A stretch of DNA of 64,000 nt from Candidatus Aldehydirespirator catecholifindens (lineage in GTDB: Bacteria; Actinomycetota; Acidimicrobiia; Acidimicrobiales; Aldehydirespiratoraceae), in the NCBI GenBank assembly GCA_028283245.1, contig JAPYNU010000073.1:383-64382 (forward strand). The letters run 5' to 3'. Below, in pieces: positions 1-64,000 of this stretch; the stretch's first letter is position 1, and the number at the start of each line of letters is the position of its first letter. The notes under the pieces were generated by a model. That model saw only the letters and a list, made by a program, of their open reading frames with translations, was not told the origin of the DNA and ran no database searches. The translations under genes and the position numbers were made by a program.

Positions 1-1721
1 AGCGGTTCACGTTCAGCGACCGGTATCAGTGTCAACGCGGCGATGCCTGCATGATTAGTTGCGTATTTGTAGGCACGATAAACCCAGGTGTCGCCGAATC
101 CGCTGGGAGAAGCGCCCTTCTCAATAATCTCATCACCTCTAGCCAGCGGAGAGATGTAATGCCAAACGACATCGCCGTCAGGCGTCACCTCACTGACCCT
201 AGCGTGGTTTCCTTCTGTTATCAAGGTGTTACCGTTGGGGAGTCGCTGCGCGTTTGACATGATCCAAGTGTGCTCAGCTAGACGATGACTCCACAAAAGA
301 GTGGGCTGCATGAACCCGCTGCCAGCGCGCAAATAAGTGTGTCCTGAGGAGGGCAAAGCGAGTTCATCCGCTGATGCGTAACTGCGCAGAAAACCCGGAT
401 GCTCGTGTCCATTATTATAAATAAGCACGTTCCCGGCACCTTCTAATCCGCTGGGAATCCAATGAGCATTGTGCGGAAAGAACAGTCGCTGATCGCTCTT
501 GCTGCCATTGTCGTGGGTGCGTGGATTGCCGTAGCGGTATAGCAGATTCCCACCCATATCACTGTCACCGCCAGAACTAGAGGCAGCTTGCTGAGTGGTC
601 GTGCTGTGATCAATCACCCAGACTTCGCTGAAGTGACGAGATGTAATCAAGATCTGCTTCAGTGAAGTGTTGTAGTCAATTGAATTCAAATGCGTCAGGT
701 GATGCGGATCTTTGAGGAAGCCATTACTGCCATCGCGTATCTGACAAACACCATAGTTGATGTCAATTAGTTCGGGGTGGTCCTTGATCGTTCCATAGTT
801 GGCTTTGCTGGAGTCGTGGTCCTGGATTAGATGATCCCAGACATTCCACTTCCATACGACTTGACCGCCAGTAGAGCCACTAGGCTGTATCTCGACTATT
901 GAGTCGACCTCTAACCCACGACTTCCAAGACAGGCAGAGTCTGCGCCAGCAGCAATTGAGTCTGCTCTGCTGTAGTACTCCGAATTGATAAACAAAAAGT
1001 TGCCGTTCGCAAGCTTTATCAAGTCATGATGCTGATCGTTAGTCGCGTGCTCGTATGCCTTATCCCCATTTGGACTGATCTCATTTACATTGGAGCCGGT
1101 GTGACCCGTTATTAGATTGCCACTGTCCAGAAGTTTACCCAAGCCACCAGGACTGTCCCAGCTGTAGGCCTTCCGGCCTTCATTGTCAATCAGGTAGAAT
1201 TGGTTGTGGTACGCGCCCGTCAGCAGCGTGTAACCGTCAAGCGCTTCAGCCTCGTTGACGTGCAAACCAGCGCCCGTGTAGAGCGACGAGGTTCCAACGG
1301 CTATGGTCGCCTCGCTGGTACTGCCGACTGTGTAAGCGGAGTCCGCCACGATACGCACCGTAATCTCCGTGGCCTCAGAGAGATAGTAGATACTGTCGGT
1401 CTCAGATGCTGCAGCAGCTACCACACTCTGCTGATATCCGAGGCTCCGACTGCCTACCCCGGTGACCTCATATCTAACAGTCAATCCTCCCTGAGGAGGG
1501 GGACTAACCGCGAAAGTGCATTCCACTGACCCGGGCACATCTTCGGCCCCTACCGCGGCTACCACAGATGGACAAGAGACCGTAACCATCGGCAAGGTCT
1601 GCGCCTGAGCCTGACGCTGAATGCTGGCCGCTGCCTCAACGAACGCTGCTACCACCAGCATCAGCAAGCCCAGTGGCAGAACCAAGCCAACAAGGAGAGT
1701 TCGCACTACTGCAAGACGCAT
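1..1721 (-). CDS. Secreted/anchored ASST-family (arylsulfotransferase-like) beta-propeller protein; C-terminus lies beyond the left window edge
   Basis: Absent from the supplied ORF track because there is no stop inside the window. Manual minus-strand translation from ATG at 1721 stays open to position 1 (573 codons). It starts with a hydrophobic signal/anchor, MRLAVVRTLLVGLVLPLGLLMLVVAAF. Later motifs are DQHHDLIKLANGNFLF, VVWKWNVWDHLIQDHD, HLNSIDYN..ILITSRHFSEVWVIDH and LPNGNTLITEGN..VTPDGDVVWHY, which I associate with ASST/Arylsulfotran_2 propellers. Confidence 0.6.
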   Translation of the reverse strand, partial: MRLAVVRTLLVGLVLPLGLLMLVVAAFVEAAASIQRQAQAQTLPMVTVSCPSVVAAVGAEDVPGSVECTFAVSPPPQGGLTVRYEVTGVGSRSLGYQQSVVAAAASETDSIYYLSEATEITVRIVADSAYTVGSTSEATIAVGTSSLYTGAGLHVNEAEALDGYTLLTGAYHNQFYLIDNEGRKAYSWDSPGGLGKLLDSGNLITGHTGSNVNEISPNGDKAYEHATNDQHHDLIKLANGNFLFINSEYYSRADSIAAGADSACLGSRGLEVDSIVEIQPSGSTGGQVVWKWNVWDHLIQDHDSSKANYGTIKDHPELIDINYGVCQIRDGSNGFLKDPHHLTHLNSIDYNTSLKQILITSRHFSEVWVIDHSTTTQQAASSSGGDSDMGGNLLYRYGNPRTHDNGSKSDQRLFFPHNAHWIPSGLEGAGNVLIYNNGHEHPGFLRSYASADELALPSSGHTYLRAGSGFMQPTLLWSHRLAEHTWIMSNAQRLPNGNTLITEGNHARVSEVTPDGDVVWHYISPLARGDEIIEKGASPSGFGDTWVYRAYKYATNHAGIAALTLIPVAEREP

Positions 1722-1751
1722 GATCAAACCTTTCTGATGTGCTGCATCCTT

Positions 1752-1779
1752 AGCCGGTATGACTCCAGCCGGTATGACT
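1752..1779. repeat. 13-nt direct repeat (agccggtatgact x2, 15-nt period) in the divergent intergenic region between the ASST-like gene and the mutase gene
   Basis: Read directly: agccggtatgact cc agccggtatgact. Its position between two divergent starts (1721 and 1877) makes it a candidate operator. No binding protein is known. Confidence 0.3.
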
Positions 1780-1876
1780 TTTCAACCCAAGCCTTTGAGT
1801 GGGATAACCTAAAGCCTTCAGGTAATAAGTTGGCGCAGCAGAGCCAAACCGCTACATAATCGCAAAGCATGAGACC

Positions 1877-3466
1877 ATGACCAGCAACCGAGACCAGTTC
1901 ACCACCATGTCGGGTGTTCCTGTGGATCCCGTCTACGGGGAGGGCCCGCTGCCGGGTGAGTTCCCTTACACGCGGGGTATCCATCCCGACATGTACCGCA
2001 GTCGACTGTGGACCATGCGCATGTTCGCCGGTTTCGGCACAGCGGTCGACACCAACGGACGCTTCAAAGAGATCCTGCGTCACGGCGGCACCGGCCTGTC
2101 CACAGCGTTCGACATGCCGACACTAATGGGTCGCGACTCCGACGACGCTGTCTGGTCAACCGGTGAGGTAGGCCGCGCCGGAGTAGCAGTCGACACGCTG
2201 GCCGACATGGAAGACCTTTTTGCCGACATTGACCTTTCAGCCGTGTCAACATCAATGACAATCAACGGCCCGGCCATTGTGGCTCTAGCGAAGTACATCG
2301 CCGTTGGTGATCAGGCGGGCGTGCCCCGAGACCAACTGTCGGGCACGATCCAAAACGACATTCTCAAGGAGTATCAAGCCCAGAAGGAATACATCTACCC
2401 GCCGCGACCCTCAATGCGCATCATCACCGACATGATGCGCTTCACCACTGCCGAGATGCCACGCTGGCATCCAGTGTCAATCTCGGGATACCACATCCGC
2501 GAGGCTGGCGCTACAGCCGCTCAAGAACTGGGTTTCACTCTCGCCAACGGTTTCGCTTACGTGGAGGCAGCCCAGGCGGCAGGGCTTGCAGTAGACGATT
2601 TTGCGAACCGGTTGAGTTTCTTTTTCAACAGCCACAGCGACTTCTTTGAAGAGATCGGCAAATTCCGCGCCGCTCGCCGCATCTGGGCTACCTGGATGAA
2701 GCAGCGTTACGGTGCCACCGAAGAACGCAGTCTCAAGTGCCGCTTCCACACTCAAACCGCTGGCGTGTCGCTCACTGCGCAGCAGCCCGAAATCAACATC
2801 GCCCGGGTTGCTTTGCAGGCCATGGCCGCAGCGCTAGGCGGCACACAGTCGCTTCACACCGATGCCTACGACGAAGCGCTGGCGCTGCCCACAGAAAAAG
2901 CTGCCCGCATCGCTTTGCGCACCCAGCAGATCGTGGCGCATGAAACCGGTGCTGCCAACGTGGCCGACCCGCTCGGAGGTTCACCATATGTGGAATGGAT
3001 CACCGACGAGATGGAGCGCCGAGCCAGCGAGATCTTTGATCATCTGCTGGAACTAGGCAACGGTTCGATGCTTGAAGGTGTCTACGAAGCCGTCGACAAC
3101 GGCTGGTTCGTTGGCCGGATCGCGGACTCCGCTTACCGCTTTGAGCGTGAAGTCAATGACGGCACTCGGATCATTGTTGGTGTCAACGCCTTCACGGAAG
3201 GCAACGACAACAACGGCGACAATCTGCTGCGCATTGATCAAGCCACCGAAGACCTTCAGCTCAAACGCTTGGCGACAGTGAAGCAGGCTCGTGACGATGA
3301 GGCAGTGAGCCGTAGACTTGCAGCGGTGCGAGTCGCCGCTCAAGACCCGACTAAAAACCTGATGCTGCCAGTGATTGATGCGGTCAAGGCTTACGCCACC
3401 GAAGGCGAGATCTGCGATGCTCTCGCCGATGTATTTGGCCGCTACGTCGAACAAGCCGTTGTCTGA
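1877..3466 (+). CDS. B12-dependent acyl-CoA mutase large (catalytic) subunit, isobutyryl-CoA mutase-like (IcmA-like)
   Basis: 529 aa. Mutase TIM-barrel motifs present: YTRGIHPDMY, AFDMPTLMGRDSDD, TIQNDILKEY, SISGYHIREAGATAAQELGF. The two substrate-specificity positions read Phe (MRMFAGF, Tyr89 in MCM) and Gln (EYQAQKEYIYPP, Arg207 in MCM), which is the ICM-type pair. Confidence 0.85.
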   Translation: MTSNRDQFTTMSGVPVDPVYGEGPLPGEFPYTRGIHPDMYRSRLWTMRMFAGFGTAVDTNGRFKEILRHGGTGLSTAFDMPTLMGRDSDDAVWSTGEVGRAGVAVDTLADMEDLFADIDLSAVSTSMTINGPAIVALAKYIAVGDQAGVPRDQLSGTIQNDILKEYQAQKEYIYPPRPSMRIITDMMRFTTAEMPRWHPVSISGYHIREAGATAAQELGFTLANGFAYVEAAQAAGLAVDDFANRLSFFFNSHSDFFEEIGKFRAARRIWATWMKQRYGATEERSLKCRFHTQTAGVSLTAQQPEINIARVALQAMAAALGGTQSLHTDAYDEALALPTEKAARIALRTQQIVAHETGAANVADPLGGSPYVEWITDEMERRASEIFDHLLELGNGSMLEGVYEAVDNGWFVGRIADSAYRFEREVNDGTRIIVGVNAFTEGNDNNGDNLLRIDQATEDLQLKRLATVKQARDDEAVSRRLAAVRVAAQDPTKNLMLPVIDAVKAYATEGEICDALADVFGRYVEQAVV

Positions 3467-3518
3467 CTCTTCTCATCAGCCTGCAAGCCACCAAGAGTCT
3501 GCAAGTCACCAAGCCTCG

Positions 3519-3938
3519 GTGCAGTCTCAAAACCAGCCGCCGATACGGGTGGTGTTGGCGAAACTGGGACTTGATGGCCATGACCGAGGTCTGAAGGTTG
3601 TGGCTCGGATGCTCAGAGACGCCAGCATGGAAGTGATCTATCTCGGTTTGCGCCAAACCACCGAAAGCGTGATCGCAGCGGTCGAACAAGAAGACGCCGA
3701 CGTGATCGGCTTGTCAATGCATAATGCTGGGCACCTTGCACTGGCACCACGAATCCTGCAAGCTTTGCGCGATGCTGGCCTGGATGTGCCGGTGGTGATC
3801 GGAGGGATCGTCCCCGAAAGTGATATTGCGACTCTCACAGAAATGGGGATTAGTGCCGTGCTGCATCCCGGTTCCTCAGCGGTTGAGGTGGCTGAAGCAG
3901 TGCGCGGCTCACTCGGTGAACAACCAGTCGGCAAATAG
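3519..3938 (+). CDS. Acyl-CoA mutase small subunit, cobalamin-binding domain (IcmB-like)
   Basis: DxHxxG B12-binding motif in LGLDGHDRGLKVVARMLRD, then a Rossmann-like DADVIGLS...VVIGG. The track ORF starts at 3375 but overlaps the mutase gene. The first in-frame start after the upstream stop is GTG 3519; GTG 3549 is also possible. Start uncertain. Confidence 0.8.
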   Translation: MQSQNQPPIRVVLAKLGLDGHDRGLKVVARMLRDASMEVIYLGLRQTTESVIAAVEQEDADVIGLSMHNAGHLALAPRILQALRDAGLDVPVVIGGIVPESDIATLTEMGISAVLHPGSSAVEVAEAVRGSLGEQPVGK

Positions 3939-3946
3939 GCAAATAG

Positions 3947-5023
3947 ATGAACCAACTGGAGGGCAGATCCTCAACCGCGGATCTGCTGGAGCAAGCCATA
4001 AACGGCAAACGGCGGGCTCAGGGCCAGTTGCTGACACTGATTGAGCGAGGTGGTTTTGCCGCAGACGAAGTCACCGAACTGCTGCACCACTACACGCAGA
4101 GCCGCGCACACAACAGCACTCTCGCCGGTGCTCGGTGCCATGCTGCTGTTGTCGGTTTCACCGGTGCCCCTGGATGCGGCAAGTCGACACTAGTGGGCTG
4201 CCTTGTGGCCAAAATAACCCAAGAGGCTGGTGTCGGTCGCAGCCCTGCTGTGCTGGCAGTTGATCCTTCTTCGCCTCTTACCGGCGGCGCGATCCTCGGC
4301 GACCGAATCCGCATGGAAGAAAACGTTCCCGCAGCTCGTTCAGACGGCACTGACCGTACGGCTAATGCTGCTGTCGGCGGAGGTGCCTTCATTCGTTCGA
4401 TGGCCACACGGGGTCATGCAGGTGGGCTGGCATTGGCTGTGCCGGCAGCGTTGCGCCTGTTCGAAGCTTGCGGCTACGGGCCGCTCATAGTGGAAACGGC
4501 AGGGGTCGGCCAAGTCGAGGTGGATGTGACCCGCACGGCTGACACCACCGTGGTTATCGTTGCTCCTGGAATGGGCGATGCCGTGCAAGCCAACAAGTCG
4601 GGCCTGCTAGAAGTGGCCGATGTGCTGGTAGTCAACAAGTCTGACCGCCCCGGTGCTGAGGATGCCAGACGAGACTTAGAGCACATGCTTGACCTTGGGC
4701 ACATGACTGGTCTCACTGGACAGTGGCGCCCCAAAGTCATCATGACTACCGCAACCGAAGGCACTGGCGCTGATCAGGTGATTAACGCTGTGCAAGCCCA
4801 TCGTGAACATCTAGAACACGCCGGGCAGCTCGAAGCTCGCCGTGAAGCACGGATACATCAAGAAGTACGCGACAGGGTTTCGCAGTGCCTAGAAACGGCC
4901 GCTGAATACCATTTGGGCACCAAGCCTGATCCTCTGGCCGCGGCACTCAAAGAGCGCATCACGCCAGCCGCTGCAGCAGCGGCGATAAGCCAGCACCTAC
5001 TGGCTTCTGACATGCCAGCCTAA
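3947..5023 (+). CDS. meaB: MeaB/ArgK-type G-protein chaperone for B12 mutases
   Basis: P-loop GAPGCGKSTL, ILGDRIRM...FIRSMATRG..GGLA, and VVNKSD (NKxD). Sits immediately downstream of the mutase subunits. Has about 15 extra residues between the RM and FIRS motifs. Confidence 0.85.
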   Translation: MNQLEGRSSTADLLEQAINGKRRAQGQLLTLIERGGFAADEVTELLHHYTQSRAHNSTLAGARCHAAVVGFTGAPGCGKSTLVGCLVAKITQEAGVGRSPAVLAVDPSSPLTGGAILGDRIRMEENVPAARSDGTDRTANAAVGGGAFIRSMATRGHAGGLALAVPAALRLFEACGYGPLIVETAGVGQVEVDVTRTADTTVVIVAPGMGDAVQANKSGLLEVADVLVVNKSDRPGAEDARRDLEHMLDLGHMTGLTGQWRPKVIMTTATEGTGADQVINAVQAHREHLEHAGQLEARREARIHQEVRDRVSQCLETAAEYHLGTKPDPLAAALKERITPAAAAAAISQHLLASDMPA

Positions 5024-5084
5024 GAGCTCTGACATGCCAGTCAGCAAGATTGAGGGCTGGGAGTTGTAGCTGTAAGCCTGACAA

Positions 5085-5822
5085 CTATTGGACTAGAAGA
5101 ATTCGGCGAGCTTCACTCAACTCGGCGATCCGATCGGCGGCTTCGGCTGCGGCTGCGCCTAGGTCGGGATGAGCCGCCCGCAAAGCTTCACGAAAGCAGC
5201 GACGCACCACTGAGTGCTCCGGCAGTTGATCGGCACGTTCCAATCCCAGAATGTCTAAAGCCCAGCCGACCGGATCGCTCACCGCCAAATCCGATCGTAT
5301 GGACAAGTCGCCTGCGGACAGGTAAGCGAACAGTGCTGGGCCGACATCACCGCGCCATGCAAGCCCCTGACGCACAGCCCGCAAAGCTTCGCTGCGCAAC
5401 AAAGTAGCGGCCATGCCTGCTGCGTAGACAGCACCCAGAATCAACTGACTCGGGGTGGCTCTTGCGCTTTCGAACTCGCAACTCAATCGTTCGAATGATC
5501 CCGATGAGTTCAAAGTGTCGTTTCCGTAGAGACGCTGACGACTGCGTGACAATCCGACCCGATCACTCTGTAGCCGGTGGCGCAGCCGCGGTTGTGCAAT
5601 CGGCTGATTCAGTTCCAGCTCATGAACGAGTTCGGTGACTTCTCCCAGAGCTTCATACGCAAGCTCAGACGAGAATCGGGCACACACTGCACCCAGTAAC
5701 AGGCTCCCTGGAGTGGGTGCATGGCCGTTGGAGGTGGCGTGCAACCGGGTGCGGTCAATGGCCAATCGACGAGTGGGTACTATCGGTCTCGAGTGAAAAA
5801 TGTCAAGCTCAGCCAACAACAC
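5085..5822 (-). CDS. Hypothetical protein with a C-terminal J-domain-like segment (HPD motif)
   Basis: 245 aa. The C-terminal ~60 aa, DPVGWALDILGLERADQLPEHSVVRRCFREALRAAHPDLG...IAELSEARRIL, follows the J-domain pattern (helix II - HPD - helix III). The N-terminal 180 aa are unassigned. Confidence 0.55.
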   Translation of the reverse strand: MLLAELDIFHSRPIVPTRRLAIDRTRLHATSNGHAPTPGSLLLGAVCARFSSELAYEALGEVTELVHELELNQPIAQPRLRHRLQSDRVGLSRSRQRLYGNDTLNSSGSFERLSCEFESARATPSQLILGAVYAAGMAATLLRSEALRAVRQGLAWRGDVGPALFAYLSAGDLSIRSDLAVSDPVGWALDILGLERADQLPEHSVVRRCFREALRAAHPDLGAAAAEAADRIAELSEARRILLVQ

Positions 5823-5859
5823 CAGCTCACGCTAGCGAGCGTCCTGCACATCCCTGCGC

Positions 5860-6996
5860 CTAAGAGGGCTCAGCGGCTGCAGCGGCTGGCGTTAGCGGCT
5901 CGGCAGCGGGTGCTGGCGAATCGTCGGTAGGCCCGAAAGGTGCGTCATCACTATTGAGCGGTAGGCCTTGACCGAAGAACTGCTCAAGCAACTCATTGAG
6001 AGTATCTGGATCGAGTGTTCCTAGACCCGATAAGACATCGTCAAGCGGATCTGAATCATCTTGTTGTGGTGCTCTGGGCGAGCTTTCGGGCATTGCGAAA
6101 CCGAACGGGAACGGTTCACCGTTGCCGAGAAATTCTCGCAGCAGCCGCAGCAGCAGCTCTTGTTGGTCAAGTTGGTCAAGCATTTCCTCAGTGAACAAGC
6201 CTTCAGGGAACGCAAAGCCGAAAGGCATACCGTTTTCTGGTGCCGAACTGTCAGGACCGCCCCCAGACATGCCTCCATCACGACCAGACCAGTCTTCGTA
6301 GTCATCGCTCCAGCCGTCATCGCGATATCTGCCGCGATCGTCGGACCAATCATCGCTCCAGCCGTCATAGTCGCGGTAGCGCCGGTCATCGCGATCAAAC
6401 CTGTAGTCGTCGGACCAACCGTCGTAGCCTCTCAGCCAGTCGTAGATACCCAAGAATCGTTCAAGCAGCCACAGCAACGGGGCAAGATTCAGACCCCATT
6501 GTCTGTCTGTGTAGTTGTGATGGCGGTAGCCGTCACGGTGATAACGGTCGTCTCTGTGGCCGTGGTGGTCATGGCGATGATCATGATGCCGGTAGCTGCG
6601 TTCGTCGTGATGATGATCTCGGTGTTCGCCGTAGTTGGGAACGCCTAAAAAGAAATCGGGGGGAGCCACAGTTGCGTAATCCACCACAACGAAAGAGTCG
6701 TCGTCGTTGTCCAAGACAGCCGCAACGGCCCAAACAGCCGCCGCAACAATCGCAGCAGCCGCAATTACCCCTCCGACTATCAGTGCGCCCGTCCTAGCCC
6801 TGCTCCGCCGCGACTTGCTCTCGGTGAGGCCATCGTCACCGTCGTCATCGTCGACGCCGTCGTCGCGGGCGGTGCTATCGCTACCGGCGGTGCTGTCAGT
6901 GCTGCTATCGCCATTGCCCTCGTCGGTTGCCTCCTCAGCAGCGTTGGTAGCCCCTTGATCGTCGGCAGCTTCGTCAAGCTTTTTCTCATCAGCCAT
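5860..6996 (-). CDS. Single-pass membrane protein with His-rich and DGWSDD / PFGFA repeat regions (unknown function)
   Basis: 378 aa. Acidic N-terminus, then a TM segment LIVGGVIAAAAIVAAAVWAVAAVL. His cluster HRDHHHDERSYRHHDHRHDHHGHRDDRYHRDGYRHH. Four (Y/D)DGWSDD repeats and two PFGFA(F/M)PE modules. Low complexity also opens long ORFs in the other frames. Confidence 0.6.
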   Translation of the reverse strand: MADEKKLDEAADDQGATNAAEEATDEGNGDSSTDSTAGSDSTARDDGVDDDDGDDGLTESKSRRSRARTGALIVGGVIAAAAIVAAAVWAVAAVLDNDDDSFVVVDYATVAPPDFFLGVPNYGEHRDHHHDERSYRHHDHRHDHHGHRDDRYHRDGYRHHNYTDRQWGLNLAPLLWLLERFLGIYDWLRGYDGWSDDYRFDRDDRRYRDYDGWSDDWSDDRGRYRDDGWSDDYEDWSGRDGGMSGGGPDSSAPENGMPFGFAFPEGLFTEEMLDQLDQQELLLRLLREFLGNGEPFPFGFAMPESSPRAPQQDDSDPLDDVLSGLGTLDPDTLNELLEQFFGQGLPLNSDDAPFGPTDDSPAPAAEPLTPAAAAAEPS

Positions 6997-7108
6997 GTCA
7001 CCAATCTAGGCCCGACAAGCAAACACGCTGTCGAAGGGATGCTTGCAGCAGCAGCCGACCTAGTGAAATCGCCCGGTTACATAACCATGTGGCGCGAACG
7101 TGGCGAGC

Positions 7109-8185
7109 CTAAACCAGCGTTCTGAGGGTTTCGGCCATGCTTCTTGCTGCCTCACGCAGAGCTTCGCTGCCTGATTCGGCGTCTTCGCTGCCTGACTGGA
7201 CGTCTTCAGTGTCTGCTGTGCTTTGGGGGTCGTTGCTGGTTTGAGAGTCTGCGTCGTCTTCGGGGGCTTCTTGAACTGCCGTGCTGCGCAAACCCGACAC
7301 ATCCTCAACCAAAACAAGCAGTTCGGCCACCGAGTTGCGCAGGTTTTTCCAGTTACTAGAAGAAAACCCGAAGGGGGTGCGCACACCTGCAATGCGCTGA
7401 GCGGCAGCTCGAACGCTTTGCAATCCGTCGACATCGGCAGGATCGCGACGCAACCGATCACACGCCACGAACAACGTGCTCAACAACTCGTTGACCTCCA
7501 AGCCTTCAAGTTCCTCGAACTGGGCTTCCTCTTCACGCGCCAGCAGATCGTCGATCAACAACTCGACTCGCTCCTCGTCTGCCTCACGCACCAACAAGTC
7601 GCATACGGTGTCGCCAGCATCGTCAGGGTCGTTCTCAAACTCGCCGGGATCAGTTATGTGATCTTCGACAGTCTCAAAAGGCTCTTCAGCATCCTCAATA
7701 GGCTCTTGGGCAGCCTCAAGGGAGCTATGTGTGGCCTCAGTGTCACCTTCGGTGTCGAAAATATGCGACACACGGGACTGCACCAGAAGATCCACTAACT
7801 CCGAACGCAACTCTTCGGGCCATTCGCTTAGATCGAAAGCCGTCAATTCGTCTTCTGGGCCTATCGGTTGATGGGTTGCCTCTTTGGCCTTCTCAGTCTC
7901 TTGCACTTCGTCCACGAGATTGTCTACTGCTGTCTCCAGTGACTCATGGACCATCAGCGTGGTGCCTTGCCACGAATGCACGACCTTGTCAACCACCAGC
8001 AACTGCTGCAGCATCACTCGACTCTCAAGCGACCACTCATGAAGCTCATATGCCAGCCACTCCCCCGCCTCGTCTTCATCAGCGGCATCATCTTTATCGC
8101 CGTCACTATCTTCATCGATGACATCGGCATCACCGCCAGCGCTTCGTCGGAATCTGTCACGAAGCGCAGCAGCCATAAAGGTCAT
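7109..8185 (-). CDS. Highly acidic hypothetical protein with an internally duplicated xEWxxExRxxLxxLL motif
   Basis: The track ORF (to 8296) overlaps the divergent glpX start, so Met38 at 8185 (MTFMAAALRD) is the more plausible start. Two similar segments: YELHEWSLESRVMLQQLLVVDKVVHSW and FDLSEWPEELRSELVDLLVQSRVSHIF. Confidence 0.6.
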   Translation of the reverse strand: MTFMAAALRDRFRRSAGGDADVIDEDSDGDKDDAADEDEAGEWLAYELHEWSLESRVMLQQLLVVDKVVHSWQGTTLMVHESLETAVDNLVDEVQETEKAKEATHQPIGPEDELTAFDLSEWPEELRSELVDLLVQSRVSHIFDTEGDTEATHSSLEAAQEPIEDAEEPFETVEDHITDPGEFENDPDDAGDTVCDLLVREADEERVELLIDDLLAREEEAQFEELEGLEVNELLSTLFVACDRLRRDPADVDGLQSVRAAAQRIAGVRTPFGFSSSNWKNLRNSVAELLVLVEDVSGLRSTAVQEAPEDDADSQTSNDPQSTADTEDVQSGSEDAESGSEALREAARSMAETLRTLV

Positions 8186-8278
8186 TTTGCCATCTAGAGC
8201 ACGCTGCGACACGCAAAGTCGTAACAACGAAGATCGATAAGTGCAGACGTTGGCTGCGCTTGAGATAGCTTCGCGCTT

Positions 8279-9259
8279 ATGGTGTCTATGGCTCATCCCA
8301 AACCCGACCGCAACATCGCCCTAGAGATGGTGCGAATAACTGAGGGCGCGGCCATAGCAGCCTCCCGTTGGATGGGTCGAGGCAACAAGGACGGTGCCGA
8401 CGAGGCCGCAGTGAATGCCATGCGACAGGTGCTGAGCGAAATCTCCATGGACGGGGTTGTTGTCATTGGCGAAGGTGAAAAGGACGACGCTCCGATGCTT
8501 TTTAACGGTGAGCGGGTCGGCAACGGGCACCCGCCGCTGACTGATGTGGCCGTAGACCCTATTGACGGCACCACACTCACTTCGCTTGGCAGAGCCAACG
8601 CAATGTCGGTGATAGCGGTCGCCGACCGGGGAACGATGTTCAGCCCCGGCCCTTGCGTCTACATGGAAAAGATCGCCACCGGCCCTGAGGCCGCCGACCG
8701 CATTGACATAACCCAATCGCCTACAGAGAACCTCCAAGAGGTGGCCGACGCCAAAGGCGAATCGGTTAGAGATCTCACAGCCGTGATCCTTGACCGTGAC
8801 CGCCACGAAGACCTAATAGCGGAAGTCCGCGAGACCGGTGCCCGCATCCGGCTCATTCCAGACGGCGACGTGGCCGGAGCCATATCCACTGCTTGGCCTA
8901 ACACCGGTGCCGACATCCTTTTCGGGATCGGTGGCACGCCCGAAGGTGTGATCACCGCTGCAGCAATCAAATGCATGGGTGGCGCATTGCAAGGTCGGTT
9001 ATGGCCTCGTAACGACCACGAACGCAAAGCGCTCACCGAGCAGGGCTACGACCTTGAGCGGGTGCTCACCCAAGATGATCTCGTCAACACTGACAACTGC
9101 TTTTTTGCTGCCACTGGAGTGACCGACGGTGATCTGCTGCAAGGAGTGCAGTTTGATTCCCGCTACTGCCACACTCAGTCGCTGGTGATGCGCAGCCGAT
9201 CAGGCACAGTGCGCATGATCGAAGGCCGTCACCACCTGCACAAAGCCCGCCGGATCTAA
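8279..9259 (+). CDS. glpX: Class II fructose-1,6-bisphosphatase
   Basis: 326 aa. [32 protein letters not shown]..., [14 protein letters not shown] and [11 protein letters not shown] are typical GlpX motifs. Confidence 0.93.
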
Positions 9260-9476
9260 CAGCGCCTAAACCCAGGCCGCGCTAGTCGCCGCAGCCAGGC
9301 AGACAGCGGTCAAGCTCAAGCTCGGTAAGGGTCAGGCCGTGTGGCCGCACAACAGAGAAACCCGAACCTTTGGCGTGAACCTCGGGCCCGGGTTTTCTGG
9401 GAGGAGAACTTCTGCTCAGCGCTGCAACAAGCCGACGGCACCCAACAGCAGCGGCTCATTGACGCTCATTGGCGGC

Positions 9477-11717
9477 TTAGTTCGTCGGAGCCACGAAAAC
9501 TCGAGACCCTTCGAATCTGTCGTCAGATCCGACAATCGGTAGATGATTTACGACTGTGATCACGAAGTCCGCACCGACCGCTATCTGCGACCAAGAGTCG
9601 TCATCACCAACGCCGAAAACGTCGCTATGGGTCTGCCAAACCCAGTCCGTGCCGTCAGCCGACCAGCCAATCAGCGCAACTGTTGGAGGCTCCTCAAACT
9701 CGTCAGCTTCACTGACAAATTCACTGGCAGCTTCACTGAAGAAGGACTCCAGTTGAGACTCGATGGCCTCACTGTCGGCGGCGGTGAAAGTCACTAAATC
9801 TTCGCTTGTTGCAGGGTCTATGAAAGTGAGAGCACCGTCAGCGCTTACACGCACCACCTCAATTAGGCTGCCAGGACCCACCTCCTCTAGGCCGATCACC
9901 AACACCTCTTCGCTGGCTGACAGATCAACAAGGGTCATAGAACCGGGAGGATCGTTGTAGCGCAGTTCGTAGCCATCTCTAACGACAGTCGCCGTTGCCG
10001 AACTGATGCGATCAATGGCAGGTATGGCATCGCTGTCAATCTGCACAGCCAGGGCACCTAGACCGGCAGGACCGGCATCAAGGCTCGTGATTATCACCCC
10101 GTCAAGGGTCGCTACCGTCTGTGTTTCGCTGCTGTGAACGTTGCGGATCAGGGTTGTGCCAGCAGCAGTAACGACCGGGATCCAGGCTGCTTCTGCTGTA
10201 AACCCGGCAGCATAGATTGACCAAGTGTCTTGAGGGGTCTCGGTCCAGTTACGCCCGTCAGAGGAAGTCAAAAGCGAACCCTGCAGATCGCTGTCGGTGA
10301 GGTAGACGGCAAAACCGCTGTTGGTGGCGGTGCCTACTACGCCTCCTTCGAAGGTGTTGGTCACTTCTGCGTCGGTGCCGTCGCTGTATAGCAACTGAGT
10401 CACATGATCTGGGCCGCCCACCAGTGCGTTGATCTCTTCGGGAGTCAACCCCAGTTCTGAGAAACTAACTTCAAAGGCCTCTGGAGCGCCTAGAGATCCA
10501 CCGGAATCGAAGCCTTCGACAATTCCAGCTCCTGTTGACTCGATCGCCGAGTCAATAGCTGAGTCAATATTGCTTTCATCAGTGCCAGCGTCTCTAGCGT
10601 CCAAGATCAGCGCAAGGCTGCTGTCATCAAGTCCAGTATATGACCATCCGAGCACTGTGCGGCCTTCGGGGACGACACCGCTTTCTTCGGCCAGTTTGGC
10701 AATGTCAAGCTCTTCAACGGTGTTGACTGCTATCACGATGTCGGTGCCGCGCACTAGAAGCAGCTCAATACTGCTGCGCTGGCTCACCGACTGTGAAGCT
10801 TCAGCAGAGATAGCGGCCTCAATGCTGATCTCGGTCCAAGTGGTGCCAGCATCTTGCGACGTGAACACACGCTGGACATCCTTCCTTTCGCCAAAAGGTG
10901 TTGAGTCACCTGTTGAGCCACCGAACGGATCAAAACCGGCGACCACCCAGTGATCACCGTCGACGGCAACACGGTCGGGTCGGTTGGGGCTCAATTCTTC
11001 TGGCATATTGACCTCAGCCCAGTTTCGGCCGTCAGAGGTGACCAGCGTCACAGGCCGAGTGTTGACCTGCGGAAGCTCAGCAGTGTTGACAGAACCATGA
11101 ATCAGCACTCGGCCATCGCCAAGGCTCTGCACTTCCGACACATCCCAAAGACCTGTCTCAACAAAATCCCAGTCGAGCGGCGGGCCTGAAGAGATCTCCG
11201 TCAGCATTGCTGAAATATCGTCTGAGGTGGTGCCTGCACCTTCGGCAGGAGCGAAACTCTGCTCGGCAGCAGCGTCATCGGCAGCATCGGAAGCAGCGGC
11301 ATCATCGGCGACCTCGGGGGCGTCAGCAGCATCGGAAGCACCGGCATCATCGGCATCATCATCGGCGGAGGCGGAGGCAGCAGCAGCGAAGTCCTGCTCG
11401 GTATCGGCGACCACTAATACTCTGCTCGGTTCGTCATCAAGCATTCTGTAGCCGACCACAGCCGCAATAGTCGCCACGCAGGCCGCCACAGCAACCCCAG
11501 CCCGACGAGCTTGGCGCCGACGGGCTCTCACCCTGACACGCTCCATCACATCGCTGAGCGAATAGTTGCTGATTCTGGCCTCAGCTAACCGATCAGCCCG
11601 AGTGGACACCGAAGCACGCAACGCCCTACCGATTCGGGTCTCCCAGGAATCGTTTTCGTTGCGCTCAGCTTCAAAATCGGGATTGTTAGTGTCAAATTTG
11701 GGAGTGTTCATGCCCAC
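9477..11717 (-). CDS. Membrane-anchored extracytoplasmic protein with BNR/Asp-box repeats
   Basis: 746 aa. Charged N-terminus, TM VAVAACVATIAAVVGY and an Ala/Asp-rich linker. At least four Asp-box-like motifs: SDGRNWAEV, SQDAGTTWTEI, SSDGRNWTET, SADGTDWVWQ. Confidence 0.7.
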   Translation of the reverse strand: MGMNTPKFDTNNPDFEAERNENDSWETRIGRALRASVSTRADRLAEARISNYSLSDVMERVRVRARRRQARRAGVAVAACVATIAAVVGYRMLDDEPSRVLVVADTEQDFAAAASASADDDADDAGASDAADAPEVADDAAASDAADDAAAEQSFAPAEGAGTTSDDISAMLTEISSGPPLDWDFVETGLWDVSEVQSLGDGRVLIHGSVNTAELPQVNTRPVTLVTSDGRNWAEVNMPEELSPNRPDRVAVDGDHWVVAGFDPFGGSTGDSTPFGERKDVQRVFTSQDAGTTWTEISIEAAISAEASQSVSQRSSIELLLVRGTDIVIAVNTVEELDIAKLAEESGVVPEGRTVLGWSYTGLDDSSLALILDARDAGTDESNIDSAIDSAIESTGAGIVEGFDSGGSLGAPEAFEVSFSELGLTPEEINALVGGPDHVTQLLYSDGTDAEVTNTFEGGVVGTATNSGFAVYLTDSDLQGSLLTSSDGRNWTETPQDTWSIYAAGFTAEAAWIPVVTAAGTTLIRNVHSSETQTVATLDGVIITSLDAGPAGLGALAVQIDSDAIPAIDRISSATATVVRDGYELRYNDPPGSMTLVDLSASEEVLVIGLEEVGPGSLIEVVRVSADGALTFIDPATSEDLVTFTAADSEAIESQLESFFSEAASEFVSEADEFEEPPTVALIGWSADGTDWVWQTHSDVFGVGDDDSWSQIAVGADFVITVVNHLPIVGSDDRFEGSRVFVAPTN

Positions 11718-11795
11718 AAAGACGCCTCAACTGCGGATTGAGTTCCCAACCCTTCGATCAGTTCGGCATCAGAGACCGTCTTTTGCAGGCGTTGA

Positions 11796-14021
11796 TCAGA
11801 TCTTTTCGAGAGGTGCCCACGACAACAGCAGCTGCTTTTCGCCGACGCTTGCGAAGCTAACCGCCGCCTCGATGTCGTCGCCTGTCGGCTTGATATCAAT
11901 AATGACACCCTCACCCCATTTGGCGTGACGCACATCGTCACCCACCCGCAAACCCAGACGTTCGGCACCTGACCTGCTCGGCAAGGATTGCTGGCGCGCG
12001 TCCAAAGCCCGATCCACGATCTCTTCATGATTGGCTGCCCGACGATCAAGACTGCGCTCATGTCTGCTGAGATGCTGATATCGGCTGCGCATCATGCGGG
12101 TGCCGTCAACCCGCTTGATTAGTTCATCGGGGATCTCCTTGATGAAACGACTCGGAGGGTTGTATTGCCGATTGCCGTAGAGCAGACGGCTCCAAGCGTG
12201 GGTCAAAGTGAGCTGACGCATCGCTCGGGTGATACCCACATAGGCGAGCCGACGCTCCTCTTCAAGTTCATGCGGCTCACCCAAAGCACGAATATGGGGA
12301 AAAACTCCGTCCTCCATGCCGATCATATAAACATCGGGATACTCAAGACCTTTAGCAGAATGCAAAGTCATCAATGTCACCGCCGAATCATCTTCTTGAG
12401 GGTCGGCCAAATCGTCTGTGTCAGCGACTAAAGCCACCGTCTCCAAAAAACTGTCGACGGTGTCGTGTTCACCTGCTGCACCCACCAACTCGGCTAGATT
12501 TTCAAGTCGACCGTCAGCTTCAACCGTCTTCTCCGCACGCAGCTCATCCAAATATTCGCTGCGTTCCAGCAGTTCCTGCAGAATCGCTGCAGGTGAAGCT
12601 TCCAGCGCAGCCACATCATTGATCAACGCTGTGAACTGTGCAATACCCAAAGCCGACCGGCCTGACACTCCAGCAGCAGAGCACCTGCCAAGAGCTTCAT
12701 AGAAGGTGATACCCGCCGAAGCGGCGTAAGCATCAAGTTTCGACACTGAGGTGGCACCCACTCCACGCTTGGGCACACTCAACGCCCGTTTCACGCTGAC
12801 TTCGTCACCCCGATTTACTACCGTCTTTAGATAGGCGATGGCGTCACGCACCTCGCGACGGTCATAGAAGCGTGTGCCGCCCACCAACCGGTAAGGGATC
12901 TCGGCTGCGTTGAGTTGCTCTTCCACGGCACGCGACTGAGCGTTAGTGCGATAAAACACAGCCATTTCGCTCAGGCTCATCTGCTCATCGTTGCGACGGT
13001 GAACAATCTCTGATGCCACGTATTGTGCCTCGTCGGTCTCATCGTCGGCGTGGTAGCAGATGATCGCCGGTCCCGAGCCCTGATCGGTCCACAAGTCTTT
13101 AGGTTTGCGTCCGGGGTTGTTGATGATTACTGAGTTGGCTGCGTCGAGGATGTTTTGAGTGCTGCGATAATTCTGCTCAAGCACCACAATGCGAGCATCA
13201 TCGAAGACCCGCTCGAACTCAAAGATGTTACGGATGTCAGCACCCCGGAAGGCGTAAATCGACTGGTCGGCATCACCCACCGCAGTCACTTGGCGATGCG
13301 CCGCTGCAAGCCGGATCACGAACTCGTTCTGCACCGGGTTGGTGTCTTGGTATTCGTCCACTAGCACATGCGCAAAGCGTTGCTGCCAACGCTGCAACGC
13401 CTCCGGCGAACTACGGAGCAACTCAACAGTGTTCAACAACAAGTCATCGAAGTCCATTGCACCCGCCACAGCTAGGCGTCGCTGATAATGGCTGAACACT
13501 TCACCAATGCGCCGCTCATAAACATTGCTGACCCGTTCGACGTATTGCTCAGCGCTGATGTTGTCGTTTTTGGCTGCGGAGATGACCGCATGCACAGAAC
13601 GCGGCGGGAACCGTTTGGAATCAAGGTTCAGGTCACGCAGCACGTAACTGCACAAGCGCACTGCGTCACCCTGGTCATAGATAGTGAAAGTGCTCGGATA
13701 GTCAATATGGGCCGCGTCGCGGCGCAAAATACGCACACAGGCCGCATGAAACGTGGACACCCACATGCTCTCGGCTACGGGACCTACTAAACCAGCGACG
13801 CGATAGCGCATCTCGCCTGCGGCCTTGTTAGTGAAGGTGATCGCCAGAATCTCGAAGGGTGACAACCCGTGGTGGTTGATCAGGTGAGCGATGCGATGAG
13901 TAAGCACCCGTGTCTTGCCTGACCCGGCCCCAGCTACTACCAGCAGCGGCCCGCCAGAATGGGTGACCGCTTCGTGCTGGGCAGGGTTTAGGCCTTCCAG
14001 TATCGCCGAGGATGCCATCAC
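11796..14021 (-). CDS. pcrA: ATP-dependent DNA helicase PcrA (UvrD family)
   Basis: 741 aa. Walker A GAGSGKTRVLTHRIAHL, VDEYQDTN, and C-terminal Tudor-like GDDVRHAKWGEGVIIDI. Confidence 0.93.
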   Translation of the reverse strand: MMASSAILEGLNPAQHEAVTHSGGPLLVVAGAGSGKTRVLTHRIAHLINHHGLSPFEILAITFTNKAAGEMRYRVAGLVGPVAESMWVSTFHAACVRILRRDAAHIDYPSTFTIYDQGDAVRLCSYVLRDLNLDSKRFPPRSVHAVISAAKNDNISAEQYVERVSNVYERRIGEVFSHYQRRLAVAGAMDFDDLLLNTVELLRSSPEALQRWQQRFAHVLVDEYQDTNPVQNEFVIRLAAAHRQVTAVGDADQSIYAFRGADIRNIFEFERVFDDARIVVLEQNYRSTQNILDAANSVIINNPGRKPKDLWTDQGSGPAIICYHADDETDEAQYVASEIVHRRNDEQMSLSEMAVFYRTNAQSRAVEEQLNAAEIPYRLVGGTRFYDRREVRDAIAYLKTVVNRGDEVSVKRALSVPKRGVGATSVSKLDAYAASAGITFYEALGRCSAAGVSGRSALGIAQFTALINDVAALEASPAAILQELLERSEYLDELRAEKTVEADGRLENLAELVGAAGEHDTVDSFLETVALVADTDDLADPQEDDSAVTLMTLHSAKGLEYPDVYMIGMEDGVFPHIRALGEPHELEEERRLAYVGITRAMRQLTLTHAWSRLLYGNRQYNPPSRFIKEIPDELIKRVDGTRMMRSRYQHLSRHERSLDRRAANHEEIVDRALDARQQSLPSRSGAERLGLRVGDDVRHAKWGEGVIIDIKPTGDDIEAAVSFASVGEKQLLLSWAPLEKI

Positions 14022-14102
14022 TGCTCACCCTACTGTCGCCAACCGACACCAAGAGGACAGCTCGGCACTGACGTGTAGATAACTCTGTATGGATGAACCT
14101 GC

Positions 14103-15560
14103 GTGCTTGTGGCAGCGTTACTAGGGCGGTCAGGCCAACCAAAAGGCGATAGCCTGCACTTTGTGGAGGTCGCCGACTCCGTCCTTGACCTCATAGGGAA
14201 CACGCCGCTAGTTCGAATGCGGCGAGCCGTCAGCGATGCCCGCTGCGAGGTGCTAGCCAAGCTAGAGATGCTCAACCCCGGCGGCAGCGTCAAGGACCGA
14301 GCAGCCATCGCCATGATTGACGCAGCCGAGAGGGACGGGCTGCTCAAGCCCGGCGGCACGATCGTTGAGCCCACATCAGGCAACACCGGCGTTGGCTTGG
14401 CTTTGGTGGCGGCTCAGCGCGGCTACCGCTGCATCTTCGTGGTGACCGACAAAGTCAGTGCCGAGAAGGTGCAGCTGCTACGAGCGCACGGTGCTGAGGT
14501 GGTGGTGTGTCCGGTCGCTGTCGCCCCCGACGAACCAGACTCCTACTACTCCACCGCTGAGCGCTTAATGCGCGAAACCCCTGGTGCCTACAGTCCTAAC
14601 CAGTATTTCAACCAGACCAACCCTCTCGCTCATGAGCAGACCACAGGGCCGGAGCTGTGGAGTCAAACAGGCGGGCGTATCACCCACTTCGTAGCAGGGG
14701 CAGGCACTGGCGGCACTCTGAGCGGGGTCGGTCGATACCTCAAAAGCCAGAAACCCTCAGTGCAGATTGTGGCAGCCGACCCTGAGGGCTCGGTGTTCAG
14801 CGGAGGCTCGGGACGGCCCTACCTCGTGGAAGGGATCGGTGAAGACTTCTGGCCCGAGACCTATCACCCCGAGATGGTGGACCAAGTAATCGCCGTGTCT
14901 GATCAAGCGTCATTTGACATGGCTCGGCTGGTATCGCATCGTGAGGGGCTGCTGATCGGCGGATCGGGCGGGACAGCCATGTGTGCAGCCTCAGAGCTAG
15001 CTCGAGACTGTGACCCCGACGATGTGATCGTGGTGCTTTTGCCCGACTCTGGGCGCGGCTATCTCTCCAAGGTTTTCGACAATGCCTGGATGGCCTCTCA
15101 CGGTTTCTTGATCTGCGATCACCCATGCATAAAAGATGTGATTGAAGCCAAACAGGACACGCTGCCGTCGCTTATCTACGTCAACCCCCAAGACCCTGTG
15201 AGCTTGGCTGTCGCTCGCATGAGCGAAAACGGACTGAGCCAGCTTCCGGTAGCTAAAGGAGAGATGCCGTTGGCAGCGGCCGAGGTGATGGGATCGCTGC
15301 ACGAACTTCGGCTTATGGCCATGGCCTTCGAAGGCGACCTGCTGAGCCAGCCGGTGGAGAACGTGATGAGTCCACCGCTGGCACAGATCGGGATAGGCGA
15401 GCCGATCGCTTTAGCCGTGGCCAAGCTGGAACGCTCTCCTGCCCTGCTGGTGCTTGACGGGGGCCGACCACGAGCGGTGATTTCTAGCACAGACGTGCTC
15501 GGCTACCTGTCGTCAATGCCCGATGCCATAACCGCCGAAGCTGCGGTTCTTGCCCTGTGA
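14103..15560 (+). CDS. cbs: Cystathionine beta-synthase (PLP fold type II domain plus CBS-pair domain)
   Basis: LIGNTPLVRM..., LEMLNPGGSVKDRAA, SGNTG, then a C-terminal CBS-pair region. In-frame GTG at 14163 is an alternative start. Confidence 0.88.
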   Translation: MLVAALLGRSGQPKGDSLHFVEVADSVLDLIGNTPLVRMRRAVSDARCEVLAKLEMLNPGGSVKDRAAIAMIDAAERDGLLKPGGTIVEPTSGNTGVGLALVAAQRGYRCIFVVTDKVSAEKVQLLRAHGAEVVVCPVAVAPDEPDSYYSTAERLMRETPGAYSPNQYFNQTNPLAHEQTTGPELWSQTGGRITHFVAGAGTGGTLSGVGRYLKSQKPSVQIVAADPEGSVFSGGSGRPYLVEGIGEDFWPETYHPEMVDQVIAVSDQASFDMARLVSHREGLLIGGSGGTAMCAASELARDCDPDDVIVVLLPDSGRGYLSKVFDNAWMASHGFLICDHPCIKDVIEAKQDTLPSLIYVNPQDPVSLAVARMSENGLSQLPVAKGEMPLAAAEVMGSLHELRLMAMAFEGDLLSQPVENVMSPPLAQIGIGEPIALAVAKLERSPALLVLDGGRPRAVISSTDVLGYLSSMPDAITAEAAVLAL

Positions 15561-16842
15561 CCAGCAACCGCACAACGGTGAGCAGCAACCAAACAACACT
15601 GACATGGACAACACTGGCATGGACAACACTGGCATGAATGACGCTGGCATGAACTTTGAGGACATGGAATTGAAGTTCGAGACTCAGGTAGTCCATGCTG
15701 GCCAGGCACCCGACGAAACCACCGGTGCCATAACTGTGCCCATCCATCTGGCTACTACATTCGTGCAGTCCGCGCCCGGTCAGACTCGCGGCTACGAGTA
15801 TTCGCGAACCTCTAACCCCACCAGAGCCTCCCTTGAGCGCAGCGTCAGCGCCCTTGAAAGCGCACGACACGGCTTCGCTTTCGCTAGCGGTATGGCTGCT
15901 GAGAACGCTCTCTTGAACATGATGGTGCCTGGAGATCATGTGGTGATGGGCCTTGATGCTTACGGAGGCACTTTTCGTTTGATTACTAGGGTCTACGGCG
16001 AGCGCGGTATCGCATGGTCGGCGGTCGATCTGAGCAACCCCGACTCGCTGGCGGCAGCGCTGAGACCCGAGACCCGCCAGGTCTGGCTGGAGACACCCAC
16101 AAACCCCACCCTCACTGTGGTGGACATAGCCGCAGTTGCCGATGCAGCCCATCAGGTGGATGCCATCGTTGTGGTGGACAACACTTTCGCCACCCCTTAC
16201 TTACAGAACCCTCTGGTCTTGGGAGCTGACGCAGTCGTTCATTCCAGCACCAAATACCTGGGCGGCCATTCCGATGTGGTCGGCGGTTTCGTGGCCGTCA
16301 ACGACGACGACTTAGCCGAACGTTTGGCCTTCGTGCAGAACGCGGCAGGGGCCGTGCCCAGTCCGTTTGACTGCTATCTGCTGTTGAGAGGCATCAAAAC
16401 CCTGACAGTGCGCATGGACCGCCACTGTGACAATGCCGAAGCTGTCGCTGAGTTCCTGTCGGCTCATCCAGCGGTGAAGCGCGTTTGTTATCCCGGCATA
16501 GCTAGCCATCTCAACCACCAAGTAGCCGCCCGCCAGATGCGCCGCTTCGGCGGCATGGTCTCGTTCGTCCCGCACGGGGGGGAGGTCGCTGCGGTCGCAA
16601 CCGTTAGCGCCACCAAGATCTTCCAACTAGCCGAATCTCTGGGAGCGGTGGAATCACTGATTGAACAGCCCGCCACCATGACCCATCAGTCGGTAGCCGA
16701 ATCACCTTTGGAAGTAGACCCGGGTCTAATCCGCCTGTCAGTCGGAATAGAAAACGCCGACGATCTCAAAGCCGACCTAGATCAAGCTTTAGGCCAAGCC
16801 ACAGGTCAAGCCACAAAAAATAGAGAGCACCACAGAAGCTGA
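15550..16842 (+). CDS. Cystathionine gamma-lyase/synthase (Cys/Met-metabolism PLP family)
   Basis: FETQVVHAGQ...TGAITVPIHLATTF and HSSTKYLGGHSDVVGG (PLP lysine motif). The TTG at 15550 overlaps the cbs stop. The true start may be one of the repeat ATGs or ATG 15664 (MELKFETQVVHAG). Confidence 0.88.
   Translation: MPCDQQPHNGEQQPNNTDMDNTGMDNTGMNDAGMNFEDMELKFETQVVHAGQAPDETTGAITVPIHLATTFVQSAPGQTRGYEYSRTSNPTRASLERSVSALESARHGFAFASGMAAENALLNMMVPGDHVVMGLDAYGGTFRLITRVYGERGIAWSAVDLSNPDSLAAALRPETRQVWLETPTNPTLTVVDIAAVADAAHQVDAIVVVDNTFATPYLQNPLVLGADAVVHSSTKYLGGHSDVVGGFVAVNDDDLAERLAFVQNAAGAVPSPFDCYLLLRGIKTLTVRMDRHCDNAEAVAEFLSAHPAVKRVCYPGIASHLNHQVAARQMRRFGGMVSFVPHGGEVAAVATVSATKIFQLAESLGAVESLIEQPATMTHQSVAESPLEVDPGLIRLSVGIENADDLKADLDQALGQATGQATKNREHHRS
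15595..15654 (+). repeat. 4 x 15-nt tandem repeat at the 5' end of the cystathionine gamma-lyase ORF
   Basis: Units: aacactgacatggac / aacactggcatggac / aacactggcatgaat / gacgctggcatgaac. Encodes (N/D)T(D/G)M(D/N) and places in-frame ATGs every 15 nt (15604, 15619, 15634, 15649, then 15664). Confidence 0.9.
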
Positions 16843-16853
16843 GTTGAGTCGGA

Positions 16854-18443
16854 TCACTCCCATTCGATGGTAGCTGGCGGCTTGGAGGTGATGTCATAGG
16901 CAACGCGGTTCACTCCGTCTACCTCAGCGATCACCCTGCTGCTGATCGCCTCAAGCACATCGTGAGGCAGCCGGGCCCAGTCAGCGGTCATAGCGTCTGA
17001 ACTGGTAACAGCGCGGATCACCACCGGTCGCCCGTAGGTGCGCTCATCACCCATCACCCCTACCGTACGAATGTCGGGCAGAACCGCGAACGACTGCCAG
17101 ATTTCACGCTCAAGGCCCGCAGACCTCAACTCGGCGCGCACAATCGCGTCAGCGTGGCGCAAAATGGCCGTAGCTTCGGGAGTGACCTCGCCGATAATCC
17201 GCACCGCTAAGCCAGGGCCAGGAAAGGGCTGACGGTGAACGATCTCCGGCGGCAAACCGAGTTCGGTGCCGAGTGCCCGCACCTCGTCTTTGAACAAAGA
17301 CCTCAGCGGCTCCACCAGTTCGAAACGCAGATCCTCGGGCAGGCCACCCACATTGTGATGGCTTTTGATGGTGGACGAATGCGTGGTAGCGCCCGACTCG
17401 ATCACATCTGGGTAGAGCGTTCCCTGGACTAAGAACTCTGCATCGACTATCTGGCTGCGGGCACGCTCGAAGGCCTGAATGAACTGCTCGCCCACAACCC
17501 TGCGCTTGGACTCCGGTTCGGTGATGCCAGCTAACGCCTCAAAGAACTCAGCGGACGCGTCCACGCACACCAACTCCACACCGAAATGCTCCTCAAAGAC
17601 CTGCTGAACTTCGTCCACCTCACCGGAGCGCAACAGACCTGTGTCCACCAGCACGCAGGTGAGCCGAGAGCCCACAGCACGATGCACCACCGCCGCAGCC
17701 ACCGCAGAATCCACGCCTCCTGACAAGCCGCAGATGGCCCTACCATCGCCGATCTGGGATGCCACCGACTCCACAGCTGCGTCGATAATCGAACCCATAG
17801 ACCAGCTCGGTGCGGCATTGCAGCCTTTGAGCAAGAAACGCCCTAACACTCTGCGGCCACAAGCGGTGTGCTCCACCTCAGGATGAAACTGCACCCCGTA
17901 GAGACCGCGCTCAACATCCTCAAAAGCAGCCACCGGTGAAGCTGCGGTCGTGGCGGTGACTTCAGCACCAGGCGGCGGCGAGACGATGGCATCAAAATGG
18001 CTCATCCACACAGGCAGCGGCGAAGACAATCCCGCAAGCAATTGGCTTCGCTCGCCATGCACAGTTAATTCAGCTCGACCGTATTCGCCGCGTTCGTTGC
18101 GTGCGACCGAACCTCCTAACTGCTCGGCGATGAGCTGCGCCCCGTAGCAGATACCCAACATCGGCACACCGAGTTCATATATCTCAGGATCAAGGCTGAT
18201 CGCTGCATCGACATGCACCGAAGCGGGGCCGCCGCTAAGGATCAAACCGCACGGCTGGCGGGCTGCGACCTCGGCGGCGGTGATCGAAGCGGGAACGATC
18301 TCGCTGTAAACCTGACATTCACGCACCCGCCGGGCGATCAACTGCGAATACTGTGCACCGAAATCAACCACCAGAACCGTATCGAAGCCTCTGCTGTGTG
18401 GACCTTCAGCGGTCAAGGGAGAGACCTGCCATTGACGCATCAA
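16854..18443 (-). CDS. guaA: GMP synthase (glutamine-hydrolysing)
   Basis: 529 aa. GATase domain [23 protein letters not shown]-PPase [10 protein letters not shown], and the canonical C-terminus KPPATIEWE. Confidence 0.95.
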
Positions 18444-18507
18444 CCTTCCAGCATCCCAGAGTCTTTGGGAGATGGCGCGTCGCTTGATGACGTGCTCAAG
18501 AGCTGTA

Positions 18508-19617
18508 TCACGATGAAGTAACTACGGCTGCGGCGCGCTGAAAATCTTTCACATCGGTGTAGCCGCATTTGGCCATTGAGGCCCGCAAAGCTCTCATCAT
18601 GTTGGTGGTTCCGTCCGCGCTGATTGCAGGGCCGTGAAGAATTGTTTCTAGCGTGGCGAGCGGGTTTACGTCAATGACACGTCCCCGCGGCAGGGTGGCA
18701 TGACCCGCCGACAAATCCCAATGACGTCCCGGACATGGCGAATCTGTGGCTGAGGCCAGCGGCAAGCCGACCATGGCCGCGTCAGCACCACAAACGATCG
18801 CTTTGGCGATATCACCCGCGGTTCGCATCGTGCCGTCAGCGATCACCTGGCAATAGACACCGGTCTCATCAAGATGCCGCATCCTGGCGGCACGGGCATC
18901 CGCTATAGCAGTGGCCTGCGGGGCATCAAGACCAAGCACATGGCGGGTAGTGCCTGCATGTCCCGAACCGACACCTACAAGCACTCCCGCAGCGCCGGTG
19001 CGCATTAGATGCAGAGCCGCCTGATAGCTAACGCACCCGCCAACCACCACCGGTGTCTGCATCCGCCGGATGAAGGTCTTCAGATTGAGAGGATCATCGT
19101 CAGAGGAGACATGCTCAGCCGACACGATCGTGCCGGTAATAAACAGCAGGTTCACGTCAGCGGCGATGGCGTGGGCAGCGAGTTCCTCAGCTCGTTGCGG
19201 ACGGACGCGGCCAGCGGTTCGCACACCAGCAGCGGCGATTTCGGTCACCCGGCGCGCCACTAACTCTGGCTGCACCGGCCGGGCGTAAAGCTCCCGCAGG
19301 CGCGCTGTGGCCGCGTCTAGCGGTGCCTCAGCTAACTCAGCTAGTTCGGATGTGGGATCTTCACAGCGAGTCCACATGCCTTCGAGATCAAGAACCGCCA
19401 AGCCTCCGAGTTGTCCCAACTTGATGGCTGTAGCAGGGCTAGTGACGCTATCGCTAGCTGCGGCCAGCACCGGAAGATCAAACCGGTATGCATCGATCTG
19501 CCAGGAAATGTCAACATCGGTGATGTCGCGGGTGCGTCTGCTGGGCACAATCGCGATCTCGTCGAGCCGGTAAGCGCGCCGCCCCGACTTGCCTAGCCCT
19601 ATCTCGATCTCAGCCAA
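18508..19617 (-). CDS. guaB3: GuaB3-like IMP dehydrogenase-family protein (no CBS insert)
   Basis: 369 aa. N-terminus [31 protein letters not shown] and a TIM-barrel with GVGSGH..T, as in actinobacterial GuaB3 paralogues. Adjacent to guaA. Confidence 0.75.
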
Positions 19618-19694
19618 CGCAGTGCCCTTCTTTGATGCTCAGTGATGCGATGCCTCAGTGCTGCAAGCTAGTCAACGGTTGGCTTGTTGGGGTG

Positions 19695-19847
19695 TCAGGA
19701 TTCTTGGTTTTCGGCTAAACCTTGGAGAAGCTCCCGCAAGCCACCGGTTTTGAGGTCGCTCATTACTCGGCCAGGCGGGGTGTCGCCGCGTTCCCACTCT
19801 TCCCAATGGTCCAATAGTTTGCGAGGGTCTGGCGCAGGGCGATCCAT
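19695..19847 (-). CDS. Possible small hydrophilic protein (50 aa)
   Basis: Manual translation: MDRPAPDPRKLLDHWEEWERGDTPPGRVMSDLKTGGLRELLQGLAENQES. Below the track size cut-off. More protein-like than the overlapping R/S-rich plus-strand ORF. No clear RBS and no family recognised. Confidence 0.3.
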   Translation of the reverse strand: MDRPAPDPRKLLDHWEEWERGDTPPGRVMSDLKTGGLRELLQGLAENQES

Positions 19848-19984
19848 CAACTTGAGCCTACCGGTGCTGCACCAAAGTCAGAGCGCTGAAACTTTCATCC
19901 AAGTCGGGGCGAACTCACGTAGTCGCACAGACGCACAGTTGCTCAGCCACGGCGGGGCTGAACAGTAACCGACACCTAGACGCG

Positions 19985-20021
19985 CATCAGCCCGAGCCGT
20001 GTTAACAGGCTCGGGCTGATG
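19985..20021 (-). terminator. Strong hairpin downstream of groEL (candidate intrinsic terminator)
   Basis: Perfect 14-bp stem, catcagcccgagcc / ggctcgggctgatg, with a 9-nt loop. Lies about 70 nt after the groEL stop. There is no clean U-tract on the minus strand, so terminator function is inferred. Confidence 0.55.
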
Positions 20022-20092
20022 CAGAGTGTTTGGGGATGCACTCACCTGCGCTGAGCAGCAATCCTGTGAAGATCATCGCAGCGCAGCTGCGG

Positions 20093-21742
<1,650 letters not shown>

Positions 21743-21747
21743 CTACC

Positions 21748-22038
21748 TCAGCCAACCTTGGCCAGCACATCGCGGGCGTTGAGGATCAGCAGGTCTTCAC
21801 CTTCGACGGTGATCTCGGTGCCGCCATACTTGGAATAGACGACGGTGTCACCGACGGCGACATCCATGGGGATGAGTTCACCGCTGTCGTCGGAACGGCG
21901 ACCGGGGCCAACCGCGAGCACCTCACCCTGCTGGGGCTTTTCTTTGGCGGTGTCGGGGATGACGAGACCGCTTGCTGTGGTCTCCTCAGCGTCGCCGGGC
22001 CGCACAACAATGCGGTCATCAAGTGGCTGCAAATTCAT
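21748..22038 (-). CDS. groES: Co-chaperonin GroES
   Basis: [46 protein letters not shown]... (96 aa). The track ORF extends to 22107, but the conserved N-terminus begins at ATG 22038. The stop lies 8 nt upstream of the groEL start. Confidence 0.93.
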
Positions 22039-22117
22039 GTGTCCTCCCGGACTGGAATATGTAATGGACTGATTCGGCCGAGGCGGTTTGTCTTCGTCTC
22101 CGGCCACGACACAGGTG

Positions 22118-22144
22118 TTAGCACTCTCCTATGCCGAGTGCTAA
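22118..22144. promoter_or_regulatory. CIRCE operator (HrcA binding site) upstream of groES-groEL
   Basis: Exact consensus TTAGCACTC-N9-GAGTGCTAA, read as ttagcactc tcctatgcc gagtgctaa, 80-106 nt upstream of the groES ATG. Confidence 0.9.
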
Positions 22145-22229
22145 CGATAGAGGCTTAGCGGCGATGCCACAACACCCAGTCCCGACTGATCAGACTTTTT
22201 GCTAATTCGGCTTGGCGTGCGGTTGGCGT

Positions 22230-23369
22230 TCAGTGTGCGTTCAGTTGGCAACTTCGGCTTTCGGGCAGGCCCCAAGAAGGGTCACCACCAACGCTCAAAG
22301 GCGAAGGCCCGTCAGCTTGAAGACGCCACCAGCCAGCGGCTGCGACCATAGCCGCGTTGTCAGTACACATGGCCCGGCTCGGCAGGTATGCAGCCAGCCC
22401 GTCGGCTGCACAGGCCTCGCGAGTCATTTCCCGCAGCCGACTGTTAGCAGCAACACCGCCTGCTAGGCACAAGCCTTTAGCGCCATGCTCTTCTGCGGCT
22501 CTGCGAGCTTTGGTGACCAATACATCTGCTACCGCCTCCTGAAACGAAGCAGCCACATCCTCAGTTGATGCTTCGGGATTGCGCCTCAGATAGTTAATGA
22601 CCGCGGTCTTGAGCCCGCTGAAGGAGAAGTTCCAGCCGTCATTGAGCATGGCTCGCGGAAAGTCAATGGCATCACGGGTGCCTTGGCTGCTGAGCTTGTC
22701 GATTACTGGTCCGCCTGGATAGCCAAGACCCATGAAGCGGGCCACCTTGTCGAACGCTTCACCAGCGGCATCATCAACGGTTGCTCCAATTACCCGGTAA
22801 TGCAGACGATCCTGCATCAAAACCAGCATGGTGTGCCCTCCCGAAACCAGCATCACAACAGCAGGCAACTCCAAGTCGGGCTCATCAAGGAAAGCCGCAT
22901 GCAGATGAGCTTCAAGATGATTCACAGACACAAAAGGCACATCCCAAACCAAAGCCAAAGCTTTCGCAGCCGACACCCCCACCAACAAGGCACCGATGAG
23001 CCCCGGGCCTGTAGTTGCTGCTACAGCGGTCACTTGATCAGCGGATCGCTGCGCCGCCTTGAAGGCTTGCTCTATCACCGGCACAATCCGCTGCACATGA
23101 GCCCGTCCCGCCACTTCGGGTACTACACCGCCGTAGCGGGCGTGCAAATCAACTTGGCTAGACACGACCGACGAAAGCACCTGCTGACCCTCCGCTACCA
23201 GAGCCGCCGCAGTCTCATCACAGGAAGTCTCGATGCCAAGTATCACACCAGCAGGATTCACTCCGCTGTCAAATCTTGCCGTCGGGCCGGGCTGGCCGCC
23301 AACAGCGAACGCAGATTCAGCACTAGGCAATCCCATCGCTGTGACACTACCAACACTGCACCAAGTCAC
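22230..23369 (-). CDS. tsaD: tRNA N6-adenosine threonylcarbamoyltransferase TsaD
   Basis: VILGIETSCDETAAALV and the Kae1/Gcp fold throughout. The conserved core starts near GTG 23261, so the first ~36 codons of the track ORF may not be translated. Confidence 0.9.
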   Translation of the reverse strand: MTWCSVGSVTAMGLPSAESAFAVGGQPGPTARFDSGVNPAGVILGIETSCDETAAALVAEGQQVLSSVVSSQVDLHARYGGVVPEVAGRAHVQRIVPVIEQAFKAAQRSADQVTAVAATTGPGLIGALLVGVSAAKALALVWDVPFVSVNHLEAHLHAAFLDEPDLELPAVVMLVSGGHTMLVLMQDRLHYRVIGATVDDAAGEAFDKVARFMGLGYPGGPVIDKLSSQGTRDAIDFPRAMLNDGWNFSFSGLKTAVINYLRRNPEASTEDVAASFQEAVADVLVTKARRAAEEHGAKGLCLAGGVAANSRLREMTREACAADGLAAYLPSRAMCTDNAAMVAAAGWWRLQADGPSPLSVGGDPSWGLPESRSCQLNAH

Positions 23370-23522
23370 AAGTTGCAGACACCGCTAATTGCTTGCATGC
23401 CCCTTGCTGACCGCTGACACCCGCTTAGCGCGCGCTCACGGGCCGCTCTGCGAAATCTCGGTTCTGTTCTGAGCCTATTTTCCTAGTGTTGTATCGCGAT
23501 TTGTAACATTACGCTTATAACT

Positions 23523-23780
23523 ATTGCGATCTCAGTACGGCTTGATGATGAAGCTCAGCAAACCCTCGTTCAGCTACAAGCACAGGGACTCACACGCTCA
23601 CAAGCAATTCGGTCATCAATCATGAATGAGGCAGCCCGACTGCAAACCAACCAAGCTCTTGCCGCTGAAGTGGCCGCTTTGGAGGCCGACGATGCAGACC
23701 GAGCCGAGATGACCGAGGTAGCACAGCTAATGGAAAACCTCCGTGCGACGCGGAGCAATGGGGTATTGATACTGCGCTGA
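23523..23780 (+). CDS. Ribbon-helix-helix (CopG/antitoxin-like) small protein, orphan, start codon unresolved
   Basis: Not in the track. The frame is open from 23487 (after an in-frame TAG) to TGA 23778-23780. It reads ..(I)AISVRLDDEAQQTLVQLQAQGLTRSQAIRSSIMNEAARLQTNQALAAEVAALEADDADRAEMTEVAQLMENLRATR.., i.e. an RHH beta-strand and two helices plus an acidic antitoxin-type tail. The only canonical start is ATG 23622, which would delete the RHH strand. ATT 23523 would give MAISVRLDDE. Confidence 0.5.
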   Translation: MAISVRLDDEAQQTLVQLQAQGLTRSQAIRSSIMNEAARLQTNQALAAEVAALEADDADRAEMTEVAQLMENLRATRSNGVLILR

Positions 23781-23799
23781 GCACCGTTCTTGGCCTGGG

Positions 23800-24555
23800 T
23801 TAGCGTTGCGTGCTCTGAGTTTGGTGTTGGGGTTGCGGTTGGGCATCGGGGCGGCGCAGATACAGCGGCTCTACTTCTTGGGGGCGCAGAAACTCTTGTT
23901 GTGCAGCGGGGGTTTGTGCTAGCAGCACTAGCGAGGCCGCTGAGGGATGCGCCAAGCCCGGCTCAACCTGAACTAGGTCGGGCAAATCCTTGAACAAAGA
24001 GCCGTAACGCAGGATTCCGTCACCCACGATCAGTGTCGCTGCATCTGACGCTGCAAGTTGCTCACAGAGTTGCTCGGGCGTTGAGACTGCTGGCTCGGTA
24101 AGTCTCTCAATATGACCATCGGCACAGCTGAAGCAAGCGTGAAACACTTCGCCTCTGCGAGCATCAATCACCGCTGCGACCCTGCGACTGCTGTGACGAA
24201 GCGGATAGGCGAGCAGTTCAAGGCTGGAAACCGCAATCACCTGCACCCCCAGAGCATGAGCCATAGTCACCGCTGTGGCGACACCCACTCGCAGACCGGT
24301 ATACAACCCTGGGCCGACATCTACCGCTACCGCATCCAGGTCGCTGAGCGCGATGCCGCTATGAGCGCAAGCTGTCTGTATCTGCGGTGCCAGCAGCTCG
24401 GCATGGTGACGGTCTCGTGTTGCTTCGACACAGACGTGAACACCTTCGGGGCTGCCGATGGCGCAACCGACGCGACCTGTTGCGGATTCGATACTCAATA
24501 TCAGCATTGTCGTCTCAAAACCAGCACCAAACGTAAGCCCGAAGTCAGCAGTCAC
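23800..24555 (-). CDS. tsaB: tRNA threonylcarbamoyladenosine biosynthesis protein TsaB
   Basis: MLILSIESATGRVGCAIG... is the YeaZ/TsaB pattern. Met17 (24507) is an alternative start. Confidence 0.85.
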   Translation of the reverse strand: MTADFGLTFGAGFETTMLILSIESATGRVGCAIGSPEGVHVCVEATRDRHHAELLAPQIQTACAHSGIALSDLDAVAVDVGPGLYTGLRVGVATAVTMAHALGVQVIAVSSLELLAYPLRHSSRRVAAVIDARRGEVFHACFSCADGHIERLTEPAVSTPEQLCEQLAASDAATLIVGDGILRYGSLFKDLPDLVQVEPGLAHPSAASLVLLAQTPAAQQEFLRPQEVEPLYLRRPDAQPQPQHQTQSTQR

Positions 24556-25045
24556 TCGCAGCCCACGGCTTGACGACAGCAGCTAGGTCATCGACTCGGT
24601 TTAGCCATAGCTCACCGTCGCCTCGCAGCTCGAAGCTGCGTTCGTTGTCGCTAGCACCGAAGTTGATCGTCACAGTCAAGCGGTCAGCAGGCAAAACCGA
24701 ACCGATCATGTCACCCCATTCAATCAAGGTCGCGCCCTGCTCTAAGAGTTCAGGTAATGCCAAATCTTCAGCCTCATCAAGGCTCTCGAAACGGTAGACA
24801 TCAAGATGGTTGACAACTATCTGGCCATCATGTATTTGACCCTCGTAACGGTTGGCGAGGGTGAACGTCGGGCTAGTCACCGAAGCAACCACGCCCGAAG
24901 CAGCTGCGAAACCCTGCACGAAGGCTGTTTTGCCTGCACCCAAGTCACCGACAAGCACAATCACATCACCAGGCTCCGTTAGCGAGGCGACAGCACCACC
25001 AAGGGCTCGTGTCTGTTCAACACTGTCGGTGCTGCAAGTGATCAC
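24545..25045 (-). CDS. tsaE: tRNA t6A ATPase TsaE
   Basis: 166 aa. [14 protein letters not shown]-loop and SPTFTL motif. Confidence 0.88.
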
Positions 25046-25058
25046 TTTTTGAGCGTAA

Positions 25059-26222
25059 CTACACCGTTTCGTGGTTCACCCGAGCAGACAACGATGTCAG
25101 CACCTCATAGCTAATAGTGCCGAGGTGTTGCGCCACCTCCACCGCAGTGATCTCCTCTGAGTCCTGACAACCGATCAGCACCGCCTCATCACCGACACGA
25201 ACCTGTGACGCAATGTCATCTGGCAAGGCGACCATCAGCTGATCCATTGTTACTACACCCACGATCGGGCAACGCCGACCGTTGAGCAGCACCTCCACAC
25301 CAGCCGCTGCGCTGTCACGCCGGACACCGTCGGCGTAGCCGATCCCCAAAGTGGCAACCCGGGTCGGTTTTTTAGCTATCCAGCGCCGTCCATAAGACAC
25401 ACCTTCGCCTGCTGCAACAGTTCGCACTGCCGTGACCTGCGATACCAACTCCAGCGCTGGCTGCAATGTGACAACGTTGTTGAGTTCTGGAGAGGGAGCA
25501 ACCCCGTAGATAGCGATACCTGCGCGTATCATGTCAAAGCGAGAGCCCCGATGCGCCAGCAGCCCCGCAGAGTTGGCGACATGGCGAATGCCGGGCTGCA
25601 ATCCAGTAGCACGCAGCGTCGTCAAAGCATCGTCGAATCGTTTGAGTTGCACTTCGGTGAACGGATCATTGGGCTGATCCGCCACTGCCAGATGCGTCCA
25701 CACTCCCTCCAAGCGGAGCTGGCCGTCGGCTGTTTGTGAGGCACTCATCAGAGCCGAAGCCACTTCATGCAGTTCGTGAGGCTGCGCGCCCATGCGACTC
25801 ATGCCGGTGTCAATCTTCAAATGCACGTTGCGGATGCCGTAGCGAGCTTGAGCGGCTGCCAGAGCCTCGATCCCAGCAGCCGAAGCAACCGTGAAACTGA
25901 TTCGTTGCGGGCAGATCGCAGCTGCTTCTGCAGCCATTTGAGGCGGAAGCTCTGAAAACACCAAAATCGGCGCGTCGCTGCCGATGCTCTCAACCGCTTC
26001 GGCGGCCTCTAGCGCTTCAGGGACGGTGGCCACAGCCAGCCAGGAGGCACCACCGGCTAGCGCCGCCCGAATCGCAGTGACAGCGCCGTGACCGTAACCA
26101 TCGGCTTTGACCACTGCACACAGTGCGGCCCCGTCAGCAAGCTCCACAAGTCGCTGAACGTTCGCTTCGATAGCCCCAGGACGCACCCGCCGAAGTCGTG
26201 AAGTCTCACCAATACCGCTCAT
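25059..26222 (-). CDS. alr: Alanine racemase
   Basis: 387 aa. PLP-lysine motif AVVKADGYGHGAV and a C-terminal beta domain. Confidence 0.92.
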   Translation of the reverse strand: MSGIGETSRLRRVRPGAIEANVQRLVELADGAALCAVVKADGYGHGAVTAIRAALAGGASWLAVATVPEALEAAEAVESIGSDAPILVFSELPPQMAAEAAAICPQRISFTVASAAGIEALAAAQARYGIRNVHLKIDTGMSRMGAQPHELHEVASALMSASQTADGQLRLEGVWTHLAVADQPNDPFTEVQLKRFDDALTTLRATGLQPGIRHVANSAGLLAHRGSRFDMIRAGIAIYGVAPSPELNNVVTLQPALELVSQVTAVRTVAAGEGVSYGRRWIAKKPTRVATLGIGYADGVRRDSAAAGVEVLLNGRRCPIVGVVTMDQLMVALPDDIASQVRVGDEAVLIGCQDSEEITAVEVAQHLGTISYEVLTSLSARVNHETV

Positions 26223-27589
26223 GGCGTGACTTCACGCAGCTTGTCAAGCAGATCACTGGCTATCAGCCGAGCGCCACTGATAGCCGCAGCAGCTTCGGCA
26301 TGAAGACACGCGGCTTCAGCTACCCGATCCAAAAGACGTTCGGCACCAAAAGCGGCGAGGCGGCCAGCGATGATCCCGGTGAGAACATCGCCGCTGCCTG
26401 CTGTAGCCAAACGGGCATCACCATTAGCCACGATCCTCACCCGCCCGGCAGCATCCGCTACCAAGGTCGGGCCGCCCTTGAGCAAAACCACCGCATTAAA
26501 TCGTTTAGAGGCGGCAGTCACTGCGGCGATGCGATCTGAGCCTGGAGGCACCGACATCAACGCTTCGTACTCGCCGTCATGAGGGGTCAGTATCAGCGGT
26601 ATCCCAGCAGCGCTACGCCGCTTCAGCGCGGCGCTGACCGCCGGGCTTTGCAGAAGTCGCAGCCCGTCAGCATCAATCACGGTAGGCAGATTCAGTGCCA
26701 GCACTTCAACGAGACGCTGCACGGCCTGCGCGTCAGTGCCCATGCCTGGACCAACGGCGCAAATCTTGAAACGGCGAGCATAAGCGTTAAGCGGCGGATC
26801 TTGTTGCACTACTTCAAGCGGATAGGCAGCTGCAGCCGATCTAGGAGCACTGAGATGCACTGTTGCTGCGCCGCTTCGTAGTGCCGCAATGCAGGCAAGC
26901 GAAACGGCACCGGTCATGCCGAGTGATCCGCCCACTATCAGTGCAGCCGACTGCCATTTGTGGGTAGTCCCCGTACCAACAGGCAGCGGCTCTACATCAG
27001 TGCCGCTGAGCAACGCACATGCTGCAATGTCTGCATCATCAACTTTGAGGCCTATGTCGGCCACGGTCACGCTGCCACAGAGTGCTGGACCCTCCCCTAG
27101 CAATAAGCCCGGCTTGAGAGCCACGAACGTGACCGTGCGATCAGCGCACCACAGCCCGTCGCTGCACATCTGGCCGGTAGCACCGCAGAGCCCGCTGACA
27201 ATATCAACCGCTAACACCCCTGCATCAAGACGGCTGCGCTTAGGGGGCGTGTAAGGCCGTGATAAGCCCGTACCGAAAGCCGCATCAATGTATAAGTCTG
27301 CTGCTGGCAGTTCAGCGGGTGCGCCAACCGCAGGAAATACTGTGACTTTGGCACCGCGACGAGCAAGCATCCCTCCAGCGGTTCGGCCGTCGGCACCGTT
27401 GTTGCCGCCGCCAGCAAGCACCACGACACGCCGCCCGTAGTGTCCTGACATCATTTCGGCTGCGGTTCGAGCCACTGCCGCACCGGCCCGCTCAATCAGG
27501 ACTTCCACTGAGTCGGGCGCGGCAGCGTCAATCAGCGCCATGCGAGTTGGCGTGACTACAGGGATCACATCACCGAAGAGCTTGCACAA
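26219..27589 (-). CDS. nnr: Bifunctional NAD(P)H-hydrate repair enzyme (epimerase/dehydratase)
   Basis: YjeF-N VVVLAGGGNNGADG, and the C-terminal carbohydrate-kinase-like motif GSGDVLTGIIAG. Confidence 0.85.
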   Translation of the reverse strand: MCKLFGDVIPVVTPTRMALIDAAAPDSVEVLIERAGAAVARTAAEMMSGHYGRRVVVLAGGGNNGADGRTAGGMLARRGAKVTVFPAVGAPAELPAADLYIDAAFGTGLSRPYTPPKRSRLDAGVLAVDIVSGLCGATGQMCSDGLWCADRTVTFVALKPGLLLGEGPALCGSVTVADIGLKVDDADIAACALLSGTDVEPLPVGTGTTHKWQSAALIVGGSLGMTGAVSLACIAALRSGAATVHLSAPRSAAAAYPLEVVQQDPPLNAYARRFKICAVGPGMGTDAQAVQRLVEVLALNLPTVIDADGLRLLQSPAVSAALKRRSAAGIPLILTPHDGEYEALMSVPPGSDRIAAVTAASKRFNAVVLLKGGPTLVADAAGRVRIVANGDARLATAGSGDVLTGIIAGRLAAFGAERLLDRVAEAACLHAEAAAAISGARLIASDLLDKLREVTP

Positions 27590-27811
27590 TACGCACAGGC
27601 TGACTCGGGCACTGCGACATTGTTAGCCACCCTGCCAGACTACTCGCCGCACCTGCTGTCCTCCGCTGCGGGCAGGCAAGCAGTCCCCAACAAATCCGCC
27701 AGTCTTGATTGCCGTTGCGATGATGCGGCTCTAGCCTTAAGAGTTGGCCTATGCAACAGTGGCGAACTGTGCTGCGAGGCTGACCTAAGCACGATAATCC
27801 CAGGAGCAGAC

Positions 27812-28258
27812 GTGGCCACATACAGCCCTAAAGCCTCTGAAATCCAGCGCGACTGGCATCTTGTTGATGCCGAAGGCATGGTGTTGGGCAGGCTCGCCAC
27901 CGAGGTCGCAAATCTGCTACGCGGTAAGCACAAGCCCACTTTCACGCCCCACATTGACACCGGCGACCATGTGGTGATCATCAACGCCAGCAAAGTGGTG
28001 CTCACATCGGGCAAGGCTCAATCCAAGCAGGTTCATCGGCACTCCGGTTATCCAGGTGGCTTGCACAGCGAAAGTTACGGCACCAAGCTGGCGCGTCGCC
28101 CCGATGATGCTGTGCGAGACACGATTCGCGGGATGATTCCCAAGACCAGGCTAGGCCGAGCGCAGCTCCGCAAGCTCAAGGTCTACGCAGGCCCAACCCA
28201 TCCCCATAGCGCCCAGCAGCCTCAGCCTTATGGCGTTGAGCACGCTAAGGCCCGATAG
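27812..28258 (+). CDS. rplM: 50S ribosomal protein L13
   Basis: GTG 27812 is preceded by aggag (27803-27807). The product (M)ATYSPKASEIQRDWHLVDAEGMVLGRLAT... is 148 aa. The track ORF from 27620 is an upstream extension. Confidence 0.93.
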   Translation: MATYSPKASEIQRDWHLVDAEGMVLGRLATEVANLLRGKHKPTFTPHIDTGDHVVIINASKVVLTSGKAQSKQVHRHSGYPGGLHSESYGTKLARRPDDAVRDTIRGMIPKTRLGRAQLRKLKVYAGPTHPHSAQQPQPYGVEHAKAR

Positions 28259-28288
28259 CAGAATTTCGATCACAGAGGTGATGCCACA

Positions 28289-28681
28289 ATGAGCAGTCCG
28301 CTAGTGCAGGCAACTGGACGCCGTAAGCGATCCGTAGCGCGGGTCAGGTTGCGCAACGGTGCTGGCAAAGTTGTGATCAACGGACGCGATGCTGAGGACT
28401 ATTTCCCGTCGCGGGTGCATCAGATGCAGATACTTGAGCCGCTGACTGAGACCGCAACCGAAAGCCGTTACGACGTGGATGCCAGCATTCATGGTGGAGG
28501 TGCCAGCGGTCAAGCTGGTGCGCTGCGTCTAGGGATCGCTCGCGGACTAGTTGAGTTAGAGCCCGAGCTTCGTGACACGCTCAAGAAGGCTGGCTACTTG
28601 ACACGCGACCCGCGCAAGAAGGAAGCCAAAAAATACGGCCTCAAGAAGGCACGCAAAGCACCTCAGTACAGCAAGCGCTAA
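28289..28681 (+). CDS. rpsI: 30S ribosomal protein S9
   Basis: 130 aa, ends ...[12 protein letters not shown]. Confidence 0.95.
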
Positions 28682-28715
28682 CCAACGGCGTGGGTGCTAC
28701 GCCGCTGACACAGCT

Positions 28716-30125
28716 ATGACTCTGACATTCGGCACTGACGGAGTGCGCGGCGACGCGCGCAGCGAACTGACTCCGAAGTTCGTTGAGGCACTGGGCCACA
28801 CCGCAGCGCAAGTGCTTGGCGACAGTTTCGCGGTCGGGCGTGACCCCCGAGTGTCGGGGCCTGAACTGGTGGCAGCCTTCTGCCGGGGTGTGCGACACGC
28901 TGGCGGTGAAATCGTCGACTTGGGTGTGCTGCCAACACCGGCCGTAGCTCGCTGGTGTGGTGACGAGCAGGTCGCCGGTGCCATGGTGTCGGCATCTCAT
29001 AATCCGTGGCACGACAACGGAGTGAAACTGTTCGCTCGCGGCGGCCACAAACTCACCGACGAAGCCCAGCAACACATTGAGAGGCTCCTTGCCGGACTGC
29101 TCGCCGATGACCAGAATTTTGATTCAGGTAAGTTGCGTTTGTCATCAGAAGTCCTGTTGAGGCAAGACGCTGCTCGTCGCCGTCATGTTGAGGCTGTGGC
29201 CTCCAGCATTAAGGGACGCGACTTGAAAGGTCTGCGGATAGTGGTTGACGCCGCCAACGGTGCAGCCTGCTGGTCTGCTCCCGAGTGCTTGCGTCAGCTA
29301 AACGCTGAGGTCTTGACAATTCATGCGTCACCCGACGGCCACAACATCAACCAGGATTGCGGCTCGCTGCACCCAGCAAGTCTGCAGCAAGCGGTGGTAT
29401 CAAACAATGCCGACGCAGGCTTAGCCTTTGATGGCGACGCCGACCGGGTGCTGGCTGTTGACTCCAGCGGCGACCTAATTGACGGCGACCAGATCCTGGC
29501 GATCTGCGCTCTTGACCGGGCTGACCGTGGGCTACTCACAGGAACTGCGGTGGTTGTGACTGTGATGTCGAACTTGGGGCTCAGGCAAGCCTTGACAGCT
29601 CGGGATATTGACATCGTGGAGACACCGGTCGGCGACCGTCATGTGCTAGCGGAACTTGAGCAGCGACAGTTGGTGCTTGGCGGGGAGCAGTCCGGTCATT
29701 TGATCTTTCGCGATCTGGCCACCACCGGCGACGGTCTGCTGACAGCGGTTCAGCTTCTAGATACTGTGAAACGCGTGGGGCAAGATTTACGAAGCCTGGC
29801 TGCTGCGTCAATGACTCGTATGCCTCAAACGCTGCTAGCGGTACCGCTTCCCAGTCACCGAGCAGACAACATCAACCTCGAAGCGCTGCTGTCCTCCATA
29901 GCCGACCAAGCTGACGAACGCTTGGGTGCCTCGGGCCGGGTGCTGCTGCGTCCCTCAGGCACCGAGCCGCTGGTGAGAGTAATGGTGGAAGCTGCTGACG
30001 CGGCGATCGCAACCGCAACCGCTGAAAAGCTCGCAGCGCAAGTAAGCGAGACACTGAAAGATCATCAGCCGCTAAGCCCGACAACGTGCGGAAACAGCAG
30101 TGACAACGTGCAGCAACAGCAGTGA
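28716..30125 (+). CDS. glmM: Phosphoglucosamine mutase
   Basis: MTLTFGTDGVRGDA, with the active-site serine in SASHNPWHDNGVKLF. Has a short non-conserved C-terminal tail. Confidence 0.93.
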   Translation: MTLTFGTDGVRGDARSELTPKFVEALGHTAAQVLGDSFAVGRDPRVSGPELVAAFCRGVRHAGGEIVDLGVLPTPAVARWCGDEQVAGAMVSASHNPWHDNGVKLFARGGHKLTDEAQQHIERLLAGLLADDQNFDSGKLRLSSEVLLRQDAARRRHVEAVASSIKGRDLKGLRIVVDAANGAACWSAPECLRQLNAEVLTIHASPDGHNINQDCGSLHPASLQQAVVSNNADAGLAFDGDADRVLAVDSSGDLIDGDQILAICALDRADRGLLTGTAVVVTVMSNLGLRQALTARDIDIVETPVGDRHVLAELEQRQLVLGGEQSGHLIFRDLATTGDGLLTAVQLLDTVKRVGQDLRSLAAASMTRMPQTLLAVPLPSHRADNINLEALLSSIADQADERLGASGRVLLRPSGTEPLVRVMVEAADAAIATATAEKLAAQVSETLKDHQPLSPTTCGNSSDNVQQQQ

Positions 30126-30161
30126 CAGCGGCAACAGCAACGACAGCGCAGGTAGCAGCGG

Positions 30162-30935
30162 CTACAGCAGCGGCGTTTCGTAGAGAGCGTTCCAGAGCAC
30201 AAGCCCCTGCGGTGGCGCAGGCGAAGGAATCACACTGCGGTCACGGGCCGCGATGGCATCAGCCACAGATTCGGGCTTACGGTGCCCTGAACCCACCGAA
30301 ACCAGTAGCGCCACCAGTGAGCGCACCATCTGATGGCAGAAGGATCTCGCCTCAATCTCAAACACTTTGAAGTCGCCTTCGCTCCACCAGACGGCACGGC
30401 GCACGGTACGAACCATCGACTGATCGGTCTTGGATGGATTCTTTCGGCAGAAAGAACTGAAGTCGTGATCGCCGACTAGTAGATCAGCAGCAGCGCGCAT
30501 GGCTTGCAGGTCTAGACCCAGCGGCACATACCAGCTCTGCGATGCTGCTAACGGATCCGGCGTTGCGGAGTTGAGTATCCGGTAGCGGTAAACCCGACCA
30601 GTACAGCAGTGCCGAGCGTTGAAGTTAGCTGGCGCGATACAGGTCTGCGAAACCGCAATGTGGGGAGCGCACATACGGTTGATGGCACGCATCAGCCGAG
30701 GCGGGTCAACGCGCTGCGCTGGCGCGTCGAACGAGACCACCTGAGCCCGAGCATGAACGCCACGGTCGGTGCGGCCCGCACAAACAACATCAATCTCTGA
30801 TCGCAGAACTTGGCTTAGAGCATCGTTCAGGACACCTGCTACGGTGACCACGCCCTCGTTGTGGGCGAAGCCATAGAACTGTGAGCCGTCGTAGGCCAGC
30901 GTCATGCATATCCGCACGAACGCTGAATGCCCCAT
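30162..30935 (-). CDS. truA: tRNA pseudouridine(38-40) synthase TruA
   Basis: TLAYDGSQFYGF and the catalytic motif AGRTDRGVHA. The track ORF (to 31115) overlaps rplQ. Likely starts are ATG 30935, GTG 30917 or ATG 30905. Confidence 0.85.
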   Translation of the reverse strand: MGHSAFVRICMTLAYDGSQFYGFAHNEGVVTVAGVLNDALSQVLRSEIDVVCAGRTDRGVHARAQVVSFDAPAQRVDPPRLMRAINRMCAPHIAVSQTCIAPANFNARHCCTGRVYRYRILNSATPDPLAASQSWYVPLGLDLQAMRAAADLLVGDHDFSSFCRKNPSKTDQSMVRTVRRAVWWSEGDFKVFEIEARSFCHQMVRSLVALLVSVGSGHRKPESVADAIAARDRSVIPSPAPPQGLVLWNALYETPLL

Positions 30936-30981
30936 ACGCTCAGAGCGCTCTGCAAATCGCAGGTTCTTAAAGAGCTGCGCG

Positions 30982-31335
30982 CTAGACGAGTTCGATGCGG
31001 ACCATGGGGGCGTTGTCACCATGGCGGGGACCGAGCTTGACGATACGGGTGTAGCCGCCAGGACGATCCACGTAGCGTGGCCCAATCTCTTCAAAAAGTT
31101 TGGATGCCATCTCACGGTCTCCCAAGAACTTCACAACCTGGCGATGGTTGTGAACTCCCCCGCGACGAGCTTTGGTGATCATCTTCTCGGCGATGGGACG
31201 CACAGCCTTAGCTTTGGCTGCGGTGGTGGTGATCCCTTCAGCAGCTATCAAAGATGCCACTAGGTTGGCCATCATCAGTTTCTGATGGCGGCTGCTGCCC
31301 CCGAAGCGGGGCCCTTTACGAGGGCGCGCTGGCAT
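30982..31335 (-). CDS. rplQ: 50S ribosomal protein L17
   Basis: MPARPRKGPRFGGSSRHQKLMMANL... (117 aa). Confidence 0.95.
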   Translation of the reverse strand: MPARPRKGPRFGGSSRHQKLMMANLVASLIAAEGITTTAAKAKAVRPIAEKMITKARRGGVHNHRQVVKFLGDREMASKLFEEIGPRYVDRPGGYTRIVKLGPRHGDNAPMVRIELV

Positions 31336-32284
31336 TTTCTAAACCTGTGGAAGCCCGCAACGACAAGCCCATCTCATCAAGCTTGGCGACGACCTCATCA
31401 AGGCTCTTCTCACCGAAGTGGGTGATCTCCAACAGTTCCTCAGGGGTTCGCTCCAGCAAATCGTTGAGTGTGTTGATATGAACACGCAGCAGGCAGTTGC
31501 GCGGTCGCTCTGTGAAATCAAGATCTTCGATGAGGACTTCGGGCTCGTCATCAACCTGAGTTGATACCAGCACTTCGGCTAGTTCTAGGCCCTGTGCTTC
31601 TTCGCTTAAATCTTCAAGCAGACCGATCAGGCTGCGCAGCGTGGCACTAGCGGAGGCGACCGCCTCAAGCGGCGAGATTGACCCGTCAGTCTCGACATCA
31701 AGCACTAGTCGGTCGTAGTCGGTTGACTGCTCAACGCGTGTGGCTTCAATGTTGAAAGCGACGCGCCGCACCGGCGAGTAGATCGAATCCACAGGGATTA
31801 CGCCAATAGCCGCAGTTGATTGCTTGTTTTCCTCGGCAGACACATAGCCGCGGCCCTGTGCAACAGTGATGTCAAGGGCGAGACGCCCTCCTTTGTTGAC
31901 GGTGGCGATCGGCGCATCAGGGTTGAGGATCTTCACGTCGGGATGCGCTTGAATGTCACCAGCGGTGATCTCGGCGGGACCTCGAACGTCAAGCCTCAGC
32001 GTGACCGGATTGTCGCTCATGACCACCAGCACCAGATCCTTGAGGTTCAAAATAATGTCGGTGACGTCTTCAACGACTCCTTTGATGGTGGCGAACTCGT
32101 GCAGAGTGCCATCAAAGCGCGCTTGAGTGACCGCCGAGCCGGGGATTGAAGACAGCAGCGTGCGACGCAGCGAGTTGCCCAGCGTGTGACCGAAGCCAGG
32201 CTCAAGAGGACCTATTGAGAACTGCTGGCGGTTGCCGTTAGCGGTCTCAAGCGCTTCAACGGTAGGACGCTGCATTACAAGCAT
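31316..32284 (-). CDS. rpoA: DNA-directed RNA polymerase alpha subunit
   Basis: 322 aa. FSIGPLEPGFGHTLGNSLRRTLLSSIPG, plus a C-terminal domain with RPRNCL. The 3' end overlaps the rplQ start by 20 nt. Confidence 0.95.
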   Translation of the reverse strand: MLVMQRPTVEALETANGNRQQFSIGPLEPGFGHTLGNSLRRTLLSSIPGSAVTQARFDGTLHEFATIKGVVEDVTDIILNLKDLVLVVMSDNPVTLRLDVRGPAEITAGDIQAHPDVKILNPDAPIATVNKGGRLALDITVAQGRGYVSAEENKQSTAAIGVIPVDSIYSPVRRVAFNIEATRVEQSTDYDRLVLDVETDGSISPLEAVASASATLRSLIGLLEDLSEEAQGLELAEVLVSTQVDDEPEVLIEDLDFTERPRNCLLRVHINTLNDLLERTPEELLEITHFGEKSLDEVVAKLDEMGLSLRASTGLENASAPS

Positions 32285-32302
32285 GGGGACTCCTTGAGCT
32301 GC

Positions 32303-32920
32303 TTACTTGGAATACAGCTCAACAATGAGCTGTTCACGGATCGGCACGTCAATCTGCTCACGTAAGGGCAGTTCACGCACCTTTGCGGTGTAGTTATCTT
32401 CGCCGCGGTCAATCCATGCTGGCGGATTGCGATCCAGCACATCAACGTTCCATTGGAGCGTGGCCGAGTTGCGAATCTTCGTACGCAAATCCACCACATC
32501 ACCTTTACGCAAACGGTAGCTAGGGATTGTCACCCGTTTGCCATTGACATTAACGTGGCCGTGGTTGACCAATTGACGGGCTTGCGGGCGTGTGGCACCC
32601 CAACCGATGCGATATATGAAGTTGTCGAGCCGCAACTCTAAGAACTGCAACATGTTTTCGCCTGTGACCCCTTGGCGGCGGTTGGCTTCTGCGAACAAGT
32701 TGCGGAACTGGCGCTCGGTCAGTCCATAGGTGTGGCGAGCCTTCTGCTTCTCAGACATTTGCACTAGGAACTCAGACGGGTTACCGCGACGTCGTGAGCG
32801 GCCGTTTTCGCCTGGTGGATAAGGCCGACGGTCAAGAGCGATCGCCTCGCCTTTAGTGCCCCAGATGTTGGTGTTAAGCCGGCGCGATACTCGCGCTTTG
32901 GGTCCGGTGTAGCGCGACAC
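32303..32920 (-). CDS. rpsD: 30S ribosomal protein S4
   Basis: GTG 32920 gives (M)SRYTGPKARVSRRL... (205 aa) and sits immediately after the rpsK stop at 32922. The track ORF start at 32977 overlaps rpsK. Confidence 0.93.
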   Translation of the reverse strand: MSRYTGPKARVSRRLNTNIWGTKGEAIALDRRPYPPGENGRSRRRGNPSEFLVQMSEKQKARHTYGLTERQFRNLFAEANRRQGVTGENMLQFLELRLDNFIYRIGWGATRPQARQLVNHGHVNVNGKRVTIPSYRLRKGDVVDLRTKIRNSATLQWNVDVLDRNPPAWIDRGEDNYTAKVRELPLREQIDVPIREQLIVELYSK

Positions 32921-32921
32921 G

Positions 32922-33317
32922 TCAGACTCTTCTGCGCTTGGGCTGGCGACAGCCGTTGTGCGGTGCTGGCGTGACATCTGTGATACCAGTCACGTCAATG
33001 CCGATGTTTTGGATTGACCTGATGGCAGTCTCACGACCCGATCCAGGGCCTTTTACCTGCACATCAACTTTGCGCAGACCGTGTTCCATGGCTTTGCGAG
33101 CGGCTTGTTCGGCGGCCATCTGCGCAGCGAAAGGCGTGGATTTGCGTGAACCCTTGAAACCAACATTGCCAGCCGAAGCCCAAGAAACCACATTGCCCTG
33201 CAAGTCGGTGATGGTAATGATCGTATTGTTGAACGAACTCTTGATATGCGCCACGCCGTGTGTCACGTTTTTGCGCTCGCGTTTGCGGGTGCGCTTTTTG
33301 TCTGATGGTTTCGCCAT
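32922..33317 (-). CDS. rpsK: 30S ribosomal protein S11
   Basis: 131 aa. [18 protein letters not shown]. Confidence 0.96.
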
Positions 33318-33341
33318 TGCTACCTCTTGAATGCTTAGCGC

Positions 33342-33719
33342 CTATTTCGTGACTTTTTTCTTGCCAGCCACGGTGCGCTTCGGACCTTTTCGGGTGCGGG
33401 CGTTGGTGTGAGTGCGCTGACCTCTCACCGGCAGCCCGCGACGATGCCGCAAACCTTGATAGCAGCCGATCTCCATCTTGCGCTTCACGTCTTGTGAGAT
33501 CTCGCGTCGCAGGTCGCCTTCAACACGGACGTTGCTTTCGATGAAGCCTCGAATGCGCGCCACTTCTTCGTCGGTGAGGTTGCGTACCCGAGTGTCAGGA
33601 TCAATTTCGGTGGCTTCGCAGATCTGCTGAGAGATGCTGCGCCCAATGCCGAAGATATAGGTGAGCGACACCTCCACACGCTTCTCGCGGGGGATGTCAA
33701 CTCCAGAAATTCGCGCCAT
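33342..33719 (-). CDS. rpsM: 30S ribosomal protein S13
   Basis: [26 protein letters not shown]. Confidence 0.96.
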
Positions 33720-33735
33720 AGAAGCCTTCGTCTCC

Positions 33736-33849
33736 TCAGCCTTGCCGCTGCTTATGCCGTGCGTTGTCGCAGATCACCATGACGCGCCCGCGTCGACGAA
33801 TCACTTTGCAGCGATCGCACATCTTCTTGACGCTGGGTCGGACTTTCAT
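33736..33849 (-). CDS. rpmJ: 50S ribosomal protein L36
   Basis: Below the track cut-off. Manual translation: [37 protein letters not shown] (37 aa, zinc-ribbon Cys/His pattern). Confidence 0.95.
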
Positions 33850-33888
33850 AGTTGACTACTACTCACTTGCTGGCATCCATGCTGGTGC

Positions 33889-34113
33889 CTACTTGTAGCG
33901 ATAGGTGATTCGGCCTCGTTGGAGGTCATAGGGCGTCACTTCAACCTGGACACGATCACCGGGAAGGATCCGGATGTAATGCATCCGCATCTTGCCCGAG
34001 ATATGCGCCAGCACAAAATGGCCGTTCTCGAGTTCTACACGGAACATTGCGTTGGGAAGGGACTCCGTAACGGTGCCCTCCAACACGATTGCGTCCTCTT
34101 TCGGTTTCGGCAG
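33889..34113 (-). CDS. infA: Translation initiation factor IF-1
   Basis: ...[72 protein letters not shown]. The homologous core would start at CTG 34113, 8 nt after aggagg. The only ATG is 34173, which adds 20 non-conserved residues. Start unresolved. Confidence 0.88.
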
Positions 34114-34202
34114 TGCGGTGTCCTCCTGTGGATTAGCTCCGGTCGGCGCGCGGCAGCGACGGCCCGAGGCCAAACGGCAACGCTACAGGCGCTACCACCG
34201 GC

Positions 34203-34784
34203 CTACAACCTGCCACCAGCAGTGCTTTCTATTCCGGCCACAACCCGATCGAAGACCTCGTCAAGCGTGCCGACACCGTCGACCGTAACCAGCAAGCCGC
34301 GCGCCTCGAACCAGTCAAGTAGCGGAGCCGTTTGCTTCTCATAGAGCTGTAGGCGGCGACTGATCGCGTCAACAGTGTCATCGGAGCGGCCTCGCTCAAG
34401 CATCCTTTCGGTAGCTGCTTCTACAGGCACTTCGATATTGATAGCTGCGTCTAACCGCTGCTCAAGACCCTCGAGGATTCTTTCAAGCGCGTCCGCCTGT
34501 TCAGCGGTGCGCGGATAACCGTCGAGCAGTACACCTTTACTGGAAACATCTTCGTCAGCGAGACGTTCCCGCACGATGCCGTTCATGACATCATCACCAA
34601 CCAAGCCACCAGAATCCATTATGGATTGAGCTTGGCGGCCCAACTGAGTGCCTGCCGCAACAGCAGCACGCAAAGCGTCGCCGGTAGAGAGATGGACGCA
34701 GCCGAACTCAGCGACGAGACGCTGCGACTGTGTGCCCTTTCCTGCGCCCTGACGCCCCAGGATCACCATACGCAACGGAGCCAT
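34203..34784 (-). CDS. adk: Adenylate kinase
   Basis: MVILGRQGAGKGTQ P-loop. Short type without a zinc lid. Confidence 0.92.
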   Translation of the reverse strand: MAPLRMVILGRQGAGKGTQSQRLVAEFGCVHLSTGDALRAAVAAGTQLGRQAQSIMDSGGLVGDDVMNGIVRERLADEDVSSKGVLLDGYPRTAEQADALERILEGLEQRLDAAINIEVPVEAATERMLERGRSDDTVDAISRRLQLYEKQTAPLLDWFEARGLLVTVDGVGTLDEVFDRVVAGIESTAGGRL

Positions 34785-34790
34785 CCGGCT

Positions 34791-36119
34791 TTACTTCAAG
34801 AAGCCCTCGTAGTTGCGCATCATCAACTGGCTGTCGATCTGCTTCATCGTCTCAAGCGCCACACCAGTTGCGATCAACAGTGATATGCCGCCGTAAAGCA
34901 GCCCGCTGGCACCCCCGCCCTGGCCTGCGGAAATGTCAGTGTCGAGAAACACCGCATAAAGAATGGACGGAACCAACGCCACCGCAGCAATAAACAATGA
35001 CCCAGGAAGGGTAATGCGCGAAAGGATCTTGGCCAGATAGCGCTCGGTCTGCACACCGGGACGTATCCCAGGAATGAAACCGCCCTGCTTGCGGATCGTG
35101 TCAGCCTGCTTGACCGGGTCAAAGGTAATGGCCGTATAGAAATAAGCGAATCCGATGATCATCAAGCCAAAGACCGTTAGATACACCGGGCTGGTCGGCA
35201 AAGTGAGATGATTATTGACAAAGTCTTGGATCGCGCCACCGATGCCACCGTCAGGCATGGCCGCTCCGATCAAGGTCGGCATGTAGAGCACCGAACTAGC
35301 GAAGATGATCGGGATCACGCCCGACTGGTTGACTTTGAGCGGGATGTAGGTGCTCTGGCCGCCATACATGCGCCGACCCACAACACGCTTAGCGAACTGC
35401 ACAGGGATGCGGCGCTGACCCTGCTCCACGAACACGATGCACACCAGCAGAGCGACCGCAACCACAACGAAGCCGACCACTGCGTCATAGCCGTTGTTGG
35501 CCCGCACAGCGGTGAGCTGAGCTGGCAGGGTTGACACCACACTGGCAAAGATCAACAGCGACATACCGTTGCCGATGCCGCGCTGTGTTATCAGTTCGCC
35601 CATCCACATCAACAAGGCAGTGCCGGTAGTGAGCGTCAAAACCACCACGAACACAGCCCACGGAGTGAAGTTGGGAAGCAGGTCAATGCCACCCACCAAC
35701 GCGCCGCTGTGGAACAAGAACGAGAAACTGGTGGACTGCAGCAATGCAATACCGATAGTGAGATAACGGGTCCACTGCGTGATCTTGCGCTGACCCACCG
35801 CTCCCTGCTGCTGCCACTGCTCAATGCGAGGGATCACCACGCCAAGGATTTGCATAATGATCGACGCGGTGATGTAGGGCATAATCCCCAAAGCGAAGAT
35901 AGCGAACTGAGTCAGCGCTCCCCCCGAGAACAACTGAATGAACCCGAGGATTCCACCTGAGGTGTTGGCCTGATCACGCAGCAGTTGCACCGCGTCGGTG
36001 TCCACGTAAGGCGCAGGAATGAAAGCACCCAAACGGTAGACAGCGATGATGAACAAGCTGAACAGGATCTTGTTGCGAAGATCTGGGATCCGAAAGATGT
36101 TCAAAATGCGGTTCAGCAC
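34791..36119 (-). CDS. secY: Preprotein translocase subunit SecY
   Basis: GTG 36119 gives (M)LNRILNIFRIPDLRNKILFSLFIIAVYRLG (442 aa). The track start at 36218 overlaps rplO. Confidence 0.93.
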   Translation of the reverse strand: MLNRILNIFRIPDLRNKILFSLFIIAVYRLGAFIPAPYVDTDAVQLLRDQANTSGGILGFIQLFSGGALTQFAIFALGIMPYITASIIMQILGVVIPRIEQWQQQGAVGQRKITQWTRYLTIGIALLQSTSFSFLFHSGALVGGIDLLPNFTPWAVFVVVLTLTTGTALLMWMGELITQRGIGNGMSLLIFASVVSTLPAQLTAVRANNGYDAVVGFVVVAVALLVCIVFVEQGQRRIPVQFAKRVVGRRMYGGQSTYIPLKVNQSGVIPIIFASSVLYMPTLIGAAMPDGGIGGAIQDFVNNHLTLPTSPVYLTVFGLMIIGFAYFYTAITFDPVKQADTIRKQGGFIPGIRPGVQTERYLAKILSRITLPGSLFIAAVALVPSILYAVFLDTDISAGQGGGASGLLYGGISLLIATGVALETMKQIDSQLMMRNYEGFLK

Positions 36120-36135
36120 GTCCGTTACCCCAATC

Positions 36136-36639
36136 TCAGCGGTTGGTGTGCTGGTTGTAGCTACCGTGAGGCGGCCTGCGGTCACCCCAAGGTTTAGCGA
36201 CGATCTCAACGCTGCCACCAGCGGCGGTGATGGCTTCAGCCGCCGAGGCTGACACTGCGTGAGCCTTGACTCTCACCGCTCGTTTGATTTGGCCACGACC
36301 GAGCACTTTTACCAGCGCCTTCTTTCCCACTAGACCACACTCGCGCAAGGTTTCAGGTGAAATATCGTCCAAACCGGTGGCTTCAATGGCATCAAGGTTG
36401 ACAGGCTGATATTCGACACGGAAAGGGTTGGTGAAGCCTCGCCATTTGGGAACGCGTCGCAGCAGAGGCATCTGGCCGCCTTCAAAGCCGACAGGCACCT
36501 TGCTGCGTGCTTTCTGTCCTTTCATGCCTCGGCCCGCGGTCTTGCCACCACGGCCAGCGATACCACGCGCTACTCGCTTGGGTCGCTTGTGTGATCCAGG
36601 GGACGAGCGCAGATCATGCAGCTTGATCACAGATGTCAT
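36136..36639 (-). CDS. rplO: 50S ribosomal protein L15
   Basis: 167 aa. GRGGKTAGRGMKGQKARS. Confidence 0.95.
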   Translation of the reverse strand: MTSVIKLHDLRSSPGSHKRPKRVARGIAGRGGKTAGRGMKGQKARSKVPVGFEGGQMPLLRRVPKWRGFTNPFRVEYQPVNLDAIEATGLDDISPETLRECGLVGKKALVKVLGRGQIKRAVRVKAHAVSASAAEAITAAGGSVEIVAKPWGDRRPPHGSYNQHTNR

Positions 36640-36932
36640 TGATCTTTGTCCTCTGCTGATTCTCCAGCTAGCTGTTCGTCGGCTAGCTGTTCGTTTGCTG
36701 GCTGTTCGTCTGCTGGCCTTTTTCTGCTGTCTTTTTCGTCGGCTGGGACTGCTGAGTGCTCTTCTACGGAGACCAGATGTGGTACTCGCTGGATCATGCC
36801 ACGGATCTCGGCACGATCAGGCAAAGTATTGCTTCGCCCGATACGCCCCAAGCCCAGAGCCCGAAGCGTACCGCGTTGTTTGGGCTTCGTTCCAATAGTC
36901 GAGCGGATTTGGGTGATTCGCAAAGCCATCAT
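36636..36932 (-). CDS. rpmD: 50S ribosomal protein L30 with a ~40-aa acidic repeat C-terminal extension
   Basis: An L30 core, [29 protein letters not shown]...VPHLVSVEE, followed by the tail [40 protein letters not shown]. 98 aa, against about 60 aa for a typical L30. Confidence 0.9.
36667..36716. repeat. ~3.3 x 15-nt tandem repeat inside the rpmD 3' extension
   Basis: Units: gctagctgttcgtcg / gctagctgttcgttt / gctggctgttcgtct / gctgg. Encodes the ADEQx repeats on the minus strand. Confidence 0.9.
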
Positions 36933-37513
36933 TCGTCCTCGGTCTCGTCGCGGCGCTGGGCTGCTGCCGCTCGATCAATACGAGTGCTCTGGTATGCATC
37001 CCACAGACCTTTAGGCAGAAAGCTCTCGGGATCAAGGCCGCGTAGACGCGCCACTACGTCGGGGCGCCGCAGAGACTGCAGGCCGCTGATCGTGGCGCGG
37101 GCAACGTTGATGTGATTCGGCGAACCAAGCGACTTGCACAACACATCACCTATGCCCGCTTCTTCAAGAATGGCGCGTGCTGCGCCACCGGCGATCACGC
37201 CGGTGCCGGGGGCGGCTGGTTTGAGCAGCACCCGGCCTGCGCCGGTGGTGCCAATAACAGGATGCATGATCGTGTTACCGGCCATAGCCACTTCAAAAAT
37301 GTTGCGCCGGGCCTCTTCGGTGCCCTTCTGGATGGCTAGTGGCACTTCTTTGGCTTTGCCGTAACCAAGCCCGACACGACCGCCACCGTCGCCAATCACT
37401 ACTAGGGCCGTGAATGAGAAGCGGCGACCGCCTTTGACGACTTTGGCCACCCGGTTGATATTGATTACACGCGACTCCCGCAACGGCAGTGCGCCTGTGC
37501 GTTCCTCAGCCAC
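36929..37513 (-). CDS. rpsE: 30S ribosomal protein S5
   Basis: [29 protein letters not shown]. Has a charged C-terminal tail ...[13 protein letters not shown]. Confidence 0.95.
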
Positions 37514-37542
37514 AGCTGACCATCGCTTCGTGAACCTTCATG

Positions 37543-37908
37543 TCAGAACTCCAGTCCAGCGGCACGAGCCGCGCCAGCAAGCTCGGCCACCCTGCCGTGA
37601 TATTTGTAGCCGCCGCGGTCAAACACCACAGCGGTTATTCCTAGATCCTTGGCCCGCTCAGCTATGAGCGTTCCCACAGCGCGAGCCGCGGCGATGTTGC
37701 CTCCCGAAGCCGAACGCAGATCCGACTCCAACGTTGATGCCGAAGCCACAGTGATGCCCGCGCGGTCGTCTATGAGCTGCGCCGAAATATGGCGAGCCGA
37801 GCGAAACACTGACAGCCGCGGGCGTTGAGCGGTTCCCTGCACCTTCTTGCGGACGCGGCGGTGGCGACGGATACGTCCGCTACGTCGCTTTTGAGCCTGA
37901 TCAACCAT
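37543..37908 (-). CDS. rplR: 50S ribosomal protein L18
   Basis: 121 aa. [20 protein letters not shown]...[12 protein letters not shown]. Confidence 0.95.
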
Positions 37909-37910
37909 TG

Positions 37911-38450
37911 TTACTTGGCCGCCTTCCCAGCCTTGCGCTTGACTCTCTCATCAACGTAACGAATGCCTTTGCCCTTGTAAGGCTCGGGCGGGCGCCACTT
38001 GCGAATGTCGGCTGCAACTTGACCAACCAACTGCTTGTTAATGCCTTTGACCACAATCTGAGTTCGCTGCGGAACCTCAAACTCAATGCCTTCAGGGGCA
38101 CTGATATGAACGGGATGACTGAAACCCAAAGCCAGTTCTAAAGATGTGTCGGTGAACTCTGCAACCCTGTAGCCCACACCCTGGATACGCAGTTCTTTGC
38201 TGAAACCTTCGCTCACCCCAGTAACCATGTTGGCTACCAAGCTGCGTGTGAGCCCGTGCAGCGACCGGTTCAAGGCTGCATCGTCGGGGCGCTCAATATG
38301 CACAAAGCCGTCTGAATGCCGCAAGCTCATCTCATCAGGCAACTGCCAGCGCAGTGTGCCTTTGGTGCCGGTTACCACAACAGTGTCGCCCTCCACCGAA
38401 ACATCAACTCCGGCAGGCACCGGGATAGGAGAATTACCAACGCGGCTCAT
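37911..38450 (-). CDS. rplF: 50S ribosomal protein L6
   Basis: [21 protein letters not shown]... (179 aa). Confidence 0.95.
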
Positions 38451-38460
38451 AGTTGCATCC

Positions 38461-38865
38461 TCACCAGACGTAGCAGAGGATCTCGCCGCCCATGCGATTG
38501 CGACGAGCCTCGCGGTCGCTCATCAGACCCTTGTTGGTAGAAACGACAGCCACTCCGAGCCCGCCCTGCACTCGTGGTATTTCATCACGCTTGCGATAGA
38601 TGCGCAGACCCGGCTTGGAGATACGACGCAAGCCACGGATGACACGATCACGCTCAGGCGAATACTTCATCTCAATGGTCAGCGTCTTGCCTGGCCGCTC
38701 AGTGTTGTCCTCCTCAGCGAAAGATGTGATGTAACCCTCACGCTTTAGTACCTCAGCCAGCGCGAGTTTGCGCTTCGAAGATGGCATTGACACCTCGTCG
38801 TGCATCGCCACGTTGGCGTTGCGGATACGGGTCAGCATGTCCGCGATCGGGTCTGTCATCGTCAT
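38461..38865 (-). CDS. rpsH: 30S ribosomal protein S8
   Basis: [15 protein letters not shown]... and C-terminal GGEILCYVW. Confidence 0.95.
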
Positions 38866-38890
38866 TTGTTTGTCACCTCACTTCTTCGAG

Positions 38891-39076
38891 TCACCAGCTG
38901 GCCTTTTTCACACCTGGCAGTTCCCCAGCATGTGCAAGTTCACGCAGGCAGATTCGACACAAGCCAAACTTTCTGTAGACCGCCCGCGGTCGACCGCAGC
39001 GCCTACAGCGCGTATAAGCACGCACCTTGAACTTTGGGGTACGCTGCTGTTTTTCTATCAGGGCCTTCTTGGCCAT
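38891..39076 (-). CDS. rpsZ: 30S ribosomal protein S14, zinc-binding type Z (61 aa)
   Basis: [61 protein letters not shown], with CxxC...CxxC present. The track ORF has a 15-codon upstream extension. Confidence 0.93.
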
Positions 39077-39080
39077 CGAT

Positions 39081-39650
39081 TCATTGCCCCTCTCGCCGGA
39101 ACGGGAACCCGAACGCTTCAAGGAGCGCTCGACCCTCGCTGTCGGACTTGGCTGTGGTAACTATCGTGATGTCCATACCTCTAGTGGTATCGACATTGTC
39201 GTATTTGATTTCTGGAAAGATGAGTTGTTCGTTGATTCCGAACGTGTAGTTGCCGTTGCCATCAAAAGACCGCAACGGCAGCCCGCGGAAGTCGCGAATG
39301 CGTGGCACTGCCAGCGTTATCAGCCGGTCAAAGAACTCATACATACGGTCACCGCGCAGAGTGACCTTGCAACCTATGGCCATGCCGGTACGCAACTTGA
39401 AACTGGCCAACGACTGCTTGGCTCTGGTAATCACAGGCTTCTGACCTGAAATCACCGCCAGATCAGCGAGCGCTCCCTCAAGCAGTTTCGCTTGGGTGAC
39501 GGCCTCACCGACACCCATGTTGACCACGATCTTAGAAAGTCGCGGCACCATCATCACGTTCGACAAACTTAAGTCGGCGAGCAGAGCTAACTTGATCTCT
39601 TCGTCGAAAGCGGTGCGAAGCCGCGGTCGGTAGTCGGTGGCAGTGCTCAC
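39081..39650 (-). CDS. rplE: 50S ribosomal protein L5
   Basis: 189 aa. [20 protein letters not shown]. Confidence 0.95.
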
Positions 39651-39991
39651 AGGTCAGCCCCCGTACGTCGGCAGATGCGAACTTTTTCGCCCTCGGGCGT
39701 GAAGCGGTAGCCCGCCCGGGTGGGCTTGCCGTCCGCAGGACTCACTACGGCCACGTTGGACACATCAATCGGCATCGCCTTGTCAATGATCCCACCTTGT
39801 TGAACGTCGCGTCGCGGTGCCTGATGACGCTTGGCGACGTTGACACCCTCAACGATCACTTTGCCTTTATCGGGCATGACTCGCTCTACTATGCCTTCGA
39901 CACCAGCGTCTTTGCCTGATAACACCACAACCCGGTCACCTTTGATGACCTTCAAGGAGCGGCGACGCGAGTTCGCAACTCGTCTGGGCAT
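39647..39991 (-). CDS. rplX: 50S ribosomal protein L24
   Basis: [22 protein letters not shown] (KOW motif). Confidence 0.94.
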
Positions 39992-40359
39992 TACAGCACC
40001 TCCGGTGCCAGCGACACGATACGCATGAATTGCTTGTCACGAAGTTCGCGTCCGACCGGGCCAAAAATTCTTGTGCCACGAGGCTGATCCTGCTCATTGA
40101 TCAACACTGCGGCGTTCTCATCGAAACGGATGTAGCTGCCGTCACCGCGACGTTTTTCTTTGCGAGTGCGCACCACCACACAGCGAACCAAGTCGCCTTT
40201 GCGTACCTGAGCGCCAGGGATGGCATCTTTGACGGTGGCCACAAACACATCCCCCACTGAGGCGTAACGCCGCCGTGAACCACCTAGCACCTTGATGCAA
40301 AGCACTTCTTTGGCACCGGAATTGTCGGCGACACGCAGCCGAGATTCCTGCTGGATCAC
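39991..40359 (-). CDS. rplN: 50S ribosomal protein L14
   Basis: [28 protein letters not shown]. Confidence 0.96.
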
Positions 40360-40637
40360 TTGGCACGCTCCACGATCTCAACTACACGCCAACGCTTGGT
40401 CTTGGACAGCGGCCGAGTTTCGGCCACACGCACGAGGTCGCCAACGCTGAGTTCGTTGCTGGCATCGTGAACAGCCAGACGCGACTTGCGCTGCACTGTC
40501 TTGGCGTAGCGCGGATGACGAACCCGCTCGGTGGCTTCAACGATGGCGGTCTTATCCATGCGATCCGACACCACCACACCCTCACGAACCTTGCGACGGT
40601 TGAGGCGTGCGTCTGAACTGTCGACTGTGTCAGCCAT
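40356..40637 (-). CDS. rpsQ: 30S ribosomal protein S17
   Basis: [34 protein letters not shown]. Confidence 0.95.
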
Positions 40638-40893
40638 CGGCTTCTCCCTGTGCTGTTACTGCGTTCACTTCTGCTGACCGCGCGTCGGCCTGTTCGGCGG
40701 CAGCTATTTCACGGGCGCGCACTTCGGTTAGTAGACGTGCGACATCGCGGCGCAACTGCCCGAGGCGCGCCGGATTGTCAAGTTGTCCGGTGGCGAACTG
40801 GAAGCGCAAATTGAATAGCTCTTCTTTGGTATCAGACAGGCGTTCAATCAAATCAACATCACCTAGATCGGCAAGAGCCTTGGCACGAGCCAT
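40630..40893 (-). CDS. rpmC: 50S ribosomal protein L29
   Basis: ELFNLRFQFATGQLDNPARL, with an acidic/Ala-rich tail. Confidence 0.93.
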   Translation of the reverse strand: MARAKALADLGDVDLIERLSDTKEELFNLRFQFATGQLDNPARLGQLRRDVARLLTEVRAREIAAAEQADARSAEVNAVTAQGEADG

Positions 40894-40895
40894 CG

Positions 40896-41312
40896 CTAAA
40901 AGCCTTCCTCTCGGGAGATGAAGCGAGCCTTCATCGGTAGCTTCTGGATGGCCCGGTTAATGGCGCTGCGGGCGATGTCCTCATCGTGATAAGACAACTC
41001 AAACAGCACACGCCCGGGTCGCACAACCGCCACCCAATGTTCGGGGTTGCCTTTACCTGAACCCATCCGCGTTTCAGCAGGCTTCTGAGTCACCGGCTTG
41101 TCTGGGAAGATGTTGATCCAGACTTTGCCGCCGCGCTTGATGTGTCGGGTCATGGCCACACGAGCGGCCTCAATCTGACGTGATGTAACCCAGCCAGGCT
41201 CAAGAGCTTGTATCCCAAAATCACCGTGAGTGACCTCGGTGCGACCCTTGGACACACCTTTGGTGCGTCCCCGATGGTGTTTGCGATGGCGGACTTTTCG
41301 CGGCATCAACAT
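40896..41312 (-). CDS. rplP: 50S ribosomal protein L16
   Basis: [19 protein letters not shown]... Confidence 0.96.
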
Positions 41313-41357
41313 GACTGTTCTCTTTGCTCTCTTTAGCTCTTGTGTCTCAGTTCAGCG

Positions 41358-42257
41358 TTAGTCGTCGCCGAGACGGAAATGGGGAGTTTCACGGGGCTCG
41401 CGGGTGGAAGCCTCAATGGCATCCTCTTCGTCCAGCAACTTCTCAAACTCGGGATCAGCCTCACTGACAAGCGGTGCCGTCTCTTCATCCAGGTTTTCAT
41501 CAGAGCCATCCCGGCGCCTCCCCGCAGCAGATGAGACGATCTTGCGGGGTTTGGAACCGGGGCCTGACGTTTCTCCGGCAGCCATGGCGGCCTCTTTCGA
41601 GGCTTTATCTTCGGAGAGGGTCTTGTAGGGCAGAATGTCGCCCTTGTAGAGCCAAACTTTCACACCGATCCGGCCGTAAGTGGTGCGGGCCTCGCGGAAG
41701 CCGTAGTCAACATCGGCGCGCAGCGTGTGAAGTGGCACTCTCCCCTCGCGATACCACTCGGTACGAGCCATTTCTGAGCCTCCCAGGCGACCCGAGCACT
41801 GCACCCTGATCCCCAACGCACCAGCTCTTTGGGCGTTCTGCACTGCTCGCTTCATGGCCCGTCGGAAGGCGACCCGGCCTGCGAGCTGGTCAGCTACACC
41901 TTGAGCTATCAGCGCAGCGTCAAGTTCGGGTTGCTTGATTTCTTGGATGTTGAGCTGCACGCGAGGGTTACCGCTGATATCAGTCAGCCCGGCGCGCAAC
42001 CTATCGGCTTCGGCACCCCGGCGGCCGATCACAATGCCTGGACGCGCCGTATGCACATCAACCCGCAAACGGTCACGGGTGCGCTCCACCTCAACACGGC
42101 TTATTGCAGCGTGGGGCAACTCGGTCATCAAAAAATCGCGGATCTTCCAATCTTCGATGACGTTGTTCGCGTAGTCCTTGCGGTCAGCAAACCAGCGGCT
42201 CTTCCATTCGGTGGTGACACCCAAACGGAACCCGTAGGGGTTGACTTTCTGACCCAT
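41358..42257 (-). CDS. rpsC: 30S ribosomal protein S3 with a long charged C-terminal extension
   Basis: [24 protein letters not shown].... 299 aa, and the last ~80 aa are non-core. Confidence 0.95.
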
Positions 42258-42979
42258 CAGACGCTCCCGTCAGCTTTCTTGGACTCTTCACCCGGCTCGG
42301 CGCTGGGTTCTTCGCTCGCACTCTCGTCGGCATCTGCGGTGTCGAACTCCTCAGACTCGACAGTTTCAGCAACAGACTCAACAGCAGGCTCTGCAACACT
42401 GTCATCAGCAACAGACTCAACAGCAGGCTCTGCAACACTGTCATCAGCAACAGACTCAACAGCAGGCTGCTCACCAGTCTGTGCTGAGTCTTCATCGGAC
42501 TGCTGTGCTTGTTGGGCTTGAGCTGCGGCACGCGACTGCGCTACTCGACGCTGGCGCGCCTCGGCGCTGCTGGTGCTGCGCTGAGACTGCACAGCTCTCA
42601 GCCGCTCAAGAGTTTCGGGATCGTAAAGGCTCACGATTACTGTGATGTGGCAGGTTCGCTTGCGGATCCGCGTGGCCCGTCCCCGAGCTCTCGGCCGCCA
42701 ACGCTTTAGTGTCGGGCCTTCATCGGCATAGCACGCCGACACATACAGATCATCAATGTCAAGGCCGTCGTTGTGCTCGGCGTTGGACAGCGCTGACTGC
42801 AACACCTTGTGAATCGGTTGAGCCACATCGCGCTCAGAGAAGGCCAAGATTTCCTGAGCATTCGCACAGCTTTGACCCCGTATCTGATCAAGAACTGCGC
42901 GGGCCTTGTATGCCGAGCATCGCACGTAAGAAGCCCGTGCCCGTGTGCCAGGACGTTCGTTGGTCTTTATGCCGACCAT
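42257..42979 (-). CDS. rplV: 50S ribosomal protein L22 with a ~110-aa acidic, repeat-containing C-terminal extension
   Basis: L22 core [22 protein letters not shown]...ITVIV. The tail contains [33 protein letters not shown]. 240 aa in total. Confidence 0.93.
42367..42468. repeat. ~2.6 x 39-nt tandem repeat inside the rplV 3' extension
   Basis: The unit cagcaacagactcaacagcaggctctgcaacactgtcat occurs at 42367-42405 and 42406-42444, with a partial third copy to 42468. Confidence 0.9.
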
Positions 42980-43257
42980 CAGCGACGTGCTCCCCGCTCT
43001 TGACCCGCATGAAAGCGGAAGGTGCGTGTAGGTGCAAACTCGCCAAGCTTGTGGCCCACCATCGATTCGGTGATATAGACCGGCACATGCTTGCGACCGT
43101 CATGCACAGCCAGAGTGTGACCCACCATGTCGGGAATGATGGTGGAGCGGCGTGACCATGTCTTGACTACACGCTTCTCGTTGAGTTCGTTGAGTTCGTC
43201 GACCTTGCGCAACAGATGGTCGTCCACGAAGGGACCCTTCTTGAGGCTGCGGGGCAT
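42979..43257 (-). CDS. rpsS: 30S ribosomal protein S19
   Basis: [19 protein letters not shown]... Confidence 0.96.
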
Positions 43258-43261
43258 GCTT

Positions 43262-44098
43262 TTACCTCCGTGTGCCGCGCCGGCGCCGGCGACGAACGAT
43301 CAGCTTGTCGGATTCTTTGCGGCGGGCTCGGGTTCGACCCTCGGGCTTGCCCCAAGGCGAAACTGGATGTCGTCCTCCAGAGGACTTGCCCTCGCCACCT
43401 CCCAGTGGGTGGTCTACCGGATTCATGGCCACACCACGCGTCTGGGGGCGGACACCCTTCCAGCGGTTGCGCCCAGCTTTGCCGATCTTGGTGAGTTCAT
43501 GCTCGGAGTTGCCGACTTCGCCGACAGTAGCCCGGCAATCAATCGGTACCCGGCGCATTTCACTGCTCGGCAGGCGCAGAGTGGCGAACTTGCCTTCCTT
43601 GGCGACGAGTTGCACACTGGCCCCAGCACTACGACCCAAACTGCCCCCAGCACCAGGCTTCAACTCGACGCTATGCACGACCGTGCCCACCGGCACATGT
43701 CGCAGAGCCATGGCGTTGCCTGGGCGGACCTCTGCCTGGGGTCCCGACATGAGTCGATCACCAACCTCCAAGCCTTTCGGGGCCAAGATGTAACGCTTCT
43801 CGCCGTCGTGATAGTGCAATAGAGCGATGCGGCAAGTGCGGTTGGGGTCGTACTCAATAGTGGCGACCGTGGCCATGACATTGTCTTTGTTGCGGATGAA
43901 GTCGATCTTGCGGTAGCGCTGCTTGTGACCGCCGCCACGGTGGCGTGAAGTCATGCGTCCGTGGTTGTTGCGCCCGCCGGTGCTGGACTGCTTCACAAGC
44001 AGGCTGCGTTCGGGGTAGGAACGGGTGACCTCCGAGAAGTCTGAAGCAGTCTGGAAGCGGCGTCCAGGGCTGGAAGGCTTGCGTTTGCGAATCGCCAT
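43262..44098 (-). CDS. rplB: 50S ribosomal protein L2
   Basis: 278 aa. [17 protein letters not shown]... and [18 protein letters not shown]. Confidence 0.96.
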
Positions 44099-44391
44099 TA
44101 TTGAGCCTCAAAAAGGTCAATCGTGTCACCGGCAGCCAGAGTGACCAAGGCACGTTTGGTGTCGGGACGCTTGCCCCAAGTGTTGTTGCGACGGTTGTGG
44201 CGACGCTTGCCTTTGCGACGCAAGGTGTTGACCTTTATTACTTCCACATCAAAAAGCGTTTCGACCGCGGCGCGTATCTCTGGCTTGGTGGCCTGAGGTG
44301 CTACCACGAAGGTGTAGACATTGTCACCGAGCAGCGCGTAGCTTTTCTCAGACACCACGGGACGCAGGATCACATCACGATGATCATGCAT
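44098..44391 (-). CDS. rplW: 50S ribosomal protein L23
   Basis: [25 protein letters not shown]. Confidence 0.95.
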
Positions 44392-45127
44392 CGCCTAGAT
44401 CCTGTTCATCTGCTACCTCTGCAGCAACTTCTTCTTCGACTGCTGTATCTGTGGCATCGGACGTATCTGCGGTATCGGGAGTGTCAGCATCGGGCGGCTC
44501 TGAGTCGGCAGCCTCAGAAACTCCCGTGGGCAAAGTCTCAGAGGTGAACACCACCATGTCGCTTCTAACAACGTCATAGGTGTTCAACTCGCGATAATTC
44601 AGGCAATGCACCACAGCAAGATTGCGGAAGCTTTTGTAGGCGTTAGAGTCGCCCTCGCCGAGCACTACCAGCACCTTTCCTTCAGCGCCTATGGCATCAA
44701 GGGCTTTGACAGCAGCGCTGGTGCTGGGCTCATCGAAACGCCAGCGGTCTACCACTATCAAGCGCTCGGAGCGGGCCCGGTCGGAGAGCGCAGAGGCGAG
44801 GGCGAGGCGTTTCATCTTCTTGGGGGTGCGCTGGATGTAGTTGCGAGGCTTTGGTCCATGTGCTGCTCCGCCACCACGCCATTGCGGTGAGCGGATGGAG
44901 CCGTGACGGGCTCTGCCGGTGCCTTTCTGGCGCCACGGCTTTGAGCCGCCACCTGCTACCTCGGCGCGACTTTTGGTGCTGTGTGTGCCAGCCCGACGCG
45001 CTGCCAGTTGTGCAGTCACGACCTGATGCATCACACCAATGTTGGGTTCCACACCGAAAATCGCGTCGTCAAGATCAACCTCACCGACCTTTTTGCCCGC
45101 AGTAGACACCACCTTCAGCGAAACCAT
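44384..45127 (-). CDS. rplD: 50S ribosomal protein L4 with an acidic C-terminal tail
   Basis: [40 protein letters not shown]. Tail: [38 protein letters not shown]. Confidence 0.95.
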
Positions 45128-45130
45128 TGC

Positions 45131-45769
45131 TCAGCGCGCCTTCACTGCGTTGCGCACCACTACAGTGGCACCTTTAGGGCCTGGCACAGCACCCTTCACC
45201 AGCAGCATCTCGGCTTGGGCATCTGCGGAGACCACTTCCAAGTTGAGCGTAGTTACTCGACCACCGCCTGCTCGTCCCGGCAGTTTCTTACCTTTAAACA
45301 CTCTTGAAGGGGTCGCGCACTGGCCGACCGCTCCAGGCTTGCGATGCACTTTGTGAGCACCGTGCCCAGCGGGCTGACCTTTGAAACCGTGACGTTTCAT
45401 TACGCCACTGAAACCTTTGCCTTTCGACACCGCTGTCACATCAATTTTCTCGCCAGAGTCGAGTACGTCCACACCAATTTCTTGACCGACGGCATAGTCG
45501 CTGACATCCTCAAGTCGCAGTTCCAGCAGAGCTTTGCCGGGGGTTACGCCAGCGCGCTGAAAATGGCCAGCTTCGGGCTGAGGCAGCCGGGTGGGGTCAA
45601 CCATCCCGTAAGTAACTTGTATGGCGCTGTAGCCGTCGTTTTCGTTGGTCTTTATTTGCACGACACGACAAGGCAGAACACGCAGCACAGTAACCCCTAC
45701 GACCTGGTTATTTTCGTCCCACACCTGAGTCATACCGACCTTGGTGCCGACGATCGCCTTTGTGGCCAT
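45131..45769 (-). CDS. rplC: 50S ribosomal protein L3
   Basis: ATG 45769 gives MATKAIVGTKVGMTQVWDENNQVV... (212 aa). The track ORF adds 35 non-conserved upstream codons. Confidence 0.94.
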   Translation of the reverse strand: MATKAIVGTKVGMTQVWDENNQVVGVTVLRVLPCRVVQIKTNENDGYSAIQVTYGMVDPTRLPQPEAGHFQRAGVTPGKALLELRLEDVSDYAVGQEIGVDVLDSGEKIDVTAVSKGKGFSGVMKRHGFKGQPAGHGAHKVHRKPGAVGQCATPSRVFKGKKLPGRAGGGRVTTLNLEVVSADAQAEMLLVKGAVPGPKGATVVVRNAVKAR

Positions 45770-46193
45770 GGGTGGTCCTTGCTTCACGCGAACGCTCCGC
45801 TCGGGCTGACCCGGCGGAGCGGTAACTGGGTTGTGCCACACGGTTCCCTCCGATGCGAGGGCCTGTGCGGACATCGATTCGTGATCGCCTCAGAGGTCCC
45901 TGAAGAATTCCGAGGCGAAGCGGGATTATAACGCCTGCCGCTTCTGCCACCAACCCGCACCAATGCAGCACTCAAGCTTCTCAGTGCCTTGCGGAAAGCC
46001 TACGCAACGCGTGGCTGGACTGCTAGCGTAAATTCGCTTCAACCTCGCCCTCGAAAGTTCTACATGAGCAAGATCATCCCAGTGCCCGTCAGGCCAGCAG
46101 AAAAAGTCAGCGACATCGCCCAAGACCGCTGGCACCGACGAGACCGAGCAGAACAGCCGGTGATGGGGACCAGCGAAGCGACAGGCGGCACCA

Positions 46194-47291
46194 GTGCCTG
46201 ACGTGCCGCCGGTGCTGACGCCTTCGGGCACCGTGCTGCTCGAAGCCGCGGTCATGCTCGTCGTTTTTTTGGGCGCTCTTTTCGTGGGTTCGATGCTGGT
46301 GCCGGGACGCCGCATCACAGGGCCTGACCTCGGCAACGGAGAAACGATCACCTACAAGCTCAACGGCCTCGCGCTGTTGCTTCTGATCAGCGGTGCGCTC
46401 GGCATCGCCCAAGCACTCAACGTTTTCTCGATGTCTTCGCTGTACGAGCACTTTTTTGCACTGTTGATAGTCGCCAATATTTTCGCCGTGTCGTTCTCTG
46501 TGTGGTTGTGTCGACGGGGGGCGCGCAAGTGCGCCGAGAAGCCAGGATTTTTGCAGTCCTGTTTCGTGACCTCGGAACGCAATCCCTCCCTGGCGGGCGT
46601 GGACCTTAAGGTGTTCAGCTACCGCCCGTCGCTCATCGGACTGGCACTGCTGAACACCTCGTTCGCGGTGACGCAATACGAAACCTACGACAAGTTGACC
46701 TTGGCGATGGTTCTCTACCAGATCTTTACTTGGATCTATTTGATCAACTACTTCCAGTTTGAAGATGGCATAGTCCACACTTGGGATGTCATCGAAGAGC
46801 GCTTCGGATGGATGCTGGTTTGGGGCGATTACGTGCTGGTGCCGTTCTTCTACTGCATCGCTGGCTGGTGGCTGGTCGATGCCGACGCTGCAGAACTCAA
46901 CCCCTTCGCCGCCGCTGCCATCGTGCTGCTTTACGTTTTCGGTTTCTGGATGTTTCGCGGTGCCAACTACCAGAAGCACCGCTTCAAGCGCGATCCTTCC
47001 GTCACCATTTGGGGACGACCAGTCGAAACGCTCGACGGGCGACTGCTCGTATCGGGGTTCTGGGGAATTGGCCGACATCTCAACTACACAGGCGAAATCT
47101 GCGTCTACATCGCCTTCACGCTCACCGCTGGCTTCACGTCGTTCGTGCCGTTCTTGCTGCCAGCCTGGCTCGCAGGTCTGCTCTGGAACCGTTCCCGCCG
47201 CGACGAGCGGCGCTGCAGCGCCAAATACGGCGAACTGTGGGTGCGCTATAAGCAACGCGTGCCCTATTCGATGCTGCCTTTCGTCTACTGA
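46194..47291 (+). CDS. ERG4/ERG24-family sterol reductase-like polytopic membrane protein (candidate Delta14-sterol reductase)
   Basis: 365 aa, multi-TM. C-terminal family signature LLVSGFWGIGRHLNYTGEICVY...LLWNRSRRDERRCSAKYGELWVRYKQRVPYSMLPFVY. GTG start. The 439-aa antisense ORF is R/H-rich shadow. Confidence 0.8.
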   Translation: MPDVPPVLTPSGTVLLEAAVMLVVFLGALFVGSMLVPGRRITGPDLGNGETITYKLNGLALLLLISGALGIAQALNVFSMSSLYEHFFALLIVANIFAVSFSVWLCRRGARKCAEKPGFLQSCFVTSERNPSLAGVDLKVFSYRPSLIGLALLNTSFAVTQYETYDKLTLAMVLYQIFTWIYLINYFQFEDGIVHTWDVIEERFGWMLVWGDYVLVPFFYCIAGWWLVDADAAELNPFAAAAIVLLYVFGFWMFRGANYQKHRFKRDPSVTIWGRPVETLDGRLLVSGFWGIGRHLNYTGEICVYIAFTLTAGFTSFVPFLLPAWLAGLLWNRSRRDERRCSAKYGELWVRYKQRVPYSMLPFVY

Positions 47292-47399
47292 AGTCCATGA
47301 CGCAACAACTCCATGAAGCGGCGACGGTGAGACGAACGAACGCATGACAAGACGAACCGACGTATGACTAGACGAACGGATAAATGAGGGGTCAAATAG

Positions 47400-48788
47400 A
47401 TGACAGAAGCAACAGTGGCAAACCATAACGGCAGCTCAGCCGCCTCGATCCCCGAACTGTCTGGGGGCAGGCCGCTGATCGGACATCTGCGGGAATTCTT
47501 GAAAGACCCGGTGGGAATGCTCGACCGCTGCTGGCGCGACCACGGCGACCTAGTGCGTTTCCGGCTGGGGACCCGCAAGTTCGTGCTATTCACCGGGCCG
47601 GAAGCCCACGACTGCTATTTCAGGGCGCCTGAGGAGCAGCTTGATGCCAGGGCCGGGTATCAGTTCACGGTTCCCATCTTCGGACGCGGCGTGGCCTACG
47701 ACGTGGAACCCGAGATCATGGCGGAGCAGCTGGGGTTCCTCTATCCGGCTCTGCGTGATGCCTCCATGCGCAGATACGCCCGCATCATGTACGAAGAGAC
47801 AAGCGCGTTCGCCGACACGCTCGGTGAGGATGGGACCATTGATCTGCCGCTCCACATGAACGAGCTCACCGTGAAAATAGCTAGCCGCTGCCTGCTCGGG
47901 CAGGAAGTGCGGGATCAAGTGGATTCGGGATTCGCCGAGGCCTACCACGACTTGGAGGGGGGCATCAACCTCCTCGGCTTCTTCGCTCCCAAGCTGCCTA
48001 TCCCGGCGCACGTCCGGCGCGACAGAGCGCGCCGCAAGATATCGAAGATCCTGTTGGAGGTCATGAGCGAAAGGCGGCGCTGTGGCACGGCCACTGACGA
48101 TTTCATGCAGACGCTCATGGAGGCGCGCTACAACGACGGTCGAACCTTGGACGATGAAGAGGCAACCGGGATACTGGTGACAACCCTTTTCGCGGGCCAG
48201 CACACCAGCGCCGTGCTGGCGACCTGGATCGGCGTTGAGATGTTCCGCGACCACGACTGCGTGACACGAGTTCGCAACGAAATGCAGGAGGTCTACTCCG
48301 AAGATGGTGCCTTGAGCCTCGCGGGACTCAACAAGCAGTCCGCTCTGGGGCGCGTAGTGCGCGAATGCGAGAGGCTGCACCCGCCGCTGATAATACTGAT
48401 CCGCAAAGTGATCGAGCCTTTGCAGTATGCGGGCCACACCGTGCCGTCGGGCACTATGGCGGCTGTGTGTTCGGCGTCTTCGCATCGTTTGCCCCACCTG
48501 TTCTCTGACCCGCATCGCTTCGACCCTGAGCGGTTCGCTGACCCGCGCAACGAGGGCGATCAGCACAAATACGCTCTGATCGGGTTTGGTGGGGGCAAAC
48601 ACCGGTGCATGGGCGAGAAATTCGCCTTGCTGCAACTCAAGGCGATCTGGACGGTGTTGCTTGACCGCTTCGATTTTGAGCTCGACACGGAGTTCCCGGC
48701 CCCCAACTACGGCAGTTGGGTGACTGGCCCCAAGCTACCGTGCCGGGTTCGTTATCGCCGCCGCTCACAAGCAAACACGATCAGCTAA
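47400..48788 (+). CDS. cyp51: Cytochrome P450, CYP51-like (sterol 14-alpha-demethylase family)
   Basis: 462 aa. B'/BC-loop CYP51 signature YQFTVPIFGRGVAYDV, I-helix FAGQHTS, LHPPLIILIR, heme loop FGGGKHRCMGEKFA, C-terminus CRVRYRRR. As I recall the M. tuberculosis CYP51 sequence, this is collinear with it along the whole length. Confidence 0.85.
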   Translation: MTEATVANHNGSSAASIPELSGGRPLIGHLREFLKDPVGMLDRCWRDHGDLVRFRLGTRKFVLFTGPEAHDCYFRAPEEQLDARAGYQFTVPIFGRGVAYDVEPEIMAEQLGFLYPALRDASMRRYARIMYEETSAFADTLGEDGTIDLPLHMNELTVKIASRCLLGQEVRDQVDSGFAEAYHDLEGGINLLGFFAPKLPIPAHVRRDRARRKISKILLEVMSERRRCGTATDDFMQTLMEARYNDGRTLDDEEATGILVTTLFAGQHTSAVLATWIGVEMFRDHDCVTRVRNEMQEVYSEDGALSLAGLNKQSALGRVVRECERLHPPLIILIRKVIEPLQYAGHTVPSGTMAAVCSASSHRLPHLFSDPHRFDPERFADPRNEGDQHKYALIGFGGGKHRCMGEKFALLQLKAIWTVLLDRFDFELDTEFPAPNYGSWVTGPKLPCRVRYRRRSQANTIS

Positions 48789-48857
48789 GAGGCCGAACGA
48801 ACCGCAACAACACTGTCAGCGGAGATGTACTGTCAGCGGAGATGTAATGTCTAGCCA

Positions 48858-50114
48858 GTGCGCGACACACACGATCCAGGCGAGTCTGTCAGATCGGCAG
48901 GCGAAGCAGGCGCAGCCTCTACTGTGCCGTCAGCCGAGGCTGCATCCCCCGAAGAGACTGCTTCATCGCTAACTGCTGACGCATCGCTAGCTACTGAGAA
49001 AATGCCGGGCTGGGTCAAGCGGGCCATCGTCTGGTTCTGGCTCGGAGGGCTGATCGCCTTCTACTTCGTTGATGTGGTAAGTTCGCTGCGGAGCTTGCTC
49101 ACCGTGCTCGTGGTGTCGCTGTTTGCGGCTTTCGCGTTCGAGCCTGCGGTCAACTGGATGGCCGGGCGCGGTATTCGTCGAGGCTTGGCAACAGCCGGAG
49201 TGTTCGTGCTTGTGGCTCTGCTAGCGGCAGGTTTCTCAGCCGTGATCGGAACAGCCCTCGCTACAGAGGTTGATGTCTTGATCGACAACGCCCCCGGCTA
49301 TATCGATGACATTGAGGAATGGGTTAACGACACTTTCAACTCGGATTTTGACTTCGACAGCCTTCGTGATGAGTTCCTTGATGAGGGTGGCGTAGAGAAT
49401 CTCGCTAGCCGCTTCGCCGACGATGTAGTCAACGTGGGTGCCACAGTGGTGAGTTTGCTCTTCCAGCTCTTCACGGTCGCTTTGTTCACCTTTTATCTGC
49501 TGGCCGAGGGCCCCAAGCTGCGCCGCATGATCGGGTCACGTCTAAGCGCTCGCCGCGCCGCCATAGTTACTGAGATCTGGGATTTGTCGATGAACAAGAC
49601 CGGCGGCTACATGTATTCACGCACGATCTTGGCGGTCATCTCGGCTTTTGTGCATTGGGCGGCTTTCGCGCTGTTGGGGGTGCCTTCGCCGGTGGCTTTG
49701 GCCATGTGGGTGGGTGTCGTGTCGCAGTTCATTCCCGCGATTGGCGCTTACGTCGCTGGGGTTTTGCCGGTGCTGGTTGCGCTATTGCATGAGCCAAGAA
49801 CTGGACTGTGGACGCTGGTAGTGATCGTTGCTTACCAGCAACTCGAGAACTACATCTTCTCGCCTCGGATCACGGCGCGCACCATGGAGATACATGTTGC
49901 TCTGGCTTTCGGCTCGGTGATAGCAGGCACCGCGCTGATGGGGATTGTCGGTGCCTTCCTGGCGTTGCCGGTGGCGGCCGTAGCTCAAGCCTTCATCTCC
50001 AGCTGGTTGGATCAGCGCACCGGCCCTGTCGGGCTTGCCGATAACCAATCAGCTGATGACCCATCATCTGAAGCGACACCGCCCGAGCAGACCAGTCCAA
50101 CTGAGTCAAACTGA
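48858..50114 (+). CDS. AI-2E family transporter (PerM/UPF0118)
   Basis: 418 aa, multi-TM. ...LFTFYLLAEGPKLRR... and LLGVPSPVALAMWVGVVSQFIPAIGAYVAG. ATG 49002 (MPGWVKRAI) is an alternative start. Confidence 0.75.
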   Translation: MRDTHDPGESVRSAGEAGAASTVPSAEAASPEETASSLTADASLATEKMPGWVKRAIVWFWLGGLIAFYFVDVVSSLRSLLTVLVVSLFAAFAFEPAVNWMAGRGIRRGLATAGVFVLVALLAAGFSAVIGTALATEVDVLIDNAPGYIDDIEEWVNDTFNSDFDFDSLRDEFLDEGGVENLASRFADDVVNVGATVVSLLFQLFTVALFTFYLLAEGPKLRRMIGSRLSARRAAIVTEIWDLSMNKTGGYMYSRTILAVISAFVHWAAFALLGVPSPVALAMWVGVVSQFIPAIGAYVAGVLPVLVALLHEPRTGLWTLVVIVAYQQLENYIFSPRITARTMEIHVALAFGSVIAGTALMGIVGAFLALPVAAVAQAFISSWLDQRTGPVGLADNQSADDPSSEATPPEQTSPTESN

Positions 50115-50149
50115 GTTAAACCGAGTCAGACAGGCTGCAAACGCAGTAT

Positions 50150-51508
50150 TCACAGATCCCATAGGCAAGACATTGGCAGAGCTGCAATGCGATCTTTAAG
50201 CCTGTGCGGTTGCTGGCCTGTGTAAAGCACAATGCCGATTTCGAAGCGGTCGCCGATTTGGTCACGCAGCCAGGCCAGCGACTTAGCATCAGTAGGCCTT
50301 ACCGTAGCCGAGGCCTTTACCTCAACTGCGATCAGGCGCCCATCGGGGTGCTCTATCAGTAGATCAATCTCACGCCCAAGCGAGTCTCGGTAGTGACAAA
50401 AACGCAACTCTGGGGCCACCGCTTGCGCCTGCCTATGCAGTTCAGAGAACACAAACGATTCGTGCAACTGTCCTCGCTCATGCGTTTCTGGATCGCTGAG
50501 CGTCTCGGCTGCCACACCGAGCATCGCTGCGGCCAGACCCGAATCCGTGACGTGAACTTTCGGCCTGCGTTTAGCGCGTGTTGGAGCGGACGAAGCCCAA
50601 CCATCCAAACGACACACAAGATGAGTCATCTCTAGATACGAGAGATAGTCGGCGGTCGTTTCAATGCTGCCAAACCCCATGTCGCGGTGAAGGTCCTGCA
50701 TGACGAGTTCTCCCGCGGTGCGAGCCGACACTGCACGCAACAGTCGAGGCAGTTCGCTCGAACGCCGTGCTCCGGTCAACTCAACAATGTCACGAGTCAC
50801 CAACGCGTGGACATACGACTGGAACCAGAGTTGCCGGTCGGTGTCCGACAGGCTAAGCACCTCTGGATAGCCACCCCGGCACACTCGCTCGGCATACTGA
50901 AAACGGTCAAGGGGAGCATACGAAGCCCCTAGGAGTTGCTCAAGACATCCCCCAGTGTCGCTAAGTAACTGCGCCAGCAACCCGTCGGATTGACCACATA
51001 TCTCTACCTCCGACAACGGTGCCAACTCAAAGAACACGGCTCGACCAGCAAGAGACTCTGACAGTACCGGAACATGAAGGAAGCCAGCCGAGCCGGTCAG
51101 CAAGAACTGGCCGGGTGACGGATCAGCATCAACGGCCAACTTGATTGCCCTTACTAGATCGTCGCCACCGCGCTGCACCTCGTCGATGACGGTCGGGCGG
51201 TTGCGTCCGCTTATGAAACCCAGCGGATCTTCGCGGGCGAGCTCCACCAGAACTGCCTCGTCAAGGCTCAAAAATGACTGACCAAGAGTCACAGGCTTTC
51301 CAGCAAGAGTCAAAGGCTTTCCAGCAAGAGTCAACGGCTTTCCAGCAAGAGTCAACGGCTTTCCGCTAGCGGCAATCTGGCGCGCCAACGTCGACTTGCC
51401 CGACTGACGGGGGCCCGAAAGCACCACAATCCGAAACGTCTCAAGCGCTCTTCGCAGAACCGGCTCAATCTGGCGCGGAACAATCTTCTGTATCGTCTCT
51501 GGTGGCAC
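50150..51508 (-). CDS. AAA-family ATPase with a C-terminal DUF4143 (restriction-endonuclease-like) domain, carrying an internal GKPLTLA repeat
   Basis: Walker A LSGPRQSGKSTLARQIA, Walker B-like VIDEVQ, LTGSAGF...SESLAGR. C-terminal PD-(D/E)xK-like REIDLLIEHPDGRLIAVEVKAS. Between Walker A and B lies the insert SGKPLTLAGKPLTLAGKPLTLAGKPVTLG. Confidence 0.8.
   Translation of the reverse strand: MPPETIQKIVPRQIEPVLRRALETFRIVVLSGPRQSGKSTLARQIAASGKPLTLAGKPLTLAGKPLTLAGKPVTLGQSFLSLDEAVLVELAREDPLGFISGRNRPTVIDEVQRGGDDLVRAIKLAVDADPSPGQFLLTGSAGFLHVPVLSESLAGRAVFFELAPLSEVEICGQSDGLLAQLLSDTGGCLEQLLGASYAPLDRFQYAERVCRGGYPEVLSLSDTDRQLWFQSYVHALVTRDIVELTGARRSSELPRLLRAVSARTAGELVMQDLHRDMGFGSIETTADYLSYLEMTHLVCRLDGWASSAPTRAKRRPKVHVTDSGLAAAMLGVAAETLSDPETHERGQLHESFVFSELHRQAQAVAPELRFCHYRDSLGREIDLLIEHPDGRLIAVEVKASATVRPTDAKSLAWLRDQIGDRFEIGIVLYTGQQPHRLKDRIAALPMSCLWDL
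51283..51366. repeat. 4 x 21-nt in-frame tandem repeat inside the ATPase gene
   Basis: Units: caagagtcacaggctttccag / caagagtcaaaggctttccag / caagagtcaacggctttccag / caagagtcaacggctttccgc. Confidence 0.92.
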
Positions 51509-51517
51509 AAATCAATG

Positions 51518-51563
51518 CTACCAGTAGTTTTATCAACTGGCTACCAGTAGTTTTATCAACTGG
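51518..51563. repeat. 2 x 23-nt perfect tandem duplication in the AT-rich region upstream of the ATPase gene
   Basis: ctaccagtagttttatcaactgg occurs twice, 10-55 nt upstream of the ATPase start (51508), followed by ctagttataattttgtacattactg. Candidate operator or promoter duplication. Confidence 0.85.
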
Positions 51564-51717
51564 CTAGTTATAATTTTGTACATTACTGATCGGTTGAACA
51601 GGCGGGCTGAATGCTTGCATGTCGACCCCACCGAGCCAGCACGATGCTTGAACTACATATTCACCAACGTGCCTGCCGGGATTTATATGAACCACGACAG
51701 CATGTGGCGGAGGGGTA

Positions 51718-52041
51718 TTAGGTCTGCTGGACTTTCAGTTCAATGTCGACACCCGCAGGCACTTCAAGGCGCTGCAGGGTGTCGACAGTCTTTTTGTTGG
51801 GTTCCAAGATGTCCAGCAGACGCTTGTGAATGTGCATCTCAAAGTGCTCGCGAGAATCTTTATCTTTGAAGGGTGAGCGCACCACCGTGAAACGATGCTT
51901 CTCGGTGGGCAGCGGCACAGGGCCTCGAAACTCGGCCTGGGTGCGCTTCACGGTCTCAACGATTTTCTTGGTGGACTGATCAAGGATCTCATGGTCGTAG
52001 GCCTTGAGCCTGATCCGAACCCTCTGCTTCGCTGCCGCCAC
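51718..52041 (-). CDS. rpsJ: 30S ribosomal protein S10
   Basis: [34 protein letters not shown]...[23 protein letters not shown]. Confidence 0.96.
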
Positions 52042-52081
52042 AAGAACCTCTTCGCTGTCTCGGTGCCCGAATGATCAGGAT

Positions 52082-53269
52082 CTACTTGATGATCTTGATG
52101 ACCGAGCCCGCACCGACAGTGCGGCCTCCTTCACGGATGGCGAAGCGCAGCCCCTCATCCATGGCAATCGGGTTGATCAGATCAACATGCATGACAGTGT
52201 TGTCGCCAGGCATGCACATCTCGGTGCCTTCAGGCAGGTTGATGGTGCCGGTCACATCAGTCGTCCGGAAATAGAACTGTGGCCGATAATTCGAGAAGAA
52301 CGGCTTGTGGCGACCACCCTCCTCTTTGCTCAGCACATACACCTGCGCTTCAAACTCGGTGTGAGGAGTGATGCTCTTGGGTGCAGCCAGAACCTGCCCG
52401 CGCTGAACTTCGTCTTTGTCAACACCACGCAACAACGCGCCGATGTTGTCGCCCGCTTCGCCACGGTCAAGGATCTTGCGGAACATCTCCACGCCGGTGC
52501 AAGTGGTCTCTTGAGTGTTGCGAAGGCCGACAATCTCTACTTTGTTGCCGGTCTCAACCACGCCCTGCTCAACACGTCCAGTGACGACAGTGCCTCGCCC
52601 AGTAATTGAGAACACGTCCTCAATGGGCATCAGGAACGGCTTGTCGATATCACGCTCAGGGGTGGGCACATAGTCATCCACCGCAGCCATCAGTTCCATC
52701 ACCTTTCCGGCTGCGGATTCGTCGCCTTCCAGCGCTTTCAGAGCCGACACTCCAATGACCGGTGTGTCATCGCCAGGGAAGTCGTATTCGTCAAGAAGTT
52801 CACGCACTTCAAGCTCGACCAGTTCGAGGATCTCCTCGTCGTCAACCATGTCCACCTTGTTGAGGGCCACAACAATGCGGGGAACCCCCACTTGGCGTGC
52901 CAACAGCACATGCTCACGAGTCTGAGGCATGGGACCATCCGCAGCCGACACCACCAAAATGGCACCGTCCACTTGGGCGGCACCAGTGATCATGTTCTTG
53001 ATGTAGTCGGCGTGACCCGGCATATCGACATGCGCGTAGTGACGGTTGTCGGTCTCGTATTCGACATGGGCGACATTGATGGTGATGCCGCGCTCACGCT
53101 CTTCGGGGGCGTTGTCGATCTTGTCGAACTCGGTGAATGCGGTGCCTTCCACGCGGTCTGACAGCACCTTGGTGATGGCAGCCGTAAGTGTGGTTTTGCC
53201 GTGGTCAATGTGACCCATAGTCCCCACGTTTACGTGAGGCTTGTTCCGCTCGAACTGCTCCTTGGCCAT
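52082..53269 (-). CDS. tuf: Elongation factor Tu
   Basis: ATG 53269 gives [32 protein letters not shown]... (395 aa). The track ORF has a 61-codon upstream extension. Confidence 0.97.
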
Positions 53270-53312
53270 GGATTTTCCCTCTTGTGGTCTTCGTTGGTTT
53301 AAGGACTTCGGA

Positions 53313-55400
53313 TCACTCGCCGCGTACGCGTGCGACGATCTCCTTTTGCACGTTCGCAGGGGTGGGCTGGTACGAATCGAACTGCATCGTGTACGTGGCC
53401 CGCCCTTGCGTGCGTGATCGCAGGTCGGTACTGTATCCGAACATCTCCGCAAGCGGCACCTGCGCGCTCACCACTTGATTATTGCCGCGTCGTTCGGTGC
53501 CACGCATCTGACCGCGGCGAGCGTTGAGATCACCAACGACATCACCGAGGTAGTCGTCAGGGGTAACGATCTCCACCGCCATCACTGGCTCCAGCAAGAT
53601 CGGCTTGGCTTTGGGTGCCACTTCACGGAACCAGGCACTTCCGGCGATCTTGAAGGCCATCTCTGAAGAGTCCACGTCGTGAGTGCGTCCGTCGGTGAGA
53701 GTGACCTTGACATCAACGGTAGGGAAGCCTGCCAGCACACCGTTGCTCATGGCATCGCGGATGCCTTCATCCACCGGCTTGATGAACTCACGCGGGATAG
53801 CTCCAGCGCGAATCGTGCTCTCAAAAACATACTGTCCGCCGGGGTTGGGTTCGATCGTGGCTGTGACCACAGCGAACTGCCCCGAACCGCCGGTCTGCTT
53901 CTTATGCACGAAAGTGTGACCGGCGACGGTATTGGCGAGAGTCTCTCGGTATGCCACCTGAGGCTTGCCGACATTGGCTTGCACGTTGAACTCACGCAAC
54001 ATGCGGTCCACGAGCACCTCTAGATGCAACTCGCCCATACCGGCGATGATGGTCTGGGCGGTGTCGGCATCGGTGCGCACCCTGAACGTTGGGTCTTCCT
54101 CTGACAGCGCTGTGAGCGCCTTAGACATCTTGTCTTGGTCGGCTTTTGAGCGCGGCTCAACAGCCACATCAATCACTGGTTCGGGAAAATGCAAGTCTTC
54201 CAAAGCCACCTGATGCGCGGGATCACAAAGCGTGTCGCCGGTGCGACAGTCTTTGAGCCCTATTGCGGCAGCAATGTCGCCTGAGGCCACTGAAGTCAGA
54301 TCAACACGGTCGTTAGCGTGCATCTCTAGGATGCGTCCGATGCGTTCGGTGCGGCCGGTGCGAGTGTTCAGAACTTGTGCACCTTTTTCCAAAGTGCCGC
54401 TGTAGACACGGAAGTAGGTGAGCTTGCCGACATGAGGGTCGGTAGCGATTTTGAAAGCCAGCGCAGTTAGGGGCTCAGAGTCGTCGGCTGAGCGAGAAAC
54501 TGCGACACCGCTGCGAGGTTCGCTGCCGGTCACATCGGGCACGTCACTGGGCGACGGCAGATAGTCAATGATTGCGTCAAGCAGCGCCTGCACTCCCTTG
54601 TTCTTAAACGACGAACCGTTGAGCACAGGCACCAAGCCGCCCGTGAGAGTTCCGGCACGCACAGCTTCAGCAACCTCCGCTGAGCTGATCTCTTCGTCCT
54701 CAAGAAACTTCTCAAGCAGGCTCTCGTCATAGTCGGACAAGGTCTCAAGAAGGTCATGACGGTAGAGCTCGGCCTCTTCGAGCATGTCGTCAGGGACATC
54801 AGTCTCGGTCCAGGTAACCCCAAGGTCTTCACCTGACCAGATACGCGCACGCATTCTTACCAAGTCGATAATGCCCCGGTAGTCGGATTCGACACCGATC
54901 GGAAGCTGCAGCACTGCGATCTTGGTGGTCAGCCGTTCACGGATCGAGTCCAGCACGAAATGGAAGTCGGCACCGGTGCGGTCCATCTTGTTGACGAAAC
55001 ACAGCCGCGGAACGCGGTAACGATCGGCTTGACGCCACACCGTCTCACTCTGGGGTTCCACGCCAGCAACGCCATCGAACACGGCGACCGCACCATCGAG
55101 CACACGCAGCGAACGCTCAACTTCCACCGTGAAGTCAACATGGCCAGGAGTGTCAATGATGTTGATGCGATGATCACGCCAAATGCAGTGCGTGGCAGCC
55201 GAAGTGATGGTGATGCCGCGCTCTTGCTCTTGGGCCATCCAGTCCATAGTGGCTGCACCGTCATGGACCTCACCGATCTTGTAGTTGCGGCCCGTGTAAT
55301 ACAGGATCCGCTCGGTGGTGGTGGTTTTACCTGCATCAATGTGAGCCATGATGCCGATGTTGCGGGTTTTGGACAGGGGATATCGTTCGTTCGCGGGCAT
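53313..55400 (-). CDS. fusA: Elongation factor G
   Basis: ATG 55400 gives [37 protein letters not shown]... (695 aa). Confidence 0.97.
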
Positions 55401-55590
55401 TGCGGTTCTTCCTGGGATTTTGGTAGGGGCGTTGCGGTTGGGATCCGGCTCACGCATCCCGCTCGCTTAGCCTGCGAGCCGCGTGAGGCGAGGCGGCGGA
55501 TTCTGAAAGTCGGAGAGGGTTGGTCAGTCGGGCGGTGTCACGAAGAGCGGCATCGTCATGGCAGCCGAACTAGCCACCAACAAACCGCAA

Positions 55591-55608
55591 CCGGGCAGCA
55601 ATGCCCGG
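55591..55608 (-). terminator. Short GC hairpin after the PIN-like gene, upstream of fusA
   Basis: ccgggca gcaa tgcccgg (7-bp stem, 4-nt loop), followed on the minus strand by ttgcggtttgttgg. Function is inferred only. Confidence 0.35.
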
Positions 55609-55656
55609 CCACAGATTATTCTACGCTACCGGCTCGCCAACTATGTGCAATACCCC

Positions 55657-55962
55657 TTAAGCAGATAAGCGGTCTAGTTGTTGGGGCTCGACATGACTAA
55701 CGCTGAGATGCTGTGTCCGACGCATCAGATTGGCGACAAGCGCGGGCCAGGGCAGGAATGGTCGGATCTGACGATGCTCAATCCAGTCAGCCTCTATTAC
55801 AGAGGTAAGTTCCTTGTGTAGGTGAAGGCCTTGCTTGAGTTCATCGACTACCGATTTAGGAACGACAGCCGTGTGGCCTGCTAAGATTGTCTTGAGTGCG
55901 TCCAAGCGCTGGGCACGGGCAAAGTGGCTGAGCGGGCCTGTATCGAATACAAAAACTGGCAT
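55657..55962 (-). CDS. PIN-like (COG2405/DUF3368-type) nuclease domain protein, apparently C-terminally truncated
   Basis: MPVFVFDTGPLSHFARAQRLDALKTILAGHTAVVPKSVVDELKQG...ADWIEH matches the N-terminal half of this PIN family as I recall it. The expected GEA...DD(x)AR second half is absent in all three frames. 101 aa. Confidence 0.45.
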   Translation of the reverse strand: MPVFVFDTGPLSHFARAQRLDALKTILAGHTAVVPKSVVDELKQGLHLHKELTSVIEADWIEHRQIRPFLPWPALVANLMRRTQHLSVSHVEPQQLDRLSA

Positions 55963-55971
55963 CTTGAGCAG

Positions 55972-57075
55972 TCACAACACAAAAGACCAAGCAGCTTCGA
56001 TAGGGAGAGTGGGGAGTTCGGGTAGGTCGTCCTCACTCCAAGTACCCAACAGGAGATCTAGCGCTCGAGCTGCAGTGATCTCCTCACCGGTGTAGGCAGC
56101 GAGAACCGCCTTGATGTAGCGATTCGGCAACTCTGGCGGAACAAGATCAGTAGGAACGACTAGTGCGTGCTCCACGATGTCGGCACGGCGAGTGCGGGTT
56201 ACGCGCACCTCATTGGCCTCTGCAGAAGACATAAGACCCAAATCGGTCAGCCGCTGTGCAAGCGTAGACATGTCCACCCGGAAGTGGCTCGCAGTCAAGA
56301 CAGCCTTCGTGCGGACAGGCTCGTCGCGCCGCCAACAGGACTGCAAAGCCGCCGCAGGTAGTAGAAGTGCCCGAGCGAAACGGTCGATCAGAGACTCATT
56401 GCGGGTGGCATCGAAATCGGCCACGTTCCAGTCGGTTGCGTATTCGTCAGCGAATACGTAGTGACCGAGTTCATGCGCGAGAGTCAGGCGGCGTCGACCT
56501 AAGGCACGGCTGCCGTTGACCACAGCTACCCCACCGCTGTCGAGCAGTACTGTGGCACCGTCTGCACCATGCTCGCCCAACTCAAGAGAGAAGACCAGCA
56601 GACCGATGTCAGCGGCTCGTTCGGTCAAGCGCAGAGCTGGCTCGGACCCTTCATAGCCGAGCAGCGTCCGTGCCTGCTTTGCAGCTTCTTCGGCCTCCTC
56701 AGAGGTATCGGGAACATGCAGTTCGGGAGTGGCAGGGAGATCAAAACCCGTGTCGATGCTCTGAAGGAACATGGTCTCGCGGGCGACACGCTCCGTCATC
56801 CGGTCGATTTGAGGGCTAGGCTCACCAGGTGCGGCGGCGCTGCGGCGCGACACCACCGCATGCGGAGCATCATCGAAGAGCCACTCGATGCGCATCTCTA
56901 GGACATCCGCCAATCGGGCAAGTTCCATAGCCTCAACCCGCCGTGCGCCCGTCTCAATCTTGGCCAGCGCACTGCGATGCAGTCCCGACCGCGCTGCACA
57001 CTCTTGCTGTGTGAGGCCCGCATCACGCCGAGCGGATGCGATCCTATTCCCCAACTTGCGGGCACTAACCGTCAT
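55972..57075 (-). CDS. XRE-family HTH fused to an ImmA/IrrE (COG2856) zinc metallopeptidase domain
   Basis: 367 aa. N-terminal HTH LGNRIASARRDAGLTQQECAARSGLHRSALAKIETG and the HExxH motif in LTLAHELGHYVFADEY. Its stop lies 9 nt before the PIN-like start. Confidence 0.85.
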   Translation of the reverse strand: MTVSARKLGNRIASARRDAGLTQQECAARSGLHRSALAKIETGARRVEAMELARLADVLEMRIEWLFDDAPHAVVSRRSAAAPGEPSPQIDRMTERVARETMFLQSIDTGFDLPATPELHVPDTSEEAEEAAKQARTLLGYEGSEPALRLTERAADIGLLVFSLELGEHGADGATVLLDSGGVAVVNGSRALGRRRLTLAHELGHYVFADEYATDWNVADFDATRNESLIDRFARALLLPAAALQSCWRRDEPVRTKAVLTASHFRVDMSTLAQRLTDLGLMSSAEANEVRVTRTRRADIVEHALVVPTDLVPPELPNRYIKAVLAAYTGEEITAARALDLLLGTWSEDDLPELPTLPIEAAWSFVL

Positions 57076-57179
57076 GTGTTCGATTATAGAACAATCCCAC
57101 GGCGGGCGTTCAAGCTTCGCTCTCAGGTCCGAATGGGTGATGGTGGGACAGTGAATGAAGTATGTCCCTGGGACGTGTG

Positions 57180-57667
57180 TTACCAGCGATAGTGAGCGAA
57201 GGCCTTGTTGGAATCAGCCATCTTCTGCAGGTCTTCTCGGCGCTTCACTGAAGCACCGAGGCCGTTGCCAGCGTCAAGCAACTCGCTGGCAAGCCGCTCG
57301 GCCATAGTGCGTTCACGGCGGCCTCTGGCGTAAGTAACGATCCAGCGGCAGCGGATCGCCAGCGTGGTGGCTCTGCGGGGCTTCACCTCAACAGGCACCT
57401 GATAAGTGGCACCACCAACACGACGGCTACGCACCTCCAGTTGCGGACGCACATTCTCAACGGCTCGTTTGAGAGTAGATACCGGCTCGGCACCAGTCTT
57501 TGTCTCAACAATTTCCATGGCATCATAACGATGCGCTCAGCGCAGGTGCGCTTGCCACGCTGCAAGACTTTGTTGATCACTTGAGTGACCAGCAGCGATT
57601 GATAGATCGGATCGGATTGAAGTTCGCGGCGCGCTGCTGACGGCGAGATCGGTGTTGATGCACGCAA
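57180..57667 (-). pseudogene. rpsG: 30S ribosomal protein S7 gene carrying three lesions (probable pseudogene, or an assembly error plus variation)
   Basis: The N-terminal part, ..[38 protein letters not shown], is in one frame (track ORF 57383..57667). The C-terminal part, (A)[45 protein letters not shown]...NKAFAHYRW, is in another (57180..57518). One extra T at 57527-57528 (gtt atg atg cc -> gtt tat gat gcc) would restore ...IVYDAMEIV.... The conserved MPRK N-terminus is missing, and only a TTG at 57667 is available, directly after a TGA. A perfect 6-nt tandem duplication, cagcgg x2 at 57343-57354, inserts two residues into the conserved A-x-R-W-(I/L)-V motif, giving AIRCRWIV. Confidence 0.8.
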
Positions 57668-57671
57668 TCAG

Positions 57672-58235
57672 ATGCACGCAGGACACACGCAGAGACACAA
57701 TTCAAACACCACTGACAGCGAGCCTGGTGTTGCAGGTGGGGGTTGGGTGGCTGACATCACGCTGGTCGCGCACGTTGGCGACGCCACCGGTGAACTAATC
57801 ACTGAACTCTCAGACGGATCACGGCTACCTGCAGCGGTGCTCGAAGAACTGTCATGCAATGCGCGATGGACAGGATTGGTGTATGACCGTTGCGGAGACG
57901 CGATCTGGCGCAGCAGATCAAGACGCACAGTCACCAACAGCCAATGGCAAACACTTCTCACCGACTACGGAGGCTGCTTCCACTGCGGGACACCACCAGC
58001 CATATGTCAAGCCCATCACATCATCCCCTATTCACAAGGCGGAGAAACCAGCGTCAACAACAACCCGCACCAGAATCAGAACCGCCACCCCACCGCACGC
58101 GATCACCGCCCAGAACCGAGAAGAGCAGAGCAAACCGGACCAGAACCAAAGCCAGAAACCCAGCCCGGTCACACTGTGGTGAAGACTGCACTCAAGCCGG
58201 AGTGTCAATCAGGCCACTTCTGTAATCAACGGTGA
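57672..58235 (+). pseudogene. 5'-truncated, 3'-degenerate HNH endonuclease remnant (actinobacterial DUF222/13E12-type)
   Basis: ...LSDGSRLPAAVLEELSCNARWTGLVYDRCGDAIWRSRSRRTVTNSQWQTLLTDYGGCFHCGTPPAICQAHHIIPYSQGGETSVNN is the C-terminal HNH core. The usual ~250-aa N-terminal domain is absent. The sequence after SVNN degenerates into P/Q/N/R-rich text in all frames. Confidence 0.65.
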
Positions 58236-58297
58236 AGACCAGTCACGCTCTAGTGAACACTGCCCTCCCCAATAAGCAGATAACTAGAAATGGGCTC

Positions 58298-58357
58298 GGC
58301 ATAACCGACATTGGCATAACCGACATTGGCATAACCGACATTGGCATAACCGACATT
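58298..58357. repeat. 4 perfect tandem copies of a 15-mer (ggcataaccgacatt), non-coding
   Basis: Read directly. Units at 58298, 58313, 58328 and 58343. Lies between the HNH remnant and the 3' end of hipA. Confidence 0.95.
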
Positions 58358-58538
58358 TATGTGCTCGTCTCGCAAGCTGCTCCCCTCCCCCATCGTCAGG
58401 CGAACGGACCGTTGTGGTCCTGTAGGCCGGAAGGAACCCGCGACAGGACACAGCAGTCGGGCAACACAACCAGCGAAACGCAAACTCTCCACTGGCCATC
58501 AGCCCCACCCCACCCAACACTCAAACGCGAAGAGCCGG

Positions 58539-59792
58539 TTATCGGGATGCGCGATAACCCTCTAGGGCGTAGGGGTTTAGGAACTGGCGGCCCCAGAGGT
58601 ACTGCCTGTCGGCTTGGCTAGCAGCAGCGAGAGCGCAGGCCTCATCCCAGTGGTCGTGGATCGCTTCGATCTGGTGGTCGATGATCTCTCGAGCGTGCCG
58701 GAGCGTCAAGTGATAGTGCCCGGCGTGTGCAACACAGCGAGACAACTGGCTTAGACGATCGCCGTCGGGTCCGAAGGCCATCGCTTGTGCAGCCTCACCG
58801 CCGGTGCGTGCCTGCGGACAGATGTCGTATGCGGGAGTCAGCGTCAGGTTCGTGCCATCCCAGAACGCCGAATGGTTACGAGCGTGGTCGTCGGTATTGC
58901 CGACCAAGACGTTGAACACGATCCTTGCGAACAGTTCTCGAAGCGTCGCATCGGCGGTGGTGAACCTTGAACGGATCTCGTGAGCCAAATCTGCATAGGT
59001 GGCGTAGCGGCCAGCGATGCCGAAGGCATCATGGCGTTCAAGAATCGTTAGAGCCGACACCATCATCCGCCGAGCACCTAGATCGGTCCGGTCAAACCGA
59101 TCTACCAGCAGCGCGTCTTTGCCCAAGACACTCGCCATTTCCACCGCTGCAACATCAAGTCCAGCACGGCGAGCCAGATACATAGCAACGCACTCGGCCT
59201 TGACCACGGCATAGGGATCGCTAGATGAGGAGAATTTGGCGATCATGTGCCGGGTGCCGTCGGTTACGAGCGCCTTAGGTCTAGCACCGCCTACCGAGGT
59301 TCCGTGAAGCAGTACCCGATCCAGCGCAGGGGTGAGGGGTTCGCCGCTTTCAACACGTTCGACGGCTTCTACCAGCTGAGCCAGCGTTGCTGAATCGGCG
59401 TTGCGTGGCCGATAGACGCTGGCCGAAGACTGGAAGTCGAGCGCGCCGATGCGGTCAGACCCAGACTCAAGCAGGTATGCAAGAGTCGGTAATTCGAACC
59501 GGGCACTGCAGCGGCGATCAATGACTCGTCGTCCCCAGGCATCTGGAGCAGCATCGGCGATGCAGCCAGCTATCTCACCTGAGCGCGGCTGAAGCTCTCC
59601 TGATCTCAGCGGCAGTTCAGGCAAAAACAAAGCCACAGCATCTGTTCTTTGCAGGTAGCTCTGGGCGTAGGTAAAGGTCACTACCGTGCCGTGATCATCA
59701 AGCCTGCCAACCACAACCGGCTCAGCGGCACCTTCTGGCCAGACCCACACAAAGGCATAGTCTGGGTGAAGTGACACGGGGTCAGAAGTCAT
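58539..59792 (-). CDS. hipA: HipA-family serine/threonine kinase toxin (type II TA)
   Basis: 417 aa. HipA N-terminal coupling region, GGARPKALV, and catalytic loop VGNTDDHARNHSAFW...LTPAYDI. Confidence 0.85.
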   Translation of the reverse strand: MTSDPVSLHPDYAFVWVWPEGAAEPVVVGRLDDHGTVVTFTYAQSYLQRTDAVALFLPELPLRSGELQPRSGEIAGCIADAAPDAWGRRVIDRRCSARFELPTLAYLLESGSDRIGALDFQSSASVYRPRNADSATLAQLVEAVERVESGEPLTPALDRVLLHGTSVGGARPKALVTDGTRHMIAKFSSSSDPYAVVKAECVAMYLARRAGLDVAAVEMASVLGKDALLVDRFDRTDLGARRMMVSALTILERHDAFGIAGRYATYADLAHEIRSRFTTADATLRELFARIVFNVLVGNTDDHARNHSAFWDGTNLTLTPAYDICPQARTGGEAAQAMAFGPDGDRLSQLSRCVAHAGHYHLTLRHAREIIDHQIEAIHDHWDEACALAAASQADRQYLWGRQFLNPYALEGYRASR

Positions 59793-60108
59793 CGTCTACC
59801 TTGCTGGAGCGCACCGCCGCAGGCAGCACCGCCAAACGGGCTTGCACCACCTCACGCTCAGCGGAGCGCAAAAGCGGATCAGGATGAAACAACGTCACCC
59901 CGAGCAACGATGCCGCCTCGAATGCCGTGCCAAGCGCAACGCTCGGATCACCCCGCTCCACTTTGCGAATCGTGACCACCGAAACCCCGACCCTTTCAGC
60001 CAACTCAGCAAGCGTCCATCTGCGCTCACGTCGAGCCATCGCCACCCGGCTGCCGAGCAGCGCCGCTGCCTCAATCGTCTCGGGCCGAAAAGGCATTGAA
60101 AAACCCAT
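59782..60108 (-). CDS. hipB: XRE-family HTH antitoxin (HipB-like)
   Basis: 108 aa. RRERRWTLAELAERVGVSVVTIRKVERGDPSVALGTAFEAASLLGV. Overlaps the hipA start by 11 nt. Confidence 0.8.
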   Translation of the reverse strand: MGFSMPFRPETIEAAALLGSRVAMARRERRWTLAELAERVGVSVVTIRKVERGDPSVALGTAFEAASLLGVTLFHPDPLLRSAEREVVQARLAVLPAAVRSSKVDDDF

Positions 60109-60344
60109 ATAGAAACTTTACTATGCTTAAAGCAACTTCAAAGATATATCGACTTGTAAATTGTACATTCACCTAAACAGTGGATGCACAGCAGCTCAGG
60201 TTGCGAGCGGCCTTTGCCTGATCATCTCGGCGGATCGTGACGTAGAGCATTGTCAAGCAGCGGCTCAGTTTGTTAGTCCTGAAGCGTGAACACAAACCAG
60301 ATACGACCACGACAGCGCAAGCAGTCAACGGGCAGCTGCGGGCG

Positions 60345-61076
60345 TCAGTCTTCTAGCGACTTCGCGCCCAAGTAGCTGGCATCTAGCACGGCGCGGTCGG
60401 CCAGCATCTCGGACGCGTCGCCTTGCATCACCAGATCGCCGTGGTTGAGCACATAGCCGCGATCCGACACCTCCAACGCCAAGTCCACATGCTGTTCTAC
60501 CAGCAGCACTCCAGCACCGGCGTCGTCGGCAATGCGACGCACCACAGGCATCAACTCTTCGTAAATCACTGGGGCGAGCCCCAAGCTCATCTCGTCAACC
60601 ATCAGCAGTTTGGGCTCGGCAACAATAGCCCGTGCCAGAGCCAGCATCTGTTGTTCACCGCCGCTAAGCAAGCCAGCACGTCGACCGATCAACGGAACCA
60701 AAGCCGGAAAAAAGTCCATAGCCCGGTCAATGTTGACACGCCCTCGGGTTTTGGCGAGAAGCAGATTCTCACGCACCGTCAACTGGAACAGCAGCCCCCG
60801 GTTCTCGGGCACATGACTTACACCCCAGCGAGCTGCTCGGTGAGCCTGACGCAGTCGGGGCACCAGACGGTCCATGACCGTCACCGAGCCCGACATGATC
60901 TGCACCATGCCCGAAACCGTCATCAGCGTGGTGGTCTTGCCTGCGCCGTTCGGGCCGATCAGCGCCACCACCTCACCCGAGTCGACATGCAGATTCAAGT
61001 TGCGGACCACGGCCACGCCGTCGTAGCCAGCGTGAAGACATTCAATAGTGAGCAGCCGTTCACCGGTCATAGGCAA
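60345..61076 (-). CDS. livF: Branched-chain amino acid ABC transporter ATP-binding protein (LivF-type)
   Basis: GEVVALIGPNGAGKTTTL, signature LSGGEQQML, Walker B LLMVDE. Confidence 0.85.
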   Translation of the reverse strand: MPMTGERLLTIECLHAGYDGVAVVRNLNLHVDSGEVVALIGPNGAGKTTTLMTVSGMVQIMSGSVTVMDRLVPRLRQAHRAARWGVSHVPENRGLLFQLTVRENLLLAKTRGRVNIDRAMDFFPALVPLIGRRAGLLSGGEQQMLALARAIVAEPKLLMVDEMSLGLAPVIYEELMPVVRRIADDAGAGVLLVEQHVDLALEVSDRGYVLNHGDLVMQGDASEMLADRAVLDASYLGAKSLED

Positions 61077-61182
61077 TCACCGCACGGCAGCACACGCAGA
61101 CCCCTCATCGTCGGGGTCGGCGCATCGGCTTGGCTGTTGAGATGGCTTAGCTCCACAGGCAACAGCGTCGGCATACAGATCA

Positions 61183-61941
61183 TCATCCGGTTCCGCTGTG
61201 ACCGAGATAGGCGGCGATCACGTCGGCGTTGTTGCGCATCACGTCGGGGGTGCCCGAGGCGGTGAGTTGCCCGAACACCAGCATGTGGATGAAGTCGCAG
61301 ACGTTAAGCACCAGCCCCATATCGTGATCAACTACCAGCATGGTGTAACCCTGATCAACCAGGCAACGTAGTTGCGCGCCGAACCATTCGGTCTCGGCTT
61401 TGTCGAGGCCTGCTGCGGGCTCATCAAGCAGCAAGATATTGGATGATTCCGCCACCAAAGCGCGTCCCACACCCACCAGTTTGCGCTGGCCTTGAGACAG
61501 TTCACGGGGCTGACGCTCAGCAATATCGCCTAAGTTGAGCAACTCCAGCACCTCATCAACCCGCTCAGCACGCTGACGAGGCCGGAAATAATCAAGCAGC
61601 GCCGAGCCCACAGTCAGCCTCCGACTGGCGATATCAAGGTTGGAGCGCACCGTGACATCGTCAAAGAGTTCCAGCGTCTGCCATGTGCGGGTAAGGCCGT
61701 AATGAGACAGTCGATGGGGTGAACACCCAAAAACCTCCTCACCTTCAAGCAGCACCGAACCTTTCGAGTTGTTCGGCAAAAAACCAGTAACTGCGTCAAT
61801 GAAAGTTGTCTTGCCTGCGCCGTTCGGGCCGATCAGCCCAGTGAGTCGTCCCCGCCGACATTCCAGCGACACATCGTCAACAGCCACTAGGCCTCCGAAA
61901 CGAACCTTGAGCCCGACCGTGGCAAGCACCGCGTCAGACAT
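61183..61941 (-). CDS. livG: Branched-chain amino acid ABC transporter ATP-binding protein (LivG-type)
   Basis: MSDAVLATVGLKVRFGGLVAVDDVSL..., GLIGPNGAGKTT, LSQGQRKL, LLLDEPAAGL. The track ORF start at 62043 overlaps the permease, so Met35 (61941) is preferred. Confidence 0.85.
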   Translation of the reverse strand: MSDAVLATVGLKVRFGGLVAVDDVSLECRRGRLTGLIGPNGAGKTTFIDAVTGFLPNNSKGSVLLEGEEVFGCSPHRLSHYGLTRTWQTLELFDDVTVRSNLDIASRRLTVGSALLDYFRPRQRAERVDEVLELLNLGDIAERQPRELSQGQRKLVGVGRALVAESSNILLLDEPAAGLDKAETEWFGAQLRCLVDQGYTMLVVDHDMGLVLNVCDFIHMLVFGQLTASGTPDVMRNNADVIAAYLGHSGTG

Positions 61942-62006
61942 CGCCAGCCGCCAAACACAAAGCAAGTCGCTGCGCTTGATGAGCACAAACCAAGACATAC
62001 AGCACG

Positions 62007-64000
62007 TCAGGCATCGGCTTTCGTAGGGGCTCTGAGTCTCCAAAGTCTGTTCAACCTTGCGCCTAGCTGCTGAACCTGTTTGCGCTGGAATCCGTCGATG
62101 CCTTCATTGTTGTAAACCGCGGTCGCTATGAGAAAGAACCCGGCCACATAGGCGGTGTAGGGCCCTACATCAATAAACCATTCGTTGGTGACAACGATGC
62201 CTATGCCCTCTGAGAACAGCGTTCCTGCGGTGATAGCCCCGCCAACGGTGCTGATGCCACCAAGATAAGCGAAAGCCAGCAACGTCAAGGATGCGAAAAT
62301 CCCGAAGGAGTCGCCTCCAAAAGTTCCGAGGTCAAAAGCAATCAGCGTGCCGCCGAGTGCAGCAAGGAAGCTTGATATAGCGAAAGCCGAAAGCTTGATG
62401 GCAGCCACATTCACTCCGGCCGCGGCTGCGGCCCGCTCGTTGGCTCGCACGGCCAACATCTGCTCACCGAGACGCGATCGACGCAAGCGCATGACCGAGA
62501 TGCAACAAGCCGCAACCACAAAAAGCAGAAATACGCCGTAACCACCGGTGGGGACTTTGCCGTCACCAAGGAAGAATTTGCTGTTGGGACCGAACTCAAC
62601 ACCGAAGATGGCTGGTGTCCCTGCTGTTTTGATGCCACGGTCAAGACCAAACCATCCAGGACGAGCGAAGAAGATCTCCGCAATGGCAAGACCACTGGCC
62701 AGAGTGACTATCGCCAAGCTGGCACCTCGAGTACGCAGAGAGGGAATCGCTGCGATCAGCCCGAACCCAACCCCTGATGCCACCGCCAGCGGCACAGCTA
62801 CCAGCAACGTCATCTCAGCCTGATTAACGAACGATGCCACTGCGAAGGCGCTAACCCCCGCCAAAGCCATCTGCATCAGCGAGATCTGACCTACATATCC
62901 CGTCACTACTACCAGCGACAACGCCAGAATTATCCCGATCATTGAGTTCTGCATCCCATTTCGGTATTGGAAAGGCGCGAACACTGTCAGCCAGAATGCT
63001 CCCGCTATCAAGACCCCGTAGGCGATGACACGTCCGCGAGTGATGCGAGGCGAATGTGCATCAGGCAGCCGCTCCACGGTGAGCGCGCCTCGTGACGGCA
63101 GCGACTCACCTCGGATCACCATGGCCAAAGCGATCACCACGAACGGCAACGCCCTGCGGATGCCAATGTCGGGGATCCAATCCCATTCAAGTTCTAGACG
63201 GAACAGTTGCTGGTCAACGATGCCAAGCATGAAACCCGCTACTGCTGCGATCACGAACGACGACATCCTCCCCAGCAGCGCCGCCCCGAGCGAGGAGATC
63301 AGCAGCACTGTGAAGAAGTTGGGGGTCACTCCAGTGATTGGAGATACCAGGATGCCCACCAGTCCGGCCAGCACGGAAGCCATGACCCAGTTGACTCCAG
63401 CAGCGAAGTCGGCGTTGAAGCCAAGCAACGTAGCAAAACGCTCGTTCTCGGCACCGGCGCGAGTGGCAATCCCGAAACGGCTGTAACGAAACAGCAGCCA
63501 CAAACCGGCGGTAATGACTGCGACCGTTCCCAGAATCCAGAGGCGGTCTTGTCCCACCCGAGCACCGAAGATCTCAACCGGTTCGTTGGGGAAGATCGGC
63601 TCAGCGGCTTTGGCTCTAGCACCAAAGCGAAGCACCACCGCAGCCTGAAGAAACAACATGATGCCCAGCGAGGCGATCACCTTGGCTAGCACTGGGGCGT
63701 AACGCAGAGGACGAAATATCGCAAAATGAGCCACCAAACCGAGAGCAGCGGCGGTCGCCAAAGCGATCAGCAGAGCCGGAATCCTGGGCATCGAGTCGCC
63801 CATGTTGATGAAAGTCGGAAAGTCAAATATCTCAATGCCCGCAATACCTTCTATCGGGGCCAGCGGGTTAGGTAGCGGCGGCACCGGGTAACGGCCATCA
63901 CTCACCAGCGAGACATACACGTAGGTCACATAGGTGGCGACGGCACCGTGACCAAAGTTGATGACACCCGAAGCCCGGAAAGCCACCACAAGTCCGATAG
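62007..64000 (-). CDS. Fused LivH/LivM-type ABC transporter permease; N-terminus lies beyond the right window edge
   Basis: More than 660 aa of polytopic membrane protein. The frame is still open at 64000, and the first visible residues (ASGVINFGHGAV) are an internal LivH motif. Confidence 0.85.
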   Translation of the reverse strand, partial: IGLVVAFRASGVINFGHGAVATYVTYVYVSLVSDGRYPVPPLPNPLAPIEGIAGIEIFDFPTFINMGDSMPRIPALLIALATAAALGLVAHFAIFRPLRYAPVLAKVIASLGIMLFLQAAVVLRFGARAKAAEPIFPNEPVEIFGARVGQDRLWILGTVAVITAGLWLLFRYSRFGIATRAGAENERFATLLGFNADFAAGVNWVMASVLAGLVGILVSPITGVTPNFFTVLLISSLGAALLGRMSSFVIAAVAGFMLGIVDQQLFRLELEWDWIPDIGIRRALPFVVIALAMVIRGESLPSRGALTVERLPDAHSPRITRGRVIAYGVLIAGAFWLTVFAPFQYRNGMQNSMIGIILALSLVVVTGYVGQISLMQMALAGVSAFAVASFVNQAEMTLLVAVPLAVASGVGFGLIAAIPSLRTRGASLAIVTLASGLAIAEIFFARPGWFGLDRGIKTAGTPAIFGVEFGPNSKFFLGDGKVPTGGYGVFLLFVVAACCISVMRLRRSRLGEQMLAVRANERAAAAAGVNVAAIKLSAFAISSFLAALGGTLIAFDLGTFGGDSFGIFASLTLLAFAYLGGISTVGGAITAGTLFSEGIGIVVTNEWFIDVGPYTAYVAGFFLIATAVYNNEGIDGFQRKQVQQLGARLNRLWRLRAPTKADA

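Follow-up and report, generated by a model that had tools for sequence, protein, structure and literature searches.

In the str-type clusters of cyanobacteria, plastids, and archaea, rps10 follows tufA or the EF-1alpha gene, and the L3 cluster stands on its own. The locus described here lies in a 64-kb stretch of DNA (the window, meaning the whole stretch that was analyzed) and resembles these clusters: rpsJ sits tight against tuf (40 nt from the tuf stop codon to the rpsJ start), rplC-rplD-rplW-rplB... stand apart, and the breakpoint falls exactly between rpsJ and rplC. Unlike those clusters, it occurs in the Actinomycetota, where all 67 other sampled loci keep rpsJ 7 to 90 nt from rplC (median, 11 nt). 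Its two blocks also stay neighbors in the same orientation, and the spacer between them bears a lineage-specific leader and serves as a variable cargo site.

On the minus strand, tuf (EF-Tu; 52082 to 53269 in the open reading frame [ORF] list; 395 aa with GTP_EFTU domains on identical contigs) is followed by rpsJ (S10; 51718 to 52041; Pfam Ribosomal_S10, 2.2e-35) and, after a gap of 5,948 nt (45770 to 51717), by rplC (L3; 45131 to 45769; Pfam Ribosomal_L3), which the ORF list and gene calls place first in the rplC-rplD-rplW-rplB-rpsS... operon. Four non-ribosomal genes occupy the gap. Those for an ERG4/ERG24-family sterol reductase of the delta-14-reductase type (46194 to 47291; ERG4_ERG24, 6.8e-69), a CYP51, or sterol 14-alpha-demethylase family protein (47400 to 48788; p450, 6.7e-54), and an AI-2E family transporter (48858 to 50114; AI-2E_transport, 3.4e-62) are on the plus strand, and that for an AAA_14/DUF4143 ATPase (50150 to 51508; AAA_14, 4.8e-16; DUF4143, 2.2e-35) is on the minus strand. 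An earlier note on this DNA had reported the split of about 5.9 kb, the four genes, and the opposite orientation of three of them to the ribosomal genes, and the Pfam assignments and ORF list agree. The AT-rich, repeat-bearing segment that it placed near 51509 to 51600 is likewise present, with GC content down to 0.51 and a 23-bp perfect tandem direct repeat in two copies (51517 to 51562; repeat family D2). A 17-bp perfect tandem repeat, also in two copies (48812 to 48845; repeat family D5), lies in the 69 nt that separate CYP51 from the AI-2E gene. Our searches also bore out the reported lack of mobility features: there is no tRNA within the whole 64-kb window, no integrase domain among the four gap genes, and no direct repeat flanking the gap that is longer than chance.

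The assembly behind the window is of the metagenome type, and conserved ribosomal operons can attract mis-joins, but we regard an assembly or binning chimera, the misassembly that the earlier note had named as a threat to its reading, as extremely improbable. Identical gene order, with both junctions, recurs on five contigs from independent data sets that differ in sample and assembler (JGI 3300009883, JGI 3300009887, Logan SRR10406113, Logan SRR10406107, and NCBI GCA_028283225.1). The gap layout and both junctions are also found in three related species, and in two of these the contig exceeds 2.4 Mb; both junction spacers are conserved across species. The sister-species loci L086 to L089 have the window layout plus one Lactamase_B_3 gene.

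Spacer lengths on the two sides of rpsJ indicate where the operon boundary lies. In Acidimicrobiia that carry the rplC leader, the median spacer length is 11.5 nt from tuf to rpsJ (no more than 74 nt in 25 of 30) and 655 nt from rpsJ to rplC; the latter spacer is at least 217 nt long and exceeds 600 nt in 21 of 41 loci. Among the other Actinobacteria, it is the tuf-to-rpsJ spacer that is long (median, 2045 nt; >100 nt in 41 of 42; up to 9.4 kb). This reversal suggests that the boundary moved by one gene, such that in leader-carrying Acidimicrobiia rpsJ would have become the 3'-terminal gene of fusA-tuf-rpsJ and the large ribosomal operon would begin at rplC. By the same evidence, rpsJ in the window is best described as the last gene of the fusA-tuf-rpsJ block, not the first of the L3 operon. 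The earlier note had instead proposed an insertion into a working operon. This is contradicted by unsplit Acidimicrobiales, whose rpsJ-rplC spacer is already 217 to 453 nt long and contains the same leader and usually a promoter-like site too, and by the tight joining of rpsJ to tuf. As an explanation of the whole locus, layered cargo included, we consider it probable that the gap is this lineage's inter-operon spacer rather than an interruption of a working operon. Spacer lengths and conservation show the boundary shift at the level of sequence, and we infer a separate rplC promoter, a transcription start, and independence of the two units. A search 3' of rpsJ gave no convincing terminator (z = -1.18), and read-through from rpsJ into the ATPase gene is therefore possible. 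DNA inserted downstream of rpsJ but ahead of the rplC promoter and leader should leave ribosomal-protein expression undisturbed. In keeping with this, the site has been filled more than once, in independent events.

The Escherichia coli S10-operon leader mediates attenuation and translational repression by L4, and an L4 r-leader has been predicted upstream of rplC in Archaeoglobi (Fu et al. 2013, PMC3616713; Eckert & Weinberg 2020, PMC7247131). The window likewise has a structured 5' untranslated region directly before the large operon encoding L3 and L4, a leader of ~105 nt just 5' of rplC (45780 to 45884, minus strand; covariance model R1, 105.9 bits). Unlike the E. coli leader, it lies upstream of rplC and not of rpsJ; it also has no sequence or structure match among Rfam families and is restricted to Acidimicrobiia. 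The leader comprises a two-part covarying helix (P1), an unpaired invariant GCAnAA, and a sequence-invariant hairpin (P2; GCUCCGC...GCGGAGC). Its minimum free energy (MFE) z-score is -3.75, and RNAalifold identified 8 covarying pairs across 16 genomes. Of the cells in an 82-sequence alignment, 96.3% are paired and 185 are changed on both sides; the corresponding count is 51 +/- 5.6 for shuffles and no higher than 49 for slid controls. All 82 instances lie directly upstream of rplC, at a distance of 10 to 100 nt; the leader is found in both split and unsplit genomes, and a covariance model search of 67 other actinobacterial loci returned none. Metagenome instances were collected with a pattern that fixed the P2 and GCAnAA bases, so the invariance of these elements in the 82-sequence set arises partly by construction; both are also invariant in the 16 genomes found via the L3 protein alone. 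The leader represents a conserved, previously uncatalogued RNA of Acidimicrobiia. Conservation of one helix in structure and of one element in sequence would be expected of a protein-binding leader, and the leader is most likely an autoregulatory binding site for an operon-encoded protein, with L4 or L3 as the obvious candidates if other ribosomal leaders are a guide.

An in-frame ATG at 45874 opens a 247-aa ORF, one gene caller extends L3 of L086 to 235 aa, and the invariant sequence of P2 would also suit a DNA operator. Even so, we judge it very unlikely that the element is an N-terminal coding extension of L3 or a protein-binding site in DNA rather than an RNA structure: its indels are not multiples of three, its loop length ranges from 2 to ~50 nt, P1 pairing survives the 185 double changes, and L3, which is 212 aa in most gene calls, in every genome shows homology only from the downstream start codon, which is preceded by a Shine-Dalgarno sequence. 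The ORF reaching 45874 was rejected as the true start, as every L3 alignment starts from MATKAIVG, and AAGGA lies 8 nt before it.

Further 5' of this RNA leader, a promoter-like site for rplC was read from the sequence (45925 to 45953, minus strand), consisting of TTGGTG (45953 to 45948) and TATAAT (45930 to 45925) separated by 17 nt. It is unlisted in a strict consensus scan because its -35 element matches at only 3 of 6 positions. The GTTGG...TAyAmT blocks align in L086, L087, L006 to L008, and L013, and 31 of 53 loci have TTGnnn-N16-19-TAnnnT no more than 110 nt before the leader. An MFE fold predicts a 5' hairpin of the rplC transcript at 45885 to 45918 (minus strand; CGCCUCgg...cuGAGGCG), and its stem is kept with changed bases in L006 to L008 (CGCCCCGG..CCGGGGCG). 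The earlier note had argued that rplC would need a new promoter within 45770 to 46193; a promoter-like site does lie there, but the need is not new, given the leader and usual promoter-like site of unsplit Acidimicrobiales. The rplC leader and promoter-like site are older than the split.

Non-ribosomal DNA splits rpsJ from rplC in relatives too, and unsplit Acidimicrobiales exist; close relatives share the layout, which marks it as old. The overall GC content of the gap equals that of the backbone. With a shared split and backbone-like composition, the split itself largely fits the old, fixed rearrangement that the earlier note had named as the alternative to an island. Its contents are highly variable between genomes: a shifted break between two ribosomal-protein operons has been filled with different accessory genes in different relatives. 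The AI-2E gene appears to be a long-term resident. Among 11 sampled family genomes outside the window clade, 10 have it between rpsJ and rplC, and loci with this arrangement are L006 to L010, L012 to L014, L016, L086 to L089, and, from metagenomes, L101, L116, L124, L132, L134, and L136; in L164, it is directly 5' of rplC, and rpsJ is off the contig. It is always divergent from rplC, ~250 to 400 nt away, in 10 genomes, and its identity follows the L3 tree (85, 79, 67 to 72, then 48 to 53%). The gene was thus probably fixed early in the family Aldehydirespiratoraceae, "ancestral to the family" being an approximation because L011, from the same broad group, is split without AI-2E.

ERG24-CYP51-LSS clusters have been described in 115 of 537 sponge MAGs, Acidimicrobiia included, with phylogenetic evidence of horizontal gene transfer (Kelly et al. 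2022, PMC9531527), and the Aldehydirespiratoraceae (UBA11606) include a sponge-symbiont clade (PMC11706023). The window pair, which opens the codirectional run ERG24-CYP51-AI-2E, matches these clusters and L090 in order (ERG24 then CYP51) and in lengths (365 and ~462 to 469 aa); unlike in the clusters, no cyclase or epoxidase follows CYP51, its place being taken by the transporter or, in sister species, by Lactamase_B_3. In a PDB sequence search, ERG24 matched the MaSR1 delta(14)-sterol reductase 4quv (3.9e-65) in an alignment running to the C terminus. CYP51, whose translation includes YQFTVPIFGRGVAYD, AGQHTS, and FGGGKHRCMGEKFA, matched CYP51 of Methylococcus (6mcw, 1.7e-104) and Mycobacterium tuberculosis (1e9x, 1.2e-90), as well as human and protozoan CYP51. 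The M. tuberculosis protein, Rv0764c, is an orphan CYP51, a sterol 14-demethylase in a species that is not known to have a sterol pathway. Both CYP51s are actinobacterial with no adjoining cyclase, but the window gene is paired with a next-step reductase, and its closest relatives are sponge- or marine-type cluster genes rather than mycobacterial ones. The two enzymes would catalyze consecutive steps, 14-alpha-demethylation and then delta-14 reduction, and their pairing argues for genuine processing of 14-methyl sterols.

No other sterol gene lies within the 64-kb window, and the genome as a whole may lack a cyclase, none being among the 120 matches listed. Beyond the window species, only two or three sister species share the pair, and it is absent from L006 to L008. 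Identities to sister species (ERG24, 92 and 88%; CYP51, 91 and 94%) resemble those of L3 (95 and 90%) and L4 (85 and 86%). The closest relatives outside the clade are ~74 to 77% identical, and the nearest named ones belong to Gammaproteobacteria, Thiotrichales, Nitrospira, and Rhodospirillaceae; both genes are ~74% identical to those of L090, which are embedded in a full sterol cluster with a fused epoxidase-cyclase. GC3 is 0.75 to 0.77 in the pair versus 0.56 to 0.70 in 22 other genes. Part of the cargo is therefore horizontally acquired, in partial agreement with the accessory island of the earlier note, but the cargo is not a single island. On this evidence, the pair is a putative fragment, lacking the cyclase, of the sponge-symbiont "cluster of steroid genes": both genes would have come together from an ERG24-CYP51-cyclase cluster circulating among sponge-associated bacteria, entered the stretch that separates the AI-2E start from the rplC promoter, and been passed down vertically from the ancestor that the window species shares with its sister species. 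We found no earlier report in the literature of a sterol pair inside a ribosomal gene region. Its placement might be adaptive, with the ERG24-CYP51-AI-2E promoter divergent from a strong, growth-rate-controlled rplC promoter and sterol modification or export coupled to ribosome synthesis; the gap would then be a functional unit and not a dumping ground. The constant divergence of AI-2E from rplC and its short distance from it in 10 genomes, the insertion of the pair in the AI-2E orientation exactly between that gene and the rplC promoter, its retention in three or four species, and the low omega values of steroid cluster genes (Kelly et al. 2022, PMC9531527) fit such coupling. We find it doubtful, since in sister species CYP51 and AI-2E are separated by an opposite-strand Lactamase_B_3 gene, which breaks any such operon, and other lineages carry unrelated cargo at this junction (SDR, peptidase M6, FtsJ-like methyltransferase, DNA ligase, and, in some relatives, DUF222-HNH, also with RDD).

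The rpsJ side of this inter-operon spacer resembles defense islands and hotspots between core genes in that one slot holds different defense-type genes. It is PDC-S01 in the window, L008, and L086 to L089, a methyltransferase with a Dsr1-like gene in L006, and DISARM DrmA/DrmB in L016. Unlike in usual hotspots, the core genes on either side encode ribosomal proteins and normally belong to a single operon, and the window gap has no integrase (relatives' gaps are annotated in part). Target duplication was seen only in L006, where the 6.97-kb methyltransferase/Dsr1-like segment lies between two copies of a perfect direct repeat that is at least 300 bp long and contains rpsJ. This recent insertion at the same site, together with the non-ribosomal, mostly opposite-strand genes, the raised GC3 and cross-phylum relatives of ERG24 and CYP51, and the candidate defense family of the ATPase, could suggest that the whole 5.9 kb is one recent mobile island inserted into an intact rpsJ-rplC operon. 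That reading is very unlikely and, taken over the entire region, already contradicted. AI-2E is nearly family-wide at this site with identity tracking L3, the ATPase is common to the window and L008, and the sterol pair is limited to sister species, which have the same four genes at identities parallel to those of ribosomal proteins; the backbone-like GC content, the lack of integrase, tRNA, and flanking repeats, and the age of the rplC leader and promoter-like site also speak against it.

In the window, the slot holds a PDC-S01-like ATPase with its own conserved double repeat. The ATPase matches the PADLOC candidate defense family PDC-S01 (2.4e-133) and is a candidate phage-defense protein. 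Just upstream of its gene is the 23-bp repeat, with the plus-strand unit GCTACCAGTAGTTTTATCAACTG, and L086, L087, L088, and L008 keep a double TAGC..GTAAAACTAC..GG unit before their orthologous ATPase genes (alignment A5). The double repeat reads as an operator- or promoter-like element of the ATPase gene, not as an island end. Within the coding sequence, 21-bp tandem repeats at 51262 to 51364 encode AGKPLTL units (repeat family D1), and the ATPase is 438, 445, or 452 aa long depending on the assembly.

The interval between rpsJ (51718-52041, minus strand) and rplC (45131-45769, minus strand) is 5,948 nt long in the window, and the ORF list and Pfam scans bore out the gene map of the earlier note, which had placed four non-ribosomal genes there. 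These encode an ERG4/ERG24 reductase (46194-47291, plus strand; Pfam, 6.8e-69), a P450 assigned here to CYP51 (47400-48788, plus strand), an AI-2E transporter (48858-50114, plus strand), and an AAA_14/DUF4143 ATPase (50150-51508, minus strand). A chimeric assembly, which that note had wanted excluded, does not explain the arrangement: five contigs that stem from different samples and assemblers encode an identical CYP51 protein, and the gene order from rplC to rpsJ-tuf-fusA is the same on all five. Between strains, these contigs differ only in how many copies of a 21-bp repeat the ATPase gene has and in the region upstream of fusA. The rpsJ/rplC split is not an assembly artefact.

The gap had been read as an island inserted into the operon. 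As previously noted, hallmarks of a mobile insertion were absent: Pfam revealed no integrase domain in the four gap genes, a tRNA scan found no tRNA in the 64-kb window, and a search for island-flanking direct repeats returned only short imperfect pairs (≤20 nt) at the gap ends, at chance level. Composition gave a divided answer. The GC content of the gap (0.56 to 0.62) equals that of the backbone, which speaks against a foreign island, whereas third-position GC is raised in ERG24 and CYP51 only (0.75 to 0.77 versus 0.56 to 0.70 in other genes), which speaks for one in the case of these two genes.

For the comparison of synteny, one genome per species was scanned with L3 and then searched by tblastn with window proteins. 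rpsJ and rplC are not contiguous in the closest relatives; the split is present in all sampled members of Candidatus Aldehydirespiratoraceae (loci L006 to L014 and L016; L3 67 to 89% identical), a family formerly called UBA11606 that contains a sponge-symbiont clade (PMC11706023). The AI-2E gene lies directly upstream of rplC, and divergent from it, in 10 of 11 sampled family genomes, and the extra DNA in the gap differs from genome to genome across the sampled family. Three more distant Acidimicrobiales (L015, L017, and L018) are unsplit, with a spacer that is already ~300 to 450 nt long. Thus, horizontally acquired cargo survives, in part, from the insertion reading, but a recent island disrupting the operon does not, because the split is shared by the whole sampled family.

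On wider comparison, the break in this highly conserved adjacency proves to be an operon boundary that has shifted lineage-wide. In Acidimicrobiia loci that carry the rplC leader RNA described below, the median distance from tuf to rpsJ is 11.5 nt (30 loci), while rpsJ and rplC are separated by at least 217 nt, with a median of 655 nt and more than 600 nt in 21 of 41 loci. The pattern in 67 other Actinobacteria is the opposite, with a median of 2045 nt (up to 9.4 kb) between tuf and rpsJ and of 11 nt (range, 7 to 90 nt) between rpsJ and rplC. The inter-operon spacer that other Actinobacteria have between tuf and rpsJ therefore corresponds to the one between rpsJ and rplC here, and it is in this spacer that the window "island" is located. 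Cyanobacteria, plastids, and archaea likewise have rps10 after tufA or EF-1alpha. The window resembles such a str-type block with terminal rps10 in that rpsJ comes directly after tuf, with 40 nt between them; it differs in that the contiguity of rpsL-rpsG-fusA-tuf is missing, whereas relatives keep rpsL-rpsG-fusA. Synteny markers and gene-order annotation for Acidimicrobiia should consequently expect the boundary between tuf-rpsJ and rplC, not between tuf and rpsJ-rplC.

When the 330 nt upstream of rplC from 16 Acidimicrobiales were aligned, a non-coding element stood out as strongly conserved in split and unsplit genomes alike. In the window, this ~105-nt leader occupies 45780-45884 (minus strand), preceded by a 5' hairpin predicted by folding (45885-45918, minus strand) and by a promoter-like TTGGTG-17-TATAAT read from the sequence (45953-45925, minus strand). 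The 156-nt leader of the window folds with -71.3 kcal/mol (z = -3.75). RNAalifold was applied to the 16 genomes, which form the unbiased set for covariation. It yielded a helix in two parts, P1, in which 8 pairs covary, and a hairpin of invariant sequence, P2. An outer closing helix predicted for the window RNA (CACG...CGUG) was without support in distant members and was dropped by RNAalifold. A covariance model built from these sequences matched solely upstream of rplC and detected no leader in 67 other actinobacterial loci. A further 66 instances came from metagenomes through a pattern scan in which the bases of P2 and of the unpaired GCAnAA motif were fixed, followed by confirmation with the model; the invariance of these bases in the metagenome instances is thus partly by construction. 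The start of rplC is 10 to 100 nt downstream of the leader in every genomic instance and in 64 of the 66 from metagenomes; the contigs of the other two (L141 and L162) end first. Across the alignment of 82 sequences, 96.3% of cells are paired, and 11 pairs and 185 cells are changed on both sides, compared with 51 ± 5.6 cells in shuffles (0 of 500 reach 185) and at most 49 in slid controls. The leader is conserved, and its structure covaries.

No match to Rfam 15 was obtained at E ≤ 1 across 44000-56500 (12.5 kb), and a search of the leader alone at E ≤ 10 gave only noise. In a survey of ribosomal leaders, an rplC-associated L4 leader is described from Archaeoglobi only (Eckert and Weinberg, PMC7247131). 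The element is like known r-leaders in its consistent position ahead of a ribosomal-protein operon, within the 5' UTR, and in its covariation-backed structure but matches no leader family described in Rfam or the published survey. We regard it as a candidate ribosomal leader RNA that is well supported, with 82 instances, strong covariation, and no Rfam family, and that may function as a protein-binding autoregulator. To our knowledge, few ribosomal leaders are known in Actinomycetota, so this candidate offers a testable entry to regulation of the L3/L4 operon outside Gammaproteobacteria.

Of 53 loci, 31, unsplit ones included, have a site of the form TTGnnn-N16-19-TAnnnT no more than 110 nt ahead of the leader. 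The candidate rplC promoter of the window matches the -35 consensus at 3 of 6 positions only, and a scan of 45500-52400 for the strict sigma-70 consensus returned no site. When terminators were sought, the fold of the rpsJ 3' region was not significant (z = -1.18), and terminator-like sites across 45500-52400 were no more numerous than expected from shuffles. Together, the promoter-like site and leader before rplC and the opposite-strand genes in between would argue against co-transcription of rpsJ and rplC, which probably form separate transcription units, the latter with a promoter of its own.

In sum, the feature is a variant of ribosomal-operon architecture specific to this lineage, combined with a candidate leader RNA and layered, partly horizontally acquired cargo. 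Within the family, the gap holds a type I/II methyltransferase and a Dsr1-like protein in L006, DISARM DrmA/DrmB in L016, DUF222-HNH and RDD proteins in L009, a polysaccharide deacetylase in L007, LigB and a Na/Pi-type protein in L011, and the same ATPase as the window in L008. Other Acidimicrobiia have independent fillings of unrelated genes (an SDR, a peptidase M6, an FtsJ-like methyltransferase, and an ATP-dependent DNA ligase). The space between rpsJ and rplC can be viewed as a natural permissive site beside essential, highly expressed genes, which can inform ideas on where accessory and defence genes build up. In L006, whose genome is closed (OZ220709.1), the 6.97-kb segment with the methyltransferase and Dsr1-like genes is flanked by perfect direct repeats (1-300 and 6973-7272 of the locus). 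The repeat is at least 300 bp long and includes rpsJ, of which there are consequently two copies. This segment looks like a recent insertion with target duplication, and the event is compatible with recombination through the rpsJ-homologous segment; no scar of this kind remains in the window. The same locus has a 94-bp tandem array of ~6 copies (8072-8635) adjoining the AI-2E gene.

The window ATPase matches PADLOC family PDC-S01 (PDLC04790; 2.4e-133, residues 71-451). PDC-S01 is itself only a candidate phage-defence family, and the protein may have a role in defence. The AT-rich, repeat-bearing segment mentioned in the earlier note proved to contain a perfect 23-bp tandem repeat (51517-51562); this double repeat is conserved upstream of ATPase orthologues in four species and thus belongs to the ATPase gene. 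Coding tandem repeats of 21 bp, specifying AGKPLTL heptads, are found near the ATPase N terminus (51262-51364). The protein is 438, 445, or 452 aa long across same-species assemblies, a contingency-like length polymorphism. The 69 nt that separate CYP51 from AI-2E contain a perfect 17-bp tandem repeat (ACTGTCAGCGGAGATGT twice; 48812-48845). Sister species have a Lactamase_B_3 gene at this position, and the repeat could be a scar left by a deletion or insertion, or else a regulatory site.

To characterize the sterol gene pair, we compared its products with solved structures. A PDB sequence search with the P450 identified the CYP51s of Methylococcus (1.7e-104) and M. tuberculosis (1.2e-90) as the best solved relatives. 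The top 56 matches are all CYP51s or sterol 14-demethylases (1.6e-104 to 1e-54), and those without a CYP51 name score 4e-42 at best. CYP51s are marked by the B'-helix motif YxxF/L..PxFGxxVxYD, GQHTS in helix I, and the heme-binding FGxGxHxCxG; the window translation has YQFTVPIFGRGVAYD, AGQHTS, and FGGGKHRCMGEKFA. Judged by sequence, the P450 is a true CYP51. No ferredoxin is fused to or adjoins it. The reductase aligns from end to end with the bacterial delta-14 sterol reductase MaSR1 (4quv; 3.9e-65, residues 24-365); the alignment takes in LLxSGxWGxxRHxNYxGE and, in the C-terminal NADPH region, KYGxxW. Both the activity of the two enzymes and the origin of their substrate are predictions. 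A small plus-strand ORF of ~45 aa (46064-46201; MSKIIPVPVRPAEK...) extends to the ERG24 start. Conservation of its opening codons is seen in sister-species locus L086 (MSKSIPA), and in another such locus, L087, the gene calls include one of 48 aa in this position. The ORF lacks cysteines and is thus not a ferredoxin.

The closest ERG24 homologues (92% and 88% identical) occupy the same place in sister species, where the order is rplC, ERG24, CYP51, Lactamase_B_3, AI-2E, ATPase, rpsJ. Identities of ERG24 and CYP51 between species parallel those of L3 and L4, indicating vertical inheritance since the common ancestor. The pair is absent from the next clade (L006 to L008). The next homologues are ~74 to 77% identical and, where their context was read, lie in a complete sterol cluster. 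That of L090, whose pair is ~74% identical to both window genes, comprises squalene synthase, HMG-CoA synthase, 3-beta-HSD, a Rieske protein, ERG24, CYP51, a fused epoxidase-cyclase, and a sterol methyltransferase. Named relatives of the sterol genes include Gammaproteobacteria, Thiotrichales, Nitrospira, and Rhodospirillaceae. Steroid gene clusters of the type ERG24-CYP51-LSS have been reported from 115 of 537 sponge MAGs in ten phyla, including Acidimicrobiia, with phylogenetic evidence of horizontal transfer (PMC9531527). The window shares with these sponge-symbiont clusters the order ERG24 then CYP51, both on the plus strand; whereas their third gene is LSS, often fused to squalene epoxidase, the window has AI-2E after 69 nt. 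The fused squalene-epoxidase/oxidosqualene-cyclase (L090 12513-15998 and homologues; ~1130 to 1160 aa) is very widespread in metagenomes, with 797 proteins at E ≤ 1e-30, usually on the same contig as an ERG24 of the 365-aa type, and the 3765-position LSS alignment of Kelly et al. fits such a fusion (PMC9531527). A 1161-aa ORF in the L016 gap, equal in length to the L090 fusion, is DISARM DrmA and not a sterol gene.

We then looked for the remainder of the pathway. tblastn with the L090 epoxidase-cyclase found no match in the window or in sister-species loci L086 to L089, tblastn for squalene synthase, HMG-CoA synthase, 3-beta-HSD, the Rieske protein, sterol methyltransferase, and cyclase remnants found none in the window and all loci, and a Pfam scan of 20 further window genes detected no sterol-pathway enzyme. 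The 2.82-Mb and 2.48-Mb ERG24 contigs of sister species are not among the best 120 of the 797 cyclase homologues, whereas more than 20 other ERG24 contigs are; within these best 120, the absence of a cyclase from the sister-species contigs is suggestive but not conclusive. The family, the names of relatives, and the scaffold label "ROBB21" point to a probable sponge origin of the window organism. A cyclase-less ERG24-CYP51 pair that has persisted through several speciations is relevant to the question of whether bacteria associated with sponges make sterols themselves or just alter existing ones, a question with consequences for how sterol biomarkers are interpreted.

Speculatively, these observations could be combined, although we consider it rather unlikely that the whole holds: the leader would be a class-wide autoregulator, responsive to L4 or L3, that made the L3 operon transcriptionally autonomous in Acidimicrobiia; this autonomy would have turned the site between rpsJ and rplC into a safe harbour in which defence and metabolic genes are captured time and again; and ERG24-CYP51 of the window clade would process 14-methyl sterols that the bacterium does not make, for example, sterols derived from a sponge host. 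If true, bacterial tailoring of eukaryotic sterols would be a symbiont trait.

Elsewhere in the window, the boundary between rpsG and fusA (region 55657-59792) is a second, strain-variable hotspot. rpsG (S7; 57183-57652, minus strand) has residues 2-43 in one frame (57652-57527) and 44-156 in another (57527-57183), and the remnant is without the Met-Pro-Arg start; rpsL, contiguous with rpsG and fusA in relatives, was found nowhere in the window. rpsG looks like a pseudogene. HTH/Peptidase_M78 and DUF3368 genes lie between the remnant and fusA; in a different assembly of this species, the genes upstream of fusA are instead N6_N4_Mtase and ResIII. An HNH-like ORF and a gene for a HipA toxin lie upstream of the remnant, with a 15-bp tandem repeat between them (~58295-58354, plus strand; GITDI four times in one frame). 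Three minus-strand ORFs (9477-11717, 746 aa; 5860-6996, 378 aa; 7109-8296, 395 aa) had no Pfam match. Among the ribosomal proteins, L22 (rplV, 42257-42979) is unusually long at 227 to 284 aa, and L4 (rplD, 44384-45127) has a long acidic C-terminal tail, the protein being 247, 265, 314, or 325 aa long among sister species.

Follow-up and report, generated by a model that had tools for sequence, protein, structure and literature searches.

A putative sterol C14-processing gene pair, apparently split from a known bacterial sterol operon, between rplC and rpsJ of an uncultured Acidimicrobiaceae bacterium

CYP51 removes the 14-alpha-methyl group of sterols and leaves a Delta14 double bond, which a Delta14-reductase of the ERG24/TM7SF2 family then reduces. 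An initial annotation of the DNA examined here, a stretch of 64 kb from a contig of 74,316 bp that we refer to as the window (the stretch alone), assigned two adjacent genes to these consecutive steps. This raises the question of whether the pair belongs to a sterol pathway whose other genes are dispersed in the genome or whether it acts on sterols that the bacterium acquires, both of which that annotation had put forward. We reproduced the exact coordinates and strand of the two co-directional genes, 108 nt apart, and every motif quoted for the P450 and the membrane protein was found in their translations. The pair and its surroundings are laid out as follows.

45131-45769, minus strand: rplC (ribosomal protein L3), which bounds the island on the left; NCBIfam TIGR03625, 270 bits; called at 212 aa on contig L002, which is identical
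45770-46193, no strand: intergenic stretch from which rplC and the ERG24-CYP51 unit diverge, defined by gene coordinates
46064-46201, plus strand: conserved upstream ORF of 45 aa, with a TGA stop that overlaps the ERG24 GTG start (GTGCCTGA)
46194-47291, plus strand: sterol reductase of the ERG4/ERG24 family, putatively acting at C14 (delta14); GTG start, 365 aa
47292-47399, plus strand: ERG24-CYP51 spacer of 108 nt, with repeats and a ribosome-binding site
47400-48788, plus strand: CYP51-type cytochrome P450, putative sterol 14-alpha-demethylase, soluble; ATG start, 462 aa
48858-50114, plus strand: AI-2E family transporter, 69 nt downstream of CYP51; Pfam PF01594, 211 bits
50150-51508, minus strand: AAA_14/DUF4143 ATPase (Pfam), an accessory island gene present in all three lineage species examined
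51718-52041, minus strand: rpsJ (ribosomal protein S10), which bounds the island on the right; placed in the window from the PF00338 match on contig L002, which is identical

The membrane protein matches Pfam ERG4_ERG24 (PF01222) at 233 bits (cutoff 27) over profile positions 75-432 of 432, far above its 26.6 bits for DUF1295 (PF06966). This comparison, which had been proposed as a check against DUF1295 and ICMT families, places it in the ERG4/ERG24 family, and it carries the C-terminal signature motifs GFWGIGRHLNYTGE and RRDERRCSAKYGELWVRYKQRVPY. Its best sequence match in the PDB is 4quv (E 3.9e-65), the delta14-sterol reductase MaSR1 of Methylotuvimicrobium alcaliphilum, to which it is 34-35% identical, and the same entry was the sole significant PDB fold match of an AF2 model (pLDDT 76; TM 0.75; none other at E<0.001). 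In MaSR1, Tyr241 is catalytic, Asp363 putatively so, and Asn359 and Arg395 bind NADPH (PMC12489058, PMC4951196). Y241, N359 and R395 correspond to Y182, N297 and R333 of the window reductase, all invariant in its clade, and Asp363 is replaced by Glu301, an apparently conservative change that is itself invariant in 36/36 sampled clade members. An NCBIfam search with the reductase returned no model, and homologues are labeled "DUF1295 domain-containing protein" at NCBI. Delta14 specificity is putative and is supported indirectly: the best characterized match is a delta14 reductase, the gene directly precedes CYP51 in operons, and Kelly et al. independently gave homologous genes a KEGG assignment of the K00222 delta14-reductase type.

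Compared with the ten-TM fold of MaSR1, the window reductase is ~55-60 residues shorter at its N-terminus, with the alignment beginning at MaSR1 residue 80, and about one transmembrane helix, the first, is apparently missing. We rejected a frameshift as the cause, since every clade member, whether or not it lies in a complete sterol operon, shares the short N-terminus and a length of ~365 aa; the upstream frame, moreover, is a hydrophilic 45-aa ORF with no transmembrane helix.

The second protein scored 184 bits against Pfam p450 and contains a Cys-ligand heme motif of the FxxGxxxCxG type (FGGGKHRCMG), along with LHPPLIILIR and a C-terminal CRVRYRRR. Its B'-helix motif YQFTVPIFGRGVAYDV and helix-I motif FAGQHTS align with the same motifs of Methylococcus capsulatus CYP51. 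We take the CYP51 signature to be YxxF/LxxPxFGxxVxY/FD in the B' helix/B'C loop and GQHTS, with a conserved His, in helix I. In a PDB search, the best ~57 matches were all CYP51s from bacteria, protists, animals and fungi (353 to 188 bits), with the M. capsulatus enzyme at the top (E 1.7e-104, 39.5% identity) and that of M. tuberculosis at E ~1e-90, whereas the best non-CYP51 P450 (3dbg) reached 147 bits. Judging by these scores, the protein lies nearer to genuine CYP51s than to any other P450 family, and its original assignment as a CYP51 stands, with all signature motifs present and a clear score gap to other P450s. The protein ends after 462 residues and has no ferredoxin domain fused to it. 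Against NCBIfam it fell far under every equivalog cutoff, and its homologues are labeled only "cytochrome P450" at NCBI.

The spacer between the two genes contains three tandem repeats of ~20 nt (47330-47387) as well as a ribosome-binding site, GAGGGG, 8 nt 5' of the CYP51 ATG, and we found no terminator within it (47292-47399). This repeat-rich spacer is also kept in both sister species. The two genes are probably co-transcribed, most likely as one mRNA divergent from rplC, and the repeat-containing spacer could hold a promoter of its own. The promoters of both rplC and the ERG24-CYP51 unit must lie within 45770-46193; a sigma-70 consensus scan found no site there, which is uninformative for an actinobacterial host, and Rfam models run over 44000-56500 in search of ribosomal leaders and riboswitches gave no match at E<=1. 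A reverse-strand ORF (45926-46351) that overlaps the ERG24 start was considered as a candidate rpsJ and rejected, as its translation is not S10-like and the true rpsJ lies at 51718-52041. Both sterol ORFs are intact in three species and are under purifying selection, with dN/dS of 0.20 for the reductase (against a 92% orthologue) and 0.14 for CYP51 (against a sister species). Measured against the sister species, the dN/dS of the pair resembles that of the adjacent housekeeping genes.

The closest homologues outside the Acidimicrobiaceae lineage, at 74% identity, sit inside SdmB-SdmA-ERG24-CYP51-[SE-OSC] operons, where SE is squalene epoxidase and OSC is oxidosqualene cyclase. This six-gene layout was present at 45 of the 80 OSC loci that we recovered from GTDB species representatives, which are uncultured bacterial MAGs of many phyla, and in some relatives it is joined by an SMT gene, giving SdmB-SdmA-ERG24-CYP51-SE-OSC(-SMT). 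Many of the MAGs with OSC loci have sponge-derived bin names. SdmAB are credited with C4-demethylation by Lee et al. 2018, as discussed in Hoshino & Gaucher 2021 (PMC8237579). The ERG24 and CYP51 proteins of the six-gene operon are 60-74% identical to those of the window, which holds a two-gene fragment whose spacer (~8-20 or ~10-80 nt in the operons) has grown to 108 nt and contains tandem repeats. The window shares with these operons the start/stop overlap (A/G)TGCCTGA upstream of ERG24, which links sdmA to ERG24 in the operons of L007 and L105. The junction of the 45-aa ORF, which is conserved in three species, with ERG24 is 78% identical over 32 nt to an sdmA/ERG24 junction (E 0.009), but beyond these ~32 nt and the overlap there is no resemblance to sdmA, and tblastn with full SdmA gave nothing convincing; on this weak hint, the ORF may be what remains of the sdmA 3' end. 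The pair itself appears to be a relocated piece of the known sterol operon, split in this Acidimicrobiaceae lineage.

Within the 64-kb window, tblastn found no homologue of squalene epoxidase, OSC, SdmA/B, SQS or SMT, and the real genes contained no ferredoxin-type cysteine motif, in agreement with the original statement that squalene epoxidase, oxidosqualene cyclase and ferredoxin are absent from it. A MAG of the same species (GCA_028283225.1; 98.9% nucleotide identity) carries 100% identical ERG24 and CYP51 proteins on contig JAPYNV010000111.1 and an OSC (P0344), with the 3' end of a squalene epoxidase gene upstream, on contig JAPYNV010000142.1, where SE-OSC adjoins the sdh operon. Both of these loci were also found in run SRR10406107, and both have 58% GC. 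In a second MAG (GCA_026709125.1), the pair occupies the rpsJ/rplC gap, and a different contig carries SdmB-SdmA-SE-OSC. In a sister species, ERG24, CYP51 and OSC cluster members are each on contigs of exactly 2,818,185 bp and 2,834,047 bp (the two large contigs being ERZ25072448 ctg25121 and ERZ25070844 ctg10136), and we read from these identical sizes that the pair and OSC are on the same ~2.8 Mb contigs; the window is linked to an OSC through the same-species MAG and these equal-sized contigs rather than through a single continuous sequence. A wider genome search, which the initial annotation had called for, thus recovered SE and OSC in the same species and SdmAB in a relative, but neither a ferredoxin or reductase partner nor a squalene synthase was located for the window's genome. 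None of the GTDB species representatives scanned was identical to the window species (best match 82%). The genome was correctly described as of actinobacterial type: proteins 88-94% identical to those of the window are named Acidimicrobiaceae bacterium at NCBI, and the window shows actinobacterial housekeeping synteny.

These observations bear directly on the two possibilities raised at the outset. A stand-alone cassette that modifies sterols, for example 14-methyl sterols, taken up from a host sponge or from neighbors, with no de novo synthesis, would suit a 64-kb window with no other sterol gene, a pair physically apart from SE-OSC and an AI-2E-family transporter directly downstream, and it has a precedent in Mycobacteriales, which own a CYP51-reductase pair and yet make no sterols (PMC13277303). 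However, the presence of SE and OSC in same- and sister-species MAGs, one of which also has SdmA and SdmB, means that an endogenous substrate would be available and that acting on acquired sterols is unnecessary; in addition, the AI-2E gene predates the sterol genes at this site, and the closest homologues of the pair sit in complete biosynthetic operons. We consider this uptake very unlikely, and it is the alternative of a dispersed bacterial sterol pathway that the same- and sister-species genomes bear out.

In another reading, the pair feeds a specialized triterpenoid, such as a sarasinoside-type 30-norlanostane saponin, instead of a membrane sterol. The best public match to the sponge-symbiont clusters is a cluster from a Melophlus symbiont proposed to make sarasinosides (Kelly et al., PMC9531527), and one sister species (L018) has two large GT2 glycosyltransferase genes ~3 kb from SE-OSC. 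Those GT2 genes, however, are on the opposite strand and have no counterpart at the syntenic locus of the window species, the window pair has no glycosyltransferase or other tailoring gene, and the SdmAB C4-demethylation genes, together with SMT in relatives, point to ordinary sterol tailoring, so that we give this reading a slightly smaller chance still. Least probable of all is that the pair is a functionless operon remnant or encodes proteins recruited to a non-sterol substrate (the P450 being no 14-demethylase or the membrane protein being DUF1295/ICMT-like), for although its detachment from the operon, the shortened reductase with Glu for Asp363, the bare NCBI names of its homologues and the just ~40% identity of CYP51 to characterized enzymes might suggest as much, three species keep both ORFs intact, at dN/dS 0.14-0.20, ERG4_ERG24 outscores DUF1295 by 233 to 26.6 bits, the short N-terminus and Glu301 occur in 36/36 sampled clade members, complete sterol operons included, and the CYP51 motifs are all there, with a clear score gap to other P450s.

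Related marine Acidimicrobiia have a tuf-rpsJ-rplC arrangement in which an AI-2E gene lies on the opposite strand between rpsJ and rplC without sterol genes. The AI-2E transporter is the ancestral occupant of this gap and the sterol pair arrived later, and its adjacency to CYP51 is therefore historical. The C14 module lies inside the str/S10 ribosomal super-operon. The flanks showed no noteworthy direct or inverted repeats, and we saw no integrase or transposase among the island genes scanned, and on these grounds, together with the age of the AI-2E gap, a recent mobile-element insertion was rejected. That the relocation was adaptive rewiring rather than neutral scrambling strikes us as a distant prospect. 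Were it true, sterol tailoring might follow growth-rate-controlled ribosomal gene expression via the promoter region from which rplC and the pair diverge, the AI-2E-family permease might have been recruited to export sterols or to move them toward a sponge host, and the conserved 20-nt spacer repeats would be a lineage-specific regulatory element.

Taken together, we think it likely that an uncultured Acidimicrobiaceae bacterium makes sterols de novo, with the pair as the C14 module of the pathway, and that the pair was later moved out of its operon. Genes elsewhere in the genome would supply the squalene epoxidase and oxidosqualene cyclase that make a protosterol, and a Val that precedes the catalytic Asp by two residues hints that this is lanosterol. 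The soluble CYP51, served by a presumed redox partner, would strip the 14-alpha-methyl group to give a delta8,14-diene, whose delta14 bond would be reduced with NADPH by the polytopic ERG24-type enzyme, and SdmA and SdmB, also encoded elsewhere, would take off one C4 methyl on the way to the predicted end product. The original proposal of a demethylate-then-reduce module of consecutive post-cyclization steps holds as far as can be read from the genes. During the evolution of the lineage, the pair would have separated from the other operon genes and settled between rplC and the AI-2E gene in the pre-existing rpsJ/rplC gap. The organism is probably a sponge symbiont, as suggested by the bin names of its relatives (CAR, RHO, IRC, SB, ROBB21); we found no literature on the run and assembly accessions of this sample.

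The core pathway (SE, OSC, CYP51 and C14 reductase, to which a relative adds SdmAB) is apparently complete in this actinobacterium. Bacterial sterol synthesis bears on the reading of sterane biomarkers, including the debate over sponges and 24-isopropylcholestane, and on how the eukaryotic pathway arose. The locus brings no new enzyme, pathway or mechanism; it is a documented split operon in what is probably a sponge-associated actinobacterium, and surveys that count only contiguous ERG24-CYP51-LSS clusters would consequently under-call sterol producers such as these Acidimicrobiaceae.

Two further published systems are close to the pair. Lee, Giner & Welander 2026 (PMC13277303) describe a CYP51-ferredoxin and NTF2-type 8,14-Bsr pair in Methylococcaceae and Mycobacteriales, which is likewise a co-localized bacterial CYP51 and reductase acting on the delta8,14 demethylation product. 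However, 8,14-Bsr has a soluble NTF2 fold and the window reductase a polytopic ERG4/ERG24 fold of an unrelated family, the CYP51 of that system is fused or adjacent to a ferredoxin whereas that of the window is neither, having an ERG24-type reductase and an AI-2E transporter as its neighbors, and the expected product would be delta8(14) there and delta8 here. The initial annotation had framed the locus in terms of the debated role of actinobacterial CYP51, but the mycobacterial and streptomycete type is ferredoxin-linked with an NTF2-type 8,14-reductase (PMC13277303), and the window shows that "actinobacterial CYP51" covers two unrelated situations, the mycobacterial one and the horizontally spread, ERG24-linked type found here.

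The second system is the set of TM7SF2/ERG24-CYP51-LSS/ERG7 steroid gene clusters that Kelly et al. 2022 (Microbiome 10:164; PMC9531527) reported from sponge symbionts, Acidimicrobiia among those listed. These clusters share with the window the gene families, the order and orientation of ERG24 then CYP51, and an origin in uncultured sponge-associated bacteria, and their omega values of 0.13 and 0.26 indicate purifying selection similar to that on the window pair (dN/dS 0.20 and 0.14). In the Kelly clusters, LSS follows CYP51 contiguously on one strand, whereas in the window an AI-2E transporter does and LSS/OSC is at another contig or locus; in the window lineage SE-OSC, with SdmBA in a sister species, stands separately beside the sdh operon, making this a split variant. 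The linkage of a reductase to CYP51, which had been presented as informative in itself, was thus already on record in 2022 for bacteria that include sponge-associated Acidimicrobiia (PMC9531527), and the split layout is what the window lineage adds to it.

Both genes lie where the initial annotation had placed them, 108 nt apart, and every motif it quoted was found in their translations.

46194-47291, forward strand: sterol reductase, GTG start, 365 aa
47400-48788, forward strand: CYP51, ATG start, 462 aa

Its reading of the pair as an ERG4/ERG24-type reductase and a CYP51 is correct, as Pfam and PDB matches agree. The Pfam comparison it had proposed for the reductase favored ERG4_ERG24 over DUF1295 (233 versus 26.6 bits). 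The top solved relative of this protein was MaSR1, the delta14-sterol reductase of Methylotuvimicrobium alcaliphilum (PDB 4quv, E 3.9e-65), and the same entry was the sole significant PDB fold match (TM 0.75) of an AlphaFold model that drew on 36 homologues (pLDDT 76). The second protein scored 184 bits against the Pfam P450 model. Its first ~57 PDB matches were CYP51 without exception, led by the Methylococcus capsulatus enzyme (E 1.7e-104, 39.5% identity), with those of protists, M. tuberculosis, and human next; the highest-scoring non-CYP51 P450 reached 147 bits.

Residues Y182, N297, and R333 of the reductase correspond to the catalytic Tyr241 and the NADPH-pocket residues Asn359 and Arg395 of MaSR1 (PMC12489058, PMC4951196). 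The putative catalytic Asp363 of MaSR1 is replaced by E301 (window ~47094-47096), and this glutamate was present in 36/36 sampled members of a 365-aa bacterial clade (reductase alignment A2), some of them within complete sterol operons. Compared with MaSR1, the window reductase also lacks the first ~55-60 residues, about one transmembrane helix; the whole clade shares this, so it is not a local truncation.

Compared with orthologous locus L006 of a sister species (88% nucleotide identity), the reductase gene had a dN/dS of 0.20 and the CYP51 gene one of 0.14, in the same range as for the neighboring rplD and AI-2E genes. The 108-nt spacer showed no terminator-like site and has a GAGGGG ribosome-binding site ahead of the CYP51 ATG, so the two genes are likely co-transcribed. 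Judged from sequence, the two-step C14 module, comprising CYP51 demethylation and ERG24-type delta14 reduction, is very probably functional.

Thousands of homologues of the pair (60-77% identical) occur in metagenomes, scattered over groups that include Gammaproteobacteria, Alphaproteobacteria, Nitrospirales, Binatia, and Bacteroidota; such a distribution is typical of horizontal spread. The closest relatives beyond this Acidimicrobiaceae lineage (proteins P0003, P0007, and P0018; 74% identity) all sit in a six-gene operon, as does a Thiotrichales homologue (70% identity). The operon order is SdmB (3-beta-HSD-like), SdmA (Rieske), ERG24, CYP51, squalene epoxidase (SE), and oxidosqualene cyclase (OSC); SE and OSC often form one fused gene, and SMT or SQS commonly accompanies the operon. 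Using an OSC alignment as query, we searched one genome per GTDB species and sorted the 80 best loci by their gene layout within +/-10 kb. ERG24-CYP51 lay immediately upstream of SE-OSC at 45/80, and SE-OSC stood alone at 29/80 (all the Dehalococcoidia loci, and the Acidimicrobiales/Acidimicrobiia loci apart from L025); CYP51 occurred without ERG24 at 4/80, and SdmBA-SE-OSC without C14 genes at 2/80. Loci L035, L043, L102, and L104, from Ca. Multivorans, Thermoanaerobaculia, and two Pseudomonadales MAGs, read SdmB-SdmA-CYP51-SE-OSC, with no ERG24 between SdmA and CYP51; the C14 reductase would be either elsewhere in those genomes or replaced.

The initial annotation had left two readings for the pair, a dispersed bacterial sterol pathway or action on acquired sterols. 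Contig JAPYNV010000111.1 of MAG GCA_028283225.1 has ERG24 and CYP51 genes whose products are 100% identical to those of the window, and contig JAPYNV010000142.1 of this MAG has a 662-aa OSC (P0344). The GC content of the OSC contig (58.0%) matches that of the window, and a partial ORF upstream of P0344 is the C-terminal 168 aa of a squalene epoxidase (74% identity, E 5e-80). Run SRR10406107 likewise has both the P0344 locus and the ERG24-CYP51 locus. MAG GCA_026709125.1 (65% GC) carries the pair on one contig, at the same rpsJ/rplC position, and SdmB-SdmA-SE-OSC adjoining the sdh operon on another. In a sister species, ERG24, CYP51, and OSC cluster members each map to contigs of exactly 2,818,185 bp and 2,834,047 bp, presumably circular from names ending in '_c', with the pair at ~1.83-1.85 Mb on the former and SE-OSC at ~0.89-0.91 Mb on the latter. 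Joining loci through contigs of equal size holds up in operon-type genomes (e.g., 2,529,447 bp and 2,106,183 bp). Since SE-OSC, with SdmBA in GCA_026709125.1, occupies a separate locus in genomes of the same lineage, a dispersed pathway is supported; with SE-OSC encoded in a same-species MAG and in a sister species, acquired sterols need not be invoked.

The context of SE-OSC differs between the window species and sister-species locus L018 (ERZ25070844 ctg10136, 885,786-907,726), where it follows nadD/rsfS, SdmBA and sdh are absent from the surroundings, and two genes for GT2 glycosyltransferases of ~1000 aa lie ~3 kb downstream. The sterol genes of this family have undergone more than one rearrangement.

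The pair lies in a 5.9-kb island that also holds an AI-2E permease gene (forward strand) and a DUF4143 ATPase gene (reverse strand), with an additional metallo-beta-lactamase-fold gene in sister species. Short tandem repeats are unusually frequent in the island and occur at four sites.

45131-45769, reverse strand: rplC, island border
51718-52041, reverse strand: rpsJ, island border
47330-47387: 3 x 20 nt repeat in the ERG24-CYP51 spacer, which is repeat-rich in two sister species too
48812-48851: 2.4 x 17 nt repeat between CYP51 and AI-2E
51283-51364: 3.9 x 21 nt repeat (7-aa repeats) within the AAA domain of the ATPase
51517-51577: 2.7 x 23 nt repeat between the DUF4143 ATPase and rpsJ

Of 75 metagenomic relatives of the window L3 protein for which S10 was seen as well, 63 keep S10 and L3 at the usual distance (<=62 nt). 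The closest relatives (L3 68-75% identical) all read tuf-rpsJ-[AI-2E, opposite strand]-rplC, with a gap of 1.5-5.7 kb that is free of sterol genes, so AI-2E parted rpsJ from rplC before the pair arrived. ERG24-CYP51 came in later, between rplC and AI-2E, in the lineage of the window and its two sister species. The opposite-strand AI-2E-family permease gene splits rpsJ from rplC in a clade of marine Acidimicrobiia (window 45770-52041; loci L107-L121), so in that clade rplC and the remaining S10 operon must be served by a separate promoter. We found no repeat signature of recent mobile-element insertion around the island. A conserved hydrophilic ORF of 45-48 aa (46064-46201, forward strand) ends in GTGCCTGA, and its stop codon overlaps the ERG24 start, as at the sdmA-ERG24 junction of six-gene operons. 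This hints weakly at a breakpoint in the 3' end of sdmA; the ORF could be an sdmA relic, a translational-coupling leader, or a chance ORF.

By analogy with the established biochemistry of these families, SE and OSC, encoded at another locus, would make a protosterol. A valine lies two residues before the catalytic Asp of the OSC (PVTDC motif), which we take to be a lanosterol-type signature. CYP51 would remove the 14-alpha-methyl group to give a delta8,14-diene, the ERG24-type enzyme would add a proton to C15 and a hydride from NADPH to C14, and SdmAB, the C4-demethylation proteins, would then remove one C4 methyl. As the initial annotation had observed, the window holds no ferredoxin partner: none was found fused to CYP51, adjacent to it, or elsewhere in the window.

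The window covers a core part of the chromosome and shows actinobacterial synteny (mcm/meaB, glpX, pcrA, guaA, groEL, tsaD/B, alr, and glmM, followed by truA, the ribosomal-protein cluster, fusA, and tuf). Relatives 88-94% identical to the pair proteins are named 'Acidimicrobiaceae bacterium' by NCBI, and MAG GCA_028283225.1, JGI metagenomes 3300009883/87, and runs SRR10406113/07 contain contigs that are identical or nearly so. The relatives stem from reef-sponge MAG sets (bin names CAR, RHO, IRC, SB, and ROBB21), from which we infer a sponge origin for the window sample. Upstream of fusA (55972-59792), the window encodes an HTH/Peptidase_M78 (IrrE-like) protein along with a kinase toxin of the HipA family; at that position (16428-19377), strain L001, which is 99% identical, instead encodes an N6_N4 DNA methyltransferase and a ResIII helicase. 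The site adjoins the str operon and is an accessory or defence spot that varies between strains. Ribosomal proteins L22 (227-284 aa) and L4 (247-325 aa) are far longer than usual and differ in length among sister species (also L006 5864-6718 and L019 7910-8887), and L4 partially matches the NCBIfam 'sunset domain variant' model, under its cutoff. Three large ORFs in the housekeeping part of the window had no Pfam match at E<=1e-4.

42257-42979 and 44384-45127, reverse strand: over-long L22 and L4 genes
5860-6996, reverse strand: ORF of 378 aa, no Pfam match
7109-8296, reverse strand: ORF of 395 aa, no Pfam match
9477-11717, reverse strand: ORF of 746 aa, no Pfam match

Bacterial CYP51, ERG24, and SdmAB are reportedly covered by work from the Welander laboratory. 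They are also treated by Hoshino & Gaucher 2021 (PMC8237579). The initial annotation had framed the P450 as the debated actinobacterial CYP51; since the CYP51 of Mycobacteriales and methanotrophs forms a separate, ferredoxin-linked clade, paired with an unrelated NTF2-type 8,14-reductase (Lee, Giner & Welander 2026, PMC13277303), that is not what the window holds. 'Clusters of steroid genes' with the layout ERG24-CYP51-LSS (LSS being OSC) were described by Kelly et al. 2022 (PMC9531527) in 115/537 Ircinia sponge MAGs of 11 classes, including Acidimicrobiia; omega was 0.13, 0.26, and 0.17, and there was evidence that the genes had been transferred horizontally. The pair is a split-layout member of this already published class of sterol gene clusters from sponge-symbiont bacteria. 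The new points are modest: unlike the clusters of Kelly et al., the C14 module stands apart from SE-OSC/SdmBA in this Acidimicrobiaceae lineage; it landed in a gap of the S10 ribosomal cluster that is older and contains AI-2E; and the reductase, like the rest of its clade, has Glu in place of Asp and a shorter N-terminus.
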